Assembly (NCBI GenBank): GCA_963736855.1
Contig: CAVTQK010000009.1
Span: 542,285 to 606,284 of the forward strand
Direction of reading: 5' to 3'
Length of the DNA: 64,000 bases
Origin: an uncultured delta proteobacterium
GTDB taxonomy: Bacteria > Desulfobacterota > Desulfobacteria > Desulfobacterales > UBA2156
Shown here: one piece after another, positions 1 to 64,000 of the stretch
How positions within the stretch are numbered: the stretch's first letter is position 1
Layout of the letters: each line of letters starts with the position of its first letter
Notes under the pieces: model-generated
What the model saw: only the letters and a program-made list of their open reading frames with translations
Databases searched by the model: none
Told to the model about the DNA's origin: nothing
Translations under genes and position numbers: made by a program

Positions 1-2226
<2,226 letters not shown>

Positions 2227-2259
2227 TTCATCTTCCGGCAGGATTGTGACACCCCCTTT

Positions 2260-3072
2260 TTGAAAAGGATATTAAACCCCATGAAGATCCATCAGATACA
2301 GGCCAGAGATCTCCCGGATTTATGGTTCCAGGCCGTTCACGACATACTGGATGTCGGTCGACGATTTCAAATAGATCGGGGATCGTATGCCGGTCAGACT
2401 CGTCTGGAATACGACTATTTCATTGGTCATGTGAAATATCCCGGGACACAACCCTTGATTCCCGATATTCCACCCTCCTGCGGAATTCCAAATCCAGTGG
2501 AACACGATTATATTTATGGTGGACCGGGTTATGATCGGGCTTATATTGAATATCTCATGTCTCCCAGGAGAGAACATGGTGAATCGTACACCTATGGAGA
2601 ACGTTTGACCCGAGTGCCCATAACCGGAGAAAAATTAGCATGGTGGAAAGACAACCGAACCGAAATCGTCGATAAAAGAAACATCGACGGCAGGATCGTA
2701 TTTACGGAAGGGAAATCTTTATATTTCAACCAAATCGAGTGGGTGATCGACACTTACCGGCGTTTCGGAGAAAGAAACAATCAACTGGTCCTTCAAGTCG
2801 CACACCCTTCGGATCATACGCTGCTGGATCCTCCCTGTTTAAGACACATCGACACGCGGATTCAGGACGGTACCCTCTATTTCTTTGTGTATTTCCGATC
2901 CTGGGACCTGTGGAACGGGCTTCCGGCCAATATGGCTGCCATCCAGAACCTCAAGGAATATATGGCCGCGGAAATCGGCGTCAAAGACGGAGAAATAATC
3001 ATCGAAAGCAAGGGGTTGCACCTTTACGGCTATGCGGAAGAACTGGCCAGGCTCCGGTGTTTAAGGACTTAA
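2260..3072 (+). CDS. thymidylate synthase family protein, archaeal type (ThyA-like)
   Basis: 270-aa ORF. YTYGERL, NQIEWVI, PPCL (catalytic-Cys context), FRSWDLW..N and GLHLY match my recollection of Methanocaldococcus-type thymidylate synthases. Alternative ATG at 2281. Confidence 0.6.
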   Translation: MKRILNPMKIHQIQARDLPDLWFQAVHDILDVGRRFQIDRGSYAGQTRLEYDYFIGHVKYPGTQPLIPDIPPSCGIPNPVEHDYIYGGPGYDRAYIEYLMSPRREHGESYTYGERLTRVPITGEKLAWWKDNRTEIVDKRNIDGRIVFTEGKSLYFNQIEWVIDTYRRFGERNNQLVLQVAHPSDHTLLDPPCLRHIDTRIQDGTLYFFVYFRSWDLWNGLPANMAAIQNLKEYMAAEIGVKDGEIIIESKGLHLYGYAEELARLRCLRT

Positions 3073-3137
3073 TAGCTTCCCGTTTTCAAAACCTACGGTA
3101 CTCGAAGAAGATCAGCCAAAGGCAAACAGGTCGATCG

Positions 3138-3251
3138 ATGTGTTTGGAAAGGTGGACGGTGATTATCGATGGTTTGAAGGAATCCAAAGCGGCACCAACA
3201 TTCGCATCGAACCCATCAATACACAGACCGTGTGGTTATGATACCCCGTGA
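3138..3251 (+). CDS. candidate mini-ORF (37 aa from ATG 3138, or about 30 aa from GTG 3159) translationally coupled to the downstream radical SAM gene
   Basis: MCLERWTVIIDGLKESKAAPTFASNPSIHRPCGYDTP. GAAAGGTGG lies 3-6 nt before the in-frame GTG at 3159. Stop TGA 3249-3251 overlaps the rSAM GTG start at 3248 (GTGA overlap). No homology evidence. Confidence 0.25.
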   Translation: MCLERWTVIIDGLKESKAAPTFASNPSIHRPCGYDTP

Positions 3252-5123
3252 AACCTGAAATACACGGGCCATTCGGTGTGGTCCTCATCTCCGCCCCGTG
3301 GCCTCTTTACAATCGGCCGTCCATTCAGATCGGAACCCTTAAGGGTTACCTCAGATCCAGATTTCCGGATCTTTCGATACATGCCAACCATGCATACCTT
3401 CAAGTCGCTGAATCCAGTCGGATATCCGGTTTATCAGGCCATTTCAGAGCGGACATGGTTGGCAGAAGCCGTTTACGCCGCTCTGCTCTTTCCTGAAAAG
3501 AAAACCGAGGCTAATTGCCTTTTCCAACGTCACGCATCGGAAAAAACGGTTTTCAAGAAGATCGATTTTTTCAAACTCGTTGAAGAGGTCGGAACGATCA
3601 CGGAAAAAATCCTTTCCGGTATTTCCTTTCAAGAATTTCATCTGGCCGGAATCTCCGTCTGTCTGTGCCAGCTCAGTGCATCTTTGTATTTTGCCCGACA
3701 CATTAAAAGACAGGCGCCCAAGATCCGGATCGTCTTGGGGGGCTCATCTCTATCGGGTCTTTGCGGAGCGCCTCTTTTTCGCTTTTTTCCCGAGATCGAT
3801 TTCCTGGTCCACGGAGAAGGGGAGTTGCCCCTGAGTCACATCGTAGAACGCCTGATTCAAAGCAGAGAAGGACATCAACCCGTGCCTCCCATCAAGGGGG
3901 TATTTCAAAGGGAGAGGTTAAAACCAACTGAGGAGGTCGTGCTCGATCAAATTCCGAACCTGAGGAGCCTCCCGTCGCCGGACTATGACGACTATTTTGC
4001 GCTTCTCAAAGCGCTGCCCCCACAAAACCGCTTTTTCCCGACACTTCCCATTGAGGCTTCCCGGGGATGCTGGTGGCACCGGAAAACAATCAGTTCCCAT
4101 AGCCGGCGAAAAGGGTGTGCGTTTTGCAATTTGAACCTCCAGTGGCGCGGATATCGATGCAAGGACCCAGGCCAGGTCGCAAAGGAGGTGGATCATCTCA
4201 CTCGAAAGCACCGGGTCCTTTCTGTGGCTTTGACCGACAACATCATTCCTCCGAGACTCTCCGAGACTCTCTTTGAGGAACTGGCAGCACAGGGAAAGGA
4301 TTATCACCTCTTTTGCGAACTCCGTGCTGACACGCCGAAAGATCTTTTAGAGAGGATGCAAAGGGCCGGTGTCAAAGAAGTGCAAATCGGGATCGAAGCA
4401 CTGAGCACCCCGTTGCTTAACAGGTTGAACAAGGGAACCACCGCCCTTCAAAACCTGGAGATCATGAAACACTGCGAGGGGTTGGGCATGATCAACATTT
4501 CCAACCTGATCCTGTATTTTCCTGGAAGCGATGCGGCGGATGTTGAAGAGACGCTCCGACTCTTGGAATTTGCCAAGCCTTTTCGACCGTTGCGCACGAT
4601 TTCTTTCTGGCTGGGGAGGGGAAGTCCGGTTTGGGAGGATCCGGCCTCCTTCAGTATTCACGGGGTTTATAATCATCCCGACTACCAGAGATTATTTCCA
4701 AAGGCGATGGCAAAAGAAATCCCCATGATGGTACAGGCCTATCGAGGAGATCGAACTCATCAAAAGCGGTTATGGCGCCCTGTTAAAGAGAGCGTCAAAA
4801 AATGGAAAAAAGAGTATATGCGCCTTCATGAGGGTTCGGAGAAGGATCCGATACTAAGTTTTTCAGACGGCGGGAAATTCTTGATCATTCGGCAACGTCG
4901 ACCCGGTGTGTCGCCCTTGAATCATCGGTTGGAGGGCAGGTCCAGAGAAATTTATCTCTATTGTGATTCCGTGCGCAGCATTCAAGAAATTCTCATGCAT
5001 TTTGAAGGGCTCTCAAAGGAAAAGGTGATCCCTTTCTTAGAGTTGATGGTAGAAAAACGATTGATGGCCAATGAAGGTGGCCGGTATCTCAGCCTGGCGA
5101 TTTCAGAACGGATACGTCGTTGA
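3248..5123 (+). CDS. B12-binding domain / radical SAM protein (resembles RiPP-maturation rSAM methyltransferase-type enzymes); one frameshift near 3416
   Basis: The N-terminus VVLISAPWPLYNRPSIQIGTLKGYL (ORF 3248-3496) continues in ORF 3276-5123 as GYPVYQAISERTWLAEAVYAALL. The frames join at gaa tcc [a] gtc gga around 3416. Fe-S motif: GCWWH..(insert)..GCAFCNLN. Confidence 0.8.
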
Positions 5124-5145
5124 TTTTTTTAAAAGCGACAATCTT

Positions 5146-5336
5146 GATGGCTTCGTAAAAAGATTTTGTGAGCGCCATTCAAGTCTTTTCGGAAAAAGAG
5201 AGGCAAAAGGGTTGAGCGTTAAAAATCTCAAGCTGTTTGAGGAACTTATGCCGAGTTCTTGAGATTTAGCAAAACCCTTTGGATCTTCCGAAAAGACTTG
5301 CGGCGCGAGAAAAATCGACCTTTTTACGATTTCATC
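5146..5336 (-). mobile_element. MITE-like element, subtype B copy 1 (191 bp), flanked by 6-bp direct repeat AATCTT
   Basis: Reverse complement of 19785-19974. Ends are GATGGCTTCGTAAAAAG ... CTTTTTACGATTTCATC. AATCTT occurs at 5140-5145 and 5337-5342. Confidence 0.8.
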
Positions 5337-5378
5337 AATCTTGATGTGTGGTGGCCTTTCAAGATCGAACATTGATAT

Positions 5379-5407
5379 TTGACAGAAAGGGATTGCTTAT
5401 TTATGAT
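5379..5407 (+). promoter_or_regulatory. sigma70-like promoter candidate (TTGACA-17 nt-TATGAT)
   Basis: TTGACA at 5379-5384 and TATGAT at 5402-5407, about 57 nt upstream of the ATG at 5464. Confidence 0.45.
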
Positions 5408-5463
5408 AGAAATCAAGTTTCAAATAAAAGCTCAGATAGGTCATAAGGGGAATCTAAAGTTGA

Positions 5464-6393
5464 ATGGAGGAATCTATGTTTTCTAAGGTAATGATACGGA
5501 TACTGGGGATACTGATTTGTCTATTGATGGTTTCAACAGGCATCGGATATGCGGCAAAAAAAGGGATGCGCTATTCCATTATGGTGACCAAATTCGAAAA
5601 CCGTACCGGATGGCACGGACAATGGGACCTGGGAGACGCCTGGGGTGCCGTGTTGACGGACAGCCTGAATTCAGCCGGGAATTTCATCGTGTTGGGTGAA
5701 AAAGATATGCGGCAGGAGGCCATGGCCGAGCAGGATCTCTCGGCAAGCGGGAGGACCGCTGGCGGAGGCAAGCAGGTGGTCACGGGGCAGATGACCCCTG
5801 CGCAACTTCTCATCAAAGGGGATATCACCCACTTTGACGAAGGAACCAGCGGTGGGGGCGGCGGAATCGGTTTCGGCGGAATACGCGTCGGGGCCGGAGG
5901 CGGCACGTCTGAAATCAATGCGGTCATGTACATCATCGATTCGAGCACCGGCCAGGTTCTGGCATCGAAAAAATGTTACGGCAAGGTGACGAAAACCGGG
6001 CTTTCGGTGGGAATATCCAAAGGCGGCTTTTCCGGTGATGTGGGAGGGTTTAAGAAAACCAATGCCGGAAAAGCCATCGAACAGGCCGTCGATGAGGGCG
6101 TGTCATTCCTTACCTCAAAGCTGGAAGATATTCCCTGGACCGGCGACATCGTCATGGTAAAAGGAAAAAAAGCTTACATCAACAGGGGTTCCCGGGAGGG
6201 CGTCACCGAGGGGCAGGCATTCCGGGTGGGAAAGTTATCCACCATCCGGGATCCCAATACCGGCGAGGTCCTGGATCAGGAAGTGGAGGTCTCCGGAAAG
6301 ATCCAGACGGAGAATGTCAAAGAAAAGTTGAGCATCTGCAACATTACGGAAGGGACCGTTCAAAAAGGGATGACGGTGATGCTTCCGGAATAA
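5464..6393 (+). CDS. CsgG/HfaB-family periplasmic/outer-membrane protein with Gly-rich insert
   Basis: Signal peptide present. IMVTKFENRTGW...LGDAWGAVLTDSLNSAGNFIVLGEKDMRQEAMAEQDL fits the CsgG-like core. Gly-rich GTSGGGGGIGFGGIRVGAGGG. Confidence 0.6.
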   Translation: MEESMFSKVMIRILGILICLLMVSTGIGYAAKKGMRYSIMVTKFENRTGWHGQWDLGDAWGAVLTDSLNSAGNFIVLGEKDMRQEAMAEQDLSASGRTAGGGKQVVTGQMTPAQLLIKGDITHFDEGTSGGGGGIGFGGIRVGAGGGTSEINAVMYIIDSSTGQVLASKKCYGKVTKTGLSVGISKGGFSGDVGGFKKTNAGKAIEQAVDEGVSFLTSKLEDIPWTGDIVMVKGKKAYINRGSREGVTEGQAFRVGKLSTIRDPNTGEVLDQEVEVSGKIQTENVKEKLSICNITEGTVQKGMTVMLPE

Positions 6394-6428
6394 ACGCCGG
6401 ATCCTCCTGGTCCTGTTGAAGCACCCTA

Positions 6429-6821
6429 TTAGTAGTGGCCCGGAACCCAGTGCCCCTTTCGGTTATAATGGCCCGGCATCCACGCTTTGCCGGGAACTCT
6501 GTGGGGACGCCAGTAACCGTCCATCCATTTCCCCTTGGGGTCAAGGTAACCCGGCTCCCATACTTTTCCTGGAGGAGGTGGGCCGATCGGTTTCCAATAG
6601 CCGGGCACCCATGCTCCTTCAGGATTATGGTGTCCATCCACCCAGAGGAAGCCTTTCTTTTCCATAGGCCTGCAGAAACCATTGATCCATACCCCGTCTG
6701 GAGTGGTGTGAGATGGCACCCAGACATGCCCCGGATCACATGAATCTGCGAAAACCCCGGGGACATTGAGAAGGACAGCGACAAAGCCCAAAAAAACCAT
6801 CAACGAAATGCAATTTTTCAT
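6429..6821 (-). CDS. secreted WXXGXW (YXWGXW)-repeat protein
   Basis: 130 aa with signal peptide MKNCISLMVFLGFVAVLLNVPGVFA. About seven repeats of G-x-W-[VMI]-[PDN]-G-[HYF]-[WYH] (WVPGYW, WMDGYW, WMPGHY, WVPGHY). Confidence 0.65.
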   Translation of the reverse strand: MKNCISLMVFLGFVAVLLNVPGVFADSCDPGHVWVPSHTTPDGVWINGFCRPMEKKGFLWVDGHHNPEGAWVPGYWKPIGPPPPGKVWEPGYLDPKGKWMDGYWRPHRVPGKAWMPGHYNRKGHWVPGHY

Positions 6822-6945
6822 GGGAATCCTCCTTTTTCATGAAGGGTGACCCTAGAGGTAAGCAAGACCCCGCTAAAGCTTGACAACGATATAATATCCT
6901 TGCTCTGATGTCAAAGACAGTTCCAATAAAAAAACGGATATCCCC

Positions 6946-8421
6946 TTAAAGTTTAACGGTGATATAATATCCCTGGTCCCCCCGCTGTAACAGAATCACG
7001 ACAGACGGCTTCTGACGGTATTGGACGACGGCTTTTTTGAAATCGACTACATTGCGTACCGGAATCTCATCGATTTGCCGGATGACATCCCCTGGCTTCA
7101 CCCCGATTTGTGCCAGCTCGGATCGGGGATCGATCTGAGTGATCACAACCCCTTCGGGGATTCCGGCGTTTCCGGGTGTTTTTTGATGACGATCCGAATT
7201 TTTTACCTGGATTCCTAAAAGGCGTCTTCCCAGGGTTTCCGCAAGCTCCGGCGGGAAGGACCGGGTTGTCAAGTAAAGAACCTTTTCCTGGTTTTTCCTT
7301 AATATTCGAAGGGAAATGGTGTCCCCCACGGCCACTTGTTTTGCTGCCGCCAGGTAATCCTCGGTTGAAAGGACTTTCTGGTTTCCCACTGAAAGAAGGA
7401 CATCCCCGTTTTGAATGCCGACTTTTTCGGCCGGGCTTCCCGTCTCCACTGCCTTCACCAAAACCCCCCTGGTATTCGAAGACCCCAGGTAACGGGAAAT
7501 TCGCTCATCGATGTCCTGAACCACAATTCCGAACCATGAGGAGAGCACCTCCCCGTATCGGATGAGATCCTGGACGATCCTTATCGCCCGATGAATGGGA
7601 ATCGCAAAACCAATCCCCTGGGCCTTGGCATAAATGGCTGTATTGATCCCGATCAAATCTCCATGGATATTTAACAGGGGCCCCCCGCTGTTTCCTGGGT
7701 TGATGGAGGCGTCTGTTTGGATGAAATCCAGAAACACCCGCTCTTCGGTTCGGATACTCCGGTGTAAGGCGCTGATGACCCCCGTAGTGACCGTGTGGCT
7801 GAATCCGAAGGGATTCCCAATGGCGATTACCGTCTCGCCGATGAGCAGATCGTCGGAATTTCCCATCTCGACGGAAGGGAGTCTTTCACGGGAATCGACA
7901 CGCAAGACGGCCAGGTCGGAATCCGGATCCGAACCGATGATGGTGGCCTTGAATTCCCGCTCGTCCATCAGTGTAACCGATATGGTCCCGGTTCGCTCGA
8001 TCAAATGGGCATTGGTAAGAATGAATCCTCGTTTTCCGTCGATGATAACCCCGGAACCCAGGCTGGTACGCTTGTAGCGGCGCTCGAAACCGGGATCGAA
8101 AAAGTCCTTGAAAAAGGAATCGAAAAAAGGGTCCGTGGAAAATCCCGAGAACGGGCTGCGCCGGGATCGGACCTCGTACTCGGAATTGATGTTGACAACG
8201 GCCGGAGCCACCCGTTTGACCGCTCGAACAATGGGGGTCTCCCTTTCCGATGAGGCATTTGCCAGGGGAGAGGCAAAGAAGGCATAATACAGGGACAATG
8301 TGATGGAAAATAGAATGCGAGAAAAGATCACGCCGGTTTTTCTTTGGTAAAAAGGCTGTTTTTCATCTATAGAATTATTCAAAGGACCGAAAGTTTCCGG
8401 TCTTTTGAATACTCTGATCAA
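6946..8421 (-). CDS. HtrA/DegP-family periplasmic serine protease with two PDZ domains
   Basis: Catalytic triad contexts ILTNAH, DLAVL and GNSGGPLLN, followed by two PDZ-like regions. Confidence 0.92.
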   Translation of the reverse strand: MIRVFKRPETFGPLNNSIDEKQPFYQRKTGVIFSRILFSITLSLYYAFFASPLANASSERETPIVRAVKRVAPAVVNINSEYEVRSRRSPFSGFSTDPFFDSFFKDFFDPGFERRYKRTSLGSGVIIDGKRGFILTNAHLIERTGTISVTLMDEREFKATIIGSDPDSDLAVLRVDSRERLPSVEMGNSDDLLIGETVIAIGNPFGFSHTVTTGVISALHRSIRTEERVFLDFIQTDASINPGNSGGPLLNIHGDLIGINTAIYAKAQGIGFAIPIHRAIRIVQDLIRYGEVLSSWFGIVVQDIDERISRYLGSSNTRGVLVKAVETGSPAEKVGIQNGDVLLSVGNQKVLSTEDYLAAAKQVAVGDTISLRILRKNQEKVLYLTTRSFPPELAETLGRRLLGIQVKNSDRHQKTPGNAGIPEGVVITQIDPRSELAQIGVKPGDVIRQIDEIPVRNVVDFKKAVVQYRQKPSVVILLQRGDQGYYITVKL

Positions 8422-8437
8422 CTTAAAACCGGATACT

Positions 8438-10984
8438 ATGGACCAAATAAAAATTCAAGATCTCTTGCCATTTCTGGAACATCCCAGCCGCTACCTGGGA
8501 AGCGAGACCAACCGGTGTCGAAAGGATTTGAGCCATGTCCGACTGCGGATGGCACTGGCTTTCCCCGATTTCTATGAGATCGGCATGTCCCATTTCGGAA
8601 TACAAATCCTATATCACATCCTGAACAAAGACCCTAAGATATTTGCCGAGCGGGTTTTTGCGCCCGGCGAAGATTTAGTCGACCGCCTGAAGGTGGCCGG
8701 GTTGCCTCTTGTGACTCTGGAAACCCAAACCCCGCTGAATCAAATGGATATCGTGGGATTTAGCCTCCTTTATGAGCTGAACTTTACCAATGTGCTTTTC
8801 ATGCTGGATTTAGGAAAAATCTCCTTTTTCGCAAAAGAGCGGGGAGATAAGGATCCACTGGTGATTGCCGGAGGGCCTTGTATGTGTAACCCGGAGCCCG
8901 TGGCGGAGGTGTTTGATGCCATCGTCATCGGTGAGGCCGAAGAGGTGATCCGTAAAATGTCCCGGGCATGGCTCGATTGGAATGCAGAAGGAGACAGGCG
9001 ACGGAAAACCATTTTAAAAATGTGGTCCAAAATCGAAGGAGTATATATTCCTTCCTTTTACAAGCCGACATACGACGCAAAAGGGTTTCAGAAACTTGAA
9101 CTCCGATCCGAAAACGGCTCGACATCGGAAAAAATCGTTCGAAGGGCCGTGGTGTCGAGTTTGACCGAAGTCCCGTTCCCCTTCAATCCCGTCGTTCCTT
9201 TTGGAAAGCCCATTCATGATCGCCTTCGACTCGAGATCGCCAGGGGGTGCACTCGGGGATGCCGCTTTTGCCAGGCCGGCATCCTCTACCGGCCCGTTCG
9301 GGAACGATCTCCGGACGACCTCTTGAACATGGCGCAAAACAGCCTGGCAGCCACCGGTTATGATAATATTTCTCTGCTCTCCTTAAGTACCGGAGATTAC
9401 ACAGCGATCGAGTATCTTATGGAAAAGCTGATGGGCCGTTGTAAGGACCAGAAAGTGGCCATATCGCTTCCTTCCGTTCGGGCGGGCACCTTGACCCCGA
9501 AGTTGATGCAGCTCATACAAAAAGTGAGAAAAACCGGTTTTACCATCGCTCCGGAAGCCGGAAGTCAGCGGCTGAGGGATATTGTGAATAAAAACCTTAC
9601 AGACGCTGAGATTTTCGAAACGGTTCAAAACGCCTTTGAACTAGGGTGGCAGGTCATCAAGCTGTATTTTATGGTCGGACTACCTTTTGAAATCGATGCG
9701 GATATCGAGGCATTGGTCGATCTCGTTCATAAATTGAACAGTTCTGGAGTACGGAAAAAAGGGAAAGGAAAACTTCATGTGAGCGTGGCGACCTTTATCC
9801 CGAAACCGCACACCCCCTTCCAATGGGCACCCCAGATTCCCCTTGAAGCATCCCGGGAAAAAATCGTCTACTTGAAAAGGGTCCTTAACCGATCCGGTAT
9901 TCAGTTCAAATGGCAAAACCCGGAAGTCAGCCTCCTGGAGGGCCTGTGGGCCAGGGGAGATCGGAGGCTTTCCAGCCTCCTGGCTCGTGCCTATCAAAAA
10001 GGGTGCCGTTTCGATGCGTGGACCGATCGTTTTAAATTCGATCAATGGATGGCTTCCATTTCGGAGGTCGGCATCGATTTAGACTTTTTCACGACACGGC
10101 CCCGCAGTTTTTCCGAACCGCTTCCGTGGGACCCCTTCGATATCGGCGTAACCCGGGATTTCCTCCTGGCAGAATGGAAAAAGGCGGAAAAAGGGGAACC
10201 GACAGGCGATTGTCGGAAGGGCACATGTCAAGGGTGCGGAGTCTGTGACTTCAAGATCATCAAGCCGGAAATTTTTGAGCCCATTGAATCCGGGAACAAT
10301 CTTTTTCAGGGAGAAAAAAAGCTTCCGGCTCTCAAGGAAAAAGCTCCGGGTCAACCGTATCGAATCGATTATTCCAAACAGGGCCCGGCAAGATACTTCG
10401 GTCACCTGGAAATGGTGAAACTGATCCTACAGGGGATACGCCGTGCGGGTATCTCCATGATGTATTCCCAGGGATATCACCCCAAACCGAGAATTTCCTT
10501 CGGAGATCCCCTGCCGGTAGGGATGGAGAGCGAAGGAGAGGCATTCGATCTTTGGGTTACAGAAAGCATCTCTCCAAAAGGGCTCATGGATGCGTTGGAA
10601 AGGCAAATGCCGGAGGGTATCGAGATCAAGGGGTGTCAGCCGGTGTCGGCGAAAGCCGGGATCCACGCACCACCGGCTATCCGTTACCGTATTGTTTTCA
10701 AAAGGGGTGTTTTTAATGAAGGCGCCTTAGAAGCGTTCCAAAACGCCCAGAGGTTCTCCTGGGAACAGCCCGATCGAAAAGGTAGATTGAAAACCTATGA
10801 ATTAAAGGGTATGGTTCATCCCATAAAGCGGATTGCATCCAATTCGCTTGAAATTCAAATCGAAAACCGATCCGGAAAAACCTTACGACCCGACACATGG
10901 ATCCGCGCAGTTTTTGGACTTTCCGGTGAGGTTTTGAGGGGGGTACGGATCATCAAGCTCTACGATGGGAGCGATGATGTTTAA
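8438..10984 (+). CDS. B12-binding radical SAM protein fused to a DUF2344-type domain (TIGR03960/TIGR03936-like)
   Basis: ARGCTRGCRFCQAG radical SAM motif; long C-terminal extension. ATG 8438 is preferred over the ORF-track start 8405 because of the overlap with divergent htrA. Confidence 0.85.
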   Translation: MDQIKIQDLLPFLEHPSRYLGSETNRCRKDLSHVRLRMALAFPDFYEIGMSHFGIQILYHILNKDPKIFAERVFAPGEDLVDRLKVAGLPLVTLETQTPLNQMDIVGFSLLYELNFTNVLFMLDLGKISFFAKERGDKDPLVIAGGPCMCNPEPVAEVFDAIVIGEAEEVIRKMSRAWLDWNAEGDRRRKTILKMWSKIEGVYIPSFYKPTYDAKGFQKLELRSENGSTSEKIVRRAVVSSLTEVPFPFNPVVPFGKPIHDRLRLEIARGCTRGCRFCQAGILYRPVRERSPDDLLNMAQNSLAATGYDNISLLSLSTGDYTAIEYLMEKLMGRCKDQKVAISLPSVRAGTLTPKLMQLIQKVRKTGFTIAPEAGSQRLRDIVNKNLTDAEIFETVQNAFELGWQVIKLYFMVGLPFEIDADIEALVDLVHKLNSSGVRKKGKGKLHVSVATFIPKPHTPFQWAPQIPLEASREKIVYLKRVLNRSGIQFKWQNPEVSLLEGLWARGDRRLSSLLARAYQKGCRFDAWTDRFKFDQWMASISEVGIDLDFFTTRPRSFSEPLPWDPFDIGVTRDFLLAEWKKAEKGEPTGDCRKGTCQGCGVCDFKIIKPEIFEPIESGNNLFQGEKKLPALKEKAPGQPYRIDYSKQGPARYFGHLEMVKLILQGIRRAGISMMYSQGYHPKPRISFGDPLPVGMESEGEAFDLWVTESISPKGLMDALERQMPEGIEIKGCQPVSAKAGIHAPPAIRYRIVFKRGVFNEGALEAFQNAQRFSWEQPDRKGRLKTYELKGMVHPIKRIASNSLEIQIENRSGKTLRPDTWIRAVFGLSGEVLRGVRIIKLYDGSDDV

Positions 10985-12500
10985 AAAATTGATCGTCAGC
11001 GTGGCCGATTTCGAGACCCGGGTTGCACTCATGGAAGACGGCACCATTGCCGAGCTGTTCATTGAGCGCTGCGATGCCGGGGAGATCACGGGGAATGTCT
11101 ACAAGGGGAAGGTCCAGCGGGTTCTTCCCGGAATGCAGGCCGCTTTTGTGGATATCGGCATCGACCAGGCCGCCTTTATTTATGTAGATGACGTTCAGGA
11201 AGATACTCATGCGGAATTTGAGGCCCTCTTTTCTTCCGATGTCGAGGCAGAAGATCCGGTCCATGGGAACCTCGAACCCATAATCCAAAGGAGCATGCAT
11301 ATCGAAGATCTGTTGAACGAAGGTCAGGAGATCATGGTCCAAGTAGCCAAATCTCCCCTGGGAACCAAAGGGGCGCGGGTGACTTCCCGGATTTCCCTCC
11401 CCGGGCGGTTTCTGGTTCTCATGCCGAATGCCTCCCATATCGGAATTTCCAGACGCATCGAGGAAGAAGTTGAACGCACCCGGTTAAAAAATGTTATGGA
11501 ATCGCTCCGCAATGATGACTGCGGGTACATCGTCCGGACCGCTGCAGAGGGCGCAGATGCGGAAAAACTGGCGAACGAAATAGTTTTTTTAAAAAAGCTC
11601 TGGGAGAATATCCAAAAAAAATTCAAAACGTCCTCCACCCCCTTCATGCTCCATCAGGAATTAAACGTCATTCTTCGGGCGGTGCGGGATCTCATGACCC
11701 ACGAGGTGGAACGAGTGGTGGTGGATGACCGGCAGGCTTATCAGTCTGTCCTGTCGTTTCTGGAAATGTCGATGCCCGGATTAATCGGCGCCGTGGAGCT
11801 GTACGAAGGAGAAGAACCGATTTTCGATGCGTACAATCTGGAGGGCGATATTTCGAGGGCCCTGAAAAGAAAGGTATGGCTAAAATCCGGAGGATACATC
11901 GTCATCGAACACACGGAAGCCCTGGTGGCCATCGACGTCAACACCGGACGCTTTGTGGGGAAGCACAACCCGGAGGAGACCATCTTGAAGACCAACCTGG
12001 AGGCGGTCAAGGAGATCGCCTATCAAATCCGGCTCCGGGATCTAGGAGGGATCATCATTGTCGATTTTATCGACATGGAAAAAAAATCGCACCAGGAGAA
12101 GGTGTTTTTAGCGTTTCAAGACGCGTTGAAGAAGGACCGAAGCAGGACCCATGTTCTTCCCATATCGGACATGGGGCTGGTACAAATGACCCGGAAACGG
12201 ACTCGCAAGTCTCTCACGCACACCCTGTGCGAGCCGTGCCTGTACTGCGAAGGTGAAGGATATTTGCTTGCCAGATCCTCCATATGCTACACGATTTACC
12301 GCGAAATCCTCAAAGGATATCGGGATATCCTGGGGAGTCGGCTCATACTCAAAGTCAATAACGATATTGCCGAAATGCTTCATGGACAAGAAAATCGCCT
12401 CATCCGATCCCTTGAGGAGCGGTTGAAAAAAACCGTGGAAATTTATCCGGAGCCCCAATTCCACCTTGAAAAGTTTGATGTTCAGGAAGTCCTGGAGTGA
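10965..12500 (+). CDS. rng: ribonuclease G (Rne/Rng family)
   Basis: S1 domain GNVYKGKVQRVLPGMQAAFVDIG, catalytic core ...IDVNTGRFVG...IIIVDFIDM, and CxxC pair CEPCLYCEGEG. Confidence 0.9.
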   Translation: MGAMMFKKLIVSVADFETRVALMEDGTIAELFIERCDAGEITGNVYKGKVQRVLPGMQAAFVDIGIDQAAFIYVDDVQEDTHAEFEALFSSDVEAEDPVHGNLEPIIQRSMHIEDLLNEGQEIMVQVAKSPLGTKGARVTSRISLPGRFLVLMPNASHIGISRRIEEEVERTRLKNVMESLRNDDCGYIVRTAAEGADAEKLANEIVFLKKLWENIQKKFKTSSTPFMLHQELNVILRAVRDLMTHEVERVVVDDRQAYQSVLSFLEMSMPGLIGAVELYEGEEPIFDAYNLEGDISRALKRKVWLKSGGYIVIEHTEALVAIDVNTGRFVGKHNPEETILKTNLEAVKEIAYQIRLRDLGGIIIVDFIDMEKKSHQEKVFLAFQDALKKDRSRTHVLPISDMGLVQMTRKRTRKSLTHTLCEPCLYCEGEGYLLARSSICYTIYREILKGYRDILGSRLILKVNNDIAEMLHGQENRLIRSLEERLKKTVEIYPEPQFHLEKFDVQEVLE

Positions 12501-12625
12501 AAACCTTTTTTAACAAATTAGGTGAGCAAAGATCGATTTTCTCTTGACGATTTGAAAAAAAAATGATTCATTAACAAATTTTAATCCGTTCAACGGACCT
12601 GATACATACGGTAAGGACATAAGCC

Positions 12626-12760
12626 ATGAAAAGGACGTACCAACCCAGCAAGATCCGCAGGGCGAGAACTCACGGGTTTCGAAAACGAATGGCCACACGG
12701 GCCGGTCGGCTGGTTATTAATCGGCGCAGGGCAAAGGGAAGAAAGCGCCTGGCAGTGTAG
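12626..12760 (+). CDS. rpmH: 50S ribosomal protein L34
   Basis: Hand translation gives [44 protein letters not shown]. It is below the ORF-track size cut-off. Confidence 0.95.
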
Positions 12761-12791
12761 CGCCCCTTAAGATCCATCAAAGAAGGCGGCA

Positions 12792-13154
12792 TTGTTGAGG
12801 CGAAATACTTTTGTCCGGGCCGAGATCTTAAAACACCGGGATTTTCTTAGACTCCAGAAAGAGGGAAAAGCCGCAAGAAATCCATATGTTACGGCGATTT
12901 TTGCACCCGGAATCCAGGATGTGACACGCTTGGGGATCACCGCCGGCAAGCACGTGGGAAAAGCCTGGCAGCGCAACCGGATCAAACGCCTGATACGGGA
13001 GTTTTTCCGGTTGAATCGGCACCTTCTGGGGAGAAATTGGGATATCAACATTATCGTTAAAAAAGAAGCAACCGGTCTGGCTTCCAGCAGGTTGTTTTCC
13101 GAATGCAAAACAGTTTTTCTTAAAGTTTCGGAGCACGCATCAAACGGCTTGTAA
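12792..13154 (+). CDS. rnpA: ribonuclease P protein component
   Basis: Follows rpmH. Basic protein with ...[30 protein letters not shown] start preceded by GAAGG. Confidence 0.88.
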
Positions 13155-13381
13155 AACAAATCCCCCTATGGATTATTAAGGGGTATCAGTGGGTTCTATC
13201 GCCCGTGCTGGGTCCTGCCTGCCGGTTTTACCCTTCCTGCTCGGAATATGCCTACGGAGCGATCAAACGGCACGGTTTTTTTGCCGGATCGATCCTGGCA
13301 GTCAAGAGGGTGTTGCGGTGCCATCCCTGGCACCCGGGTGGCGTTGACCCCGTCCCCGACATACTGGAGACAAAAAGCTAG
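13139..13381 (+). CDS. yidD: membrane protein insertion efficiency factor YidD (start codon unresolved)
   Basis: Frame 2 reads ...[66 protein letters not shown]. No ATG, GTG or TTG occurs in frame between the stop at 13121-13123 and the conserved YQ..SP motif. Confidence 0.75.
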
Positions 13382-13442
13382 GGAGGCGTAACACTCCATC
13401 AAGGTGATCTCTCACCGACGAACCGATAATGAGGTGAACTAA

Positions 13443-15107
13443 ATGGAACAAGGCCGGGTCTTTTTAGCTATTGCCATATCTTTTTTGATTTTTCTGGTAT
13501 GGAATTTTTTCTTTGTCGAAAATAAATCGCCCCAGCCGAAACCGGAACAGGCAGCAACAAAGATAGCGCCCAAGGAAGCCGCCCCCCAAAAGTCCATCGA
13601 ACCTGCTCCGGCCAAACCGCTTTCAAAAAAAGACGTCCAAGCCGCGCCGACGGTGTCGGAACGAACGACGCGCACGCTCCATATTGAAACCCCGCTTTAC
13701 GCCTTGAGCCTGTCGGAAGAGAAGGCGGTTGTGAAACAGTTCACGCTGAAGCACTATAGTGAAAGCATCGAAAAAGACTCTCCCCGAAAAATACTCATCT
13801 CCGAAGAGAATCCCTTCGGAACAGTACACATCGGCTTTGATCAAAAGACGGTAGCAGGCTTCGATTCCGCTGTTTTTTCGGCGGATGCACCGATCGATCC
13901 GATCTCTGTCACCAATGCCGAAAAGACGATCACCTTTTCATGGCAATCCCCTGAGGGTATGGTTGTGGAAAAGCGGTACACATTTTCGCCCACAAACTAC
14001 CGGATCGGCCTGACAGTGATTCTAAAAAACGAAAGCGAAGGTGTCTGGAAAGACAATGTAACCCTTTCCCTTTACCGAAAGCTGGAAGAACAAAAAGGAA
14101 GAGCAGTCGGTTTTGAAGGCCCCAGCGCCATGATCAATAAGAGCGTGGAAGAGGTGGAAATCAAAAAAATCAAAGACAAACCGCTTTCTCCGGGAAGCGT
14201 GAAATGGTGGGGTATCGAGGATCGGTATTTCATGTCTGCGGCGGTTCCGCCGGACAACAACGACGGGCAGGTAAAATTTTTTACCAGGGAAAACAGGGTG
14301 ATAGAAGCTCAATACCTGCAGCCGACTGTGACAATCGAACCTCACGGGGAGCAACGGTTCGACTACTACCTTTTTCTGGGACCCAAAAGCATGAAAGTCC
14401 TCAAGGATGCCGGACACGACCTGGACGAAGCCGTCAATTTTGGATTGTTTGATTTCATCGCCAAACCCTGTGTCTGGCTGATGAACCAGATCTACCAAGT
14501 CATACCCAATTACGGTTTTGCCATCATCATCCTGACGCTTATGTCCAAGATCATTCTCTGGCCCCTGGGAAACAAGAGTTACAAATCCATGAGTGATATG
14601 AAAAAACTGCAGCCCCTCATGGCAGAAATTCGGGAAAAGTATAAAAACGATAAAAAGAAGCAACAACAAGAGATCATGAGCTTGTACCGGACTTATAAAA
14701 TCAATCCGTTGGGTGGATGCCTTCCGATGGTTGCACAAATCCCGGTTTTTTTCGCTTTATACCGAATGTTATATGAGGCCATCGAGCTTCGACACGCGCC
14801 GTTTTTCGGGTGGATTACCGATCTCAGTGCACCGGACCGGTTGTTTCGCTTTGGATTTAACGTGCCATTCATGCAACCCCCCTACGGCATCCCGGTGTTG
14901 ACCCTTGTTATGGGGGCCACCATGTTGATTCAGCAGAAGATGTCACCGCCCCCGGGAGATCCGGGGCAGGCGAAAATGATGATGCTCATGCCTGTCGTGT
15001 TTACCGTTATTTTTATCAATTTTTCCTCCGGGCTCGTTTTATACTGGCTGGTCAACAACCTGCTTTCCATCGGACAGCAGTATTATGTGACTAAAAAAAG
15101 GGCCTGA
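13443..15107 (+). CDS. yidC: membrane protein insertase YidC
   Basis: 554 aa with an N-terminal TM segment and large periplasmic domain; conserved C-terminal core ...MSLYRTYKINPLGGCLPMVAQIPVFFALY. Confidence 0.95.
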   Translation: MEQGRVFLAIAISFLIFLVWNFFFVENKSPQPKPEQAATKIAPKEAAPQKSIEPAPAKPLSKKDVQAAPTVSERTTRTLHIETPLYALSLSEEKAVVKQFTLKHYSESIEKDSPRKILISEENPFGTVHIGFDQKTVAGFDSAVFSADAPIDPISVTNAEKTITFSWQSPEGMVVEKRYTFSPTNYRIGLTVILKNESEGVWKDNVTLSLYRKLEEQKGRAVGFEGPSAMINKSVEEVEIKKIKDKPLSPGSVKWWGIEDRYFMSAAVPPDNNDGQVKFFTRENRVIEAQYLQPTVTIEPHGEQRFDYYLFLGPKSMKVLKDAGHDLDEAVNFGLFDFIAKPCVWLMNQIYQVIPNYGFAIIILTLMSKIILWPLGNKSYKSMSDMKKLQPLMAEIREKYKNDKKKQQQEIMSLYRTYKINPLGGCLPMVAQIPVFFALYRMLYEAIELRHAPFFGWITDLSAPDRLFRFGFNVPFMQPPYGIPVLTLVMGATMLIQQKMSPPPGDPGQAKMMMLMPVVFTVIFINFSSGLVLYWLVNNLLSIGQQYYVTKKRA

Positions 15108-15120
15108 CGACGGAGGCTGT

Positions 15121-15891
15121 ATGTCTCAAGTTCTTGAATTCGAGGGGAAAAATATCGATCAGGCCGTTGAAAAGGCCTGCGATTCGGTCAAAATCCCAAA
15201 AGGAAAGCTTAAATATGATGTCCTTTCTTACGGCTCTTCGGGAATTTTCGGTTTGGTGGGATCGAAAAAGGCGCGCATCCGTGTGATCCTCCAACAGCCT
15301 TTGGAAACCGTAGCGGCGAAGAAGGATCAAAAGACGCTGGAACCCAGGGAGCGTTTGGAAATGGAAACACCCCCGCCGGAAAACACAGATCCCGGATCGG
15401 GTCATCAGGAAGACCTTGCTCTTAACGAACTTGCTGCTTGGGGTGAAGAGGCCCTGAAACGCATAGTGAACAGTATCACCCCGGATACTCAGATTGACGT
15501 CGCATCGGATTCGGAAGAAATCCTTTACAATGTTCGGGGTGGGAACAGTGCCCTTTTGATTGGAAAGCGTGGGCAAACCCTTGAAGCCATCCAGCATTTG
15601 GTGGAAAAAATTATCCATCGAAAAACCGAGAAACAGGCTCGTGTCCGCGTGGATGTCGAAGGCTATCAGCAAAACCGGCGAATCAACCTCGAGCGACTGG
15701 CTGAAAAGGTAGCCGAGAAGGTCAAAAAAACGGGAAAACCGGTAGCGTTGGGAGACATGAACGCATCGGATAGAAGAATCATCCATCTGACCTTGAAAAA
15801 TGACCAGGAGATTCGTACACAAAGCAAGGGCGGCGGTGCCCTGAAGAAACTGTTCATCATCCCCAGAAAAAAACAGTCTCCGAAAACCTAA
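15121..15891 (+). CDS. jag: Jag/SpoIIIJ-associated RNA-binding protein (Jag_N, KH, R3H)
   Basis: N-terminus EFEGKNIDQAVEKAC; C-terminal R3H context DRRIIHLTLKND; positioned between yidC and mnmE. Confidence 0.88.
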   Translation: MSQVLEFEGKNIDQAVEKACDSVKIPKGKLKYDVLSYGSSGIFGLVGSKKARIRVILQQPLETVAAKKDQKTLEPRERLEMETPPPENTDPGSGHQEDLALNELAAWGEEALKRIVNSITPDTQIDVASDSEEILYNVRGGNSALLIGKRGQTLEAIQHLVEKIIHRKTEKQARVRVDVEGYQQNRRINLERLAEKVAEKVKKTGKPVALGDMNASDRRIIHLTLKNDQEIRTQSKGGGALKKLFIIPRKKQSPKT

Positions 15892-15904
15892 TCAGGACGC
15901 GGAC

Positions 15905-17284
15905 ATGGGCTATGACACCATTGCCGCCATTGCAACGCCGATTGGTAGCGGCGGAATCGGGATCATCCGGATATCGGGGAAAGAGGCCTTGGGCATCACC
16001 CAAGCCATATTTCGGTCCTCCTGCCGGAAAAGACTTGATGCTTATCCGTCTCACCGCTTTTTCCATGGATGGATCCGGGACCCAAAATCGGGTATTGTCC
16101 TGGATGAAGTGCTGATGGTATATATGCAGGCACCGCGCTCCTACACCCGGGAGGACGTGGCGGAGATCCACACCCACAGCGGCCCGGCTGCGCTTCGATC
16201 CACCCTAGATCTCGTGCTGAGTCACGGTGCACGGCTGGCGGATCCTGGGGAATTCACCAAGCGGGCCTTTCTGAACGGGCGCATCGACCTCAGTCAAGCG
16301 GAAGCCGTCATCGACATCGTCAACGCAAAGACCCTGGCTTCCCTTGAGATTGCCGCGGCTCAGATCCATGGCGGGCTCCGTAAACAGATAGAAACCTGCC
16401 GATTCGCTCTTTGGGAACTTCAAACCGAACTTTCCGCCGCCATCGATTTCCCGGAAGAGATGGAGACGCTGTTCAAAGCGGAAACGGCGGCGGACAGACT
16501 TAAAGGGCAGATTCTTTCACCATTACAAGAGCTTATTAAACAGTATGACCAGGGCCGGATTCTTCGTGAGGGAATCCGGGTGGTGGTGGCCGGGTTTCCA
16601 AACGTGGGTAAATCGAGCTTGATGAACTGCCTCCTTCATCGCGAGCGGGCTATTGTATCCCCATACCCGGGGACGACCCGGGATTTTCTTGAAGAGCCCC
16701 TGGATCTATACGGTCTTCAGGCGATGATCGTGGATACTGCCGGCCTCCAGGAAACCGATGATCCGGTGGGACGGATCGGTATCGAAAAGACTCATGAAAA
16801 AATCCGAGAAGCCGACCTCTTGCTTTTCATGGTGGATGTTACACAGCCGGTTTTCATTCAAAAGGAAACGATACCGGTCTTTGAAAAGCCGACAATCTTG
16901 GTTGTCAACAAGGTGGACCAGGTGAATTCAGACCGATTCCCCGAAATCCCGAAAGAATGGAAATGTTTTCCTGTCGTTCGAATCTCTGCTTTGACCCAGT
17001 ACGGGGTGGATGCTCTGAAGGAGAAGATATTCGAAAGAATTACCCAGGGAAAGGGATTACGGCAGGAAAATCCCATCGTCCCTAACATGAGGCAAAAATC
17101 ATTGCTGGACCGGGCGCTAAAAGCGACAGAAGCAGCTTTGGAAGGGATTTCTTCCGAGCGTTCACCGGAGCTTGTCAGCATGGACGTAGATGAGGCCCTG
17201 GATGCTCTGAACGAGATCCTGGGGGAAACGATTCGGCCGGATATCCTGGATGCCATTTTCAGCCGATTTTGCATCGGAAAATGA
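15905..17284 (+). CDS. mnmE: tRNA modification GTPase MnmE
   Basis: DTIAAIATP N-terminus, G1 motif GFPNVGKSSLMN, C-terminal CIGK. Confidence 0.95.
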   Translation: MGYDTIAAIATPIGSGGIGIIRISGKEALGITQAIFRSSCRKRLDAYPSHRFFHGWIRDPKSGIVLDEVLMVYMQAPRSYTREDVAEIHTHSGPAALRSTLDLVLSHGARLADPGEFTKRAFLNGRIDLSQAEAVIDIVNAKTLASLEIAAAQIHGGLRKQIETCRFALWELQTELSAAIDFPEEMETLFKAETAADRLKGQILSPLQELIKQYDQGRILREGIRVVVAGFPNVGKSSLMNCLLHRERAIVSPYPGTTRDFLEEPLDLYGLQAMIVDTAGLQETDDPVGRIGIEKTHEKIREADLLLFMVDVTQPVFIQKETIPVFEKPTILVVNKVDQVNSDRFPEIPKEWKCFPVVRISALTQYGVDALKEKIFERITQGKGLRQENPIVPNMRQKSLLDRALKATEAALEGISSERSPELVSMDVDEALDALNEILGETIRPDILDAIFSRFCIGK

Positions 17285-17386
17285 CAAAGATGCGTCATGA
17301 GCTGAAGCCAACCCGGGTGCTCACGGCGACCTTTAAGAAAAGTGCGGTGTGGAATTGCAGTAAAAGTTTGCGAAACCGTCAATGAT

Positions 17387-17539
17387 GACGAAATCGTAAA
17401 AACTCAAAATTAGGATGGCAAAGTAAAAAGCTTCAGATGCAAGGCGCGCAAATCCTGAGGAATGAGGCGTACATATGGGTACGCCGCAATGACGAAGGAT
17501 GCAGTGCAACGCAGCAGATGGACTTTTTACGAAGTCATC
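17387..17539 (+). mobile_element. MITE-like element, subtype A copy 1 (153 bp), 6-bp direct repeat AATGAT
   Basis: GACGAAATCGTAAAAA ... TTTTTACGAAGTCATC. AATGAT at 17381-17386 and 17540-17545. Near-identical to 19626-19778. Confidence 0.85.
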
Positions 17540-17632
17540 AATGATGTTTCACGTGAAACAATCGTGAAGGATGCTTAGGCATTGCGGCGTCTCCTTCAAG
17601 CTTGAGGAGCCGCCGGATGGGAGACAGATCGA

Positions 17633-18305
17633 ATGAATTTTGATTTTTCACCTTTTTTTAAGAAGTATGAGGCCTTGCTGGTCGTTGTGGATGCCACTTT
17701 CGATCGTATCAAAAAGGAATATCCGAACGCGGTGACCTGCACTCTTAAATGTGCCGATTGTTGCCACGCGGTTTTCGACGTGCCTCTGGTAGAAGCGCTG
17801 TATCTGAACAAACAGTTCAACCTGCGGTTTCAGGGAAAAGAACGGGAGCAGATCCTGGAAAAAGCGAACCGGGCGGATCGCAAGGCATTTCAGATCAAAA
17901 AAAAGGCCGTCATGGACCGAGAGGCAGGCAAAACGGAAACGGAAATTCTGGTAGAGATGGCTGCCGAAAGGCATCCGTTGTCCCCTTTTGAACAAGGAGG
18001 ACACTTGTGACCTGTATGATTTTCGGCCCACGACCTGTCGCCTGTACGGGCTTCCCACGGCCATTGGCGGAGTGAGTCATACATGCGGCCGCTCCGGCTT
18101 CTATGAGGGGAAGATCTATCCCACAATAAATATGGATGTGATTCACCGAAAGCTGTTCGAACTGTCGGAAGAAATCGCCCGGGCGATCCGAACCCGATAC
18201 CCTAAACTCCACGAGATGTTGGTTCCCCTTTCCATGGCCCTGTTGACCGATTATAATGAGGAATATCTCGGGGTTCCTGCTATAGCGCCTGAGGAGAAAG
18301 CATAA
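17633..18305 (+). CDS. YkgJ-family (UPF0153, CxxCxxCC) Fe/Zn cysteine-cluster protein; one frameshift near 17965-17972
   Basis: ORF 17633-18010 (CTLKCADCCHAVFDVP) and ORF 17988-18305 join as ...IRCPLLNKEDTCDLYDFRPTTCRLYG when the frame changes in the gaaagg run. Confidence 0.75.
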
Positions 18306-18316
18306 GGAAAAGAAGG

Positions 18317-18661
18317 ATGACCCAAGAATCAGAGGATGAGGAAAGAAGAAAACGGGCCATTTTTGAAGGTATGTCGGAAAAACGCCGTCGACATATCCTT
18401 AAAAAGGGGTATGAGAAGTGGGATCCTTTTTTAGAGCCCAAGGATCCCATCGAGATTCGAAAAGACCGAACCCAAAGGACCACCATCACGCTCGTCAGGG
18501 AATTTTTGCAGACGAAATCCTCTGAGGAATACTCCAATGCATATGGACAGGGTGTCCTGGAAATAGCCCTTGGAATTGTCAACGGAGATGAACGGTTTAA
18601 GGGCATGTTCGAATTTTCCTGCTGGTATCGGGACCTTCTGGAAAAAGAGGGTCTTTACTAG
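18317..18661 (+). CDS. hypothetical protein (114 aa, charged N-terminus)
   Basis: Clean ORF in the same orientation, tightly spaced with its neighbours. No family recognised. Confidence 0.5.
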   Translation: MTQESEDEERRKRAIFEGMSEKRRRHILKKGYEKWDPFLEPKDPIEIRKDRTQRTTITLVREFLQTKSSEEYSNAYGQGVLEIALGIVNGDERFKGMFEFSCWYRDLLEKEGLY

Positions 18662-18665
18662 CGAC

Positions 18666-19517
18666 GTGAAAAGGACGAACGACGATCCGACAGAGGTGCA
18701 CGGGCTTGCGAAGCAGCGGATATGGGATCTTATCTCGCATTCCCCAAAACGATTGACACAGGCCTACCTGGAAAGAAGGCTGAAATCTCGTGACCGTATA
18801 GAGAGCAGGGTCGTCCGAAGCGCCGTGCGGGAACTCGTCGCCCAAGGCAGGATTCAATATAGCTATCGACTGGGGTGTTCTTTCCTGGAGCAATCCATCC
18901 AAGGGGTCTTGCGCGTTTCCGAGCATCTCGTTTTAAAACCTCCTCAAATCTCTTATTTCCCCGGACCCTATGAGGTCGTGGTTGCTCTTGCGCCGGGAAG
19001 CGCCTTTGGTTTGGGGGACCATGCCTCGACCCGATTGGCTCTCAAGGGTATTGAAATGGCAATACGGTTCAATCCTGGACTGCAATGGCGTCAAGGGGCG
19101 CACATGTTGGACATCGGAACCGGCAGCGGAGTCTTAATGATTGCCGCCGTGCTGCTGGGTCTGGAAGGCGCCATCGGTACCGACACGGATTCCTCTTCCA
19201 GATACGAGGCGAGGGAGAACGCCAGAATTAACAGCGTGGAGGACAGGGTCGAAGTGACGGACAAACCGGTAGCGGCCCAAACCGGACCCTTCGCACTAGT
19301 GGCGGCCAACCTCCGCTTCCCGACGCTTAGGTCACTGGCCGCTCGAATGCAATCCCTGACGGATCTTGGCGGAGCGGTGGTCATCTCCGGGATCCGGGAA
19401 TGGGAGTTGGAAGATCTCGTGAACATCTATCATTGCGCCTCCTTTTCTACGATTTGGAGGGGATGCGATCAGGGATGGTGGGGAGCGCTGTTTGCCAATA
19501 GAACGGGAGCAAAATGA
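18666..19517 (+). CDS. ribosomal protein L11 methyltransferase (PrmA)-like SAM-dependent methyltransferase
   Basis: GSAFGLGDHASTRLAL and LDIGTGSGVLMIAA motifs. GTG 18666 chosen so the gene does not overlap the upstream ORF (the ORF track starts at 18570). Confidence 0.75.
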   Translation: MKRTNDDPTEVHGLAKQRIWDLISHSPKRLTQAYLERRLKSRDRIESRVVRSAVRELVAQGRIQYSYRLGCSFLEQSIQGVLRVSEHLVLKPPQISYFPGPYEVVVALAPGSAFGLGDHASTRLALKGIEMAIRFNPGLQWRQGAHMLDIGTGSGVLMIAAVLLGLEGAIGTDTDSSSRYEARENARINSVEDRVEVTDKPVAAQTGPFALVAANLRFPTLRSLAARMQSLTDLGGAVVISGIREWELEDLVNIYHCASFSTIWRGCDQGWWGALFANRTGAK

Positions 19518-19625
19518 GGGGATTCGGGTATCTGAGGGCGCGTTTTCATAAGTCGCTTTATGATCGGAAGTTGCTGTTGGGGGAAGCCTTGCTCAAGGCC
19601 CGTATCATCACGCTCAGCCAATTGA

Positions 19626-19778
19626 GACGAAATCGTAAAAACTCAAAATTAGGATGGCAAAGTAAAAAGCTTCAGATGCAAGGCGCGCAAATCCTGAGGA
19701 ATGAGACGTACATGTGGGTACGCCGCAATGACGAAGTATGCAGTGCAACACAGCAGATGGACTTTTTACGAAGCCATC
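19626..19778 (+). mobile_element. MITE-like element, subtype A copy 2 (153 bp)
   Basis: Flanked by AATTGA (19620-19625) and AATTGT (19779-19784). Near-identical to 17387-17539. Confidence 0.85.
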
Positions 19779-19784
19779 AATTGT

Positions 19785-19974
19785 GATGAAATCGTAAAAA
19801 GGCTGATTTTTCTCGCGCCGCAAGTCTTTTCGGAAGATCCAAAGGGTTTCGCTAAATCTCAAGAACTCGGCACAAGTGCCTCAAACAGCTTGAGATATTT
19901 AACGCTCAACCCCTTGCCTCTCTTTTTCCGAAAAGACTTAAATGGCGCTCACAAAACCTTGTTACGAAGCCATC
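19785..19974 (+). mobile_element. MITE-like element, subtype B copy 2 (190 bp)
   Basis: GATGAAATCGTAAAAAGG ... GTTACGAAGCCATC, flanked by AATTGT (19779-19784 and 19975-19980). Reverse complement of 5146-5336. Confidence 0.85.
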
Positions 19975-20208
19975 AATTGTAAAAGGCGCTCGAAATGCAG
20001 GGCTTACCGGAAAAAAGCTCGGTGAAGTCCTCGTCCAGGAAGGGAACGCTACCGAAAAGGATATCATGAGGACCATCGAAACACACTTCGGGATCCGTAT
20101 GACTTCCCTTTCATGGAACATTTATGATCCAAGCCTTGTTTCAGAACAGGAGGCGCATCATGACATTTCAAGCGGAGATAACGAGCCTTTTGAGGGGGAA
20201 GAAAGCCG

Positions 20209-20301
20209 TGGCGGAGAGACCGGGATTCGAACCCGGGATACCCCTTTCGGAATATACTCGCTTAGCAGGCGAGCGCCTTCGACCAACTCGGCCATCTCTC
20301 C
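20209..20301 (-). tRNA. tRNA-Ser (anticodon GCU), CCA encoded
   Basis: Reverse complement is GGAGAGATGGCCGAGTTGGTCGAAGGCGCTCGCCTGCTAAGCGAG...long variable arm...CCGGGTTCGAATCCCGGTCTCTCCGCCA. Anticodon loop CUGCUAA. Confidence 0.93.
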
Positions 20302-20358
20302 GGAAAACCCGTACTTCGTGAGACGGAGGGCGGAATATAAGAATAAAAGTAGGTGCCC

Positions 20359-20444
20359 TGGCGGAGGGAGTAGGATTCGAACCCACGGAGCTTTCGCTCA
20401 ACGGTTTTCAAGACCGTCGCCTTAAACCACTCGGCCATCCCTCC
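20359..20444 (-). tRNA. tRNA-Ser (anticodon UGA), CCA encoded
   Basis: Reverse complement is GGAGGGATGGCCGAGTGGTTTAAGGCGACGGTCTTGAAAACCGT...GTGGGTTCGAATCCTACTCCCTCCGCCA. Anticodon loop CUUGAAA. Confidence 0.93.
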
Positions 20445-20549
20445 TGAAACCATCAGAAACAAATTCCTATCATAGAAACCGTTTCGGGTCAACAGGTTTT
20501 TCGAGTCGATGAATCGGAACAGGGATAACCCGAAAAGGTCTCATGCATG

Positions 20550-20578
20550 TTGACAATGCCCTAAACTCATGATTTAAA
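20550..20578 (+). promoter_or_regulatory. sigma70-like promoter candidate (TTGACA-17 nt-TTTAAA)
   Basis: TTGACA at 20550-20555 and TTTAAA at 20573-20578, upstream of the ORF at 20616. Confidence 0.3.
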
Positions 20579-20615
20579 GGTAAGAAAAAATGGGGCAGGA
20601 CCCAGGAGATTCCTC

Positions 20616-21092
20616 ATGAAGCAGAAATATCAGATTGTAAAGAAAGCTGATAAAAATAAGATGATTATCCAGGAGTATGCCGAACTGGATAAAGAAGCGA
20701 ATTCGCTTTTATGCGAAGAAACCTATGATATGAAACGGGTGGCAGCCGCAGGGAAGACCGGACGCCAGGCCTTAATGGATATCTTGAGGACCCGAAATTT
20801 CTATCCTAACGGTATCTATACGGAAAAAATTGCCGAGACGGTTATGCAACTACTGTCCTCGACCGATAAGGAAATGGCTGAAATCACCTTCGATGACATG
20901 GAATTGATCTCGCAGGATCGGAGGAAAGAATGGGGCTTGGTGGAGGAGGGTGTTGAGGAGGAAACCCCGGAACTTGATGAACTCCTAGAAGAAGAAATCG
21001 AAGAAGATTACGATAAAGAGGTGCTTAACGGCTACCAGCCTTCGGTTCAAGTGGCCGATGAGGATTCGCTGGAAACCGATGAAGAATCATAA
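20616..21092 (+). CDS. hypothetical protein with strongly acidic C-terminal half
   Basis: 158-aa ORF with an AGGAG-like site upstream (caggagattcctcATG). No family recognised. Confidence 0.5.
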   Translation: MKQKYQIVKKADKNKMIIQEYAELDKEANSLLCEETYDMKRVAAAGKTGRQALMDILRTRNFYPNGIYTEKIAETVMQLLSSTDKEMAEITFDDMELISQDRRKEWGLVEEGVEEETPELDELLEEEIEEDYDKEVLNGYQPSVQVADEDSLETDEES

Positions 21093-21198
21093 GTCGTCCT
21101 TGACATTAAAAAGGGCTTTAATACAAAGCTTCGTGATTAGTTCCACATCCTTTGAAATAAGCTATATTTTATTGCTCTGGAATAAGGGAAAGCGAATT

Positions 21199-22216
21199 TT
21201 GTCGGTAAAGCCTTTATCAAACTCCATCAAGCAGGCACTGATTGATCGATTTAGTCGACGAATGAATTATTTCCGTATCTCCATCACCGATCGCTGTAAT
21301 CTCAGGTGTTTTTACTGCGTTCCAGAAGGTTTTTTCCCCAAATTACCCCACCATGAAATACTATGCTTACGAGGAGATGTTACGTTTGGTCAAGATTGGG
21401 GTTCGCTTAGGAGTTTCAAAAGTGCGTGTAACCGGCGGCGAGCCCCTGGTCAGAAAGGGTGTCTACGGCTTTCTGGAAGCGCTAGGACAGACAGCCGGAC
21501 TGTCCGATGTCTCTTTGACCACCAATGGTGTATTATTGTCTCACCAGATCCACCGGATCCAAAAGGCCGGGATTCGACGCATCAACATCAGTCTGGACAC
21601 GTCGAATCGCGAAAAATATCGAAGAATTACGGGGGTTGATCGTTTCGACGCCGTGTGGGAGGGAATTCGATCGGCGCATGAATCAGGATTTCACCCAATC
21701 AAAATCAACGTGGTGGTTATTCGAGGCGTCAACGATGACGAATTGATGGATCTCGCACGCTTGTCCATTGATCATCCTTATTTCATTCGATTTATCGAGT
21801 ATATGCCCATGGGTGTTCATTGCACGAATATGAATCAGCAAATGCTTGCACCGGAAATTTTGACAAAGATTGAAACTGTCGGTGCCTTGGAGCCTATTTT
21901 CAGAACTAAAAATGACGGACCCGCGGAACGTTACCGGTTCAATGGAGCGGCTGGCGAGATCGGGTTGATCCGGCCCATCAGTCATCATTTCTGCCAGGAT
22001 TGTAACCGGTTGCGTCTTACCGCCAGCGGGCAGCTCCGTGTTTGCTTGTTATCCAAAATCCAAGTGGACCTGAAAGGACCCATGAGAGACGGCGCTACGG
22101 ATGCCGAACTGGCCCAAATGATGAAAGAGGCGGTCCTGCGGAAGCCGCAGGATCACGGATTAAGCTTAAGGAAAGTATCTGCCGTTTTAGACCCGATGTC
22201 TGCCATCGGCGGCTGA
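21199..22216 (+). CDS. moaA: GTP 3',8-cyclase MoaA (molybdenum cofactor biosynthesis); one frameshift near 21364
   Basis: YFRISITDRCNLRCFYC (ORF 21058 frame) continues as (EIL)AYEEMLRLVKIGVRLGVSKVRVTGGEPLVR (ORF 21353 frame). An extra T lies around 21364. TTG 21199 is preceded by AAGGGAA. Confidence 0.85.
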
Positions 22217-22363
22217 GCCACCGGGAATTTTAAACGGAAACAGAAACGGAAACAAGGGATACGGTTTCCTGGGAAAGGGACAGGTTCATCGCCTAAAAGC
22301 GGATTCGTTTTAGCGGATTAACCTGCCGCTAACATTAACAACAGCAAGGAGGGAGGAGGATTT

Positions 22364-25300
22364 ATGAACGTTTCACGCCGAGAGTTCATGCAGATTACCG
22401 GTGCCACGGCAGCGGGTCTTGCGGTGAGCGGCCTGGGGTTTGATCTTTCGCCGGTTCAATCCCACGCTCAGATGCTAAAGACCAAGTATGCCAAAGAGAC
22501 CATCACGATCTGCCCCTACTGCGGGGTGGGATGCGGGGCCATCGTGCATACCGCCAAAAGTGGGGCCGGCCGTGTCATCAACATCGAAGGGGATCCGGAC
22601 CATGTCATCAGCCGGGGATCCCTGTGCTCGAAGGGCTCTTCTCTGAAGCAGCTGGTGGAAAACGAAAACCGATTGCTGGAACCCATGTACCGGGCTCCGA
22701 ATTCAAAGGAATGGAAACCGGTGTCATGGGACTGGGCCATTGAAGAGATTGCCAAACGCGTCAAGGCCACACGGGACGCCACTTTTGAGGCTAAAAACGA
22801 CAAGGGGCAGACGGTCAACCGCACCACAGCCATCGCCTCGGTGGGCAGCGCCGCTTTGGACAATGAAGAGTGCTGGATCTACCAGGCCCTGCTGCGAGCT
22901 CTCGGGCTGGTATATATCGAACACCAGGCCCGTATCTGACACAGCGCCACGGTTGCGGCTCTGGCAGAGTCGTTCGGACGCGGCGCCATGACCAACCACT
23001 GGATTGATCTGAAAAACGCGGACTTCATTCTCATCATGGGAAGCAACGCCGCGGAAAACCACCCCATCTCTTTCAGATGGATCACCGAGGCCCAGAAAAA
23101 CGGCGCCACCCTCATCAATGTGGATCCACGTTTACCCGCACCTCCTCCAAGGCGGATATTTACGCTTCTTTGCGTTCCGGGACGGACATCGCCTTTTTGG
23201 GCGGGATGATCAAGTACATCCTGGACAATAAACTGTATTTTGAAGAATATATGCTCGATTATACCAACGCTTCTTTTATTGTAAACGATGCTTTTGGATT
23301 TTCCGACGGCCTCTTTGCCGGTTATGACGATAAAAAGCGCAGTTACGACAAAAGCAAGTGGGCTTTTGCTATGGACGAAAAGGGTGTTCCCAAGCGTGAC
23401 CCCAGCCTGAAAAATCCCCTATGTGTAATCAATCTGCTTAAAAAGCACTACGATCGCTATACGCTCAAGAAAGTATCAGAGGTCACCGGGACCCCGGAAG
23501 CCGATCTTTTGAAGGTTTACAAAGCTTACAGCGCCACCGGCAAAACCTGACAAGGCCGCCACTATCATGTACGCCATGGGATGGACCCAGCATACGGTGG
23601 GCGTCCAGAACATCCGCGCCATGTGCATCATTCAACTGCTGCTGGGCAACATGGGCATCGCGGGCGGCGGTGTGAATGCCCTGCGGGGTGAATCCAATGT
23701 GCAGGGCTCCACGGATCAAGGCTTGTTGTTCCACATCCTGCCCGGCTATCTGCCCACGCCGGCGGCCTCCATCGACTCCCTGACGGTTTACAAAGAGAAA
23801 AACACGCCCAAGAGCAACGATCCGCGTTCGGCCAACTGGTGGCAGAACCGGCCCAAGTACATCACCAGCCTGCTCAAGTCCTTTTTCGGAGACAAGGCTA
23901 CGGCAGAAAACGATTTCGGCTACAACTGGCTGCCAAAGGTCGACGACGGAAAGCCCTATTCCTGGCTGGATATCTTCGATGCCATGTACAACGGGAAGAT
24001 CAAGGGGTTTTTTGCCTGGGGCCAGAACCCGGCCTGCTCGGGCGCCAATTCCAACAAGACCCGCAAGGCCATGGCCAAGCTGGACTGGATGGTGAACGTC
24101 AATCTTTTTGACAATGAAACCGGCTCGTTCTGGAAGGGTCCGGGAATGGATCCATCGGCCATCAAGACCGAGGTATTCATGCTCCCGGCCTGCGTTTCCG
24201 TGGAAAAAGAAGGGATCTATCAGCAACTCGGGCCGCTGGATGCAGTGGCGCTACGAGGGACCCAAACCCTTAGGCAACAGCCGCCCCGATGGCGACATGA
24301 TCATGGAACTGGGTCTCAAGCTCAAGGAACTCTATGCCAAGGGCGGGGGGTTCCCGGATCCGATCCTCAACCTCAAGTGGGACTATTCAACCAATCATAA
24401 GTACGATCCCCACAAGGCGGCCAAGGAGATCAACGGCTACTGGCTCAAAGACAAAACCATCGGCGAGGTCACTTACAAGGCCGGCTCTCTCGTGGCGCCG
24501 GGATTTGCCCTGCTCCAGGCCGACGGCTCCACTTCCTGCGGCAACTGGATCTACTGCGGCAGCTATACGGACAAGGGGAACATGGCGGCCCGGCGGAGCC
24601 AGGAAGATGCACCCAACAAGATCGGCCTGTATCCCGCCTTTGCCTGGTGCTGGCCGGTGAACCGGCGGATCATCTACAACCGAGCTTCCTGCAATCCAAA
24701 AGGACAGCCGTATAATGAAAAGCGCTGGGTCGTCAAATGGGATGCTGAAGGAAAAAAATGGGTCGGCGATGTCCCGGATGGACCCTGGCCCCCGCTGCAA
24801 AACCCGGACGGCAGCCAGCGTGAGGACGGTCGTTATCCGTTTATCATGACAAAAGAAGGATTTGCTCAGATTTATGGCCCGGGCCTCAACGACGGGCCTT
24901 TCCCGGAACACTATGAGCCTCTGGAATGCCCGGTGGAGAAAAATGCATTCGGCAAACAGCTCATGAACCCCACGGCCCCGGTGTACGGCACCGATGCGGA
25001 TGCGCATTTTACCTGCGACCCGCGCTATCCCTATGTGTGCACTACCTATCGGGTATCCGAGCACTGGCAGACCGGGCTGATGACCCGGCCCCAGCCCTGG
25101 CTGCTGGAACTTCAGCCCCAGATGTTTGTGGAGATCAGCGAGGAGCTGGCTAAACTGAAAGGATTTAAAAACGGTGAACGGATCAAGGTGTCTTCAGCCC
25201 GCGGATCGGTGGAGTGTACGACCATCGTGACCAAGCGCTTTAAACCCTTTAAAATCAGCGGCACGGTGGTCCATGAAGTGGGGATTCCATGGCATTTCGG

Positions 25301-25421
25301 CTGGCGATGGCCCGACAGCGGCAAAGAGGAAAGTGCGAACCTGCTCACGCCGTCCACCGGTGATCCCAACACCCGGATCCCGGAAACCAAGGCCTTCATG
25401 GTCAACGTGGCCAAAATCTAA
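22364..25421 (+). CDS. fdhA: formate dehydrogenase catalytic subunit, Tat-exported, selenocysteine-containing; three frameshifts in this assembly
   Basis: Tat signal SRREFMQITGATAAGLAV. EHQARI[TGA 22937-22939]HSATVAALAESFGRGAMTNHW is the classic Sec context. Frame changes at a T-run near 23131, an A-run at 23542-23545 and an A/G-run at 24204-24214 rejoin ORFs 22988, 23077, 23567 and 24108. Confidence 0.9.
22940..22990 (+). promoter_or_regulatory. SECIS-like stem-loop region downstream of the fdhA UGA
   Basis: A hairpin can be drawn at 22940-22963 with loop CACGGUU. Folded by hand only. Confidence 0.45.
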
Positions 25422-25435
25422 GGAGGTGATCTGAT

Positions 25436-26155
25436 ATGAGCAAAGCCTTTTTTATCGATACGACATTGTGTACGGCCTGTCGGGCATGCCAGGTGGCCTG
25501 CAAACAGTGGCACAACCTACCGGCCGAGAAAACAACCAATAAGGGGACCTTCCAAAACCCGGCGGACCTTTCTTTTGATACCTACAAATTGGTCCGCATG
25601 CGTGAAGAAGTGATCAACAGCAAGCTGCAGTGGCTGTTTTTTCCGGAGCAGTGTCGGCACTGTCTGGAGCCCCCCTGCCGTGATACCGCAGGAGAGCCCA
25701 CTGCCATCTATACCGACAAGGAGACGGGGGCGGTCCTGTACACCGCTAATACCAAGGGGCTCAATGTCAAGGAAATCACCGAGTCATGCCCATATAATAT
25801 CCCGCGGGCATCCGAGGAAGGCACCTTGGCCAAGTGCGACATGTGCATCGACCGGGTTCAAAACGGACTTGCCCCGGCCTGTGTAAAGACCTGCCCCTCC
25901 GGATCCATGAACTTCGGTGACCGGGAAGCGATGTTGGAGATGGCCAAGAAGCGATTGAAAGAGGTCCAGGCCAAATTCCCGAAGGCTTCCCTTCTGGATC
26001 CCGATGATGTGAGCGTCATCTATCTGGTGGCCTTTGATCCGAAAATCTATCATGAATTTTCGGTGGCATCCAGACAATCCCCGGGAATTACACGACAGGT
26101 GGCGCTGAAAAAGATAGCGTCGCCCATCACCCGTTTCGTGCGTGCGCTCGGATGA
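25436..26155 (+). CDS. fdhB: formate dehydrogenase iron-sulfur (4Fe-4S) subunit
   Basis: CTACRACQVACKQWH, CRHCLEPPC and CDMCIDRV...CVKTCP ferredoxin-type clusters. Lies 14 nt after fdhA. Confidence 0.88.
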   Translation: MSKAFFIDTTLCTACRACQVACKQWHNLPAEKTTNKGTFQNPADLSFDTYKLVRMREEVINSKLQWLFFPEQCRHCLEPPCRDTAGEPTAIYTDKETGAVLYTANTKGLNVKEITESCPYNIPRASEEGTLAKCDMCIDRVQNGLAPACVKTCPSGSMNFGDREAMLEMAKKRLKEVQAKFPKASLLDPDDVSVIYLVAFDPKIYHEFSVASRQSPGITRQVALKKIASPITRFVRALG

Positions 26156-26181
26156 TCCGATCCGCGCAATGAGTCTGAAAA

Positions 26182-26211
26182 GGGGGAGGCGGATTCCGCC
26201 TCCCCCTTTTT
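26182..26211 (+). terminator. rho-independent terminator after fdhB
   Basis: GGGGGAGGCGG-ATT-CCGCCTCCCCC followed by TTTTT. Confidence 0.8.
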
Positions 26212-26243
26212 GTATCGACAAGTTATAGAAGGAAGGCTCGCAT

Positions 26244-27131
26244 TTGATGGCAGAATACGTCATAACGGTAAAGCATCTCGAAAATGCGCTGGCATCGGCG
26301 AAAGACAGGCTCCCCGCCTATAGAGTCCTGCTCGATTTTTATGAAAAAATTTTTATGGCTCAGGAGGCATCCAAACAAAAAACCGCACCCGTTCCGCCTT
26401 TCATGACTCCCGATGTCGTTTCGGCAAAGCAAAAAGATGGATTTCCCCTGGTGAATCTCGCCGAGTTTCCCATCGATGTCCCTGCGGCCTCAGAACTCTT
26501 CGACAACATTTTAGAGATCACCCGGAATACCCCCGGAAGATGGGCCGAATTTACCGAAGCTATCCTGAACCCGTCCAACCTTCACACCGTTCCCCTCAGC
26601 CCGCCCATCCTTTTTGATAAGTTCTTATGTCGAGACGAAGATTTTTTTGTTCGTTGCGCCAAGCGGTACGGCGTCGATAGCCGGATGCTCGGTTTCGTGG
26701 TGTACAACAGCCTGCAGCCTTCCCTGAGTCTTTCCGCCCAACAGCTGGAGGTCTTCCTGAAAAACAGTCCTGCCTGGGAAAAAGGCTACTGCCCCATTTG
26801 CGGCAGTCTACCGGGATTGGCTGTACTGGAAAACGATGGGGCGCGGGCTTTGTTCTGCGCGTTCTGTTTTCACAAGTGGCCGACCAAACGGGCGTATTGC
26901 CCCTATTGCGGGAACACGGATAGCGGAAGCCTTCAATATTTTTATAGTGAGCAGGAAACAGGGTACCGGGTAGATGTATGCGAGGGATGCGGGAAATACA
27001 TCAAGTCGGTGGACCTGCGGGAAATAGCCCATCCCATTTACCCACCGTTGGAGATCTTGACCACCCTGCACCTTGACATGAAGGCCCGGGAGGCCGGATA
27101 TGAAAGCCCGGGTTCCCTCCTGATGGAATGA
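26244..27131 (+). CDS. fdhE: formate dehydrogenase accessory protein FdhE
   Basis: Four CxxC pairs: CPICGS, CAFCFHKW, CPYCGN, CEGCGKY. ATG at 26247 is also possible. Confidence 0.85.
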   Translation: MMAEYVITVKHLENALASAKDRLPAYRVLLDFYEKIFMAQEASKQKTAPVPPFMTPDVVSAKQKDGFPLVNLAEFPIDVPAASELFDNILEITRNTPGRWAEFTEAILNPSNLHTVPLSPPILFDKFLCRDEDFFVRCAKRYGVDSRMLGFVVYNSLQPSLSLSAQQLEVFLKNSPAWEKGYCPICGSLPGLAVLENDGARALFCAFCFHKWPTKRAYCPYCGNTDSGSLQYFYSEQETGYRVDVCEGCGKYIKSVDLREIAHPIYPPLEILTTLHLDMKAREAGYESPGSLLME

Positions 27132-27475
27132 CGATTTTACGGAAAACAGGCCAACCTTAAATCTTACCGGAAAATGGGACGTATCCCGATAATACCGCTA
27201 ATTCTCGAAAAAATGCGCTGGTTTTTCCAAAGTGTTTCCATATTTATTTTTGTTGTTTTTTTTTTATTCATATGTCATGTGCTCAAAACCGCTCGTTGCT
27301 CCTTTGAGCATTAAACGAGCGCTGTGCTCGAATTTCCAAGCGATGCGTGTAAACGCATGGAGGAGATGAAAGAGCCGCACGCAAAACTAAAAACGAGCCG
27401 ATCTCTCTTTTTCTTTTCAGCCAAAGCCTATTGATCACAACAGCAGTGGGAAGAACCTACATGAAGGAGGTGTCA

Positions 27476-28419
27476 ATGGACAAGGAACAGAGAAAATTTT
27501 ACGAAAGATTGGAAGGAAAAGGTGTCTCAAGAAGGGACTTCATGCGTTATTGCACCTTTTTAACCGCTACCATGGGGCTTTCCGCCGCCTATGTACCCAA
27601 GGTGGCGGAGGTGTTTGCGGCGCCCACGCAACGCCCCCCGGTGATCTGGCTTCATTTTGCCGAGTGCACCGGGTGCTCCGAGGCGGTTCTGCGTTCCACT
27701 TACCCGTACATCGACGATCTGGTGCTGGAGGTCCTCTCTTAGAATACCATGAAACCGTCATGGCGGCAGCGGGACAGCAGGCCGAAGACCAGCTTCATGC
27801 CTCGGTCAAGAAGTACGAAGGAAAATACATCTGTGTGGTGGAAGGGGCCATCGCCACCAAGTTTAACGGCGGTTATGGTAAGATTTCCGGACGCACCTTT
27901 CTGGAGATCGGAAAGGACGTCTGCAGCAAAGCTGCCGCGGTGATCTGCATCGGCGCCTGTTCTTCTTTCGGCGGGATTCAGACCGCCAAACCGAATCCGG
28001 GCGGATTTAAAGGGGTCGGAGAAGCCCTGGGCATTAAAACCCTAAACATTCCCGGATGTCCTCCCAATCCGGTCAATTTCGTCGGAACCGTGGTCAATTT
28101 CCTTCTTTTAGGGAAACTGCCGGCTTTAGACAAGTTAGGCCGGCCACTCTTTGCCTATGGGAAAACCATCCACGATCAATGTCCGAGAAGGTCCCATTTT
28201 GAAAACGAGGAATTCGTCACCGAGTTCGGTTCGCCGGAAGCGGCTATGGGATACTGCCTGTATAAGATGGGCTGTCGGGGACCCGAGACCTTCAATAATT
28301 GTCCCATCGCCAAGTTCAACGAAGGCACCAGCTTCCCCATCGAAGCCGGGCATCCTTGCATCGGGTGCAGCGAGCCCGATTTCTGGGACAAGATGACGCC
28401 GTTCTATAAAGAAATGTAG
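27476..28419 (+). CDS. hynB: periplasmic [NiFe] hydrogenase small subunit (Tat signal); one frameshift near 27739
   Basis: GGAGG-ATG at 27476. SRRDFMRYC Tat motif and ECTGCSEA. ...DLVLEVLS joins LEYHETVMAAAG when one T is added at 27739-27740. Confidence 0.88.
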
Positions 28420-28475
28420 CATTAGCCGTATTCCGGAAGAAATCCTGATTTTCAAAATGATAAGGAGGAAACCTC

Positions 28476-30128
28476 ATGGGAAATAGAATCACCATTGATC
28501 CGATTACCAGAATAGAAGGCCACCTTCGCATTGAAGTAGAGGTGGCCGGAGGGAAAGTGGTCAACGCCTGGAGCAGCCCTCAGATGTTTCGGGGCATCGA
28601 ACTGATTCTGCTGGGCCGGGATCCCCGGGATGCCCATCATTTTGTGCAGCGCTCCTGCGGGGTCTGAACGTTGACCCATGCTCTGTCCTCGGTGAGGGCA
28701 GTCGAAGACGCGGTTAAAGTCAATATTCCCGACAACGTCAGGATTATCCGAAATCTGCTTCATGGTGCCCAGTTCCAACACGACCATATTGTCCACTTTT
28801 ATCATCTGCATGCCCTGGACTGGGTGGACATAGTCAGTGCCCTGAAAGCCGACCCTAAAGCCACCGCATCGCTTGCCGATACCGTCAGTAATGCCCCGGT
28901 GGGGGGTGCGGCCTATTTCAAAACCGTTCAACAAAGATTGAAGACTTTTGTGGACAGCGGCCAGCTGGGGCCCTTCGCCAACGCCTACTGGGGGCATCCC
29001 GCATACAAGCTCCCTCCGGAGGCGAACCTCATGGCCGCAGCTCACTATGTGGAGGCCCTGCGGATCCAGGCAAGGGCTGCACGGATGCATGCCATTTTCG
29101 GCGCCAAGAATCCACATCTTCAATCCCTGGTGGTGGGGGGTGTCACCTGTGTGGCGGACCTGACCCCGGATCGGATTGCCGAATTTCTCTACATCTGGAA
29201 GGAAACCCAAAGCTTCATAGAAAATGTATACATCCCGGATCTCCTCGCGGTAGCATCCTTTTACAAAGACTGGGGCGCCATCGGCGGAACCCAAAACTTT
29301 ATGGCTTGGGGTGATTTCCCGGAAACGGCCAAGGAGCCGGAGAGCCTGTACATGCCGCGGGGCGTCATTAAAAAGCGGGACCTGGCCGGTGTCGCCATGG
29401 CTAAACAAGAAGGGGTTACCGAGCATGTCAAGCGTTCCTGGTATACAGATGGAGATCCAAAGCATCCCTACAAAGGGGAGACCAAGCCGCTTCAGGAAAA
29501 TCCGGCCTACAAACCGGATGATGGCAAATACTCCTGGATGAAGGCTCCCCGGTATGACAATGAAGCCTGCGAAGTGGGACCATTGGCCCGTGTTTTGGTA
29601 GCCTATGCCAAGGGGCATGCCACTATTAAACCCCTGGTGGATCAGACCTGCCAGAAGCTGGGAATTCCCGTCACGGCCCTCTTCTCCACTTTAGGTCGGA
29701 CCGCAGCTCGGGCGCTGGAAACCGTGGCTATCGGCAAGGCCATGGAAGGATGGATCATGAAGTTGGTGGAAAACGTGAAGGGCGGCAACACCAAGACCTA
29801 CCAGGCCTGGGACTGGCCCAAGGAAGAAGCCATGGGCGTCGGGCTCAATGATGTTCCCCGGGGATCCCTCGGACACTGGGTTGTCATCGAAAAACAGAAA
29901 ATTAAAAACTATCAGTATGTGGTTCCCTCCACATGGAACTTGGGCCCACGATGCGGCAACAACAAAATGGGTCCCGTGGAAGAGGCGCTTATCGGCACAC
30001 CAGTGGCCGATCCCAAGCAGCCCCTGGAGGTATTGAGAACCGTTCACTCTTTCGACCCGTGTATAGCCTGCGGCGTCCACGTTATCGACCCGGATTCCAA
30101 TCAGGTATACAAAGTCAAAGCGTTATAA
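28476..30128 (+). CDS. hynA: [NiFe] hydrogenase large subunit with in-frame TGA (28665-28667) at the second Cys of RxCGxC
   Basis: [19 protein letters not shown]...FVQRSCGV[TGA][15 protein letters not shown]. ORFs 28476 and 28671 share one frame. C-terminal DPCIACGVH at 30054-30080. Confidence 0.85.
28683..28701 (+). promoter_or_regulatory. hairpin 15 nt downstream of the hynA TGA (possible SECIS)
   Basis: CTGTCCT-CGGTG-AGGGCAG: 7 bp including one G-U pair, with a GGU-containing loop. Confidence 0.35.
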
Positions 30129-30145
30129 AATCGTTTTTTCATCTT

Positions 30146-30185
30146 CTCCGGCCTCCCTGATTTCCAGGGGGGCCGGAGCTTTTTA
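30146..30185 (+). terminator. rho-independent terminator after the hydrogenase large subunit
   Basis: CTCCGGCC...GGCCGGAG stem followed by CTTTTT. Confidence 0.75.
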
Positions 30186-30209
30186 GGCTTTTTAACGATA
30201 GGCTTTGGT

Positions 30210-30238
30210 TTGACATCCGATCCGATGTTGGATATGAA
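30210..30238 (+). promoter_or_regulatory. sigma70-like promoter candidate (TTGACA-17 nt-TATGAA)
   Basis: TTGACA at 30210-30215 and TATGAA at 30233-30238, about 70 nt upstream of 30308. Confidence 0.3.
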
Positions 30239-30307
30239 ATTCTGACCGAAAACGGAGCCTTTTTCACCCATCCTTTTCCCGGAGTTTCTCACAGGAGCCG
30301 TTGACTC

Positions 30308-33300
30308 ATGGCCAGTCGATATTCTCCGAGTCGGATTTACCAACACAGCGTCGAATCGATCTTGTACCACCCTAAAGCCACCTTGTTAGTGGTGGCGCTT
30401 TTCACCCTGTTTTTTGCCTGGCAAATACCCAACCTGAAAATCCGCACCTCCATTTATGATCTGGTGGTGGAAGACATCCCAGAAAGTGTGACCTACAAGG
30501 CTTTTCGAAAACTTTTCGGATCCGACGAAATCATTCGGATTGTCATCAAGGCAAAAGATATCCTGGATCCGATAACGTTTGAAAAGTTGGGCGGAATCGC
30601 TAAGGACTTTTCGAAGATCCCCGGGGTACGGCGGATCATCAGCCTCCCGGACATCAAGGCCGCGGTGGAGGCGGGGAGTCCGTGGGATCTCAAACGCTTT
30701 GCCGCCGTCCTTTCTCCTGTCGAGCTTTTTCAGAAAAACCTCATTTCGGCCGACCGCAGCGCCACAGCGATTACCCTGGTGCTTCAAATGGATGCGGACA
30801 AAGACGCCGTGATCCGGACGGTTGAGGAGCATATCGCCGGGGCGCCTAAAGATCTAACCCTGTACCAGATCGGGATGCCAGTGGTCTCAAACGCTTTAAC
30901 CCGATATACCCAGAGGGATTTCTACCTGCTTCCCCCGCTTACCCTTGCCGTCATGACCGTAATCCTGTTTTTCTTGTATCCCACCTTCCTGCTCATGCTC
31001 ATTCCCATTTCTTGTGTTTTGATCGCGATGGTCCTCACGTTCGGCCTCATGGCCATGATCCAGATCCCCCTATCCATGCTTACCATGATTGTTCCGGTTT
31101 TTCTCATCGCCGTCGGAATGGCGTATTGCGTTTATATCACCTCGGAATTCACCGAGGCGTTAAACAGGCTGCCTTCGCCGGCTGCTGCGGCCCTGGCCAC
31201 TTTTTCGAGCATGACGCTTCCCACGATGGTGGCGGTGCTCACCACCGTGGTGGGGATAGCTTCCCTTTTAATCAACCGGATTCAGGCCATTCGGGAGTTT
31301 GCCGTATTCGGCTCAGTCGGGATCATCATCCTCATGATTCTGGCCTTAACGTTTTTGCCCGCAGCCTTTGCCCTGGTGCCGTCCCGAAACGGGAGGCGCC
31401 TTGAGAGCACCCGGGCGGCAAGGGCGGCCCATTGGTTCACGAACAAGATCGCTCATATCAACATCCACCGACAGAGTATTTCTCTTCCTATACTCGGCGG
31501 AGTGGCGCTTTTTTGTATCATCGGGATCTTCAGGATCCAGGTGGAGACAAACCCGGTGGAGTTTTTCAAAAAGGATGCCCCGGTAAGCCGCCACTTTCAC
31601 GACATCGCCCGTCACCTGTCCGGGAGCTTTCCAGTCCATGTAGCTGTTTCTGCCAGGGAAGAAGATGCATTTGAAGACCCGAAGATGCTCAAGGAGATAG
31701 AGCGCCTTCAAAAAGATCTGGAAAAACTTCAGGGTGTGGATAAAAGCCTCTCTCTGATCGACTACATGAAGCTGGTCAATTACGCCCTCAACCAATTCGA
31801 TCCCAAATACTACACCCTTCCGGAACAGGACTTCGAAGTCAGGATGATTTTGAACAATTACAAGGTCATGCTCGGGGAGGACATGCTGTACGGATTCGTG
31901 AACAGGGGTTTTTCAAAAGTCAACCTCATGTTGTTGACGCATCTTTCCAGTTCCAAAGAGTTTCTTGAGATCAAAAAACAGATCTTAGAACACGTGGTGC
32001 AACAGTGCCCCAAAGCGATTTCCGCCGAGGTGACCGGTATCGGCGTGGTCATTTCGGCCAGCAGCGACATCCTGACTACCGGGCAGGTCAAGAGCCTTTC
32101 CCTCAGCATGGGCTTGATCTTTTCAATGATGTTCATACTGTTTTTATCCTTCAAGGTGGGGTTGATCGCCATTGTCCCGAACCTGTTTCCCATCGTGGTC
32201 AACTTCGGGGTCATGGGATGGCTGGGGATAAAGCTCTCCGCAGCCACGAGTCTGATTGCCAGCATCGCCATCGGCCTGGCGGTGGACGATACCATTCATT
32301 ACCTGGTCTGTTTCAACCGGGAATTCAAGAAATGCCTGAACGATGAAACGGCGCTTCGGGAGACGCTAAAACGGGTGGGGCTTTCCATGGTTTTCACCTC
32401 CATCATCATCAGTTCAGGGTTCTCGGTCCTGATGGCGTCCAATTTCGGGCCGACATCCCTTTTCGGATTCCTTATGGTCGTCACCATGATTTCGGCGCTG
32501 GCAGGGGATCTCCTCATTCTTCCTTCCCTGATGCTCCACGTGGAACTGGTGACTTTGTGGGATTTGATCCGATTGAAGCTGGGAAAAGATCCCCAGGAAG
32601 GGATTCCGTTGTTCAAGGGTCTTTCCCGATCCCGGATCCATCATATCATTATGGCCGGATCGCTGAAGGCTTTTAACCCGGGAGATGTAATCTGCCGTAA
32701 AGGGGATCAAAGCGATTTTATGTACACCGTCATTTCGGGGGGGCTGGACGTGATCGAGCCCATGGCGGAGGATCGAAACGGAAGCTACGGCGGAGACCGG
32801 GTCATCAGCCATATCCGCGTAGGAGATGTGGTGGGGGAGATGGGACTGTTCAGAGGAATGCCGCGTTCGGCCACCGTGGTCGCCACTTCGGAAGGAGAAT
32901 TGCTCCAGATCAACTGGAAGATGATTCGACGCCTTCAGTTTCTATATCCAGGGACTGCCAATAAATTTTTCCATAATCTCGTGACGATTCTTTGCGACCG
33001 GCTGGAACACATCACCCAGTGCTATGTCGCCGAATGCTTCATCGATGAAGAAAGCGGGGTATTCAATTCCAGAGGGTTTTTTGAGGCCCTTCAGAGACAG
33101 CTTCATCTGGCTTTAAGACATGGGATGTCCTTATCTCTGTGTTTCCTGAAAGTCCGCTTCGACCCGGATGGTTTCGGAAAGGATTCCCAGGTCAAAGATC
33201 GGATCCTGCAGCTTGCAGGCCGGATCATGTCTCAAATCATTAGAAGAAGCGATGTGGCGGGAAGGATAGATGGACAGACATTCGGCCTGATTCTCATCGG

Positions 33301-33508
33301 ATCTTCGGCAAAGAATTCCTTGGAAACCTGCCGGCGGATCCAGGCACGTTTTGAAACCGAAGCCCGGGAGAAAGAAGACTTTCCGGCGGGATTGATCTTC
33401 GGAATCTCCGATGGTAAATTAGACTCCAACACACAGGCTTCGAATCTGATCCAGGAGGCCAAGGAAGCATTGAAAAAGGCCGGCGCCCGGCAGGGTTTTG
33501 TGCAATAA
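30308..33508 (+). CDS. MMPL/RND-superfamily transporter fused to a cyclic-nucleotide-binding domain and a degenerate GGDEF domain
   Basis: 1066 aa. Two 6-TM bundles with large loops (MMPL/HpnN-like). cNMP-binding motif GEMGLFRGMPRSATVVA. C-terminal GGDEF-like fold with DGQTF in place of GGDEF. Confidence 0.85.
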   Translation: MASRYSPSRIYQHSVESILYHPKATLLVVALFTLFFAWQIPNLKIRTSIYDLVVEDIPESVTYKAFRKLFGSDEIIRIVIKAKDILDPITFEKLGGIAKDFSKIPGVRRIISLPDIKAAVEAGSPWDLKRFAAVLSPVELFQKNLISADRSATAITLVLQMDADKDAVIRTVEEHIAGAPKDLTLYQIGMPVVSNALTRYTQRDFYLLPPLTLAVMTVILFFLYPTFLLMLIPISCVLIAMVLTFGLMAMIQIPLSMLTMIVPVFLIAVGMAYCVYITSEFTEALNRLPSPAAAALATFSSMTLPTMVAVLTTVVGIASLLINRIQAIREFAVFGSVGIIILMILALTFLPAAFALVPSRNGRRLESTRAARAAHWFTNKIAHINIHRQSISLPILGGVALFCIIGIFRIQVETNPVEFFKKDAPVSRHFHDIARHLSGSFPVHVAVSAREEDAFEDPKMLKEIERLQKDLEKLQGVDKSLSLIDYMKLVNYALNQFDPKYYTLPEQDFEVRMILNNYKVMLGEDMLYGFVNRGFSKVNLMLLTHLSSSKEFLEIKKQILEHVVQQCPKAISAEVTGIGVVISASSDILTTGQVKSLSLSMGLIFSMMFILFLSFKVGLIAIVPNLFPIVVNFGVMGWLGIKLSAATSLIASIAIGLAVDDTIHYLVCFNREFKKCLNDETALRETLKRVGLSMVFTSIIISSGFSVLMASNFGPTSLFGFLMVVTMISALAGDLLILPSLMLHVELVTLWDLIRLKLGKDPQEGIPLFKGLSRSRIHHIIMAGSLKAFNPGDVICRKGDQSDFMYTVISGGLDVIEPMAEDRNGSYGGDRVISHIRVGDVVGEMGLFRGMPRSATVVATSEGELLQINWKMIRRLQFLYPGTANKFFHNLVTILCDRLEHITQCYVAECFIDEESGVFNSRGFFEALQRQLHLALRHGMSLSLCFLKVRFDPDGFGKDSQVKDRILQLAGRIMSQIIRRSDVAGRIDGQTFGLILIGSSAKNSLETCRRIQARFETEAREKEDFPAGLIFGISDGKLDSNTQASNLIQEAKEALKKAGARQGFVQ

Positions 33509-33619
33509 TATGGAAAAACCGGAGGCGCAGTTAAAGGGGCCTTGCCGGAGGATGAAGCCTATGGTAACGTTCACAACCCGACAGGAAAAACTTTTGAACG
33601 TTAAAGAGAGTAGCCAGTA

Positions 33620-34153
33620 ATGACGAAGCCCCGCATCATGATCCTCGGGATCGGAAACCTTCTCTTTTCAGATGAAGGGTTCGGTGTCCGCGTCCTTCAA
33701 CGTCTGATGGAAGGTTACGAGTTTCCGGAAAACGTCTCTTTGGTGGACGGGGGGGTGCTCGGATTGAATCTATTGGGCGTGATTTCCGAGGCGGATCATC
33801 TGATCGTAGTGGATGCTATCCGGAACCACGGAAGACCGGGAACCCGCTACCGCCTGGAAGGAAAAGCCATCCCGGAACGGGTGCGGGCGAAAAATTCTTT
33901 GCACCAGGTCGATTTCCTGGAAGCCCTGACCTTATGTCAGGTCTTGGATACGAAGGTCCCGGAAACCGTGATCCTGGGTGTGGAACCGGACGACATTGAG
34001 ACGGCGAGCATCGAATTAACCCCGATTGTGGCCGAACAGATTGAACCGATCCTGAAAATGGTCTTTGCCGAACTCCAACGCCTGAACGTCGCTTTTTCAA
34101 AAAGGACAAAAAATGTGCCTTGCGATCCCCTCGAAAATTGTGAGTATCGATAA
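33620..34153 (+). CDS. hydrogenase maturation endopeptidase (HyaD/HybD family)
   Basis: ILGIGNLLFSDEGFGVRV...VDGGVLGLNLL...LIVVDAI. Confidence 0.88.
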   Translation: MTKPRIMILGIGNLLFSDEGFGVRVLQRLMEGYEFPENVSLVDGGVLGLNLLGVISEADHLIVVDAIRNHGRPGTRYRLEGKAIPERVRAKNSLHQVDFLEALTLCQVLDTKVPETVILGVEPDDIETASIELTPIVAEQIEPILKMVFAELQRLNVAFSKRTKNVPCDPLENCEYR

Positions 34154-34352
34154 TGAGATGGCGGTCCTGGATGTGGACGGTGTCAAAAGAAATGCAAGTC
34201 TTTTGCTTTTAGAAGACGCCCAAGTAGGGGATTATGTCATCGTGCATGCCGGGTTTGCCATTCAAAAGATCGACGAACAGGCCGCCCGCGAGACAGTGGA
34301 ACTCTTGCGGGAATCGCTTGCCCGCATCGAGCAGGATAAAAGCGGGGCATGA
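34113..34352 (+). CDS. hypC: hydrogenase assembly chaperone HypC
   Basis: MCLAIPSKIV N-terminus; 79 aa; overlaps the protease gene end by 41 nt. Confidence 0.9.
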   Translation: MCLAIPSKIVSIDNEMAVLDVDGVKRNASLLLLEDAQVGDYVIVHAGFAIQKIDEQAARETVELLRESLARIEQDKSGA

Positions 34353-34382
34353 GGCCCCGGCCTTATCCCGGAAAAGAGCTTT

Positions 34383-36662
34383 ATGGAAAACGAGCGTCTG
34401 GCCCGGGATGTCATCGTAGAAGGGATCGTCCAGGGGGTCGGATTCAGGCCCTTTGTGTTCCAGCTGGCCAAGCGCCTGGAACTTTACGGTGAGGTTGCCA
34501 ACACTGCAGATGGAGTGGCCATCCATCTGGAAGGCACATCCGAAGCCATCCGGACATTTGTCAAGGATCTTGCCGAAAAGAGCCCTCCGCTTTCGTATAT
34601 CACCGGCATTTCCGTTTCAGAAGGAAAATTAAACGGTTTTACATCCTTTGGCATTACGCCCAGCCGCCCTGATATCCACAAGTCGACGCTGATTTCACCC
34701 GATGCGGCGATTTGTGATGCATGCCTGAAGGAGCTCTTCACACCCGAAGACCGGCGATATCTTTATCCGTTTATCAACTGCACGCATTGCGGCCCCCGAT
34801 ACACCATCATCGACGATATTCCCTATGACCGGCCGAACACCTCCATGAAGCATTTCGTCATGTGTGAAAAGTGCCGGGCCGAATACGACGATCCGACCGA
34901 CCGACGATTCCATGCACAACCCAATGCCTGTCCGGCCTGCGGCCCTCATGTTTTTTTGCACGATGCGAAAGGCTCCCGAATCCTTTCGGCCGATCCGATC
35001 CGGGAGGCGATTTTGCTTTTAAAGCAGGGGCACATTGTGGCGGTGAAGGGCCTGGGAGGATTTCATCTGGCGGTGGATGCCACCCGATCCGATGCGGTGA
35101 TACGCCTGAGAAAGCGGAAAGGACGTGAAGAAAAGCCTTTTGCAGTGATGTCCATGGACCTGGAAAAGATTTCAACCTATGCTGAGGTTTCGCCTGAGGA
35201 GCATCAACTTCTGACTTCTTCCCAACGACCGATTGTTTTGCTGAAAAAACGGGAGCCGCATCCATTGGCCGAAGCGGTTTCCCCGGAGAACGCCTATTTT
35301 GGTGTCATGCTTCCCTACACCCCTCTCCATTACCTGTTACTCGACTCCGGTTTTCTAGCGTTGGTCATGACGAGCGGCAACTTGAGCGAAGAGCCCATCG
35401 CCATCGACAATCTGGAAGCCTTCGAACGCCTCGGCGGGATCGCCGATTATTTTCTTGTCCACAACCGGGATATCTATTTGCGCAGCGATGATTCCATCGT
35501 GAGACACGCCGCTGATGCCACCCGGATACTGCGACGCTCCCGGGGATTTGTCCCCAGGCCGGTCTTCCTCAGGGACCGGCAGCCCCAGGTGCTGGCCTGC
35601 GGCGCCGAGTTAAAAGTCACCGCCTGTCTCACCAAAGGAAACCAGGCATTTTTAAGCCAGCACATCGGGGACATGGAAAATCCGACAACTTACGCGTTTT
35701 TCAAGCAGACGGTGTCGCACCTGGAACGCATCCTGGACATCCATCCCGAAATCGTCGCCTACGATCTGCATCCGGATTACCTGAGTACCCGGTATGCCCT
35801 CGAAGAACGAGAATCCCAAAGCCGGATCGCCGTGCAGCATCATCATGCCCATATCGTCAGCTGCATGGCCGAAAACCGGATCGACGGTCCGGTCATCGGG
35901 CTGGCCTTTGATGGGACCGGATACGGTACAGACGGTACCATCTGGGGCGGAGAAGTCCTTTTGGCAGACGAAAAGGCCTTTCAGCGATTGGCATTCCTGG
36001 ACCCTGTTCCCATGCCTGGCGGGGAAGCGGCCATCCGGGAGCCCTGGCGGATGGCGGTAAGCTATATTGTGGAAGCCTTCGGGACGGATTTTCCCATTCA
36101 AGAGATTCCGGCTCTTAGATCCCTGGAACCCAAGGCGATGCGGACGGTTCTGCAGATGATCCAAAAACGGGTCCGGTGCCCCATGACCTCCAGTTTGGGA
36201 AGACTTTTCGACGGTGTGGCCTATATTCTGGGTTTAAAACAAACGGTACGTTTCGAAGGACAGGCGGCGATGGCTTTGGAGATGGCGGCCAAGGAGGGGG
36301 TAAAGGAGTTTTATGATTGCCGGTGTATGGCGGAAATTCCCATCAAGGTACCCACCGGACCGATCATCGAAGGGGTTGTTAGGGATCTGCGGGATGGAGT
36401 TCCGACCGAGGTCATCAGCGGGAAATTTCACTCCACGGTGATTGAGTTCTTTTCTAGGGTGTGTGACGCCGTTGCCACACAAACCGGGGTGCGGCGTGTG
36501 GCCCTCAGCGGAGGCGTTTTCCAGAACGCCATCCTCCTGGAAGGTTTCATCACTTCCCTGTCCCGGCGTGGGTTTGAAGTCTATACCCACTCCCAGGTTC
36601 CGACAAACGATGGGGGTATCGCCCTGGGCCAAGCCGTGGTGGCCGCAGCCTCGGTGTCATGA
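34383..36662 (+). CDS. hypF: carbamoyltransferase HypF
   Basis: Acylphosphatase domain GIVQGVGFRPFV, zinc fingers CDACLKE...CTHCGPRYT, and YrdC and Kae1-like domains. Confidence 0.93.
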   Translation: MENERLARDVIVEGIVQGVGFRPFVFQLAKRLELYGEVANTADGVAIHLEGTSEAIRTFVKDLAEKSPPLSYITGISVSEGKLNGFTSFGITPSRPDIHKSTLISPDAAICDACLKELFTPEDRRYLYPFINCTHCGPRYTIIDDIPYDRPNTSMKHFVMCEKCRAEYDDPTDRRFHAQPNACPACGPHVFLHDAKGSRILSADPIREAILLLKQGHIVAVKGLGGFHLAVDATRSDAVIRLRKRKGREEKPFAVMSMDLEKISTYAEVSPEEHQLLTSSQRPIVLLKKREPHPLAEAVSPENAYFGVMLPYTPLHYLLLDSGFLALVMTSGNLSEEPIAIDNLEAFERLGGIADYFLVHNRDIYLRSDDSIVRHAADATRILRRSRGFVPRPVFLRDRQPQVLACGAELKVTACLTKGNQAFLSQHIGDMENPTTYAFFKQTVSHLERILDIHPEIVAYDLHPDYLSTRYALEERESQSRIAVQHHHAHIVSCMAENRIDGPVIGLAFDGTGYGTDGTIWGGEVLLADEKAFQRLAFLDPVPMPGGEAAIREPWRMAVSYIVEAFGTDFPIQEIPALRSLEPKAMRTVLQMIQKRVRCPMTSSLGRLFDGVAYILGLKQTVRFEGQAAMALEMAAKEGVKEFYDCRCMAEIPIKVPTGPIIEGVVRDLRDGVPTEVISGKFHSTVIEFFSRVCDAVATQTGVRRVALSGGVFQNAILLEGFITSLSRRGFEVYTHSQVPTNDGGIALGQAVVAAASVS

Positions 36663-36675
36663 AACGGAGCAGGCG

Positions 36676-37770
36676 ATGATGCACGTGAATGGTAGAAATG
36701 CCTTCGAAAGTGCGGATCTGGCCGCAAAACTGGCCGGGCAGATCTTCCGGGAGAGTAAGCGACGCGTCAACCTAATGGAGGTCTGCGGGACCCACACCAT
36801 GTCCATATTCAGATCCGGAATCCGTTCGCTTCTCCCGGAATCCATCCGTTTGATATCAGGCCCGGGGTGCCCGGTCTGTGTGACCGACCAGAAAGAGATC
36901 GACACCTTTATGGCTCTGACACAAATCGACGATGTCATCATCACCACCTTCGGGGATCTGGTCCGGGTTCCAGGGACACAAACCTCTCTGCAGGAGGAGC
37001 GGGCAAAAGGGAGGGATATCCGGGTGGTCTATTCCACGATGGACGCTCTTGAGATCGCCGTGAAAAACCCGTTTAAAAATGTGGTGTTCCTGGGAGTCGG
37101 GTTCGAGACGACGGCACCGACGGTTGCCGCTGCGATCCTGGCCGCTGAAAAACAAAAGACGGAAAATTTTTTTGTGGTCTCCGCCCACAAACTGGTGCCC
37201 CCCGCCCTGGAAACGCTTCTTGCATCCGGCACCGTCAAGATCGACGGATTCATCCTGCCGGGGCACGTATCGGTCATCATCGGCAAGAAAGCCTATTTCC
37301 ACGTGGTTCAGGAACACCGGATTCCCAGTGTCATCTGTGGATTTGAGCCGACGGATATCCTCCAGGGGATCCTCATGCTGGTGCGCCAGGTGGAAGCCGG
37401 CAAGGCTGAACTCGAAAACGCCTATACCCGCGTGGTGACCGATGATGGGAATCCCAAGGCCGTTGGGATTCTCCGAGAGGTCTTTGAAACAACGGACGCT
37501 CCTTGGCGGGGTATCGGCATCATCCCGAAAAGCGGGCTTCGGATCCGGAAGGGCTTCGCTCGGTTTGATGCCCAAAAAGCGTTTTCGGTGATGGTCCCCG
37601 AATCGAAGCCCCCCAAAGGGTGCGCCTGCGGCGCAGTCTTGACGGGTGTCCTTACTCCGCCGCAGTGCCCTCTCTTTCGTAAGGTTTGCACCCCGGAGGA
37701 TCCGGTGGGGCCGTGCATGGTTTCCAGCGAAGGGACCTGTGCGGCCTATTATCGGTATCATTTTGATTAG
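36676..37770 (+). CDS. hypD: hydrogenase formation protein HypD
   Basis: MEVCGTHT, GPGCPVCV and C-terminal Cys-rich motifs. ATG 36676 has GGAGCAGG upstream. The ORF-track start 36442 overlaps hypF. Confidence 0.92.
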   Translation: MMHVNGRNAFESADLAAKLAGQIFRESKRRVNLMEVCGTHTMSIFRSGIRSLLPESIRLISGPGCPVCVTDQKEIDTFMALTQIDDVIITTFGDLVRVPGTQTSLQEERAKGRDIRVVYSTMDALEIAVKNPFKNVVFLGVGFETTAPTVAAAILAAEKQKTENFFVVSAHKLVPPALETLLASGTVKIDGFILPGHVSVIIGKKAYFHVVQEHRIPSVICGFEPTDILQGILMLVRQVEAGKAELENAYTRVVTDDGNPKAVGILREVFETTDAPWRGIGIIPKSGLRIRKGFARFDAQKAFSVMVPESKPPKGCACGAVLTGVLTPPQCPLFRKVCTPEDPVGPCMVSSEGTCAAYYRYHFD

Positions 37771-37783
37771 GCGGGACAATGTC

Positions 37784-38413
37784 ATGGAAAAACCCATCTC
37801 CTTTGTTTCCACCGGATTTGAGATCGAGGGACTGCTGGAGATATTTCCTGGAATGCGGGGTGTCGTCGTCACCCATCCGCATCCTTTATACGGCGGAGAG
37901 ATGCGAAACGCTGTCGTGGAGGCGATGCGCCGCGCCTATGCCGAAAGCGGCTTTTCAACCTTGAGGTTCAACTTCCGCGGTGTCGGAAAGAGCCAGGGCC
38001 GCCATAACCAGGGTTTCGGAGAGCAAGACGACATGAGGGCAGCTGTTGCTTATCTGCGGGATATGGGCATCAAACTTGTCCATCTGTGCGGATATTCCTT
38101 CGGTGCGTGGGTTAGCGCTAGGGCGGTGATGTCGGGGCTTTCCATTGAAACCATGGTCATGGTCTCACCCCCGGTGGCGTTTATGGATTTTGAAGGGATG
38201 ACCGGCATTGACGCTCTTCAGTGGGTTCTTGTCGGGGACCGGGACGAGATTGCCCCAATCTCCCGCATTCGGGAGATGATTCCCTCGTGGAACCCCAACG
38301 CTGGACTAGAAATCATTCCCGGCGCCGATCACTTCTTTTCCGGGCAGATGAAAACCCTCGAATCGACATTGCAGCGATGTCTTGAAATCTATTTCCCGCC
38401 TTCTATTCTCTAA
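37784..38413 (+). CDS. alpha/beta hydrolase (small, COG2945-like)
   Basis: VVVTHPHPLYGG, nucleophile elbow CGYSFGAW, C-terminal ...IIPGADHFF. ATG 37784 lies within ORF 37646-38413. Confidence 0.75.
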   Translation: MEKPISFVSTGFEIEGLLEIFPGMRGVVVTHPHPLYGGEMRNAVVEAMRRAYAESGFSTLRFNFRGVGKSQGRHNQGFGEQDDMRAAVAYLRDMGIKLVHLCGYSFGAWVSARAVMSGLSIETMVMVSPPVAFMDFEGMTGIDALQWVLVGDRDEIAPISRIREMIPSWNPNAGLEIIPGADHFFSGQMKTLESTLQRCLEIYFPPSIL

Positions 38414-38450
38414 AGGAAATATTTCGGGAAAAGAACTCACAAAACGTTTT
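38234..38450 (+). repeat. left copy of a roughly 217-bp diverged direct repeat (3' end of the hydrolase gene plus about 37 nt)
   Basis: Aligns by eye with 52502-52718 at roughly 80% identity, including an identical 29-mer CCGATCACTTCTTTTCCGGGCAGATGAAA (38325-38353 and 52595-52623). Confidence 0.8.
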
Positions 38451-38649
38451 CAAGACTCTGATTGAACACCCGACATTCAAATGACTTTACACTCACCGTT
38501 GCATCATTCAGATAACACAACAATTGCATGTTCCCATATCTTGGGTTGAAGATGTTGGAAAGATACAATTCATCCTTTTAATGAGACCTTGCCCATTGAA
38601 CTTGAAAAAGCTCCTTGTCCTTTGAAGACCCTCTGGAGGACAATGGATA

Positions 38650-41090
38650 TTACTTTTTTTCCAGCAGCGCCATGGCCTGAGCAATCTCCTTTTGCGTAAC
38701 GGTTTTACGCAATTGCTCCACGCGGGTCATGACTTCGGCAAAGCGCATGCCTTCGGCGGCGCTGATCCACTCCAGCTGCAGCCGCTCGGGGCGCAGGCCG
38801 CGCTTTTCCATCTTCTTGCGCATCTTGCTCCACGCGCTTGTCGGTCCAGTGGTTGGCATTGATGTAGTGGCAGTCGCCGATATGGCAGCCGCTGACCAGG
38901 ATCACCGGCGCGCCCTTTTTGAAAGCCGTGCCAGATGAAATTCTTCGTCCACCCGGCCCGAGCACATGGTGCGGATCAGGCGGACATTGGGCGGGTACTG
39001 CAGCCGCGAAACACCGGCATAGTCCGCGCCGGCATATGAACACCAGTTGCAGGCAAAGGTGAGAATCTTGTCCGGCGGGTTGTTCGCCAGCATGGCGTCG
39101 ATCTGCTCGTAGATCTGGGCGTCGGTGAAATGGTTCATGGTGATGGCGCCGAAGGGGCACTCGGCTGCGCAGGTGCCGCAGCCGGCTGCAGGCGGCCGTG
39201 GCCACCTGGGCCGGGATCTTCTTCTTGGGGTCCACGGTGATGGCGTTGTAGGGGCACACCTCGGCGCACTTGCCGCAGGCCTTGCACAGCTTCGGATGAC
39301 CTCGGAGGTGATGGCTTCGGCCGTGATCTGGTCGGCCTGCATCAGGCGGATGGCGCGCACCGCCGCGGCCGAGGCCTGGGTGACGCTCTCCTTGATGTCC
39401 TTGGGCCCTTCGGCGCAGCCGGCATAGAATACGCCGCGCGTGGCGGCATCCACGGGCTGCAGCTTGGGATGGGCTTCCAGGAAAAAACCGTCGGAGGTCA
39501 ACTGCAACCCGAGCATCTCCTGCAGCTTCTGGGTGTCGGGGGCCGGTTCGATGCCGATGGCCAGCACCAGCATATCCAGCTCGTAGTATTCAGAGCGCCG
39601 CTGGCCGATGTTCTCCACGGCCACGCGCAGGCTGCCGTCGGGCAGCTCTTCCACATGGCCCGGCAACCCGCGCACATAGTGCACGCCCAGGCGCCGGCTG
39701 CGGGTGTAGAGATCTTCGAACCCTTTGCCGAAGGCGCGGATGTCGATGTAGAAGACCTTGACCTCCATATCCGGGTAGTGCTCCTTGAGCACCAGGGTGC
39801 TTTTGATGGTGTTCATGCAGCAGACGTTGGAGCAGTAGGACTTGCCGCGCCGGGCCGAGCGGGAGCCCACGCATTGGATGAATCCGATGGATTTGGGCGG
39901 CTTGCGGTCCGTGGGGCGCAGCAGATGGCCCTGGGTGGGGCCGCCGGCATTGACCAGACGTTCGAACTCCAGGCTGGTGAGCACGTTTTCAAAGCGGGTG
40001 TAACCGTATTCGTCCAGAATGCGCGGATCATGGGGCGCAAGGCCGGTGGCCACCACGATGGTGCCCACCGCTCGGTCAAGGTCTGATCGGACATGTGAAA
40101 ATCGATGCACTTCTTCTCGCAGGCTTCCAGACATTTGCTGCACACCGCGGGATTGTGGCCCAGGCACTCGTGGGGATTGATCACATAGGCCGACGGCACG
40201 GCCTGGGGAAAGGGCGAGTAAATAGCGCGCCGCGAGGAGAGGCCCAGGTTGAACTCGTCGGGCCGCACCACCGGGCATACCTTGGCGCATTCGCCGCAGG
40301 CGGTGCACTCCTTTTCATCGACATAGCGGGCCTTTTTGACGATCTGAACGTCGAAGTTGCCCACATAGCCTTTGACATCCACCACTTCGCTCATGGTGTG
40401 AATCTTGATCCGGGGATGCCGACCGGCATCCGTCATCTTCGGACCCAGGATTCAGATGGAGCAGTCCATGGTGGGAAAGGTCTTGTCCAGCTGGGCCATG
40501 ACGCCGCCGATGGAGGGCTGCTTTTCCACCAGCACCACTTCATAGCCGTTGTCGGCCATGTCCAGGGCCGACTGGATGCCGGCGACGCCGCCGCCGATCA
40601 CCAGGGCGCGCTGGGTCATGGGCATCTTGGCCTCGGTCAGCGGCTTGCAGGCGGCGCACACGGGCAACGGCCATCTTCACCAGATCCAGGGCCTTGACGG
40701 TGGCGGCCTGCGGTTCCTTCATGTGGACCCAGCTGCACTGCTCGCGCAGGTTGGCCATCTCCAGCAGATAGGGATTGAGGCCGGCGGCTGACCAGCATCT
40801 GGCGAAAGGTGGGCTCGTGCAGCCGCGGCGAGCAGGAAGCCGATCACGATGCGGTTCAGACCGTTGGTTTCAATGTCTTCGCGGATTTCGCGCTGGCCCG
40901 GTTCGCTGCACGCATAGCCGATGCCCTTGGCCACGACCACATCGGGCAGACTGGGCCGCCTGCGGCCGCTACGCCGTCGCAATCCACGGTCTGGGCGATG
41001 TTCAGGCCGCAGTGGCACACATAGACGCCGATGCGGGGCTCGTTCGCTGGAGGCTGCGCCGGGTTTGATAGAAGTAATTGGCAGTGTCAT
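38650..41090 (-). pseudogene. hdrA: heterodisulfide reductase subunit A fused to an MvhD domain; Sec codon plus at least 8 frameshifts in this assembly
   Basis: Traced across frames: MTLPIT..EPRIGVYVCHCGLNIAQ.. VVVAKGIGYACSEPGQ.. [10 protein letters not shown].. [12 protein letters not shown].. [20 protein letters not shown].. [11 protein letters not shown][TGA]ILGPKM.. FIQCVGSRS.. C-terminal Mvh[35 protein letters not shown]. Confidence 0.8.
40415..40430 (-). promoter_or_regulatory. SECIS-like hairpin 21 nt downstream of the hdrA UGA
   Basis: The minus strand reads GATGCC-GGTC-GGCATC (perfect 6-bp stem, GGUC loop) after TGA 40454-40452. Confidence 0.6.
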
Positions 41091-41243
41091 GGTGCGTTCC
41101 TTTTTAAAATTATCCACTATTTTTCGTGGATCTTCTTTTTCTAAATTCTAAATTCGAATTTCGACACTCAAAACAGATAAGAAATCCGAATGATTCAATG
41201 CTCAAAACGCGAACAGAAAATAATCAGCCTGTCCCTCTCTTCT

Positions 41244-42836
41244 TCATGCCCAATAAATGCTTTTCGCGATAACACTGGTCAAATCCATCATCTCCATCTT
41301 CAGCGCCTTGCCCTTGCATCGGCATCTTCCATGGCGCAGCGCAGGTGGATCTGGCATTTGGGACAGGCGGTGATCATGGATCCGCCGCCGGTTTCGCGTG
41401 GCGCGTTCAGGCGCTGGACCTGCATGCTTTTGCTGAAGGCATCGCAGCCGATCCAGGCGCTGTTGCCGCAGCAGACGCTGGCCGCGTCGCTGTCCGCCAG
41501 CAGTTGGGGGTCGGTCCGCGCACAGACTGCTTGAGCAGTTTGCGCGGCAAGGCGGCCTGGCCGTTGAAACGGCTCTGGCGGCAGGCATCCTGAAACGTGA
41601 CCGTGCGTCTCCAGGGGTTTGAAGGCCACGGCGCCCTTGTCGATTTCGCGCTCCAGGTATTCGTGGATGTGGGTGACCTTGACCGGCAGTGTAATGCCGT
41701 AACGCGCATACTCCTGGCTCAAGGTGTGATAGCATTCAGGGCAGGCCGTGATTACCTCTTGGGCGCCGCTTTCCGCGATGGCCTGGGCATTGAGCCGGGC
41801 CAGGCGCATGAAATTGGCCTGGTCCCCGGACCAGAGCAGATCGTGGCCGCAGCAGCGCTCGTTTTCCAGAACAATCGGTTCCACATCGAAGAAGTTGAGC
41901 AGGCGCAGGCTGTCTTCCAAGATCTGCTGGGTGTGCACGCCCAGGAATTTGCGGAAGAAGATGTCGAAATAGGCCGCGCAACCGCCGAAGAATAGAATGG
42001 GGCTTTGCTTGCGCACGCGGATGTTATCGGGCAAATGCAGCCAGCGCCGGGGTACAAGGCTCTCGGCGGTCATGGCGCGCATGATGCTTTGAAAGAATCC
42101 GCCGTGCGCCGGCGCAGCGGTGATCTCTCGGCTGTGGTAGTAACTGCGCATCTCCTTGATGAATTCCGGAAAGTTGACCGCCGACGGGCAGCGTTCGTAG
42201 CAGATGCCGCAGGTCAGGCAAGCATTGACCGCGGCGCGCACCTCGGGCCGGTCCGCGCGGCCGGCGATGATTTCAGCGGCAACGAAACGAGGCGAAAAAG
42301 GCTTTCCGGCCAGGGCCAGGGGGCAGGCCGACGTGCATTTGCCGCAGTCCTGGCAGGCGAAGACATCATGGGCTGCAATGATGGCTTCGGAGCTGGCCGG
42401 CACCTCGGCCGGTTCCCAGGAAGAGGCGGCTGGTACCGAAATAGGACTTATACCCATTTGGCGCACCCGCTCGGTAAAGTGCTTTGAGAAAAGCCAGCAG
42501 CTGTCCGGGCTGATCGGGCAGGAAGTTGCCCAGTTGCAGTCGCTCTTGTCCAATGCCCATCAATTCCAGGATCTGGCGCGTATCTTCGGTATTCTCGCGA
42601 GCTGCTTCGGTGCCGGTGCCGTAGCGGCAGGAACCGGGTTGGCAGCCCAGAACGATAACGCCGTCGGCGCCCATCTCAAAGGGCTTGAACAGCAGGGCCT
42701 TGGTGATGCGTCCGCTGCACGGAATGCGCACCATTTTGATTTCCAGGGGAATATCGGCGCGCTGCTCCTGCAACTGTCTGATAGGCCACGTGGGGTCCCC
42801 AGTTGCACAAAAACAGGATAATTTTGAACTCTTGCA
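41244..42836 (-). pseudogene. MvhD-like domain followed by HdrC/HdrB-like module (2x[4Fe-4S] plus two CCG domains); several frameshifts; gene boundary unresolved
   Basis: MQEFKIILFLCNWGPH..IKMVRIPCSGRI..VLGCQPGSCRY (MvhD-like); CQDCGKCTSACP and CLTCGICYERCP (HdrC-like); ERCCGHD and VCCGNSAW..ITACPKC (CCG/HdrB-like). AGGAG precedes ATG 42836. Confidence 0.7.
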
Positions 42837-42841
42837 TAGTA

Positions 42842-45800
42842 TCAGCTCCTGGCCGCAGGGCGCGAGCAGCTCCACCAGGGTCTGTTCCAGGTAGGCCTGG
42901 TCGCGGAAGGGGCTGTCCGCCGCATTGGACGGGCAGACCGAGATACAGTTGCCGCACCCCTTGCACAAGACATCGTCCACCACGGCGGTAAGATGCCGTT
43001 GGCACCATTGGTTTTGAGGCTCACGGCCTGGTAGGGACAGGCTTTCAGACAGCGTCCGCAACCCCGGCATAGCGCTTCATTGATCACTACTGAAAAGCCC
43101 CGGCTTTGGCGCGGTCCCCTGGGCATGGCGGCGGCGGCCAGCATGGCCGCAGCTTCGCCCTTGGAGCGCTTGGAGATTTGGATGCCGGGCGGATCGGCCA
43201 GGAAAAGACCGGAGATGGAGGTGCTGCACGGATACATGAAAGGAATGTCCGGGACCCCCTCTTTCTGCATACGGGCCTGTACCCGCATGCCGGGCAGGTC
43301 GGCATGGGGATGGTAGATGGCGATATTGCGCGACTTTTCACCCAGAATGACTCCACCCACGGTGAAGACCCGCTCGGCGCCGTCGCAAAGGGCATGGATC
43401 TGGAAATTGCCGATGGTGCCGCTGACCGCCGCCACAGTGGAGCCGTTAAAAGCAAAGATCGACGGGTGGTCCGGTGTCTGGCTGAGAGGATTTGTAGCTG
43501 ATCCGAACAGCAACACATCGAAACCCGCCTGGGCCAAGGTCTGGGCGGCGCTGGTGGCGGCCTCGGTCTGGCCGATCACGGCGGTGGTGAAGTTGTAGCC
43601 CCGGGCTGGCGCGGGAAAGGGCAGCAGTTTGCGGGCTCGTCCGATGCTGCGGGTCACGATCCCTTTAAAGAGCCGCACGGCAAGAGCTTCATCCTGGACT
43701 ATGTGGCGCAGCACTTCGCCCCGCACATTAACAGTTTGCACCATGGAGCGGCTGATGCCGGTGCCGTCAAAGAGGCCCCGCTTGAGACGGCTGCGCTGGT
43801 CCGTGCAGGCGCTGCACACGAAGTTGAGCGGACAGCAGACGCACGAGGCGATCACCAGGCGGGTCAATCCTTTGTCGCGCACACTGTCCACAATGCGATG
43901 GATGCCGTCGGGAATACAGGCCGAAACCAGCACTTCGGTGTGCACGATGTCGGGTTGCCGGTTCAGTTCATTTAAGTAGCTATCCAACTCGGCGGACCAG
44001 CCAAAGGAGTCGTTGCAGCGGCAGGCAAATACGCCGATGCGGATATTCTTGTCCAGGCTGGTCTCAGGAGGCACAAAGACCATGCCCTGGCCCTTGATGC
44101 GCATGCCATTGCGTTGTAGCAGCACCATGGCCCGGGCCGCGGCTGCATAGCCGCGCAGCATCATGGCGTAGACGTCGGGTTTGGCGCTGGGCGGGCCATA
44201 GGCCCGGATCACATCATCGCCCTTGATCTCCGGGGCCAGGTCGCGGGTCCGCCACGATCACCACGCCCGCATTTTCGAAAGTTGTCTCCACGGTCTGGTC
44301 GTGGCGAATGGCCTGATTGGCCGCGCAGGCCGGCACGCAGGCCAGGCACTGGGCGCAGCCACCGCACTGCAGGCAGCGCTTGGCTTCGGCTTGGGCCTGG
44401 GCTTCGTCCAGTCCCAGAGCCACTTCGGTAAAACCAGAGCGGCGCTGGTCCGGGGGAAGCTCAGGCATCCGGGTGCGCGGCTGAAACGGCAGATCCGCGG
44501 CAATGGACTCGAAATCCCGATCCAGGGGCCGGATAGCGGCAGGCCGAATCTGGCGAAAATCCTCGCCGGTAAGATCATGCATCACCTGCCAGGCGACCTT
44601 GCGTCCGTCCGCCATGGCCTGGACCACTGAGGTGGCGCCGCTGACCGCATCGCCGGCCGCGTAGATGCCTTCGCAGGGTTGTGCGGCCATGCCCATCCAC
44701 GGCCAGCAGCCCCAGGTCCGTGATAGCCAGACTGTCTTGGCCGCGCATCACGCCATATGCGCCGGCCTGGCCGATGGCCACAAAAGCGCGCTCGAAATGG
44801 ATCTCCTCCTTGGGACTGTCGGGCACTATCACGGGCCAGCAAATACCCTTGGCATCCGCCGGCACCCGGCTGGGTGGCCCGCACCAGCAGCCCTTGCAGC
44901 ACGCCGTTGGCGCCTTGAAACCCCACTACCTGGCGCCGGTCCAGGATGGTGATGCCCTCGGCCAGGGCGGCCTCGACTTCGTCCGCATCCGCTGGGATTT
45001 CGCTTTGGGCAAACCAGGATATGATGGTCACGGCCGCTCCCAGGCGGCGCAATACGCGGGCCAGATCTAAGGCCGCATTGCCGTCGCCTATGACCGCCAC
45101 TTGACCGCTCTGCTCGTGCGCCTCACCGCGATAAAACCGGTTTAAAAAGGCCACGCACCCCTCGACACCGGCCAGGGTCTCGCCCTCGACCCCCAACCGC
45201 CGGTCAGCCCACGAACCCGTGGTAACAATCACGGCCTGGTGGTTCTTGCGTAGTTCAGCCAGCCCCTGGGGCAAGGCCACGGCATGGTTGGTGACGATTT
45301 TAACGCCCTCGGCCTGGATGGCGGTGATTTCAGCATCCAGTATATCCCGGGGCAGCCGGTGGGGACCGATGCCGTAGCGCAGCAAGCCGCCGACCTCGCT
45401 CTCTTTTTCAAAGATCGTCACCCCAAATCCCTGGCGTGCCAGGTCAGCCGCGGCCGCCAAACCAGCAGGACCCGAGCCGATCACGGCAATGCGCTCGGCG
45501 CGAGCAGGCGGGTCATTGGCCAGCCGAGGGGTTTTGAGGGCCGCGGCTTGGTCGGCTACAAAGCGTTTAATGTCGCGGATGGCCAAGGCCTCATCTTTTT
45601 CACCGCGCCGGCAGGCGGCCTCGCAGGGATGGGTGCAGATGCGGCCGCACACCGCGGGCAGCACATTGTTCCTGCCGGATCAGATCCAGGGCCTCTGAAT
45701 AGCGGCCGGCCGCGGTCAGGGCCATATAGCCTTGCACATTGACGCCCAAGGGGCAGTTGGCCTGGCACAAGGGCTCGCGCCGTTTGTCGATAACGGCCCG

Positions 45801-46228
45801 GCCCGGCAAGGCCATGCGGCCGATGGTTTGGATGGGGCGCATGATTCCCGAGCCCGCACACAGGGCACGCTTCGGCGCACCGGCCGCACAAGGTGCAGCG
45901 CTTGGCATCCACATAGGTGGGGATCGGATCGATCTGGACTCTGAACCCTTGCTGGCTGTGCTTGATTGAACGGATCTGTGGCCGGCAGAAGGCAGCGGAT
46001 ATTGCCGTTGCGCAGGATGCGGATCAGGCCGGGACGGTGGGCGAAATTGAACGGCACGCCGGAGTCGAGGCGGTACGGCTCGGCGCTCAATTTTTGATCC
46101 AGGTCCGCATCGATATCCACCATGGTAATAGGGACGCCCAACTCGCCCAGCTTGTTGGCCGCAGCCACGCCAGCCGGATTGGCGCCGATGATCAGCACGC
46201 TATGCAATCTGTTCTTGGCTTTTTTCAT
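42842..46228 (-). pseudogene. HdrL-like large flavoprotein (HdrA-like plus GltD/NfnB-like NAD(P)H module plus ferredoxin domains); at least 7 frameshifts
   Basis: VLIIGANPAGVAAANKLG; CTLCGRCAEACP; CPLGVNVQGY..LPAVCGRICTHPCEAAC; VIGSGPAGLAAAADLA; GIYAAGDAVSG; CVCCPLNFVCSAC; CRGCGRCLKACP; CKGCGNCISVCP. Its ATG overlaps the upstream stop (ATGA at 46225-46228). Confidence 0.7.
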
Positions 46229-46801
46229 GCCACTACTCCAACTTGACCGGCGGCCTTGTGCCGACGGCCCTTTAGGGTGGCCTGGGCAAACTCCCAGCCC
46301 CGCTCAAAGGCCTTGAGATTGGTCTGCACCGTGGCCTTGGGCACGGATTTGGCCACCGTGTCGCGGGCCGCATCCATGGAAACCGCTCCGGTGACAGCGG
46401 TCAGGAACCCGATCATGATGATGTTGGCCATCATTTTATTGCCCAGCTCCTCGGCAAAGCGAGTGCAGGGAATGGCGAAGTGATCCCGCTCCTCCGGAGC
46501 CTTGACCAGATCCTGCTCGATGATCAGCATGCCGTCGGCCTTGAGCGTGGCAAACTGCTTGTCAAAGCCGGACTGGGACATGCACACCAGGATATCGGGA
46601 TTCTGAATATAGGGAAAATAGATCGGACCGTCGGCAATGGTTACCTGGGCGCTGCACGCACCGCCCCGGGATTCAGGACCATAGGATTGCACCAGGGTGC
46701 TCTCCAGTTTGTCGCACAATGGCTGCGGCCTGGCCCAAGATGCGTCCCGCCAGCACAACCCCCTGCCCGCCGAAACCGGTGATGGTTATTTGTTTAAACA
46801 T
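46225..46801 (-). CDS. 2-oxoacid:ferredoxin oxidoreductase gamma subunit; one frameshift near 46735
   Basis: MFKQITITGFGGQGVVLAGRILGQAAA joins ...LVQSYGPESRGGACSAQVTI... Confidence 0.8.
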
Positions 46802-46826
46802 ATTACGTTCCCATGTTGGCCGGAGT

Positions 46827-47696
46827 TTAGGTCTTAAGTGAAGGTGTTCCATTATGCGGTAACCTGCATGTCTTATCGTAATTCTCGATGCAGGTAGGCC
46901 GCTGCTTGTCCACAAACTCTCCCAGCACCACCTTTTTGCTGAAATCCACCTCCAGGTCGCTGGGGTCGGTATGGTTGCGGATAATGGTTTGCTCTTGATA
47001 AAGCTTGAGGGTCTGCAATGGCTTTTCCTTGTTGCGCCGGCCATAGTTGACCGGACAAGGACCCAACACCTCGATAAAGGAAAAACCGCTTTTCAAAATA
47101 GCCTTTTGAATACACTGGGTCAGCTCCCGGATGTGCAGGATGGTCCAGCGCGCCACATAGGTGGCGCCCGCGGCCCAGGCCAGCAGCGGCAGGTTGAAGG
47201 GCGCCTCGGGATTGCCCGCCGGTGTGGTAGTGGTGCGCGCCAAAAAGGGCGTGGTGGACGCCACTTGGCCGCCGGTCATGCCGTAGTTCAGATTGTTCAG
47301 GCAGATCACGGTGAGATCCATGTTGCGCCGGGCCGCATGAATGAAATGATTGCCACCGATGGCAAACAGATCGCCGTCTCCGCTGAACACCACCACATTG
47401 AGCTTGGGATTGCCCAGTTTGAGTCCCGTGGCAAAGGGAATGGCCCGGCCGTGGGTGGTATGAAACGAATCGAGCTTGACGTAGCCTGCTGCCCGGCCCG
47501 AGCAGCCAATCCCCGAGACCATGCACATGTTGCGCAGATCGGTCCCGCTGGCCTTCATGGCCGATAAGCAGGCGGCAAAGGCGGTACCGATGCCACATCC
47601 CGGACACCAGATATGAGGAATGCGATCGGAGCGGATTAGATCCTCCAGGGGATGGTCAGGCACCACAGCCTCTCTGGCACGGACGGTTACGGGCAT
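46827..47696 (-). CDS. 2-oxoacid:ferredoxin oxidoreductase beta subunit (TPP-binding)
   Basis: HIWCPGCGIG...SGIGCSGR...FSGDGDLFAIGGNHFIHAARRN. Start taken at MPVTVRARE. Confidence 0.88.
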   Translation of the reverse strand: MPVTVRAREAVVPDHPLEDLIRSDRIPHIWCPGCGIGTAFAACLSAMKASGTDLRNMCMVSGIGCSGRAAGYVKLDSFHTTHGRAIPFATGLKLGNPKLNVVVFSGDGDLFAIGGNHFIHAARRNMDLTVICLNNLNYGMTGGQVASTTPFLARTTTTPAGNPEAPFNLPLLAWAAGATYVARWTILHIRELTQCIQKAILKSGFSFIEVLGPCPVNYGRRNKEKPLQTLKLYQEQTIIRNHTDPSDLEVDFSKKVVLGEFVDKQRPTCIENYDKTCRLPHNGTPSLKT

Positions 47697-48843
47697 GGGA
47701 ACACCTCCTTCATTTTGGCGATCACCTGATCCGGTGTGATGATGGCGCCGCCGTGGTGGCCCACCAGGTGGCAAGGCACTCGGCCGGCCGCGGCGCGGGT
47801 CACCTCCAGGTGAATCTGTCCCAGGTTGATCTCCACGGTGACGAACGCCTTGACCCTCTCGGCCAGCGTCCGGATCTGTTTTTCGGCAAAGGGCCAGACC
47901 GTGATCAGGCGCAGGAAGCCCACCTTCAGCCCCATGGCGCGCGCCTGCTGCATGGCCGCCATGCTGGTGCGCGCCGAGATGCCGTAGGATACCAGCACGA
48001 TCTCGGCATCCTCCAGGTTATGGCCCTCGGTCATGATGATATCGTCGCGGTTGTCCAGAATTTTGCGTTTCAGTGCGCAGTCATCATCTCCTGCTGGGCC
48101 TCCACCGACATCACCGGGTAACCCTTTTCGTCGTGGGTCAGACCGGTGACATGCACGTTGTACCCTTCGCCGGCCGCCGGCATGGGGGCCACGCCGTTGG
48201 GTCCCGGCTTATAGAGTAGGAAGCGGTCCTTGCGGCCCTGGGGCTTGGGACGCCACTCGGTTTGAATATGCTCGGCCGGTGGAATGACCACCTTTTCGCT
48301 CATGTGGCCGACGATTTCGTCGGTCATGATGAAGACCGGCGTGCGGTAGCGTTCGCTCAGGTTGAAGGCCGTGATGGTCTGATAAAAAATCTCCTGGGCC
48401 GAGGCCGGCGCCAGGGCGATGATCTCGTAGTCGCCGTGGGATCCCCAGCGCACCTGCATCATGTCGGCCTGGGCGCCCATGGTGGGCAGGCCGGTGGACG
48501 GCCCGGCGCGCTGCACATTGACTATTACGCAGGGGGTTTCGGTGCAGACTGCCAGCCCGATGTTTTCCATCATCAGGCTGAAGCCCGGCCCGGAGGTGGC
48601 GGTCATGCTCTTCTGGCCCGCCCAGGCCGCCCCCAGAACCGAGGCAATGGCTGCGATTTCGTCCTCCATCTGGATGAAGGTGCCGCCCACCTCGGGCAGC
48701 CGCTCGGACATATGTTCGGCGATCTCGGTGGCCGGTGTGATGGGATAGCCCCCGAAAAAGAGGCATCCGGCTGCCAAGGCCCCCTCGGCGCACGCCTCGT
48801 CGCCGGTCATGAAGTGTTCGCCCGTTAGAATCGCTGGTTTCAT
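47687..48843 (-). CDS. 2-oxoacid:ferredoxin oxidoreductase alpha subunit; one frameshift near 48070
   Basis: GDEACAEGALAAGCLFFGGYPITPATEI...TATSGPGFSLMMENIG joins ...DAEIVLVSYGISARTSMAAMQQARAMGLKVGFLRLITVWPF. Confidence 0.85.
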
Positions 48844-48996
48844 GATGTTTCCGTTTTAGTTATTTGGGTGTAATTTTTTGGCAGTTGTGTTTTCCGTCTC
48901 CTTCGGACGTTCAAAGCAATCCGCGACCTTCAATCTATCCACCTAACTTGAAATCGGCAGAATATCTTGATCTAAAACCTAAAACGAGATTCCCAA

Positions 48997-49284
48997 TTAT
49001 GCCGCTCTCTCTTCCCCACTTTTTGACGCAGGTATCTCAACAGAGTATATCGCAAACTCAGGGCAGATAATTTCGCAGTAGTGGCAATTGACACACCCCT
49101 CTGGCTGAATCACCTCGGGCGGATGATACCCCTTTTTATTGAAGCGGGAAGAAAAGGCCAGAATCTTCTTGGGGCAGAACTCGATACAATAGCCGCAACC
49201 CTTGCAGCGATCCTCGATAATGTGAACCACACCCTGGGAAATCTTAATTGCATTCGAATCAAATGGCACGCGCCAGTATTCCAT
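48997..49284 (-). CDS. 2-oxoacid:ferredoxin oxidoreductase delta subunit (2x[4Fe-4S] ferredoxin)
   Basis: MEYWRVPF...CKGCGYCIEFCP...CVNCHYCEIICP. GGGGAGA RBS lies before ATG 49284. The ORF-track start 49401 is probably upstream read-through. Confidence 0.8.
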   Translation of the reverse strand: MEYWRVPFDSNAIKISQGVVHIIEDRCKGCGYCIEFCPKKILAFSSRFNKKGYHPPEVIQPEGCVNCHYCEIICPEFAIYSVEIPASKSGEERAA

Positions 49285-49786
49285 AGCTCTCTCCCCATTT
49301 CGCCGGTACCTCAAGCCAAGTCCACCGCATAAAAGATCCAATATGCTGAATAAACGATAGTCTTGTATTTTACGGTGCGTCCGAATCAGCCGGCTATGCA
49401 TATATCAACGCATAGCAGACATCAATATTATTTTAGAGTGGTGATGAGAATCTTCGGGAGACCCCTTTATTTTTTTATGGGGGGTCCCCAAGTAGTTTTA
49501 AGAAGTGGGTTTGAGTGATCTGACCCCCTGTTTCTGAATTTATGTCCGGGAAGTTGGATTGAATTACGCGACATGATAGGACGAGATGTAGTCCGGGATT
49601 GTGGGGGGATTGCTTAGGCCATTAGTAATGGGAAAAAGGGTCGCAGAATGGAACAATCCTGTTCTCTCCATCCTTGAGCCCCAAGTATGGAAACGACCCC
49701 GGCTTCAAGGTATTCATGATTTACCGGTATTGATACCCACGTAGCCAAGCCGAAGGCCTCCGGAAAAAGCAAGCGCCTTCGACGGC

Positions 49787-50299
49787 TTACTGCATGGTTT
49801 TGCGTTTCTCTTCAAGCTGGATATCCAGAAGCTTGAGCTTTTCTATAATATTTTTATGGTACAGGTTTTGCTGCTTCAAATCGTCGGCCCGTTGTTTAAG
49901 TTTTATGTTTTGCTGCCCCAGGGCCTCACCGCTGACGGCCCGGGCATCAAGCTGCTTTAAGAGAGACACCGCGTAGCGCGCATCCACCGACTCTTCAATT
50001 CCGGCATAGACCTCCATGTAAGAGATGGCTTTCTTATAGTCGGGGGATTGGTTCTCGGGATGCGAATGGAGTATGACCAGTAGAAAAAGGAGCCGTACCT
50101 TTTCCTCAGGTTTTACCGTCTGGGCCAGGTTCTGTTCGAGCCGGACGATCTCGCTCGAGATCATCCCCTTATCCACCGTTGGATAGGGCTCGGTCCTGGA
50201 TTGTATACGGGGGGCGCAGCCATCCAATAGTAGAGGGGCTGCGACGATCAGCAGTCCTAAAAAAAGCATCCCGAAACGGATATTTCTCTCCTGCCCCAT
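49787..50299 (-). CDS. lipoprotein with coiled-coil C-terminus
   Basis: MGQERNIRFGMLFLGLLIVAAPLLLDGC lipobox. Starts 20 nt after the stop of the GGDEF gene. Confidence 0.65.
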   Translation of the reverse strand: MGQERNIRFGMLFLGLLIVAAPLLLDGCAPRIQSRTEPYPTVDKGMISSEIVRLEQNLAQTVKPEEKVRLLFLLVILHSHPENQSPDYKKAISYMEVYAGIEESVDARYAVSLLKQLDARAVSGEALGQQNIKLKQRADDLKQQNLYHKNIIEKLKLLDIQLEEKRKTMQ

Positions 50300-50318
50300 T
50301 AACAGTTCCTGCAAACGA

Positions 50319-51707
50319 TCAATCGGGGTCGTTTTCCCGGCGATCCACCAGAAAGAGGCTGCCCGGAATGGTCTTGGCATACTCCTTAATTTCTGCCGCA
50401 ACCTCCCCGATCTTCACGCTGCTGATAGATCTCTGGTTCGTATTTATCACAACAGCAATGGAAATAGTCATGATGGGAAACTGCTCTGCATTTCCCTGCC
50501 GCGTCTTGGATGTTATATAACCTCTCGCCCTGTCTTCGGGATCATAGAACTCACCGACCTTTTTATCGAACATATCGATAATGGTTTGGCAGACAGGCCG
50601 GTATCGGTCCGGATGAACGATGATGGCAAAGTCGTCGCCGCCGATATGGCCTAAAAAGGCATTTTCATCTCCGTGCTCGGCAATGGCCGTCTCCAGAATT
50701 TTTCCTGTGCCCCTGATGACCTCATTGCCACGGGCATAACCATATCGGTCATTAAAAGATTTGAAGTTATCGATATCCACCAGGCAGAAGGCAAGTGCCT
50801 GCCTCTCCTTGAGCCGGGCATTCAGCACATTCTCTATGGCGATGCCGCCGGGCAGGCGGGTCAGTGGGCTGGCGTCTAAATCCATCATCTCCAGCCTTGC
50901 CAGCTTCTGGGCCATGGCGATAAAGGATTTGGCCAGCATTCCAAACTCGTCTTTCTGCTTGAGATCTGGAATAAAATCAAACTGCCGTTCAGAAAATTTT
51001 TCCGCGGCCAGTTTGAGCTGTCTAATGGAGCGCGACATGTTGCGCGTGATCAAATAAGCCGATCCGATGCCGATACAGATACCCAGGACCGACAACAGAG
51101 CTGCCACATGAAAGGCCCGTATGCTCGATATGTCGCTCTGCCTTGTCTTTTTCAACAGTCCGGCCCGTGCATCCTGGGCCATGACCTTGATGAGGTCAAA
51201 CTGGTCATCCAGGCTCTGCCGAAGCTGACCATCATAAACGGTGCTGGCTTTGTCAAGGGCACTTTTCGGAAGATTGAAAATCTCCATATAAAATGCATTA
51301 AACGTACCGTGCCGGGTCTCCAGCTCCTTGACGAGAGCTGCATCCAGTCCATCCACTTGACCCAGAACCTTTAGGGTATCTTCAATCTTGAAGCTTCGTG
51401 CCCAAAAGAGGTCCTTCATTTCATCACTTTTCATGATCAGGTAGCGACGGCCATAGGCCTCCTGGGCCAGCAGATCCTGGGTCATACTGTCCGCCGCCTC
51501 GATCACCACCATGTTATTGGCTACGATACTGCGGCTGATATTGCCCAGTTCGTTCAAGGTGGAAAGCGTATAGACCAATATCAGGATGATAATAACAGAC
51601 AGGGGAAGATAGGCAAGGGCCATTCGGGTAGCGATGGTCAACCCTAAAAAGCGGTCTACGATCCGGTTTTTAACATTAAAAAACAATGGCAATCGAATTG
51701 TATTCAT
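50319..51707 (-). CDS. membrane sensor protein with HAMP-like linker and GGDEF-family domain (GGDDF variant)
   Basis: Two TM segments flank a periplasmic region. PLTRLPGG..., CLVDIDNFKSFNDRYGYARGNEVI, GHIGGDDFAII. Confidence 0.8.
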   Translation of the reverse strand: MNTIRLPLFFNVKNRIVDRFLGLTIATRMALAYLPLSVIIILILVYTLSTLNELGNISRSIVANNMVVIEAADSMTQDLLAQEAYGRRYLIMKSDEMKDLFWARSFKIEDTLKVLGQVDGLDAALVKELETRHGTFNAFYMEIFNLPKSALDKASTVYDGQLRQSLDDQFDLIKVMAQDARAGLLKKTRQSDISSIRAFHVAALLSVLGICIGIGSAYLITRNMSRSIRQLKLAAEKFSERQFDFIPDLKQKDEFGMLAKSFIAMAQKLARLEMMDLDASPLTRLPGGIAIENVLNARLKERQALAFCLVDIDNFKSFNDRYGYARGNEVIRGTGKILETAIAEHGDENAFLGHIGGDDFAIIVHPDRYRPVCQTIIDMFDKKVGEFYDPEDRARGYITSKTRQGNAEQFPIMTISIAVVINTNQRSISSVKIGEVAAEIKEYAKTIPGSLFLVDRRENDPD

Positions 51708-52027
51708 GGGCGTTTATATCAGTCTGAAAAGCCGGCATCCCTGGTTTTTTGCTTGATCCGATTGCTGATGTTGAATGTTCTTCTTTTTATTAAACCTGAA
51801 AGTATAGAAATTTTCAAGCCTTTCATGGGCGGAGAACGACATGATTTCCCTGATCCGATTTGTCCCCTGGATGCTTTCTTTTGGATAACACCGGGCGAAA
51901 TTGGAACAGTGGGCCATGTTCAAATCATCAAAAATATCAATATGATGTCCGATAAATTCCGTTTGACATGAGATCTTCCTCCAGATCGCTACTGTCCCAA
52001 CATTATTCAAATAATTTCAATTGGTTA

Positions 52028-52320
52028 TCAGCTAGTAAATTTTGATTTATGTAAGGCATCTCTGTGAATGCTTATAAAATGGGCGTTTTTCTCTAATAGA
52101 GTCACGCTCAGAATCTGTAAAATGGTGTAGACGCTTTGATTCAATTTGAGAAGCTTTTTCACAATTGCGACCAGCACATAAACCCAGAGGTTACTGTTCA
52201 CCTACGATATGGAGGTGGCCAAATGAGCAAGCTGAAGATCCCTGAGCCGGATCTCCAGATCACTTTCTATCGTTGATTGGACAATGGTGGGTGTTGCACA
52301 ACTTGACTTGGATTTGGCTA
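52028..52320 (-). pseudogene. DDE transposase C-terminal remnant (IS4-family-like)
   Basis: The minus frame reads NLWVYVLVAIVKKLLKLNQSVYTILQILSVTLLEK(T/N).., resembling the conserved C-terminus of IS4-type transposases as I recall it. The upstream part is degenerate with stops. Confidence 0.35.
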
Positions 52321-52501
52321 GACGAGAGTCGCCCACAACGGACCGCTTTTACCGCATTGATGAAATTGCCGATTCGTCCTCCGATGAAGCAAAGGATTTT
52401 CGTGAAAATCTTCTGTCACGAATAGGTATCCGGGCTTAACCGATAACCCGGATATTTCACGAGTTGATTTGGTTTTAATTGCAGAGCGCCCGAAATGAAT
52501 A

Positions 52502-52718
52502 GGGGACGGTGACGAGATTGCCTCCACCTCCCGCGTTCGATAGATGTTTCCCTCGTGGAACCCCAAAGCCGGACTATAGAAATCATCCCCGGCACCGATC
52601 ACTTCTTTTCCGGGCAGATGAAAGTCCTCGAATCGGCATTGCGGCGACATCTTGAAGTTGGTCTTTCACCATCTTTTCCCTAAAGGAAATGCTTCGACGA
52701 AAAACTCACGAGATTTTG
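52502..52718 (+). pseudogene. right copy of the direct repeat: decayed duplicate of the hydrolase gene 3' end
   Basis: GDGDEIAS..R*MFPSWNPKAGL(frameshift)..PGTDHFFSGQMKVLES.. compared with the intact GDRDEIAP..REMIPSWNPNAGLEIIPGADHFFSGQMKTLES. Contains a TAG and a 1-nt insertion. Confidence 0.75.
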
Positions 52719-52962
52719 TCGGGAAATCCTCTTTAGGGATGCAAGAATTTACCTTACATTCTTTGATATAAACCGTGATTTGTTGGTTCATTATGAATTT
52801 GACATTGTTCACAATGTTTATGGGAAAAGGGTTTTATAATGCGGGATAGATCCAGGCGATATATTTCTCCCGAAAAATCAACAGCCTCCTGAAACGACAA
52901 AAAAGACGAAAGCCCCCTGAATCAAGATAAAAAGCCGTGGAATAAGGGAAAACAGATCCAAG

Positions 52963-53946
52963 TCATCCCTTGATCAAAGACATGAGATCGATTGCGTTGT
53001 TGAAATACTGCATGTCCGCCAACCGATATCCCGTCATACCGGTGTAAAGGTTCGGACCATGGAGATCTTCGAGACCTTGGCCGGGCGGTTTCAGGAGGAC
53101 CCAAGGTTCGATGGCGCTAAAAACATTTTGAATAGACGCCAAAGCCTCTCTTTCGAGGACCTGGACAGGAACATAGCGGGCCTCGCCGGTGACAGGGTGC
53201 CGATAGGATAGGGGCCGTGAGAACAGAGCCTCCGACCGCGGCTTTCGACAAGGGTAGAAGCTGGCAAGGGTCGTATCGAGGTTTATGCCGGGGAGCAGGT
53301 TCAAGGCGTCCAGCATTCCCTTGAGGGTTTTCTGGTCAAAGAGAGCTTGTAAGACGGCATGCATGTAAACGGATTTTTTCGCCATGACCCTATCTACAGT
53401 CCTGCCGGTGCCGTAAATCCTGGAGAGCAGTTCCATGAAAGCGGACCGGGAGATTTCGACGGCATTGAAAAAACGACCAAAGGTGGTGTTCGTCGAAAAA
53501 ATGCCTCTGGCTGCAAAGAAAAAATCCAGATACGTCTCCAGGGTATGATGCCGGGTTTGAGCCTTACGCCGCAAATTTTTATCGGGAGTGCGCGTAGTAC
53601 CGCTGAAATGACATATGAAAGGGTGAAATGCGGCGTCTGAAAAAATGTGTGTCGTGATGCCGGCAAGGAGAGACACGACCGATTCCATCGAGAGGAAATC
53701 CGGGTTTTTCAGTATCGGTAAAAAGCACTCGAAGGCGTTTTGCGCAGTATCGTGGATCCGTTCGGCCCGATCTCGTATCCCTGCCGCTCCTTTACCCCAT
53801 TGCACATAAAACGGGGAATCGAGGATCACAGCACCGCAAAAATAGAGGTTCTTATGCGATTCAATGATGCGTTTTAAAGGTGAGGCATCCCGCATACGCC
53901 GAAATGCGGTTTCTGCCAGTGTCCAGTGGGTGATCTCTTTAGGCAA
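52963..53946 (-). CDS. zinc-dependent phospholipase C-like family protein (tentative)
   Basis: 327-aa ORF with MPKEITHWTLAE N-terminus and His-rich motifs (HDTAQNAF, THIFSDAAFHPF). Family call is from memory only. Confidence 0.4.
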   Translation of the reverse strand: MPKEITHWTLAETAFRRMRDASPLKRIIESHKNLYFCGAVILDSPFYVQWGKGAAGIRDRAERIHDTAQNAFECFLPILKNPDFLSMESVVSLLAGITTHIFSDAAFHPFICHFSGTTRTPDKNLRRKAQTRHHTLETYLDFFFAARGIFSTNTTFGRFFNAVEISRSAFMELLSRIYGTGRTVDRVMAKKSVYMHAVLQALFDQKTLKGMLDALNLLPGINLDTTLASFYPCRKPRSEALFSRPLSYRHPVTGEARYVPVQVLEREALASIQNVFSAIEPWVLLKPPGQGLEDLHGPNLYTGMTGYRLADMQYFNNAIDLMSLIKG

Positions 53947-53978
53947 GGGAATCCCTCCTTTGACGACAGGGCTTGCGT

Positions 53979-54980
53979 CTAAATGTTTCCTCCGGGGTCA
54001 ATGAGGGGGGCCGGGACTTCTTTACCAAGCTGTACGATGATGATCCCGGCGACCACTAAGACCAGGGCCAGAATAATCTTTAAGGTTATCGGTTCGTTTA
54101 AAAGAAGCCCCCCCAATAAAACACCCGCCATGGGCATCAGGAAAATAAAAGAGTGAAGGGCGACGGCACCGTATCGTTTTAAAAGGTGAGTCCACGCGAC
54201 AAAGCCGAAAGCGGCGCAGATGATACTCTGATAGAACAGGGATCCGATGATTCGGGCATCGATGCGAGTGAACATTGCCGAGTCCCAAAGCCAGGCTTCC
54301 AGGAAAAAGAAGGGCACAGAAAAAACCATGGGAAAAAATACCAGTTGAAAGGGGTCAAACCCGGAAACGATCCGTTTCGTATAGACCCCGTTAATGGCCC
54401 ATAGGAATGCTGCGGACAGCATCATCAGGTCTCCGACTCGAAAACCGGAGGTGATCCCTTTGCTTTCCAGAAACACAAATGCCACTCCCAGGAAGCCCAG
54501 GAGAAGCCCAAAAAATTTCCTGGCGGTGATCCGGTCGCCGGGAATGAAAAAGTGAGCCAGAAAGAGCAGGAAAAAGGGTTGAAAATTCGACAAGAGCGTT
54601 CCCCGGGATGCGTAGGTCTTGCTGATCCCCAGATGAAACAGAGAGAGCTGGACCGTAAAAATTACGGAAAGGATCGACAAGGGTATCCGTTGCCCTTTTT
54701 GAAAGGAAATCTCCTGTTGCGTGGCCTGGGCCCAGAGCCATAGGGCGAAAGTGGCGACAGTGAACCGGATGGCCGCGGCCGTGAAGGGACCGACGCCCGC
54801 GACGCTGATTTTGATGGCGACGGCGTTGGCCCCGAACAGCAGGCAGATGAACGCTGTAAATAATGCGGCGATAGGCGGGAGTTTTGAGTTGGAAATATCG
54901 TCAGGTACCATAGGAATACGAATTTCCACCCGGGGGTTTGTTGAAAAAACCATTTTTTGGATGGGCGGTCGGGAATCCAA
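53979..54980 (-). CDS. EamA/DMT-family transporter
   Basis: About 10 predicted TM helices in two repeated halves, with typical Gly/Ala-rich helices. Stop is 1 nt from the upstream gene. Confidence 0.8.
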   Translation of the reverse strand: MDSRPPIQKMVFSTNPRVEIRIPMVPDDISNSKLPPIAALFTAFICLLFGANAVAIKISVAGVGPFTAAAIRFTVATFALWLWAQATQQEISFQKGQRIPLSILSVIFTVQLSLFHLGISKTYASRGTLLSNFQPFFLLFLAHFFIPGDRITARKFFGLLLGFLGVAFVFLESKGITSGFRVGDLMMLSAAFLWAINGVYTKRIVSGFDPFQLVFFPMVFSVPFFFLEAWLWDSAMFTRIDARIIGSLFYQSIICAAFGFVAWTHLLKRYGAVALHSFIFLMPMAGVLLGGLLLNEPITLKIILALVLVVAGIIIVQLGKEVPAPLIDPGGNI

Positions 54981-54982
54981 TT

Positions 54983-56338
54983 CTACTCCGGTACATGAGG
55001 AAAAGAGACTTTCCGGTCATCCAGGGTGCGGGCATAAATTTCAACGGCGTGATGCACCCGGACCCTTTCGTTTGACTTGGAGAGCATATCCGAAATCTGT
55101 AGCATACAGGCCGGGCATGACGTGGCCACCATTTTGCATTCGGTTGAGAGAATGGCGTCCCGTTTCTTTTTCCCGATTCGATCGGATATCTCGTAATAAG
55201 AAAGGTTGAAGCTGCCCCCCATGCCGCAGCACCAATCAGAAGCGGGCATCTCCTTGAGGCGATAGTCCGGATTGGAGCGAAGGAGGGTTCTGGGCTCTTC
55301 GGAGATACCCAGCGATTTTTTCAAATGGCAGGGATCGTGGTAGGTAACGCATTCCCCCTTAAGGTATTCCCCCTTGTCGCTGTTCGAAAGAGGCCGAGGG
55401 GTGGCGCCGGCCACCCTCACCAGAAACCAGCTGATATCCATCGTCTTTTCTGAAAGCGCCGCCACTTTGGAAAGGGTTTCAGGGGACATGCCGCTGATCT
55501 GTCGCATCATGACCGGCCAGATTTTCTTAATAGTCGCCGTGCAGGTGGCGCAGGCGGTAACCAGGTAATCGAACGAGACGCTTTCGAAACAAGACAGATT
55601 GTGGATGACGAGACGCTTGAAGGATTCCAGGTCCCCAGAGGAAAGGGCCGGAATGCCGCAGCATCCCATATCCCGGGGAATAACGAGGCCGACTTCGTGA
55701 TGGCGAAGCGCCCGGATCGACGCTTCGGCAACATTCGGGAAAATTTTGTCGATCAGGCAACCCACAAAGAAAAGGACCTTCGGACGACCTGTTTTCGGAC
55801 TCTCGTTAAGCTGTGGAAGGATTTTATGGAACGGCTTTTCGGCCAGCGGGACAAAATGCCGGTCTGAAAGCAAGGGCGACATCACCCTGGCGCAGGAGGT
55901 TCCTATGACATCGTTGACCGGTTTCGTGAAAAGCTTCTGGAGCTGTGCTCCCCATTCCGCCATCCGGTCAAAGAGCTTAGGTCGGGATAGCATCCCCCTG
56001 AAAAGGATCCTTTTCGCCGGTGAAAGGCCCATGTATCCTGTCAGGATGGCCCTTGCTTTGAGAAAGATTTCCAGGACGCTGACGCCACTGGGGCAATTGG
56101 CGGCACAGGAGCCGCATAGAAGGCAACGGTTGAGTCGCTCATAGGTGCCCTCGGCGTTCCTGAACATCTCCTGCATGAGGCCGTCCAGGAGGGCCAGTTT
56201 CCCTCTGGCCACATCCGCCTCACGACCGGTCTGCTCAAAGAGAGGACATACCGCCTGGCACATGCCGCAGCGCATGCAGACCACGAGCTGGTCCTCCAGT
56301 TCTTTCATGAGCCGGGCAAGGGCTTTCATATCGGTCAT
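54983..56338 (-). CDS. (Fe-S)-binding oxidoreductase subunit, GlcF/LutA-like (2x[4Fe-4S] plus two CCG domains)
   Basis: CMRCGMCQAVCP, CLLCGSCAANCP, GCCGIPAL, WCCGMGGSF..TSCPACMLQ. Confidence 0.85.
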   Translation of the reverse strand: MTDMKALARLMKELEDQLVVCMRCGMCQAVCPLFEQTGREADVARGKLALLDGLMQEMFRNAEGTYERLNRCLLCGSCAANCPSGVSVLEIFLKARAILTGYMGLSPAKRILFRGMLSRPKLFDRMAEWGAQLQKLFTKPVNDVIGTSCARVMSPLLSDRHFVPLAEKPFHKILPQLNESPKTGRPKVLFFVGCLIDKIFPNVAEASIRALRHHEVGLVIPRDMGCCGIPALSSGDLESFKRLVIHNLSCFESVSFDYLVTACATCTATIKKIWPVMMRQISGMSPETLSKVAALSEKTMDISWFLVRVAGATPRPLSNSDKGEYLKGECVTYHDPCHLKKSLGISEEPRTLLRSNPDYRLKEMPASDWCCGMGGSFNLSYYEISDRIGKKKRDAILSTECKMVATSCPACMLQISDMLSKSNERVRVHHAVEIYARTLDDRKVSFPHVPE

Positions 56339-56348
56339 GAAAGGATCC

Positions 56349-56663
56349 TTATCTGACTCCCAGGATTTTGCCGGGATTGAGGATGTTATTGGGGTCCAAG
56401 GCCTTGTCGAAGATGGCGGTGATGGTTCCTCCGCTCAGATTGGTGCCGGCGCCCCGAACGGTCAGTGGCATTCGGTTTTCATTGCAAAGTTTCACGGCCC
56501 AGCTTAAGGCTTCGCTTTCTAGAGGGCGAAGCACCAAAGCCGGCACCACCGGATGGAGAACCGCTGCGTCGTAAGAATAGGTCGCTCGATCGGTCTCATC
56601 GGCGAAGACATTTTCCGTGCCGAGTCGTTTTTCAAATTCTTTCAATAGAGCCGGGGAGATCAT
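56349..56663 (-). pseudogene. internally deleted FAD-linked oxidase (GlcD-like) mini-ORF
   Basis: MISPALLKEFEKRLG...LTVRGAGTNLSGGTI | TAIFDKALDPNNILNPGKILGV. N-terminal ~80 aa and C-terminal ~25 aa of a GlcD-type protein are joined in frame. GAGGGA RBS precedes ATG 56663. Confidence 0.6.
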
Positions 56664-56851
56664 TTTGAATCCCTCATGCTTTGAAGGTGAAATGGCTTTT
56701 ACCGGCAGTTGTATGAGGTGACAATTTATCCAAGGAATCTTCAAATCACAAGCTTTTCCTGCCGTCCCTTTTGATTTGACAAGCCGACAGCTGTTCTATA
56801 ACCATTAGGCGGATATAACCCCCAATTCAATCCATTCCTGAAGGAAAACCC

Positions 56852-57400
56852 ATGACTCCCGACCCGATGATTCAATTGATGAAGGAAAAGGCCGAAGCGG
56901 TTCAGGCCGTCGTTTTTCAGATCGGCGATTTTAAGGAAGCCGTCACCTATACGATCGACTTGACGAAAAGACAAAATGGCGGAACCATTGCGACAGGCGG
57001 GTTGAGCGAAGATCAGGAAGACGCCGTGCGGGAGGCGTGCGCCGAAGCGCACCTTACGCTTCTCCCTTTCCCCTTGAGGCCCCATGCAAATCAAATTCAC
57101 ACTTCTTTAACTCTAGCTGATTGGGGGATCGCCGAAACCGGCACCTTGGTGATCGATTCGATAAAAGAAGACATCCGGATCGCCACGATGCTGGCGGCGA
57201 CCCATGTGGCGGTTCTCCCGGCCTCTCGAATCAAACCCGATGCCGCCGCCTTAGAACGAGAAATCGACGGGATTCTAAAAAAGGACGCACCCGCTTATCT
57301 GGCGTTTATCACCGGCGCCAGCCGAACGGCGGATATCGAACGGGTTTTGGCGATCGGCGTCCACGGACCCAAGGAGCTGCACATTCTCATTACCGGTTAA
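56852..57400 (+). CDS. lutC: LutC/YkgG-family (LUD domain) protein
   Basis: 182 aa; ...ADWGIAETGTLVI...ITGASRTADIE..HGP motifs. Confidence 0.8.
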   Translation: MTPDPMIQLMKEKAEAVQAVVFQIGDFKEAVTYTIDLTKRQNGGTIATGGLSEDQEDAVREACAEAHLTLLPFPLRPHANQIHTSLTLADWGIAETGTLVIDSIKEDIRIATMLAATHVAVLPASRIKPDAAALEREIDGILKKDAPAYLAFITGASRTADIERVLAIGVHGPKELHILITG

Positions 57401-57441
57401 GGGAACCTGTTAGCCGAATTTCTCAAGCCAAGGAGCCTCCC

Positions 57442-59602
57442 ATGATTAAACCTCCATCGGATATGAAATCCTATAAAGAGCGGATCAGAAAGGCTTTAAC
57501 CGACCCGTTTCTTCGATCCGCCCTCGATAAATTCAACACCCAGTACCGGGAAAACCGCCCCAGGATTTATGCAGGGGTCGATTTCGAGGGGATCAGGGAC
57601 GAAATCGCAGCGGCAAAGGATGCATCCCTTCCCGCCCTGATGGATCTTTACGAGTCATTTAAAAAGAATGCGGAAGCATCCGGGGCCAAGGTGCATCTGG
57701 CCAGGGATGCCGAAGAAGCCAACCGGATCATTTCGGAGATCGCACGGGAAAACGGGGTAAAAAAAATCGTCAAATCCAAATCCATGACCGCCGAAGAAAC
57801 CTTTTTAAACGATCACCTTATCGAGGCCGGATATGAAGTCATTGAAACCGACCTGGGGGAGTGGATCATTCAGCTTCGGCATGAAGGCCCATCCCATATG
57901 GTCATGCCGGCCATTCATCTCTCCCGATACCAGGTGGGCGATCTTTTCGGCAAGGTTACCGGAAAGAAACAGGACTCGGAAAACATCGACAAACTGGTGA
58001 AAGTCGCCAGGGAAAAGCTTCGGCCGGCCTTTTTAACGGCCGATATGGGAATTTCAGGCGCCAATTTTGCGTTGGCCGACTCCGGTGCCCTTGGAATAGT
58101 CACCAATGAGGGGAACATGCGGCTGGTTACCACTCTCCCCTCCGTTCATGTGGCGCTGGTGGGGATTGAGAAGCTGGTGCCGAACCTCTCGTCGGCCCTT
58201 CGTATCCTAAAAGTGCTTCCCCGAAACGCCACCGGCCAGGCTATTACCTCTTATGTAACATGGATCAAGGGTGCCAACGAGTCTCTTTCCTCTCCATCCC
58301 ATCGAAAAATCATGCACATCGTATTTCTCGATAACGGCCGATTAGCTATGGCAAAGGATCCAATCTTTTCCGAAGCGCTCCGATGCATCCGGTGCGGCGC
58401 CTGCGCCAATGTCTGCCCCATCTACAGCAGAGTGGGAGGGCATCGTTACGGCCACGTTTACATCGGTGCCATTGGGCTGATCCTGACCCTTTTTTATCAT
58501 GGAAAGGAGAGCGATCGGGTCATTGTTCAAAATTGCCTCAACTGCCAGGCATGTAAAAGTGTCTGTCCGGCGGACATCGACCTTCCCTATCTGATCAAGA
58601 AGACGTATCGGCTGGTTCTCGATCAAGAGAACCGGAAGCCGGTAAAAAACATCCTTCTTTCGCGGATCCTGAAGAACCGGAAGTTGTTTCATTTTCTGCT
58701 GCGAAGGGCGTATCTGGCCCAGAAGCCGTTTGCCGCAGGGGATACCGTCATCCGCCATTTGCCCCATTTTTTTGAAAAGGCCCACGGGTTCAAGAGCCTT
58801 CCGGTGATTGCCAAAACACCCTTTCGAGACCGGTGGAAGAAAATTGCGCCCAAAGCTGAGGCTCCCGGTAAAACTGTCGCCCTTTTTGCCGGATGCGCCG
58901 TGGATTTCATCTATCCGGAGCAAGGAGAGTCTCTGTTCGAGATCCTTCAGAAGCAAAACGTCGGGCTGGTATTTCCCTTGGATCAAACCTGCTGCGGGCT
59001 TCCGGCCATGATGGCGGCCGAAGAAGAGACCGCCAAAGGAACTGGCGCGTCAAAATCTTGAAGCCTTCGCCGATGCAAAAGCGGAGCATATCCTGACGCT
59101 ATGCGCTTCCTGTGCTTCCCACCTTAAACACAACTACCCAAAGCTTCTGGGAGATTCACCGGAAGTCAAGGCTTTTACCGACAAAATCATCGATTTCAGT
59201 TCTTATATGATGAACATCCTGAAAGTCATACCCGAACAGTTTCTCCCCTCCGGGAAAAAGGTCGCTTACCACGCACCCTGTCATTTGTGCCGGGGATTGG
59301 GTATTCATCGGGAACCCAGGGAACTCATCACCGTCTGCGGGGCTTCTTATGTGCCGTCAAAAGATGAAGACGTCTGCTGTGGGTTCGGCGGATCCTACTC
59401 GGTGGATTTTCCGGAAATCTCCTCGGAAATCTTAAAGAAGAAATTGGACAACGTGGAGGCATCCGATGCGGAAATTCTGGTCACCGACTGCCCGGGCTGT
59501 GTCCTGCAATTGCGGGGCGGGATGGACAAGCGGGGCACAGGTGTGGAAGTCAAACACATCGCCGAGCTTTGCGCGCAATCCCTGAAATCTTCTGAACTCT
59601 GA
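57442..59602 (+). CDS. lutB: LutB-like iron-sulfur protein fused to LutA-like CCG domains; one frameshift near 59046-59050
   Basis: AAGGAG-ATG at 57442. CIRCGACANVCP and CLNCQACKSVCP. CCGLPAMMAAEEETAK joins ELARQNLEAF...HAPCHLCRG...VCCGFGGSY..TDCPGCVLQ (ORF 59207 frame). Confidence 0.85.
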
Positions 59603-59607
59603 AAGGC

Positions 59608-60495
59608 TTACTCCAAGCCCGACTGTTCCCTGACGATCCGGGCAAGAGCAGACAGATCTTCGTCGCCGAAGCCCCGGTTTAACAGGCTGGTTTCCAACTG
59701 TTCCGTATAAGCGCTCACCGGCAACACCGCACCAAGCTCACGGGCGACCTCCAGGGCGATGCGGAGATCCTTTCGGTGAAGCCGAACCCTAAAACCCAGC
59801 GGATAGGCATTTTCGATCATGTTTTTAGCTCGGTTAGCCAGGACCCAGGAGGCGGCTGCGCCCCCGCCCAGGGCCTGAAGCGCCTTTTCCAAATCGAGTC
59901 CGGCCCGAAGGCCCAGGGCGACCCCCTCGGCCACCCCCAGGTAGGTACCGGCGATGATCACCTGATTGATGGCTTTGGTTATCTGTCCGGATCCCAAAGG
60001 ACCGATGAGGCTGATGGTTTTTCCCATGGCCTTGAGAACCGGCAAGACGGTCTGAAAATCGGCTTCATCCCCCCCGACCATGATGGAGAGAGTCCCTTTT
60101 TGAGCGCCTTCAGAGCCGCCGGAAACCGGTGCATCCAACATCCGGATCCCTTTTTGCGAAAGTGCTTTTCCGATGCGCCGGGTGGCGGAAGGGCTGATGG
60201 TGGACATATCCACCACGATGGCGCCTTCAGCGGCCCCATGCATCACGCCTCTTTCGCCAAGAATCACTTCCTCTACATCCGGGGTGTCACTCAGGCAGGT
60301 GACGATCACATCGGCACCCGAAGCGGCTTCCTGAGGTGAGGATGCCCGAAGGGCACCTGCCTCTGCCAGAGGCTTCTCCCTGGAACGGGTGCGGTTGTGC
60401 ACGGTGAGAGGAAATCCCGCCTTCAATATATTTTGGGCCATGGACGCCCCCATGGTCCCCATTCCGATAAAAGACACTTTTACTTTAGCTGCCAT
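59608..60495 (-). CDS. NAD(P)-dependent beta-hydroxyacid dehydrogenase (3-hydroxyisobutyrate / 2-hydroxy-3-oxopropionate reductase family)
   Basis: VSFIGMGTMGASMAQNI Rossmann motif. GGAGGAG RBS precedes ATG 60495. Confidence 0.85.
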   Translation of the reverse strand: MAAKVKVSFIGMGTMGASMAQNILKAGFPLTVHNRTRSREKPLAEAGALRASSPQEAASGADVIVTCLSDTPDVEEVILGERGVMHGAAEGAIVVDMSTISPSATRRIGKALSQKGIRMLDAPVSGGSEGAQKGTLSIMVGGDEADFQTVLPVLKAMGKTISLIGPLGSGQITKAINQVIIAGTYLGVAEGVALGLRAGLDLEKALQALGGGAAASWVLANRAKNMIENAYPLGFRVRLHRKDLRIALEVARELGAVLPVSAYTEQLETSLLNRGFGDEDLSALARIVREQSGLE

Positions 60496-60550
60496 CCTGC
60501 TCCTCCGATACTTGGATTTTTCCTGCAAGGATCGGATTTTTTATCCGTTT

Positions 60551-61927
60551 CTAAAAAATTTTTCCAGGGTTCATTAATCCCTTGGGATCGAGAAGCTGCT
60601 TGATCTGTTTCATGAGGGCATAGCTTTCCCCGTGCTCCAGATCCATAAACTGACGCTTGCCGATGCCGACACCATGCTCGCCGGTGCAGGTGCCCCCAAA
60701 GCGGATAGCCTGAATGACGATCTCCCGGTTGACTTCTTCAAGAACATCCCACTCCCTACGGTCCTTCAAATTCCCCACAAGAACCACATGCAGGTTGCCG
60801 TCCCCGGCATGGCCGAATACATAGCCGATGGCGCCCTTTTTATCCAACAGATCCTGGGAAAAAAGGATCATTTCCGGATAGCTTGAAATGGGAACCGCCG
60901 CATCCACGATCAGTGTTTCTTTCCCTGGATGCGCCCGGTGGATGGTTTCCCAGGCCTCGTGTCGTGCCCTCCAAAGGTCCTTCCGCTTTTGTTCTTCCAT
61001 GGCGTAGCGGAAATCGATTGCTCCGCAGGTTTCACACAGATCCCGGGCCACGCCTACGGCTTCATTCAAAGCCGTCTCGCTGATCCCGTGAAACTCACAG
61101 AATAAGGAGGGTTTTTCGGGCAGTCCCAGCCCTTGTTCCCGATTCATGAGGCGGATCAATCCGGGGGTCAGAAGCTCCAGGGCGGCGGGCTCCAGCCCCG
61201 ATCCGATCAGGACCTCCACGGCCTCCGAGGCATTCTGCAAGGTATCAAACACCACCGTTGTCGCCAGATGGTGTTCCGGAATACCGGCAAGCCGCAAAGT
61301 CGCCTCGGTAACCACCCCCAGCGTTCCTTCGGATCCGACAAAGAGGCGCGTCAAGTCAAAACCGGAAGAGGACTTGCGGGCACGGCAGCCCGTATGGATC
61401 ACCTGTCCTTGGGGCAGAACGATGTTCAGCCGCATCACAAAGTCTTTAGTGGCGCCGTATTTGACCGTCTGGACGCCGGAGGCGTTGTTGGCGATCATTC
61501 CGCCGATGGTGGCATCGGCACCGGGATCCGGGGGAAAGAAGAGACCGAATCTCCCGGTCCGGCGGTTCAACTCCTTTCGCAACACTCCCGGCTGCACATC
61601 CGCCTGCAGATCTTTCGGTCGGATCTCGATGATCTTATCCATCCGGGTCAGATCCATCACTAAACCCCCAACCGTTGGAACAGGATTTCCTTCGGTGCTG
61701 GTTCCCGCTCCCCAAGGGGTTACCGGGATCCCTTCCGCATAGGTCCAGTTGAGGATTCGGGAGACCTCTTCCGTGGTGATCGGCCAGACGATCCCGGCAG
61801 GAAGCATTCCGATATGTGCAGAAATATCTCGGATGTGAAGCTCTCGGTTGGACTGTCCGATGGAAAAGCGATCCGGTTCCACAAGGGCCGTAAGGGACTT
61901 GATCTGGGCGCTTGTAAATTCTTTCAT
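60551..61927 (-). CDS. FAD-linked oxidase (GlcD / D-lactate dehydrogenase family), full length
   Basis: 458 aa; PWGAGTSTEGN FAD-binding region and C-terminal LLDPKGLMNPGKIF. Confidence 0.88.
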   Translation of the reverse strand: MKEFTSAQIKSLTALVEPDRFSIGQSNRELHIRDISAHIGMLPAGIVWPITTEEVSRILNWTYAEGIPVTPWGAGTSTEGNPVPTVGGLVMDLTRMDKIIEIRPKDLQADVQPGVLRKELNRRTGRFGLFFPPDPGADATIGGMIANNASGVQTVKYGATKDFVMRLNIVLPQGQVIHTGCRARKSSSGFDLTRLFVGSEGTLGVVTEATLRLAGIPEHHLATTVVFDTLQNASEAVEVLIGSGLEPAALELLTPGLIRLMNREQGLGLPEKPSLFCEFHGISETALNEAVGVARDLCETCGAIDFRYAMEEQKRKDLWRARHEAWETIHRAHPGKETLIVDAAVPISSYPEMILFSQDLLDKKGAIGYVFGHAGDGNLHVVLVGNLKDRREWDVLEEVNREIVIQAIRFGGTCTGEHGVGIGKRQFMDLEHGESYALMKQIKQLLDPKGLMNPGKIF

Positions 61928-62115
61928 GGAGTCATCCTCAATCGATCAAATTGGGCAGGTTGAGTCCCCAACTGGGCAACAGGATATAAATTGCCAATCC
62001 GAACATCACCGATAATATAAAAGCCGCATCCAAAAATTTAATGGGCACCCTCAACATATAGTGTCTATGCCGCTTAAATTTCAGGGAGCGGAAAACAGTC
62101 GGGCAGAATCGCAAT

Positions 62116-63069
62116 TTATCCCACAGTGACCTGGTTTCGGCCCGCCCGTTTACTTTGATACATCAGCTCGTCGGTGCGCCGGACAATGGACTCCGGCGTA
62201 TCGGTGGAAAGAAACAGAGTGGCACCCACCGAAATCGTAACCGTCAGGCTGGTGGCAGCCAAATCCAGCCGGGAAAATTCGACCAGCGTTCGGAGCTTCT
62301 CAGAAATGGATTTCAACTCTTCAAAAGATGCCACATTATATAAAATGGCCAGGAATTCCTCGCCACCCCAACGGCCGATGACATCGGATTTGCGCAGGTT
62401 TTGACTCAGTGTCGCCGCAACCATATGAAGAATTTTATCACCGATGTCATGTCCATAGGTGTCATTGACGTGTTTGAAATGATCAATATCCATAAACAGC
62501 AGACCCGCAACCGTGCCCGTCTGATGCTCAAGTTCCGCAATGACGGCACGGATCCGCCCTTCGAGATATCGGCGATTCCCAATACCGGTTAGGTTATCCG
62601 TTTGCACGGTGTGGTGCAGTTCCCGAAGCTTCTGAAGGACCGTCGTCATCCCCCTGTCGCTGCTGAAAGTTTCCACGGCTCCAATGACGTTTCCCTGGCC
62701 GTCTCGCAAAGGGGCGGTGCGCACCCTTACCGGCACACGGTGACCATCGGCATGGTGCAAAAAGACTTCCGCCTCGCGCGCGCTTCCGTCCTCCATGCAC
62801 GCAACCAACGGGCAATTACCTTGACAAAGCACAACGCCATCGGCAGTAACGTGGTTGAGCAGATTATCTTTGCAGGAGCTGCCTATCACCTGGTCGCTCG
62901 TATAGCCTGTAATACGCTCGGCCCCTTTATTCCAATAGGTGATTACGCGTTCACGATTCACAAAGTAGACACCATCATACAGATTATCTATTATGTCTTT
63001 ATAGAAATCTTTCTCTTCGAGCATAGGTGCACCAAAAAGAACGCGGGCGACCGGGACATCAGCCGTCAA
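62116..63069 (-). CDS. PAS-domain diguanylate cyclase (GGEEF)
   Basis: PAS: VNRERVITYWNKGAERITGY. GGDEF: FMDIDHFKHVNDTYGHDIGD..GRWGGEEFLAIL. Confidence 0.9.
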   Translation of the reverse strand: MTADVPVARVLFGAPMLEEKDFYKDIIDNLYDGVYFVNRERVITYWNKGAERITGYTSDQVIGSSCKDNLLNHVTADGVVLCQGNCPLVACMEDGSAREAEVFLHHADGHRVPVRVRTAPLRDGQGNVIGAVETFSSDRGMTTVLQKLRELHHTVQTDNLTGIGNRRYLEGRIRAVIAELEHQTGTVAGLLFMDIDHFKHVNDTYGHDIGDKILHMVAATLSQNLRKSDVIGRWGGEEFLAILYNVASFEELKSISEKLRTLVEFSRLDLAATSLTVTISVGATLFLSTDTPESIVRRTDELMYQSKRAGRNQVTVG

Positions 63070-63184
63070 CTATGCTGATATAATCAGAGGATACTGTTCG
63101 GCATTCGGCCATTTCCCGCACAACTGAGGATGAATCGGCATGACCCATTACATTTTCACGACCTAATCCAATCCTATCATAGTT

Positions 63185-63337
63185 GATGGCTTCATAAAAA
63201 GTCCAATTTCCGCGTTGCGCTTCATCCCGTTGCGATTTCGACGTACGATAAGTACGCCTCATCACACGGGATTCGCGACGCCTTGAACTTGAACTTTTTA
63301 CTTTGCCATCTGATTTTCGACTTTTTACGAGTTTGTC
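63185..63337 (-). mobile_element. MITE-like element, subtype A copy 3 (153 bp, more diverged), 6-bp direct repeat ATAGTT
   Basis: GATGGCTTCATAAAAAG ... CTTTTTACGAGTTTGTC. ATAGTT at 63179-63184 and 63338-63343. Confidence 0.75.
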
Positions 63338-63376
63338 ATAGTTACGCACAAGGTACAAAACAGGGGAATGGTCAAT

Positions 63377-64000
63377 TTATGGCAATGTGGTAAAAAAACG
63401 ATTCCACCGAGGATAATAACTATTGTGAATGTCAATCGATGCCACTATCGCTGTCGCTTGACCCACAATTTGATCGCGTTTGACGAACCCAAAATATCTG
63501 GAGTCCGCACTGTTATCCCTGTTATCACCCATCATGAAATAACTCCCCTCCGGCACTGTGACCGGCGCAAATGACCGAAATGAAGACCGATAAGGAGTAA
63601 TCATCACGGGGTGTTTCCTGCCTGAAAGATCTTCCATAAAACAGAATTGTCTCAACATAATATCATCTTGTGGATTATTGATATTCCGGTTATCGACAGC
63701 TTCATACTTTAACACCTCACCATTGATGATGAGATTATTGTTCAGCAGGGATATCGTATCTCCCGGAAGACCAACCACACGTTTTACCAAACGCTTTTGA
63801 TCGGCAGGAGAATAAAAAACGACGATATCACCTCTTTGCGGATTGCTCCATTTTACAATGTGCCATGTCGTATATGGAAACTTAAGATCATAGGCCAATT
63901 TATTCACGAAAATGTGATCCCCTTCCATAATGGTCGGCTTCATCGATACGGTAGGCACAATGTTCCAGTCAGCGATAGCTGATTTAAAAGATGTGGCGAT
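63377..64000 (-). CDS. lepB: signal peptidase I (5' end outside the window)
   Basis: ...IVPTVSMKPTIMEGDHIFVNK (catalytic Ser context) and GDNRDNSADSRYFGFV. The frame stays open to nt 64000. Confidence 0.9.
   Translation of the reverse strand: MATSFKSAIADWNIVPTVSMKPTIMEGDHIFVNKLAYDLKFPYTTWHIVKWSNPQRGDIVVFYSPADQKRLVKRVVGLPGDTISLLNNNLIINGEVLKYEAVDNRNINNPQDDIMLRQFCFMEDLSGRKHPVMITPYRSSFRSFAPVTVPEGSYFMMGDNRDNSADSRYFGFVKRDQIVGQATAIVASIDIHNSYYPRWNRFFTTLP

Follow-up and report, generated by a model that had tools for sequence, protein, structure and literature searches.

The 64-kb stretch of DNA analysed here (the window, corresponding to positions 542285-606284 of contig C9 in a 3.9-Mb assembly of 25 contigs) carries five short repeats with two kinds of internal sequence, and the question it raises is what these repeats are and what has moved them. 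The first-pass annotation had read them as a MITE-like family, with five copies each lying between 6-bp direct repeats, and both the copies and their flanking repeats were recovered (Table 1). Searching the window against itself recovered the A pair at 95% identity; for the two B copies, which are inverted relative to each other, the figure was 93-95%, and for the diverged A copy in inverted orientation it was 73-80%. No sixth copy could be detected within the 64 kb. The 16-nt terminus pattern matched 10 times in the window, as compared to a mean of 1.6 and a maximum of 4 in 100 shuffles. The internal hairpin that had been ascribed to type A was likewise present.

Table 1. Coordinates of the repeats and of their internal features in the window.
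Feature	Position	Strand	Remarks
Type B1 MITE copy, 191 bp, inverted	5146-5336	-	AATCTT (+ strand) at 5140-5145 and 5337-5342
Type A1 MITE copy, 153 bp	17387-17539	+	Duplication AATGAT at 17381-17386 and 17540-17545
Internal pseudo-terminus of type A (GGATGGCAAAGTAAAAAG)	17413-17430	+	Preceded by target-like TCAAAATTAG
Central hairpin of type A, GGCGTAC-ATATGG-GTACGCC	17466-17485	+	Helix 6 of the conserved fold
Type A1 MITE copy, 153 bp, first of tandem pair	19626-19778	+	AATTGA at 19620-19625 on the left, AATTGT on the right
Hexamer AATTGT common to both tandem elements	19779-19784	no strand	Between the A1 and B1 copies
Type B1 MITE copy, 190 bp, near end-to-end hairpin	19785-19974	+	AATTGT on both sides, again at 19975-19980
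Type A2-subfamily MITE copy, 153 bp, inverted	63185-63337	-	ATAGTT (+ strand) at 63179-63184 and 63338-63343

The 153-bp and 190-bp units were searched against the whole genome by blastn, giving 165 hits. A census using four representatives as queries, in which each copy covers at least 85% of a unit, yielded 129 non-overlapping near-full copies genome-wide, distributed among four subfamilies termed A1 (58 copies), A2 (31), B1 (24) and B2 (16). Identity inside each subfamily is mostly 94-99%, and A1 and A2, like B1 and B2, are about 78% alike; the four subfamilies are young. The copy at 63185, previously described as an inverted and more diverged A element, is indeed inverted but is not simply a diverged A: the 31 A2 copies are mostly 95-99% identical to it, and it is an ordinary member of this separate subfamily rather than a decayed A1, with termini GACAAACTCGTAAAAA and TTTTTATGAAGCCATC. 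Four elements of 63 bp are internal deletions of B in which positions 1-37 are joined to positions 162-190.

Types A (153 bp) and B (190 bp) have unrelated cores and share only imperfect terminal inverted repeats of about 19 nt, the left one reading GATGAAATCGTAAAAA(C/G)TC and the right one, as its reverse complement, GATGGCTTCGTAAAAAGTC. The commonest termini in the genome are GATGAAATCGTAAAAA, found 75 times, and GATGGCTTCGTAAAAA, found 103 times. These inverted repeats, 16-19 nt long with 13/16 positions matching, are kept over the 129 copies. The end consensus derived earlier from the window is only approximate, the B copy at 19785 terminating in TTGTTACGAAGCCATC. Both types are non-coding: frame-shifting indels between subfamilies exclude a conserved ORF, and a coding role for type A, which is open in one frame per strand, was rejected on the grounds that these indels disrupt its frames.

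Tabulated over the genome, the 6-bp duplication was exact in 54 of the 104 paired copies (those whose two termini pair at ≤200 bp), with 9 more matching over 7 bp and many others being one base off. At least 30 different hexamers are duplicated, the length being fixed and the sequence differing from copy to copy. Copies throughout the genome keep the same termini and the same 6-bp duplication, which bears out the reading of the repeats as MITEs. From the 54 reconstructed sites the target consensus is TC-AANNTT-GA, a 10-bp palindrome in which the hexamer is duplicated: its four specified bases are A in 53/54, A in 44/54, T in 43/54 and T in 50/54 sites, and it is preceded by T (35/54) and C (29/54) and followed by G (23/54) and A (35/54). 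The preference for targets starting with AA, inferred initially from the window copies alone, is correct as far as it goes but represents only a part of this palindrome.

Filled and empty versions of the same site could be compared directly. At C5:8976-9128 an A1 copy lies between two AAAATT hexamers, and the strain-variant contig C14 exhibits the same flanks with a single AAAATT and no element. Contigs C5, C10, C11 and C14 are mutually 95-98% identical over 4-8 kb, and the assembly therefore contains strain variants or large recent duplications. In a sister species (G005), about 92% identical over the window region, a single AATTG(C) occupies the site of the A and B tandem, the site at 19626 being empty. 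The A1 insertion at 17387 is common to both genomes; within its ortholog on contig C19 of G005 there is an additional insert of about 55 bp, palindromic in sequence (TTTACCCGGTTGAATCCTGCGAAGCAGGGCCGCAAAGCGGCATTCAACCGGGCAGG) and resembling yet another small element of mobile or hairpin type. For 21 further insertion sites the joined flanks were searched in G005, a site being scored as empty when a single unbroken match, or co-linear matches that kept the spacing equal, ran across it, and as filled when the match was split by an element-sized insert or when a contig break fell inside the element. Nine sites were empty, 5 filled and 7 uninformative. Among the A2 sites 5 of 6 were empty, and copies of subfamily A2 were also found in G005. 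Since 9 of the 14 informative sites are empty in G005, and since G005 possesses copies of its own, both lineages gained copies after their split. Element boundaries, the 6-bp duplication, the target motif, filled and empty sites and post-split insertions are all demonstrated for this family. In a separate observation, about 45 nt of the right flank of the B1 copy at C24:128983-129172 match at least 14 places in G005 with 90-100% identity; this stretch is another short repeat family.

The filled and empty pairs bear on a quite different explanation, that of structured repeats of REP or terminator type, which recombination or a RAYT-type enzyme would have spread and which would be neither cut-and-paste nor copy-in transposons. 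Single strands of both types fold well (B into a near end-to-end hairpin of -36.7 kcal/mol with z = -5.6, A more weakly with z = -2.9), the copies are nearly all intergenic, and the genome holds no transposase for them, all of which would suit such repeats. However, REP and BIME sequences are characterised by having no target duplication and by an association with a RAYT (Y1) transposase, whereas the 6-bp duplications observed here are consistent while differing from site to site, the empty sites carry exactly one hexamer, a full-length insertion sequence (IS) has the same ends (see below) and neither element matches the terminator pattern. REP-like repeats lacking a target duplication were the case that the first-pass annotation had named as fatal to its own interpretation; this case is excluded, since duplications are present, and the explanation as a whole, already refuted by the filled and empty pairs, deserves next to no credence.

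The elements start with GA and end with TC, which are the very bases flanking the preferred hexamer, and therefore both junctions again read TC-AANNTT-GA after insertion. A target rebuilt at both junctions would be expected to give tandem pairs having one hexamer in common, and use of an outer terminus together with the far end of the neighbouring element would give composite elements. Among the 129 copies, at least 8 neighbouring pairs have nothing but the hexamer between them. Clean-ended tandem pairs display the same hexamer three times, as in AATTTT-B1-AATTTT-A1-AATTTT on C23, and the AATTGT between the two tandem elements of the window is a duplicated target that was struck a second time. 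As to composites, A1 contains a near-target, TC AAAATT AG, at its positions 18-27, and at four places the first 19 nt of A1 followed by AAAATT stand directly before a complete A2, B1 or B2. The two cases that were checked have duplications of their own (AAGGAT(T) for C23:37146-37323 and AAGTTT for C15:690961-691175); nested insertion followed by use of the outer ends therefore creates new members of the family. Type A may itself have arisen likewise from a core of about 126 bp, as is suggested by its internal pseudo-terminus (GATGGCAAAGTAAAAAG), whose partner in the consensus fold is the right end of the element. The family is a clean case of a target site regenerated by the element, yielding tandem arrays and new composites.

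As had been observed, no autonomous partner lies in the window, and the same holds for the whole assembly. A transposase gene bounded by the same termini, with the same duplication length and target, was found in related genomes. A search of 41 of these for the Pfam domain DDE_Tnp_1_6 gave 30 loci, and four genomes carry a transposase gene enclosed by GAT(G/A)nnnnCG(T/C)AAAAA termini about 1.9 kb apart; two of these bounded copies have exact 6-bp duplications (AATTTT and AAGACT), and one IS copy is adjoined by a shared AATTTT and then by an A-like MITE. The partner transposases form one clade with 45-56% mutual identity. Scanning one genome per species gave 209 relatives, of which 80 were kept. 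Their hosts are mostly of Desulfobacterales type (among them Desulfosarcina widdelii PP31, Desulfatitalea, Desulfamplus, Desulfobacula and Desulfatiglandales), and a few come from MAGs bearing the label of another phylum. Termini of the form GATGnnnTCGTAAAAA enclose the gene at 1857-1925 bp in 69 of the 80 loci, an exact 6-bp duplication is found in 34 of the 65 distinct IS copies with both flanks, and the target profile, (T,C)AANNTT(G,A), is the same as that of the MITEs. The termini GATGnnnTCGTAAAAAGTC are common to the MITEs and to the partner IS; in Desulfatitalea the IS copies terminate in GATGAAATCGTAAAAA and GATGGCCTCGTAAAAA, one base off the MITE ends, and MITE-IS-MITE arrays occur with one identical hexamer between the elements. 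In sequence the IS and the MITEs have about 19 nt per end in common and nothing beyond, and the MITEs are therefore not deletion derivatives of these IS copies. In structure the repeats are MITEs in every respect, the autonomous element with the same termini and duplication being represented by the 65 distinct IS copies in related genomes; an autonomous partner in the same genome, which is usual though not obligatory, is absent from the 25-contig assembly, in which plasmids or repeats are possibly missing.

The partner IS resembles the IS1182 family in its length of about 1.9 kb, its terminal inverted repeats, its single ORF (575-597 aa) and the domain order of its product, DUF772 at the N-terminus and DDE_Tnp_1_6 at the C-terminus, both above the Pfam gathering scores in three representatives. 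IS1182 (NF033551) is also its best NCBIfam family, with a nearly full alignment to positions 33-487 of 488 (E 2e-44 to 9e-48); the difference lies in the score, 152-163 bits as against a curated cut-off of 270. The D. widdelii copy (WP_155302773.1) is named by NCBI 'transposase' or 'hypothetical protein', and the nearest annotated plasmid relatives of the partner are IS1182-family transposases with 26-27% identity. Using BLASTP, we could not detect significant similarity between the partner clade and an IS1182-family transposase encoded on contig C15 of the window genome. Given the score below the cut-off, the generic names and the lack of BLASTP similarity to the C15 transposase, the partner constitutes a distant, apparently unnamed clade.

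We consider it highly probable that the five repeats belong to a non-autonomous DDE transposon (MITE) family mobilised in trans by a divergent IS1182-like transposase. The transposase of the 1.9-kb element, a DDE enzyme as predicted from its domains, would move the A and B copies in trans, inserting them at TC-AANNTT-GA with duplication of the central six bases. As no homologue is found in the assembly, the IS1182-like clade would act from outside the assembled genome, and its source could be a plasmid, a phage, an unbinned or unassembled replicon, or a copy since lost. The partner transposase was absent from the window genome by tblastn (four partner queries, E ≤ 1e-3), and a profile search found it neither there nor in 11 other genomes of the same family, several of which carry dozens of MITE copies; by profile search the clade occurs in 7 of the 29 other families of the order. 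Poor assembly is not an obvious excuse, since the IS appears as contig-end pieces in fragmented assemblies of other families (many such pieces of the multicopy IS were seen in G037), and no IS pieces were found at contig ends in the same-family assemblies. The puzzle is one of insertions younger than the species split in a family where the matching transposase was not found.

Two kinds of concealed partner were looked for in the window genome and rejected. The 409 terminus-like sites (≤3 mismatches in 16) were paired, and neither the 12 pairs lying 200-6000 bp apart nor the unpaired termini with new inner sequence, all of which were inspected, flank a transposase gene. Repeats of at least 400 bp detected by self-megablast corresponded to tuf duplicates, an IS91-like piece, an integrase, the strain-variant contigs and ordinary genes. 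Fragments of IS91-like transposases lie at contig ends (C9:682316-683017, with relatives at the ends of C24 and C19). No relatives of the partner transposase were found in IMG/VR, and one A-like element, 74% identical to A1 and with an exact right end (GGACTTTTTACGAAGCCATC), is present in two predicted viral contigs (UViG_3300037043_000420 and UViG_3300037044_000223).

With the partner clade found in neither the genome nor its family and most of the tested insertions nonetheless younger than the split from the sister species, another transposase might be held responsible, for example that of the resident IS1182-family element on C15 if it cross-recognised the MITE ends. This element is intact, its 518-aa transposase scores 262.8 bits against NF033551, and its inverted repeats (GAGTCTGTAGAAAAAG) have the GA start and an AAAAAG motif in common with the MITEs. 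Only about 10 of 17 positions match, however, its junctions are GTT with no 6-bp AANNTT duplication, its protein is unrelated by BLASTP to the partner clade, and MITE-like termini enclose none of the transposase genes of this genome at up to 3 mismatches in 16, whereas the partner clade agrees with the MITEs in three independent properties, namely termini, duplication length and target motif. The C15 element was rejected as the partner on account of its different repeats, its junction and its protein, and mobilisation by any transposase other than the IS1182-like clade found in related bacteria appears very unlikely. It is to be noted that directly after the C15 element (C15:3773-5854) and a GTT there comes a MITE-like element of 218 bp whose repeats are the same; the two are a second, separate IS and MITE pair in this genome.

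Several known families invite comparison. The Correia elements (CREE/NEMIS) of Neisseria, MITE-like repeats of 100-155 bp that abound between genes, form several subtypes, are structured and co-transcribed with neighbouring genes, and occur in host genomes without a transposase; to our knowledge, no autonomous partner is known for them anywhere. The present family is likewise intergenic, divided into subtypes and hosted by a genome without its transposase, but its partner has been identified in related taxa. Correia elements have a 2-bp duplication, TA, and 26-nt repeats of unrelated sequence, whereas the duplication observed here is 6 bp of the form AANNTT. RUP of Streptococcus pneumoniae and similar MITEs are mobilised in trans by a resident IS, for RUP an IS630-family element of its own genome with a TA duplication; the likeness lies in their being non-autonomous, with several subtypes and with only ends and duplication in common with the IS. 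The closest precedent is that of the ISMac2-related MITEs of 160 and 169 bp in Methanosarcina acetivorans, which are derived from the IS1182 family (PMC3852290). These too are short, non-coding and multicopy, with terminal inverted repeats matching an IS1182-family IS, but they are archaeal, with repeats of 25-26 nt, duplications of 4 or 0 bp and a partner in the same genome (PMC3852290). The present family is bacterial, has a 6-bp duplication and a palindromic target (TCAANNTTGA), combines several unrelated cores with one pair of ends, and has its partner in neither the host genome nor the host family as far as these were searched. With IS1182-derived MITEs already on record (PMC3852290), it is a genuine yet ordinary kind of MITE with a few unusual habits, and its interest lies in the regenerated target, the conserved type A fold and the family-wide absence of the transposase despite accumulating copies. 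A literature search returned no description of MITEs of Desulfobacter-type bacteria or of the partner IS clade.

The fold of type A was analysed on an alignment of 28 A copies from 13 genomes; the window genome supplied 12 copies and 12 further genomes of the order the remaining 16, each of which has an AANNTT-type duplication of its own. The RNAalifold consensus comprises 34 pairs, and 96.6% of the cells are paired, a proportion that falls to 33-46% if the partners are shifted by 1-3 columns. Changes on both sides were found in 8 pairs, versus 3.5 +/- 1.2 in shuffles (a count of 8 being attained in 1 of 500), and in 22 cells, versus 6.3 (0 of 500), counts that come from related sequences and thus from non-independent events, with the structure derived from the same sequences. 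This compensatory signal is concentrated in a 5-bp helix, ATCCT/AGGAT, in which one pair is U-A in 18 copies and C-G in 10, and in the central hairpin. By our own count the fold contains 69 G-U pairs versus 11 A-C mismatches, an excess that points to the top strand, with 5' end GATGAAATCG, and unpaired stretches such as GCGCAACGCAG are nearly invariant. Between co-directional genes A1 lies 27 times in sense and 8 times in antisense, a bias absent in A2 (11:9) and B (12:15). From family to family within the order, type A keeps 80-92% identity, compared with about 72% for orthologous genes within the genus and with the 45-56% of the partner transposases.

These features would be accommodated if the 126-nt core of type A were a selected, strand-specific structured module, either RNA when co-transcribed or single-stranded DNA, hitch-hiking on transposon ends, with a possible role in stabilising transcripts, in processing or in protein binding. 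The pairing, the compensatory changes, the G-U excess, the near-invariant unpaired stretches, the sense bias of A1 and a conservation across families exceeding that of within-genus orthologs and of the partner transposases all speak for such a module. Yet the compensatory counts have the dependence just described, the orientation count relies on a home-made ORF model and finds A2 unbiased, no Rfam match was obtained over 17300-20100 even at E ≤ 1 (window-wide, only two tRNAs reach the gathering score), and the horizontal spread of a successful master copy could also give the identity across families. Selection on the core is to our mind a real though doubtful possibility. The data on conservation, fold and orientation are compatible with horizontal spread of a master copy as well as with selection on a single-stranded fold, and, given the relatedness of the sequences and the crudeness of the gene model, we keep a function of type A beyond mobility as a minority reading. 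No terminator-like site was found inside the elements, and a strong promoter was rejected, the only promoter-like match (9 of 12) being one that points outward from the left end of A. The fuller proposition, that the type A core is selected, strand-specific, order-wide and better conserved than its transposase, and transposes on borrowed ends in lineages without that transposase, seems distinctly unlikely; if true, it would imply that the transposase is supplied in trans from a plasmid or phage, and if the type A fold proved functional, sulfate-reducing bacteria would have in it a mobile regulatory module.

Whatever moves them, the copies are very unevenly placed. Genes were called with a home-made codon-usage ORF model (3317 genes, 81% coding), and 125 of 128 copies lie outside called genes, compared with 25-34% of the target-like sites of the genome being intergenic; insertions into genes are therefore selected out or avoided. 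The claim that all copies are intergenic nearly holds genome-wide, an exception of a kind being the tandem pair 19626-19974, which has taken the place of the 3' portion of a small ORF whose start is at 19514: this ORF enters the A copy, and its final 54 codons or so are element sequence. Past the tandem insertion, at about 20000-20110, the DNA resembles a second repeat of the T2SSE_N/MshEN type; beyond the empty tandem site G005 has a different sequence. Two tRNA genes (20212-20301 and 20362-20444, minus strand) lie just downstream of the tandem.

The expectation that the repeats generate spurious ORFs liable to be reported as hypothetical proteins was confirmed. A 58-aa ORF at 17336-17509 (minus strand) matches 30 public predicted proteins of 53-94 aa, which are translations of type A and several of which are named 'hypothetical protein'. 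About 130 genomic copies seed spurious 'hypothetical proteins', displace promoters and occasionally truncate genes, and with the family described and its consensus ends available, annotators could mask them. A last observation concerns the DNA adjoining the A1 copy at 17387, where a 14-bp palindrome at 17546-17559 (GTTTCACGTGAAAC) is kept in G005 and reads GTTCCACGTGGAAC in G002; the symmetric double change in G002 preserves the palindrome, as expected of a putative site for a dimeric regulator upstream of the gene at 17633.

Follow-up and report, generated by a model that had tools for sequence, protein, structure and literature searches.

The hynA gene of the window, by which we mean the whole 64,000-nt stretch of DNA that was analysed, very probably encodes the large subunit of an uptake hydrogenase, DvMF-like (group 1b-type) and exported to the periplasm by the Tat route, with a programmed selenocysteine (Sec) codon at position 64 that is served by a SECIS element and places selenium as a bridge between Ni and Fe. 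The gene runs from an ATG at 28476 to a stop codon at 30126–30128, and a TGA at 28665–28667, in frame with both, is the only internal stop among its 551 codons. The product matched a hydrogenase large subunit family in an NCBIfam search and aligned over its full length with PDB chain 1h2a_L (E=3.3e-210), where the gapless alignment partner of the TGA is residue 84, the second Cys of RTCGVC. The N-terminal motif of HynA reads R-S-C-G-V-U (residues 59–64), a C-x-x-U in a Group 1 large subunit, and the codons for the ligands of the NiFe centre comprise three Cys and one UGA, versus the four Cys of the prototypical HynAB enzymes. The C-terminal motif holds Cys rather than Sec at the canonical [NiFeSe] position and is all-Cys in every related gene in which it was found; the motif His is followed in HynA by a 15-residue tail of the type that is cleaved off by a maturation protease. 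The first-pass annotation of this DNA had put the TGA at the second Cys of the N-terminal RxCGxC, with the same read-through peptide, and had noted the all-Cys DPCIACGVH where we find it. It had also listed two open reading frames in a single frame, and the frame is indeed open throughout, with the correction that the second one starts at a TTG at 28671, one codon past the TGA. At the level of sequence, the predicted role of residue 64 already follows from its gapless alignment with solved structures.

Table 1. Coordinates of hynA, its predicted recoding signals and associated genes in the window.
Feature	Coordinates	Strand	Details
fdhA, predicted Sec codon and hairpin	22937..22973	+	TGA 22937-22939; motif EHQARI-U-HSATVAAL; TIGR01553 formate dehydrogenase alpha
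hynB, [NiFe] hydrogenase small subunit	27461..28419	+	Tat signal SRRDFMRY; start codon picked by eye
hynA, group-1 periplasmic [NiFe] hydrogenase large subunit	28476..30128	+	550 residues, predicted Sec at residue 64
Predicted UGA selenocysteine codon of hynA	28665..28667	+	Replaces second Cys of RxCGxC; equivalent to DvMF Cys84, a Ni-Fe bridging ligand
Predicted bacterial SECIS hairpin, CUGUCCUC-GGU-GAGGGCAG	28683..28701	+	8-bp stem, GGU apical loop, 15 nt past UGA
C-terminal Ni-binding motif DPCIACGVH of hynA	30054..30080	+	All Cys
HyaD/HybD-family hydrogenase maturation endopeptidase	33620..34153	+	TIGR00140, 159.7 bits (cutoff 151.8)
hypF, carbamoyltransferase supplying CN ligands of the NiFe site	34383..36662	+	TIGR00143, 841.9 bits
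hypD, hydrogenase formation protein	36697..37770 (start approximate)	+	TIGR00075, 474.7 bits; from residue 86 of ORF 36442-37770
hdrA, predicted Sec codon and hairpin	40414..40454	-	TGA 40454-40452; motif TMDCSI-U-ILGPKM; NF040770 HdrA2

A 1-nt deletion at about 27739/27740 disrupts the frame of the small subunit gene hynB, and the window sequence is one base short relative to six relatives. Once repaired, HynB scored 409.6 bits against TIGR00391 (hydA) and aligned over its full length with the DvMF small subunit 1h2a_S (E=9.6e-116), the repaired join being covered without a gap. It retains the Pro that aligns to the NWP of DvMF; in standard enzymes this residue marks a [3Fe-4S] medial cluster, whereas the [NiFeSe] type with a [4Fe-4S] cluster has Cys there. 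If the frameshift were real and not an assembly error, this particular copy of the hydrogenase would be non-functional. Hydrogenase maturation genes are adjacent to and syntenic with hynA: of 80 related loci, 69 have a homolog of the endopeptidase downstream of hynA and 48 have hypF.

Among 80 related species-representative genomes, the hynA column carries TGA in 75 and TGC in the other five, all of which have Cys at this position; one TGC ortholog (L003) shows 91% identity. The best 120 protein-database matches are all fragments that end at RxCGV, exactly at the UGA (106 are exactly 63 aa long), and the same TGA and hairpin recur in at least 120 metagenome contigs, with the hydrogenase motif directly upstream of the TGA in 120 of the 120 contigs listed. 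The outcome that the first-pass annotation had set against a Sec codon, Cys in all orthologs and no conserved hairpin, was not what we observed: the TGA recurs together with a conserved hairpin. At the sequence level, the comparative evidence that this combination exceeds chance is overwhelming. In the gene tree, four of the five TGC genes lie at scattered points within TGA clades, which suggests that Sec is ancestral and under purifying selection; the CxxC state would reflect at least four independent reversions, and CxxU is the majority state. We lean towards a broader reading in which CxxU is ancestral to the main clade of periplasmic uptake hydrogenases in the Desulfobacterales and has been maintained there by selection, with a bridging selenolate at the NiFe site and a natural CxxC/CxxU/UxxU series, although we hold this less firmly than the assignment of hynA itself. 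The Desulfobacterales CxxU clade so defined would include Olavius worm symbionts and a MAG named Eth-SRB1. A nested, monophyletic UxxU (double-Sec) subclade, represented by 11 metagenome contigs, was also observed, and it appears to be unreported for Group 1.

The hairpin downstream of the UGA (CTGTCCTCGGTGAGGGCAG) spans +18 to +36 relative to this codon, so that codons 70–76 would hold the SECIS. Its position is that of the first-pass annotation, and the structure drawn there could be improved to 8 bp with a GGU triloop. Folding of the window sequence alone did not give a significant hairpin (z = -1.18), and we therefore relied on comparative evidence. Across 73 orthologs, codons +7 to +11 have a synonymous entropy of 0 and codons +12 and +13 vary very little, versus 1.5–2.3 bits for other codons of 4- or 6-fold degeneracy, and individual hairpin codons are fixed (TCC in 67/67, TCG in 73/73, GTG in 69/69 and AGG, encoding Arg, in 73/73). 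A covariance analysis, which had been proposed together with the original observation, gave 99% pairing of the stem across orthologs and compensatory changes (C-G to U-A and U-G to G-U) at two of the eight pairs. Covariation is limited to these two because the hairpin is nearly invariant, which makes the suppression of synonymous variation, and the loss of the hairpin in TGC orthologs, more informative than a count of covarying pairs. The consensus structure has a dG of -8.6 to -10.6 kcal/mol in TGA genes versus +0.1 to +8.0 kcal/mol in TGC orthologs, and in all four TGC orthologs that were folded other codons are used and the hairpin cannot form. The apical loop is GGU in 70 of 74 sequences and GGC in the remaining four, with G27 and G28, at loop positions 1 and 2, invariant as in the bSECIS consensus (PMC13582414). 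No SECIS-like family was found in the window at Rfam gathering thresholds or in a permissive Rfam scan of 28600–28800, a null that we take as uninformative. By its comparative signature, the hairpin at 28683–28701 is a predicted bacterial SECIS, and ortholog conservation and hairpin constraint together back the proposal of the first-pass annotation that the TGA is a real Sec codon with a downstream hairpin.

Two further genes in the window carry in-frame TGA codons. The fdhA hairpin, GCGGCUCU-GGC-AGAGUCGU at 22955–22973, shares the offset and geometry of the hynA hairpin, and that of hdrA reads GGAUGCC-GGUC-GGCAUCC; the earlier comparison of these hairpins with that of hynA is upheld, but the fdhA loop is GGC, not GGU, and that of hdrA is GGUC. 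None of selA, selB, selC, selD or a tRNA-Sec gene lies within the 64-kb window (about 30 ORFs annotated), so that we can only infer the Sec machinery, and the presence of Sec-type fdhA and hdrA supports indirectly that the organism decodes Sec.

An alternative to be weighed is that the UGA is read as Cys, wholly or under Se limitation, by a SelC*-type tRNA-Cys (UCA) delivered by a second SelB-like factor able to recognise the hynA hairpin, in which case the mature enzyme would be, at least sometimes, an ordinary four-Cys [NiFe] hydrogenase. Genes for selC* tRNA-Cys(UCA), selB* and cysS* occur in a subgroup of the Desulfobacterales (Desulfococcus biacutus, Desulfonema limicola), and opal suppression with Cys has been shown in E. 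coli (Mukai et al. 2017); the TGA clade takes in Desulfonema and Desulfococcaceae MAGs, and Cys decoding of UGA has been named as a caveat for in-silico Sec calls (Takano et al. 2026). Against this, all selC*-bearing genomes also have the full Sec machinery (Mukai et al. 2017), no selC* gene was found within the 64-kb window, and, if Cys were the residue required, a TGC would suffice and spare the cell a SECIS, but TGA and SECIS are kept in 75 of the 80 genomes and the reversions are scattered. We consider Cys decoding unlikely, and Sec insertion the preferred reading.

The other two alternatives deny that the codon is recoded at all, and both were rejected. The first-pass annotation had raised the possibility that a TGC or TGT was changed to TGA by a sequencing or assembly substitution error or by a recent inactivating mutation, leaving a Cys-type gene or a pseudogene, and it had rightly called the assembly error-prone: in addition to the deletion in hynB, the frame changes three times in fdhA and at least once in hdrA. 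These errors are indels, however, whereas the TGA is a base identity common to 75 independent species genomes and to no fewer than 120 metagenome contigs; the remainder of hynA is intact, and the window itself carries the SECIS hairpin with TGA-specific codons (for example, AGG for Arg), whose retention in a Cys-type gene would be unexpected. This explanation is refuted by the recurrence of TGA and hairpin, and we regard it as extremely improbable. It is just as hard to credit that the UGA is a true stop, with termination and re-initiation giving a large subunit in two pieces (63 aa and about 485 aa) and an active site split between them. ORF callers do give two ORFs, and a TTG lies one codon past the TGA, but the TTG is not conserved, codon +2 being TAC or TAT in 64 of 73 orthologs. 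There is also no conserved start codon or ribosome-binding site after the TGA, a stop at the UGA would remove a Ni/Fe ligand, and the pattern of constraint fits an RNA hairpin with a GG loop rather than an initiation region.

By analogy to the established bacterial Sec pathway, we propose that the mRNA hairpin tethers a SelB-GTP-Sec-tRNA(Sec) complex as the ribosome arrives at the UGA, where Sec would be inserted in place of termination. HynA would then be matured by HypF, HypD and the adjacent HybD-type protease, and the selenolate of Sec64 is predicted from the alignment to solved structures to replace Cys84 (DvMF numbering), one of the two Ni-Fe bridging ligands, with the C-terminal motif staying all-Cys. 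That Se is actually incorporated, that this depends on SelB and that the Sec bridges the two metals are in each case what we infer from sequence. In oxidised DvMF, a disulfide reportedly forms between Cys81 and Cys84, and we speculate that Sec in place of Cys84 might instead give a selenenylsulfide that is more readily reduced.

What is known of selenium in hydrogenases comes from enzymes in which Sec is a terminal, proton-accepting Ni ligand, and data for the bridging position come only from an engineered E. coli variant. A native bridging selenium would test its effect on the metal-metal core, on substrate affinity and on recovery from oxidative damage, and the natural CxxC/CxxU/UxxU series, if true, would allow a direct test, within one family, of Se at bridging versus terminal positions. 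The CxxU clade apparently provides many sediment Desulfobacterales, and also gutless-worm symbionts, with their standard enzyme for H2 uptake in the periplasm, so that its dependence on Se bears on H2 cycling and on trace-element limitation. Because public annotations split the gene at the UGA, hydrogenase surveys under-count or mis-classify the CxxU enzyme.

The first-pass annotation had taken Sec at the N-terminal position for an undescribed active-site variant, which does not hold. A new CxxU Sec was noted in silico in a hydrogenase alpha subunit (‘FrhA’) of an Olavius symbiont metagenome (Zhang & Gladyshev 2007), and Baltazar et al. 2011, as cited by Takano et al. 2026, described two Group 1 sequences with an N-terminal CXXU whose Sec was predicted to bridge Ni and Fe. 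Evans et al. 2021 also speak of ‘purported examples’ in which a bridging Cys is substituted, and the two citing papers conflict over which bridging Cys Baltazar et al. 2011 meant, Evans et al. pointing to C579 and Takano et al. to the N-terminal CXXU. The genome paper of D. autotrophicum HRM2 lists one periplasmic [NiFeSe] HysAB and does not give its Sec position. In the literature examined, in which Baltazar et al. 2011 was represented through citing papers, we found no biochemical characterisation of a native CxxU hydrogenase. The CXXU Group 1 variants, as far as these sources describe them, share the Sec site of hynA at the second Cys of the N-terminal CxxC, and two orthologs from Olavius symbionts fall in the same TGA clade as hynA. 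As judged from sequence data, the CxxU variant extends far beyond the two sequences that the literature available to us cites, being dominant in its clade, with 75 of the 80 closest species genomes, at least 120 protein clusters and at least 120 metagenome contigs.

Among solved structures, both subunits are closest to the group 1b HynAB enzymes (D. vulgaris Miyazaki F, 1h2a; D. gigas, 2frv), with which the hynAB described here shares a Tat signal, a C-terminal extension and a HybD-type protease, but where the prototype has Cys84 we predict Sec, with an mRNA SECIS embedded in codons 70–76 of hynA. The canonical [NiFeSe] HysAB enzymes (group 1a; Desulfomicrobium baculatum, 1cc1; D. vulgaris Hildenborough, 2wpn) are likewise periplasmic group-1 hydrogenases with one Sec Ni ligand encoded by a UGA with a bacterial SECIS. 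The Sec of HysA, however, is a terminal Ni ligand in the C-terminal DPUxxCxxH, whereas that of hynA is N-terminal and predicted to bridge, and, by the general rule given above, HynB lacks the medial-cluster Cys of the [4Fe-4S] HysAB type. HynA scored 407.5 bits against the HysA model NF045518 (cutoff 780) and HynB 249.5 bits against the NiFeSe small subunit model NF045520 (cutoff 470), and PDB NiFeSe chains were much weaker matches to HynA than standard NiFe chains. In the SECIS of the E. coli fdhF type, a stem-loop in the coding region directly 3′ of the UGA binds SelB through G residues of its apical loop. The predicted hynA SECIS is similarly a coding-region stem-loop just past the UGA with G in its apical loop, and differs from that of fdhF in its spacing (15 nt versus about 11 nt), in its GGU triloop and in that a bulged U is not evident.

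The engineered Hyd-1 C79U variant of E. coli (Evans et al. 2021) carries Sec at what is, by motif order, the same ligand position of a group-1 enzyme, but there the insertion was artificial, by UAG and EF-Tu, and the host enzyme is an O2-tolerant hydrogenase of group 1d. This variant kept 13% activity, had a lower Km for H2 and was not improved in O2 tolerance (Evans et al. 2021), and by this analogy any benefit of a bridging Sec in HynA probably lies elsewhere than in the O2 tolerance that canonical [NiFeSe] enzymes show. N-terminal Sec is also found in the CXXU, UXXC and UXXU variants of Group 4 [NiFeSe] hydrogenases (Takano et al. 2026), which, like the hynA clade, have G at apical loop position 1 or 2, show scattered switching between Sec and Cys, and have lost SECIS features in their Cys-type relatives. 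These Group 4 enzymes are membrane-bound, energy-converting and rare (about 0.2%) (Takano et al. 2026), whereas hynA encodes a periplasmic Group 1 hydrogenase of a clade in which the predicted Sec form predominates.

The TGA at codon 64 is the only internal stop among the 551 codons of hynA, the [NiFe] hydrogenase large-subunit gene. The first-pass annotation had flagged it as a possible Sec codon in the N-terminal nickel-binding motif, and our translation of the window agrees with its frame and read-through peptide, its C-terminal motif and a hairpin 15 nt past the TGA (see table). Translated with Cys for codon 64, hynA gives a protein that aligns along its whole length with periplasmic [NiFe] large subunits of known structure, most strongly with the D. 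vulgaris Miyazaki F (DvMF) chain 1h2a_L (E=3.3e-210). The alignment has no gaps from query residue 4 (chain 24) to query 107 (chain 127), and because it is gapless there, codon 64 corresponds to residue 84 of 1h2a_L, the second Cys of RTCGVC. Established structural knowledge, with which the literature agrees, makes this residue a ligand that bridges Ni and Fe; in characterised [NiFeSe] enzymes it is the terminal Cys of the C-terminal motif that Sec replaces.

A search of the protein collection with the 63-residue N-terminal fragment gave 814 matches; the 120 best-scoring all terminate at R-x-C-G-V or a slight variant of it, 106 of them with a length of exactly 63 aa. Gene calling therefore broke off at this one codon in sequences of NCBI, JGI, ENA and Logan origin, and public annotation systematically splits this selenoprotein gene. 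These 120 are annotated as stand-alone proteins, one of them named ‘nickel-dependent hydrogenase large subunit’. Among 80 species-representative genomes with the closest relatives (76–91% identity; mostly Desulfobacterales MAGs, including Desulfosarcina, Desulfonema, Ca. Desulfaltia, Desulfococcaceae HSG9, Eth-SRB1 and the Olavius Delta1 and Delta3 symbionts), 75 have TGA and 5 have TGC at codon 64, and the C-terminal motif is all-Cys in every relative where it was found. At least 120 metagenome contigs match the TGA-plus-hairpin pattern, and the hydrogenase motif lies directly upstream of the TGA in 120/120 contigs among the matches listed. The assembly is error-prone, as had been suspected, with defects in hynB, fdhA and hdrA that are all indels; nevertheless, this conservation contradicts the earlier suggestion of an erroneous or inactivating change from TGC or TGT, and we give a sequencing error or pseudogene mutation virtually no credence. 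Termination at the UGA followed by restart, as in a split gene, conflicts with the orthologs, which have no conserved restart codon, and is just as hard to entertain.

The hairpin folds in the window into a stem of 8 bp capped by a GGU triloop, and this fold taken alone has no significance (z = -1.18). Comparison of 73 TGA orthologs establishes constraint at the RNA level, as the hairpin codons show practically no synonymous variation (Ser TCC 67/67, Ser TCG 73/73, Val GTG 69/69, Arg AGG 73/73, Ala GCA 70/72); other four- and sixfold degenerate codons in the same stretch have a codon entropy of 1.5–2.3 bits, and three Arg codons outside the hairpin have 2.1–2.3 bits. Stem pairing holds in 99% of cells across TGA orthologs, compensatory double changes, limited to two pairs of the stem, occur from C-G to U-A (loci L047 and L068) and from U-G to G-U (L029), and neither loop G varies in any of 74 sequences. 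Bacterial SECIS elements carry G as the first or second nucleotide of the apical loop (PMC13582414); the hynA hairpin does so too, and we identify it as a SECIS. Flanking the UGA, the preceding Val codon (window 28662-28664) is GTC in 71/73 orthologs, though Val is fourfold degenerate, and the following codon is ACG in 53/73, which may reflect an influence of the immediately surrounding sequence on how the UGA is decoded.

Four of the TGC orthologs (loci L003, L033, L066 and L072) encode a near-identical peptide with other codons (e.g. CTT TCT TCG GTA AGA GCG) that preclude the consensus hairpin (+0.1 to +8.0 kcal/mol, compared with -8.6 to -10.6 kcal/mol in TGA genes); the fifth, L042, also has different codons in this region. 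Folding and the distance tree took in the first four, and these 4 of 5 (L042 is absent from the tree) sit at separate places, each surrounded by TGA genes, a placement suggesting that Sec is the ancestral state, with at least four independent reversions to Cys. The closest relative of the window gene is of the TGC type (L003, 2515-4164; 91% aa identity). Its motif region (PLFTQRSCGVCTQTHYLAS) is locally divergent and resembles a patch from another subclade, possibly through recombination.

No sel genes or tRNA-Sec were found within the 64-kb window. In-frame TGA codons in fdhA and hdrA stand at classic Sec positions and indicate that the host uses Sec. The fdhA and hynA hairpins share offset, stem length and loop size, and that of hdrA lies 4 nt further out; the GGU-containing loop initially ascribed to all three is present in hynA and hdrA, and fdhA has GGC. 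fdhA has three frame changes in the stretch from about 23100 to 24250, as would be expected of an assembly prone to indels, and hdrA at least one frameshift downstream of its Sec codon, near 39900-40300. The small-subunit gene hynB lacks one base at window 27735-27742 (TCT-TAG versus TCTCTG, TCCCTG or TCCTTG in six relatives), most likely an assembly indel; if the deletion were real, this hydrogenase copy would be defective.

Positions of features in the window and of a metagenomic example
Feature	Position	Strand	Remark
fdhA	22364-25421	+	periplasmic, Tat signal RREFMQ
fdhA Sec codon	22937-22939	+	EHQARI-U-HSATVAAL; family confirmed
fdhA SECIS-like hairpin	22955-22973	+	GCGGCUCU-GGC-AGAGUCGU
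hynA start ATG	28476	+	in frame with TGA and terminal stop
hynA TGA, codon 64	28665-28667	+	sole internal stop
hynA hairpin	28683-28701	+	CTGTCCTCGGTGAGGGCAG; begins 15 nt after TGA
hynA C-terminal motif	30054-30080	+	DPCIACGVH; located in window sequence
hynA terminal stop	30126-30128	+	frame open from TGA onward
1066-aa fusion, HAE3/MMPL RND transporter, cyclic-nucleotide-binding domain and GGDEF	30308-33508		between hynA and protease gene
hdrA (HdrA2-type)	38902-40676	-	family confirmed
hdrA Sec codon	40454-40452	-	TMDCSI-U-ILGPKM; CxxU motif DCSIU
hdrA hairpin	40431-40414	-	GGUC loop
UxxU loci	L114:11682-11725 (example)		L086, L103, L114, L122, L123, L126, L133, L134, L145, L151, L174

Alignment, conservation, hairpin constraint and the use of Sec by the host all bear out the Sec reading, and the best-supported mechanism is that SelB would insert Sec at UGA 64, steered by the hynA hairpin, so that Se would be incorporated and the NiFe site would contain one bridging selenolate. 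A tRNA-Cys(UCA)/SelB*/CysRS* system that could read UGA 64 as Cys does exist in a Desulfobacterales subgroup, but such decoding would leave the upkeep of TGA plus SECIS unexplained, and we consider it improbable. The engineered E. coli Hyd-1 variant C79U has its substitution at the same motif position; it kept 13% activity, the best of four variants, with a lowered Km for H2 and no increase in O2 tolerance (PMC8020662). The oxidised DvMF enzyme can form a Cys81-Cys84 disulfide, and we speculate that a selenenylsulfide in its place might reduce more easily.

The first-pass annotation considered Sec at this position undescribed, but in the Olavius symbiont metagenome Zhang & Gladyshev 2007 had found a hydrogenase alpha subunit whose CxxU Sec was new, and two papers citing Baltazar 2011 mention a naturally substituted bridging Cys. 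One of them, Takano 2026, credits Baltazar et al. with two Group 1 sequences in which the Sec of an N-terminal CXXU was expected to act as the Ni-Fe bridge. CxxU Group 1 hydrogenases were thus already on record from in silico work, and the gene studied here adds a member. The two citing papers conflict on the position: a passage in Takano 2026 (PMC13582414) gives the naturally substituted bridging Cys as N-terminal CXXU, whereas one in Evans et al. 2021 (PMC8020662) writes the ‘purported examples’ as C579, in the C-terminal motif; our sequences speak for the N-terminal one. The scale of CxxU, predominant in its own clade, seems unappreciated so far, and the enzyme appears biochemically uncharacterised, which, together with its wide occurrence and systematic mis-annotation, gives the gene its interest. 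In 11 of 120 metagenome contigs among the matches listed, TGA occupies both N-terminal Cys positions (UxxU; R-[T/V]-U-G-V-U-T-M-T-H) with the same hairpin, and eight complete UxxU genes group together as one monophyletic lineage inside the CxxU family. For Group 4, a 2026 paper presented UXXU as not recognised before (PMC13582414); we found it described for that group only, with no report for Group 1.

Downstream of hynA lie genes for a HybD-type protease, hypF and hypD; the protease follows hynA in 69/80 related loci, and 48/80 contain hypF. The protease is directly 3′ of hynA in most relatives, and the MMPL-cNMP-GGDEF gene sits in this gap in 18/80 loci, comprising the window's subclade (L001-L005) and some others. 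With the frameshift repaired, the hynB protein has a Tat signal, aligns over its entire length with its DvMF counterpart (E=9.6e-116) and keeps the Pro that marks a [3Fe-4S] rather than a [4Fe-4S] medial cluster, and scores against the NCBIfam models of canonical NiFeSe HysA and of the small subunit that partners it fall far short of the cutoffs. These features mark the enzyme as a soluble periplasmic HynAB, DvMF-like (group 1b-type), which gained Sec independently of group 1a. The group 1a enzyme HysAB carries Sec in the C-terminal motif and has a [4Fe-4S] medial cluster, whereas the Sec codon of hynA is N-terminal and hynB retains the Pro.

Follow-up and report, generated by a model that had tools for sequence, protein, structure and literature searches.

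A seven-gene block that may wire a 2-oxoacid oxidoreductase to an electron-bifurcating or confurcating Hdr complex in an uncultured delta proteobacterium

Results

Here we present a seven-gene block on the minus strand of a 64,000-nucleotide stretch of DNA (the window) from an uncultured delta proteobacterium. The genes of a 2-oxoacid:ferredoxin oxidoreductase, in the order korD-korA-korB-korG (delta, alpha, beta, gamma), are followed by hdrL, by an mvhD-hdrCB fusion, and finally by a selenocysteine-encoding hdrA fused to mvhD. This is the order given by the original prediction, and Pfam and NCBIfam scans of the domain content, together with a reading of the sequence, find every member in place:

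48997..49284, minus strand: korD, delta subunit, 2x[4Fe-4S]; intact (ATG 49284, TAA 48999..48997)
47687..48843, minus strand: korA, alpha subunit (POR_N and PFOR_II); one frameshift near 48074
46827..47696, minus strand: korB, beta (TPP) subunit (TPP_enzyme_C 4.3e-33); intact, no frameshift
46225..46801, minus strand: korG, gamma subunit (ATG 46801; POR domain 7.8e-28); one frameshift near 46717
42842..46228, minus strand: hdrL-like flavoprotein gene, ~1125 aa after frame correction; eight frameshifts
41244..42837, minus strand: mvhD-hdrC-hdrB fusion (MvhD [2Fe-2S], 2x[4Fe-4S] and CCG domains); five frameshifts (42771, 42482, 41605, 41516, 41316)
41091..41243, minus strand: AT-rich spacer between mvhD-hdrCB and hdrA, GC 0.35
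38650..41090, minus strand: hdrA-mvhD fusion, selenoprotein (ATG 41090); ten frameshifts (40962, 40838, 40783, 40644, 40066, 39287, 39184, 38940, 38915, 38827)
40452..40454, minus strand: in-frame selenocysteine codon TGA in hdrA
40414..40431, minus strand: SECIS-type hairpin GGATGCC-GGTC-GGCATCC, 20 nt past the hdrA TGA

The junctions bear out what had been claimed of them. The korG stop and the hdrL start are coupled by an ATGA overlap (46228..46225), the mvhD-hdrCB start (ATG 42837) has AGGAGCTGATACT-ATG, the AGGAG-ATG of the prediction, and the spacer put at ~150 bp is 153 nt long, in a gap that is variable elsewhere (median 71 nt in other loci). The flavoprotein expected at ~1100 aa is present as well, although that length comes from reading conceptually through eight changes of frame. 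The block is best read as a self-contained seven-gene operon.

Among the oxidoreductase subunits, KorD matches Fer4 families and has OGOR_delta and OorD as its top NCBIfam matches, both under cut-off. The domains of KorA are split over two frames (POR_N 1.8e-73, PFOR_II 1.5e-21), and the protein scores 429.8 bits against NF006412, whose cut-off is 411. It lies closer to structures of the KGOR/OGOR type (1yd7 at 1e-112, 8ys5, 6n2n) than to PFOR (1e-13); the 2-oxoglutarate-specific NCBIfam models score under their cut-offs on the Kor genes.

HdrL begins with an HdrA-like N-terminus, continues with an NfnB/GltD-like NAD(P)H module and an HdrA-like N-terminal domain, and ends in a C-terminal 2x[4Fe-4S] domain. 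Matches to NfnB, StnC (the Stn large subunit) and GltD cover residues 151-630, at E-values of 1e-60 to 1e-82, and both Rossmann motifs are invariant among orthologs. Seven of its frameshifts were mapped (45976, 45855, 45671, 44863, 44670, 44240, 42990), while an eighth, near 42850-42868, is required for the ARS-TGA end common to its relatives. The mvhD-hdrCB product carries FlpD, Fer4_17 and CCG domains, with MvhD and HdrC matches in the PDB, and its closest intact ortholog has two CCG stretches.

The claim of a selenocysteine-containing HdrA fused to MvhD is borne out by the in-frame TGA, the SECIS-type hairpin and a C-terminal FlpD domain. The best model for this protein is HdrA2 (507 bits on a fragment), and it matches residues 134-314 of the methanogen HdrA 5odc_A at E 4.6e-72 over 186 residues. 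The TGA is kept at the same position in all 61 orthologs found, and the hairpin is kept too, with a compensatory change of C:G to U:A (GGATGTC...GACATCC); the genome encodes tRNA-Sec and selB. The TGA aligns with Cys197 of 5odc_A: HdrA has selenocysteine where the solved methanogen enzyme has that cysteine.

The synteny proposed for a survey across Desulfobacterota proved to be strict. Wherever the contig allows, the full gene order recurs gene for gene in ~70 of the 80 loci fetched from other genomes, so the arrangement is neither unique to this strain nor attributable to chance. The carrier loci are labelled Desulfobacterales, Syntrophobacterales, Desulfatiglandales and Syntrophales, and the block was also found in five related genomes. 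In an even sample of the phylum, 14 of 301 genomes carry the ortholog, this genome counted. In 76 of 77 loci no more than 30 nt separate korG from hdrL, and in 42 the two overlap as ATGA. This is the tightest and most conserved junction of the cluster, tighter than those within kor. The block is one conserved co-directional unit. A search for conserved flanks around ~65 loci found no flanking family common to more than 7, which makes the unit autonomous. In many Desulfobacterota, genes, order and tight junctions are conserved as one unit, which moves between genomes as a block.

In the window, the block sits on a 14.3-kb island between 195-nt direct repeats:

38234..38426, plus strand: left direct repeat and island border, at the 3' end of an intact alpha/beta-hydrolase gene (37646..38413)
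49285..52501, no strand: rest of the island, GC 0.48
52502..52696, plus strand: right direct repeat and island border, a second, decayed hydrolase 3' end

The left repeat is 79% identical to the same hydrolase gene end in relatives; the right one is 83-85% identical to the left and carries stops and a frame change. Two minus-strand open frames in the remainder of the island (49787..50401 and 50319..51707) look unbroken. The insertion site is empty in two genomes of the same genus; in one of them the two flanking genes lie 1.3 kb apart. Cluster GC is 0.60-0.64 (0.62), against 0.60-0.63 in Desulfatitalea and 0.52 in the host genome. KorB shares 86-90% identity with proteins of Desulfatitalea, HdrL branches as the sister of D. 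tepidiphila (100% SH-aLRT for the three-member clade), and the two proteins agree on their nearest relatives. By these comparisons the island is an acquired one, inserted at the 3' end of the hydrolase gene, with its nearest relatives in Desulfatitalea.

Discussion

Whether this arrangement was already known had been left in doubt by the original prediction; it has been named in print as 'HdrAL/POR' (Sfum_0012-0018) in Syntrophobacter fumaroxidans (Sedano-Nunez et al. 2018, PMC5947623), where the cluster was detected in none of that study's proteomes. There, too, an Hdr-like set with HdrA and HdrL adjoins a 2-oxoacid (pyruvate):ferredoxin oxidoreductase over seven locus tags, and since Syntrophobacter- and Desulforhabdus-labelled loci match our block gene for gene, we infer that the two are the same. 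The 'POR' label may be a misnomer, KorA here being KGOR/OGOR-like. A Kor-Hdr-Flx variant is found in Ca. Endoriftia persephone, where a KorABCD-Hdr-Flx cluster lies in the rTCA operon and is co-expressed with rTCA genes; in the published model, OGOR receives NADH electrons either directly or with a DsrC-like protein and reduced ferredoxin in between (Mitchell et al. 2024, PMC11636981). That cluster also places a four-subunit OGOR among hdrA and hdrBC of a putative flavin-based bifurcating complex, but its NADH input is Flx, its neighbours are rTCA genes, tfrAB and pntAB, and its host is a sulfur-oxidising gammaproteobacterium, whereas our block has HdrL (NfnB/GltD-like) as input, an HdrCB-MvhD fusion, Sec-HdrA-MvhD, and no linked carbon-pathway genes. 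No biochemical test of an HdrAL/POR- or Kor-Hdr-type cluster was found in the literature examined.

More distant systems share single parts. With the MvhAGD-HdrABC complexes of methanogens (PDB 5ODC, 8RVU, 7BKB) the block has in common a very similar HdrA as well as MvhD, HdrC and two CCG domains, and the HdrA-MvhD fusion fits the model of HdrA2, from the HdrA2B2C2 of Methanosarcina, best; unlike the methanogen complexes, however, the block has no hydrogenase, formate dehydrogenase or F420 module, it has an extra HdrL flavoprotein, and a second MvhD precedes HdrC and HdrB in one fusion, CoM/CoB not being expected in these bacteria. FlxABCD-HdrABC of Desulfovibrio vulgaris (Ramos et al. 2015, as cited elsewhere) follows the same proposed logic, in which the HdrA flavin joins NAD(P)H and ferredoxin to a disulfide of the DsrC type; the block differs in lacking flx, in having its NAD(P)H site in the NfnB-like module within HdrL, and in including a dedicated ferredoxin-dependent enzyme, Kor, in its operon. 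In Desulfobacterium autotrophicum HRM2, HdrL1-3 are large fusions that join HdrA-like parts to ones resembling the small subunit of glutamate synthase, with a gene for MvhD next in line (Strittmatter et al. 2009, PMC2702500); the HdrABC/HdrL locus of S. fumaroxidans (Sfum_0819-0824) likewise has a large HdrL fusion before an MvhD-coding gene. The linkage at these loci is with dsr or fdh genes rather than with kor, and HdrL1 and HdrL3 of D. autotrophicum are selenoproteins, whereas here selenocysteine is in HdrA and none is in HdrL. The NfnAB and StnABC transhydrogenases (PDB 5JCA, 4YLF, 8OH5, 9N5U) resemble HdrL 151-630; the block has no NfnA partner, and the module is set in a rearranged HdrA scaffold.

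The reading that we favour, with a probability of roughly 0.6, is that the operon encodes an Hdr complex of the electron-bifurcating or confurcating kind with a 2-oxoacid oxidoreductase wired to it, and that its frameshifts are most likely assembly errors. The complex proposed originally finds partial support, in that its expected NAD(P)H, ferredoxin and disulfide parts are present: the NfnB-like HdrL, the close HdrA match, and two CCG domains in the ortholog.

The state of the genes bears on this directly. The block holds 25 single- or double-base frameshifts (korA 1, korG 1, hdrL 8, mvhD-hdrCB 5, hdrA 10), 16 of them +1 insertions and few in homopolymers. They could be real mutations in a decaying pseudogene array that lost selection after horizontal acquisition: they are ~60 times denser here than in the window's other 53 kb, the 10-kb stretch ranks third in the genome for frameshift density in a self-trained codon scan, the burst ends sharply at the left island border with the flanking hydrolase and hypD intact, and the broken hydrolase 3' copy is further decay on the island. 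Within the block, frameshift density climbs although GC stays the same, korA having 0.9 per kb and hdrA 4.1 per kb, and a 72%-GC tract on contig C15 is far less broken, so a simple GC-dependent artefact does not fit; in this assembly, high GC by itself is not enough to break a gene. Against decay, however, a search for in-frame stops in ~10.2 kb found none, and the frame-corrected block keeps 768 of 776 residues (99%) invariant among 56-80 orthologs, which is within what intact orthologs give when each is omitted in turn. The HdrL end branch is not lengthened (0.24 versus 0.26 in its intact sister), and the estimated neutral divergence since inactivation would be at most ~0.8%, implying an indel-to-substitution ratio of at least ~0.3. 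Insertions are favoured 2:1, whereas bacterial pseudogenes are generally reported to be biased towards deletions. Essential genes are frameshifted in this assembly as well, ileS being split over two frames on contig C14; further splits affect moaA, a tuf copy, one dnaE-like and one fdh-like gene, and small contigs show 3-8 frameshift-like events per 10 kb. True pseudogenes, which would have overturned the original prediction, are therefore unlikely, and the frameshifts are most likely, with good confidence, local indel errors of the assembly, which means that the organism itself probably has an unbroken operon.

Kor and the Hdr module might instead be separate, co-transcribed enzymes joined only via the free ferredoxin pool, Kor making or using reduced ferredoxin and HdrL-Hdr working on its own as a Flx-Hdr-type NAD(P)H:ferredoxin:disulfide oxidoreductase. 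Kor, with four subunits, has in delta a ferredoxin-like protein of its own, through which electrons usually leave for free ferredoxin; D. autotrophicum and S. fumaroxidans have HdrL-MvhD-Hdr modules unaccompanied by kor; an HdrL paralog of equal length (31-37% identity) is present in 13 further genomes of the phylum sample; and a search for a KorG-HdrL gene fusion found none. This separation seems rather doubtful, though less so than pseudogene decay, for it is at odds with the korG-hdrL junction, with the agreement of KorB and HdrL on nearest relatives in a unit inherited and transferred whole, and with flanks that hold nothing else conserved. It is also improbable, about as much as decay, that 'heterodisulfide reductase-like' describes a fold only and that the CCG unit acts, like other CCG proteins, on a substrate other than a thiol/disulfide. 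The fusion's best NCBIfam matches are indeed TfrB (thiol:fumarate reductase subunit B), LdhH and GlpC, all under cut-off, and one carrier (97% complete) has no dsrA match, so DsrC cannot be a universal partner; but the HdrC-like dicluster domain is followed by two CCG domains as in HdrBC, the HdrA that goes with it strongly resembles that of methanogens, and dsrA is found in 13 of the 14 carriers versus 155 of the 301 sampled genomes.

In the wired complex that we favour, HdrL would be the electron-input module, in place of the hydrogenase of methanogen Mvh-Hdr, and its NfnB/GltD-like part would swap hydride with NAD(P)(H). The MvhD domains would carry electrons to the HdrA flavin, which would split or join them, the high-potential branch leading to the HdrCB-like CCG unit acting on a disulfide, most plausibly of the DsrC type, and the low-potential branch connecting the flavin, via the KorD clusters and in either direction, with the 2-oxoacid:ferredoxin oxidoreductase. 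Oxidation of a 2-oxoacid, or the reductive carboxylation of an acyl-CoA, would thereby be coupled to NAD(P)(H) and to a thiol/disulfide couple, and this coupling may proceed without free ferredoxin.

Gene layout and conservation of the block

The genes of the block were all found with Pfam and NCBIfam within 38650-49284, on the minus strand and in the order that the original prediction had given. The window comes from an assembly of 3.9 Mb in 25 contigs.

Genes of the block, as assigned with Pfam and NCBIfam
49284..48997, minus strand, korD
48843..47687, minus strand, korA
47696..46827, minus strand, korB
46801..46225, minus strand, korG
46228..42842, minus strand, HdrL-like flavoprotein (hdrL)
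42837..41244, minus strand, MvhD-HdrC-HdrB fusion (mvhD-hdrCB)
41090..38650, minus strand, HdrA fused to MvhD (hdrA)

The fine details behind the original prediction can be read directly in the sequence: the stop codon of korG and the start codon of hdrL share an ATGA (46228..46225), AGGAGCTGATACT-ATG opens mvhD-hdrCB, an AT-rich spacer of 153 nt (GC 0.35) separates this fusion gene from hdrA, and hdrA holds an in-frame TGA (40454..40452). The observation itself is confirmed. A promoter and terminator scan of the operon gave counts no higher than chance.

Relatives from the same order carry the block intact, and the arrangement is not unique to this strain. A pattern search with the HdrL alignment returned 447 stretches encoding a relative, from which 80 loci were kept; about 70 of the 80 retain the order korD-A-B-G, hdrL, mvhD-hdrCB, hdrA, and those without the full order are mostly contig ends. 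The locus labels include Desulfobacterales, Syntrophobacterales (Desulforhabdus, Syntrophobacter), Desulfatiglandales, Syntrophales and one ethane-consortium sulfate-reducing bacterium. The proposed coupling of korG to hdrL holds across these lineages as well: the two genes are no more than 30 nt apart in 76 of 77 loci, 42 loci show the ATGA overlap, and the junction is tighter than any inside kor. The gap between hdrCB and hdrA varies around a median of 71 nt. Among about 65 loci no flanking gene family recurs in more than 7, and the block is autonomous and mobile. An ortholog of HdrL occurs in 14 of 301 genomes of an even phylum sample, this genome counted. Another 13 of the 301 hold a second protein family of the same length (about 1130 aa), 31-37% identical to HdrL over its full length (for example G088:C10:213284-216583, and members in the comparison genomes G261, G290 and G308).

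Frameshifts in the block

In this assembly the block is interrupted by frameshifts. A frameshift-aware alignment of the intact orthologs of a relative (G028) to the window DNA gave 24 frame changes and zero in-frame stops, and a 25th was found at the HdrL C-terminus by comparison with the two closest relatives. They are spread unevenly over the genes (korD 0, korA 1, korB 0, korG 1, hdrL 8, mvhD-hdrCB 5, hdrA 10), and sixteen add one base, five add two bases (or lack one), and the remainder are missing bases. No motif is shared among their contexts and few lie in homopolymers, as far as they can be located; at 76-83% DNA identity even the nearest relatives are too distant for the extra bases to be placed exactly. 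A codon-usage Viterbi scan, self-trained on the genome, placed the 10-kb stretch of the block third among all windows scanned, a rough ranking only, as the codon model overcalls in very GC-rich DNA. The remaining 53 kb of the window hold only about two split genes: moaA (radical SAM and Mob_synth_C; 21058-22216, plus strand), which appears split between overlapping frames, and a gene for an fdh-like molybdopterin oxidoreductase (22364-25421, plus strand), which appears split in the same way and may hold a selenocysteine TGA near 23550.

Such a row of frame changes could mark either a dying operon or a faulty assembly, and we favor the latter: that the frameshifts of the block are assembly errors we put at about 80%. 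Genes that cannot be dead are hit by indels in this same assembly. The essential ileS is split into two frames (G000 C14:46913-49403) and has a second partial copy on a small contig (C3:21939-23489), a dnaE-like gene (C21:590474-592883) and a tuf copy (C6:75422-76301) are split too, and from these we conclude that the assembly has indel errors and probably redundant contigs; its small contigs show 3-8 frameshift-like events per 10 kb. True decay of the block into pseudogenes would account for the frame changes themselves, but it is unlikely in view of what the genes have kept. Once the frames are corrected, the genes retain 768 of the 776 residues that do not vary among 56-80 orthologs (in a leave-one-out comparison, intact orthologs keep 94-100%), the 10.2 kb of the block hold no nonsense codon, and the end branch of the window's HdrL in the tree (0.24) is like that of its intact sister from Desulfatitalea tepidiphila (0.26). 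From the count of invariant residues we estimate a neutral divergence of at most about 0.8%, so that under real decay indels would have to number at least about 0.3 per substitution and be biased towards insertion, a combination that runs against what is generally known of bacterial pseudogenes. The operon is thus probably functional in the organism and mis-assembled.

The burst of frameshifts stops sharply at the left border of a 14.3-kb island around the block. Error driven by GC content was considered and is weakened as a cause: a 72%-GC tract on another contig (C15) has one clearly split gene in 16 kb, with its AcrB, DcuA and AMP-binding genes intact, and inside the operon korA (GC 0.634) has 0.9 frameshifts/kb versus 4.1/kb in hdrA (GC 0.63). 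The tract lies at the end of C15 (about 730000-790000; the fetched part is 741000-757000), spans about 60 kb at 70-73% GC in a genome of 52%, codes for AcrB, DcuA, a split aspartase/fumarase-type lyase and an AMP-binding enzyme, and appears to be foreign or contaminating DNA or a chimeric join.

The 2-oxoacid oxidoreductase

The four kor genes together encode an enzyme of the KorDABG type, with an alpha (POR_N and PFOR_II), a TPP-binding beta, a gamma (POR) and a delta subunit carrying two [4Fe-4S]; korA and korG are each split by one frameshift. From its N-terminal 257 aa alone, KorA passes the model for the alpha subunit of 2-oxoacid:acceptor oxidoreductases (NF006412, 429.8 against a cut-off of 411), and it is nearest to enzymes of the KGOR/OGOR type (1yd7 at 1e-112, 8ys5, 6n2n) and far from PFOR. 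The NCBIfam models specific for 2-oxoglutarate all stay under their cut-offs (NF007206 288 against 579, NF007207 234 against 364, OGOR_delta 62 against 125), the alpha-model score coming from a fragment of alpha. Around the loci compared there are no conserved neighbors that could name the substrate. A possible relationship to PadH, of the NAD-reducing phenylglyoxylate oxidoreductase, is a further lead; PadH was absent from the top NCBIfam matches.

HdrL, the MvhD-HdrCB fusion and HdrA

By its domain order HdrL is a rearranged HdrA scaffold. Its N-terminal stretch (residues 9-127) corresponds to positions 140-259 of HdrA. The part that follows, at 151-630, resembles NfnB, GltD and the large Stn subunit (E 1e-60 to 1e-82), and neither Rossmann motif varies among orthologs. 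Towards the C-terminus come matches to the N-terminal domain of HdrA and to its C-terminal dicluster domain. Orthologs such as that of the closest relative's intact locus (L098:5063-8437) read as a permuted HdrA (140-259, an NfnB-like insert, 1-168, 518-628), and a second Rossmann-like stretch in them (VIGxSEAA) is without the GxGxxG motif. HdrL was defined in D. autotrophicum (PMC2702500), and the protein of the block agrees with the HdrL of Strittmatter et al. 2009 in fusing an HdrA-like part to a GltD-like, NAD(P)H-binding part and in being followed by an MvhD-coding gene.

The fusion protein joins MvhD to an HdrC-like dicluster domain, which has HdrC matches in the PDB, and to two CCG domains, both of them seen in L098 and one recognized in the largest fragment of the window. 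Like the solved enzyme, HdrA has a ferredoxin domain set into its thioredoxin-reductase-like FAD domain, and it aligns with residues 134-314 of the methanogen HdrA structure 5odc_A (E 4.6e-72, 186 residues aligned). The HdrA2 model NF040770 (cut-off 1100) gives 507 bits from a fragment of 468 aa, for a gene that is cut by ten frameshifts and the selenocysteine codon.

The selenocysteine codon is TGA in all 62 sequences in which the motif was found (the window and 61 orthologs) and, taken as Cys, aligns with Cys197 of 5odc_A. A hairpin, GGATGCC-GGTC-GGCATCC (40431..40414), lies 20 nt 3′ of the TGA. Orthologs have GGATGTC...GACATCC instead, a two-sided change from C:G to U:A that entails an Ala/Val replacement and a synonymous change of Arg codon, and the host genome carries tRNA-Sec and selB, the latter above the curated cut-off. 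With the TGA at a Cys position, the SECIS hairpin, selB and tRNA-Sec all found, hdrA is identified as a bacterial selenoprotein gene.

A genomic island

The operon lies on a genomic island: direct repeats bracket it, the site is empty in relatives, and its composition and phylogeny are foreign. The segment is 14.27 kb long and is bounded by 195-nt direct repeats (38234-38426 and 52502-52696, 83-85% identical), the left being the 3′ end of an intact alpha/beta-hydrolase gene and the right a decayed duplicate with stops. In a genome of the same genus (G001), 203 nt lie between the hydrolase gene and the right-flank gene, and in G004 the two are 1.3 kb apart. The operon, except korD, has a GC content of 0.58-0.64, like the Desulfatitalea clusters (0.60-0.63) and above both the genome (0.52) and the flanks (0.53-0.54); KorB is 86-90% identical to Desulfatitalea proteins, and HdrL is sister to the D. 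tepidiphila protein at 74% identity. Repeats, empty site, GC content and nearest relatives together argue that the block came by horizontal transfer, and no integrase was identified.

Some observations from other loci touch on this. About 21 kb lie between the same hydrolase and right-flank genes in G003 (C14:1010816-1033294, partly covered by L104), from which the site may be a recurrent integration spot with differing cargo. Among five genomes of the genus only G005 has an ortholog, on a contig of 3846 nt (L016, G005:C139); this copy groups with sequences labelled Syntrophobacteraceae, and either it was acquired independently or its contig is mis-binned. The L098 block is flanked on both sides (377-1166 and 12920-14083) by toxin-antitoxin genes (PhdYeFM antitoxin, PIN, RHH), which fits a mobile context there too.

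Proposed function and significance

The original interpretation, a dedicated complex that bifurcates or confurcates electrons among ferredoxin, NAD(P)H and thiol-disulfide, seems reasonable from the gene content. By analogy with Mvh-Hdr and Flx-Hdr, HdrL would be the input or output module for NAD(P)(H), the MvhD domains would be wires, the HdrA flavin would be the bifurcation point, the CCG unit would be the high-potential end, acting on a disulfide, and Kor would be the low-potential end; the complex could run either towards 2-oxoacid oxidation or, driven by NAD(P)H and pulled by the reduction of a disulfide, towards reductive carboxylation. Thirteen of the 14 genomes that carry the block have dsrA (in the phylum sample as a whole, 155 of 301), related genomes not being independent, and this fits a DsrC-type partner; the other carrier (G064, 97% complete) gave no dsrA match. 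A long open frame in G293, taken up as a KorG-HdrL fusion and so a sign of contact, is no fusion. A more far-reaching model, which we regard as speculative and rather improbable, is a seven-protein supercomplex in which flavin-based bifurcation of the HdrA/HdrL type would draw on NAD(P)H, the high-potential electron passing to a DsrC-type disulfide and the low-potential one directly through KorD to the 2-oxoacid enzyme, so that an acyl-CoA would be reductively carboxylated with no need for free ferredoxin. Such a mobile module of sulfate reducers would be the equivalent in bacteria of the supercomplex that Hdr forms with formylmethanofuran dehydrogenase in methanogens.

The idea of a Kor wired to an Hdr-type module is not new. 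In Ca. Endoriftia the hdrA and hdrBC genes of an Hdr-Flx complex flank a four-subunit OGOR set, which is co-expressed with rTCA genes (Mitchell et al. 2024, PMC11636981), and in the model cited there NADH electrons reach OGOR directly or via reduced ferredoxin and a DsrC-like protein. The 'HdrAL/POR (Sfum_0012-0018)' of S. fumaroxidans was detected in no proteome (Sedano-Nunez et al. 2018, PMC5947623). We found no biochemical study of the block in the literature; the review of HdrA(BC) modules by Appel et al. 2021 may cover the arrangement. FlxABCD-HdrABC has flxABCD beside hdrABC, whereas the seven genes of the block encode no Flx-type proteins, and the two are alike in logic only. What would set the block apart from other Hdr-type bifurcating complexes with a dedicated partner enzyme are the putative HdrL input, the MvhD-HdrCB fusion and Sec-HdrA; peculiar to this genome are the acquired island and the dense run of frameshifts, most likely reflecting assembly quality. 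Because the block is probably mis-assembled yet functional, automated annotation would label it in this genome as a row of pseudogenes.

In sulfate reducers and syntrophs it is unsettled where the very low-potential electrons for 2-oxoacid synthesis come from, and how they are disposed of during 2-oxoacid oxidation. A conserved mobile operon that joins a 2-oxoacid enzyme to an Hdr-type bifurcating module is a concrete and testable candidate, with Desulfatitalea tepidiphila and Syntrophobacter fumaroxidans among its carriers in culture.
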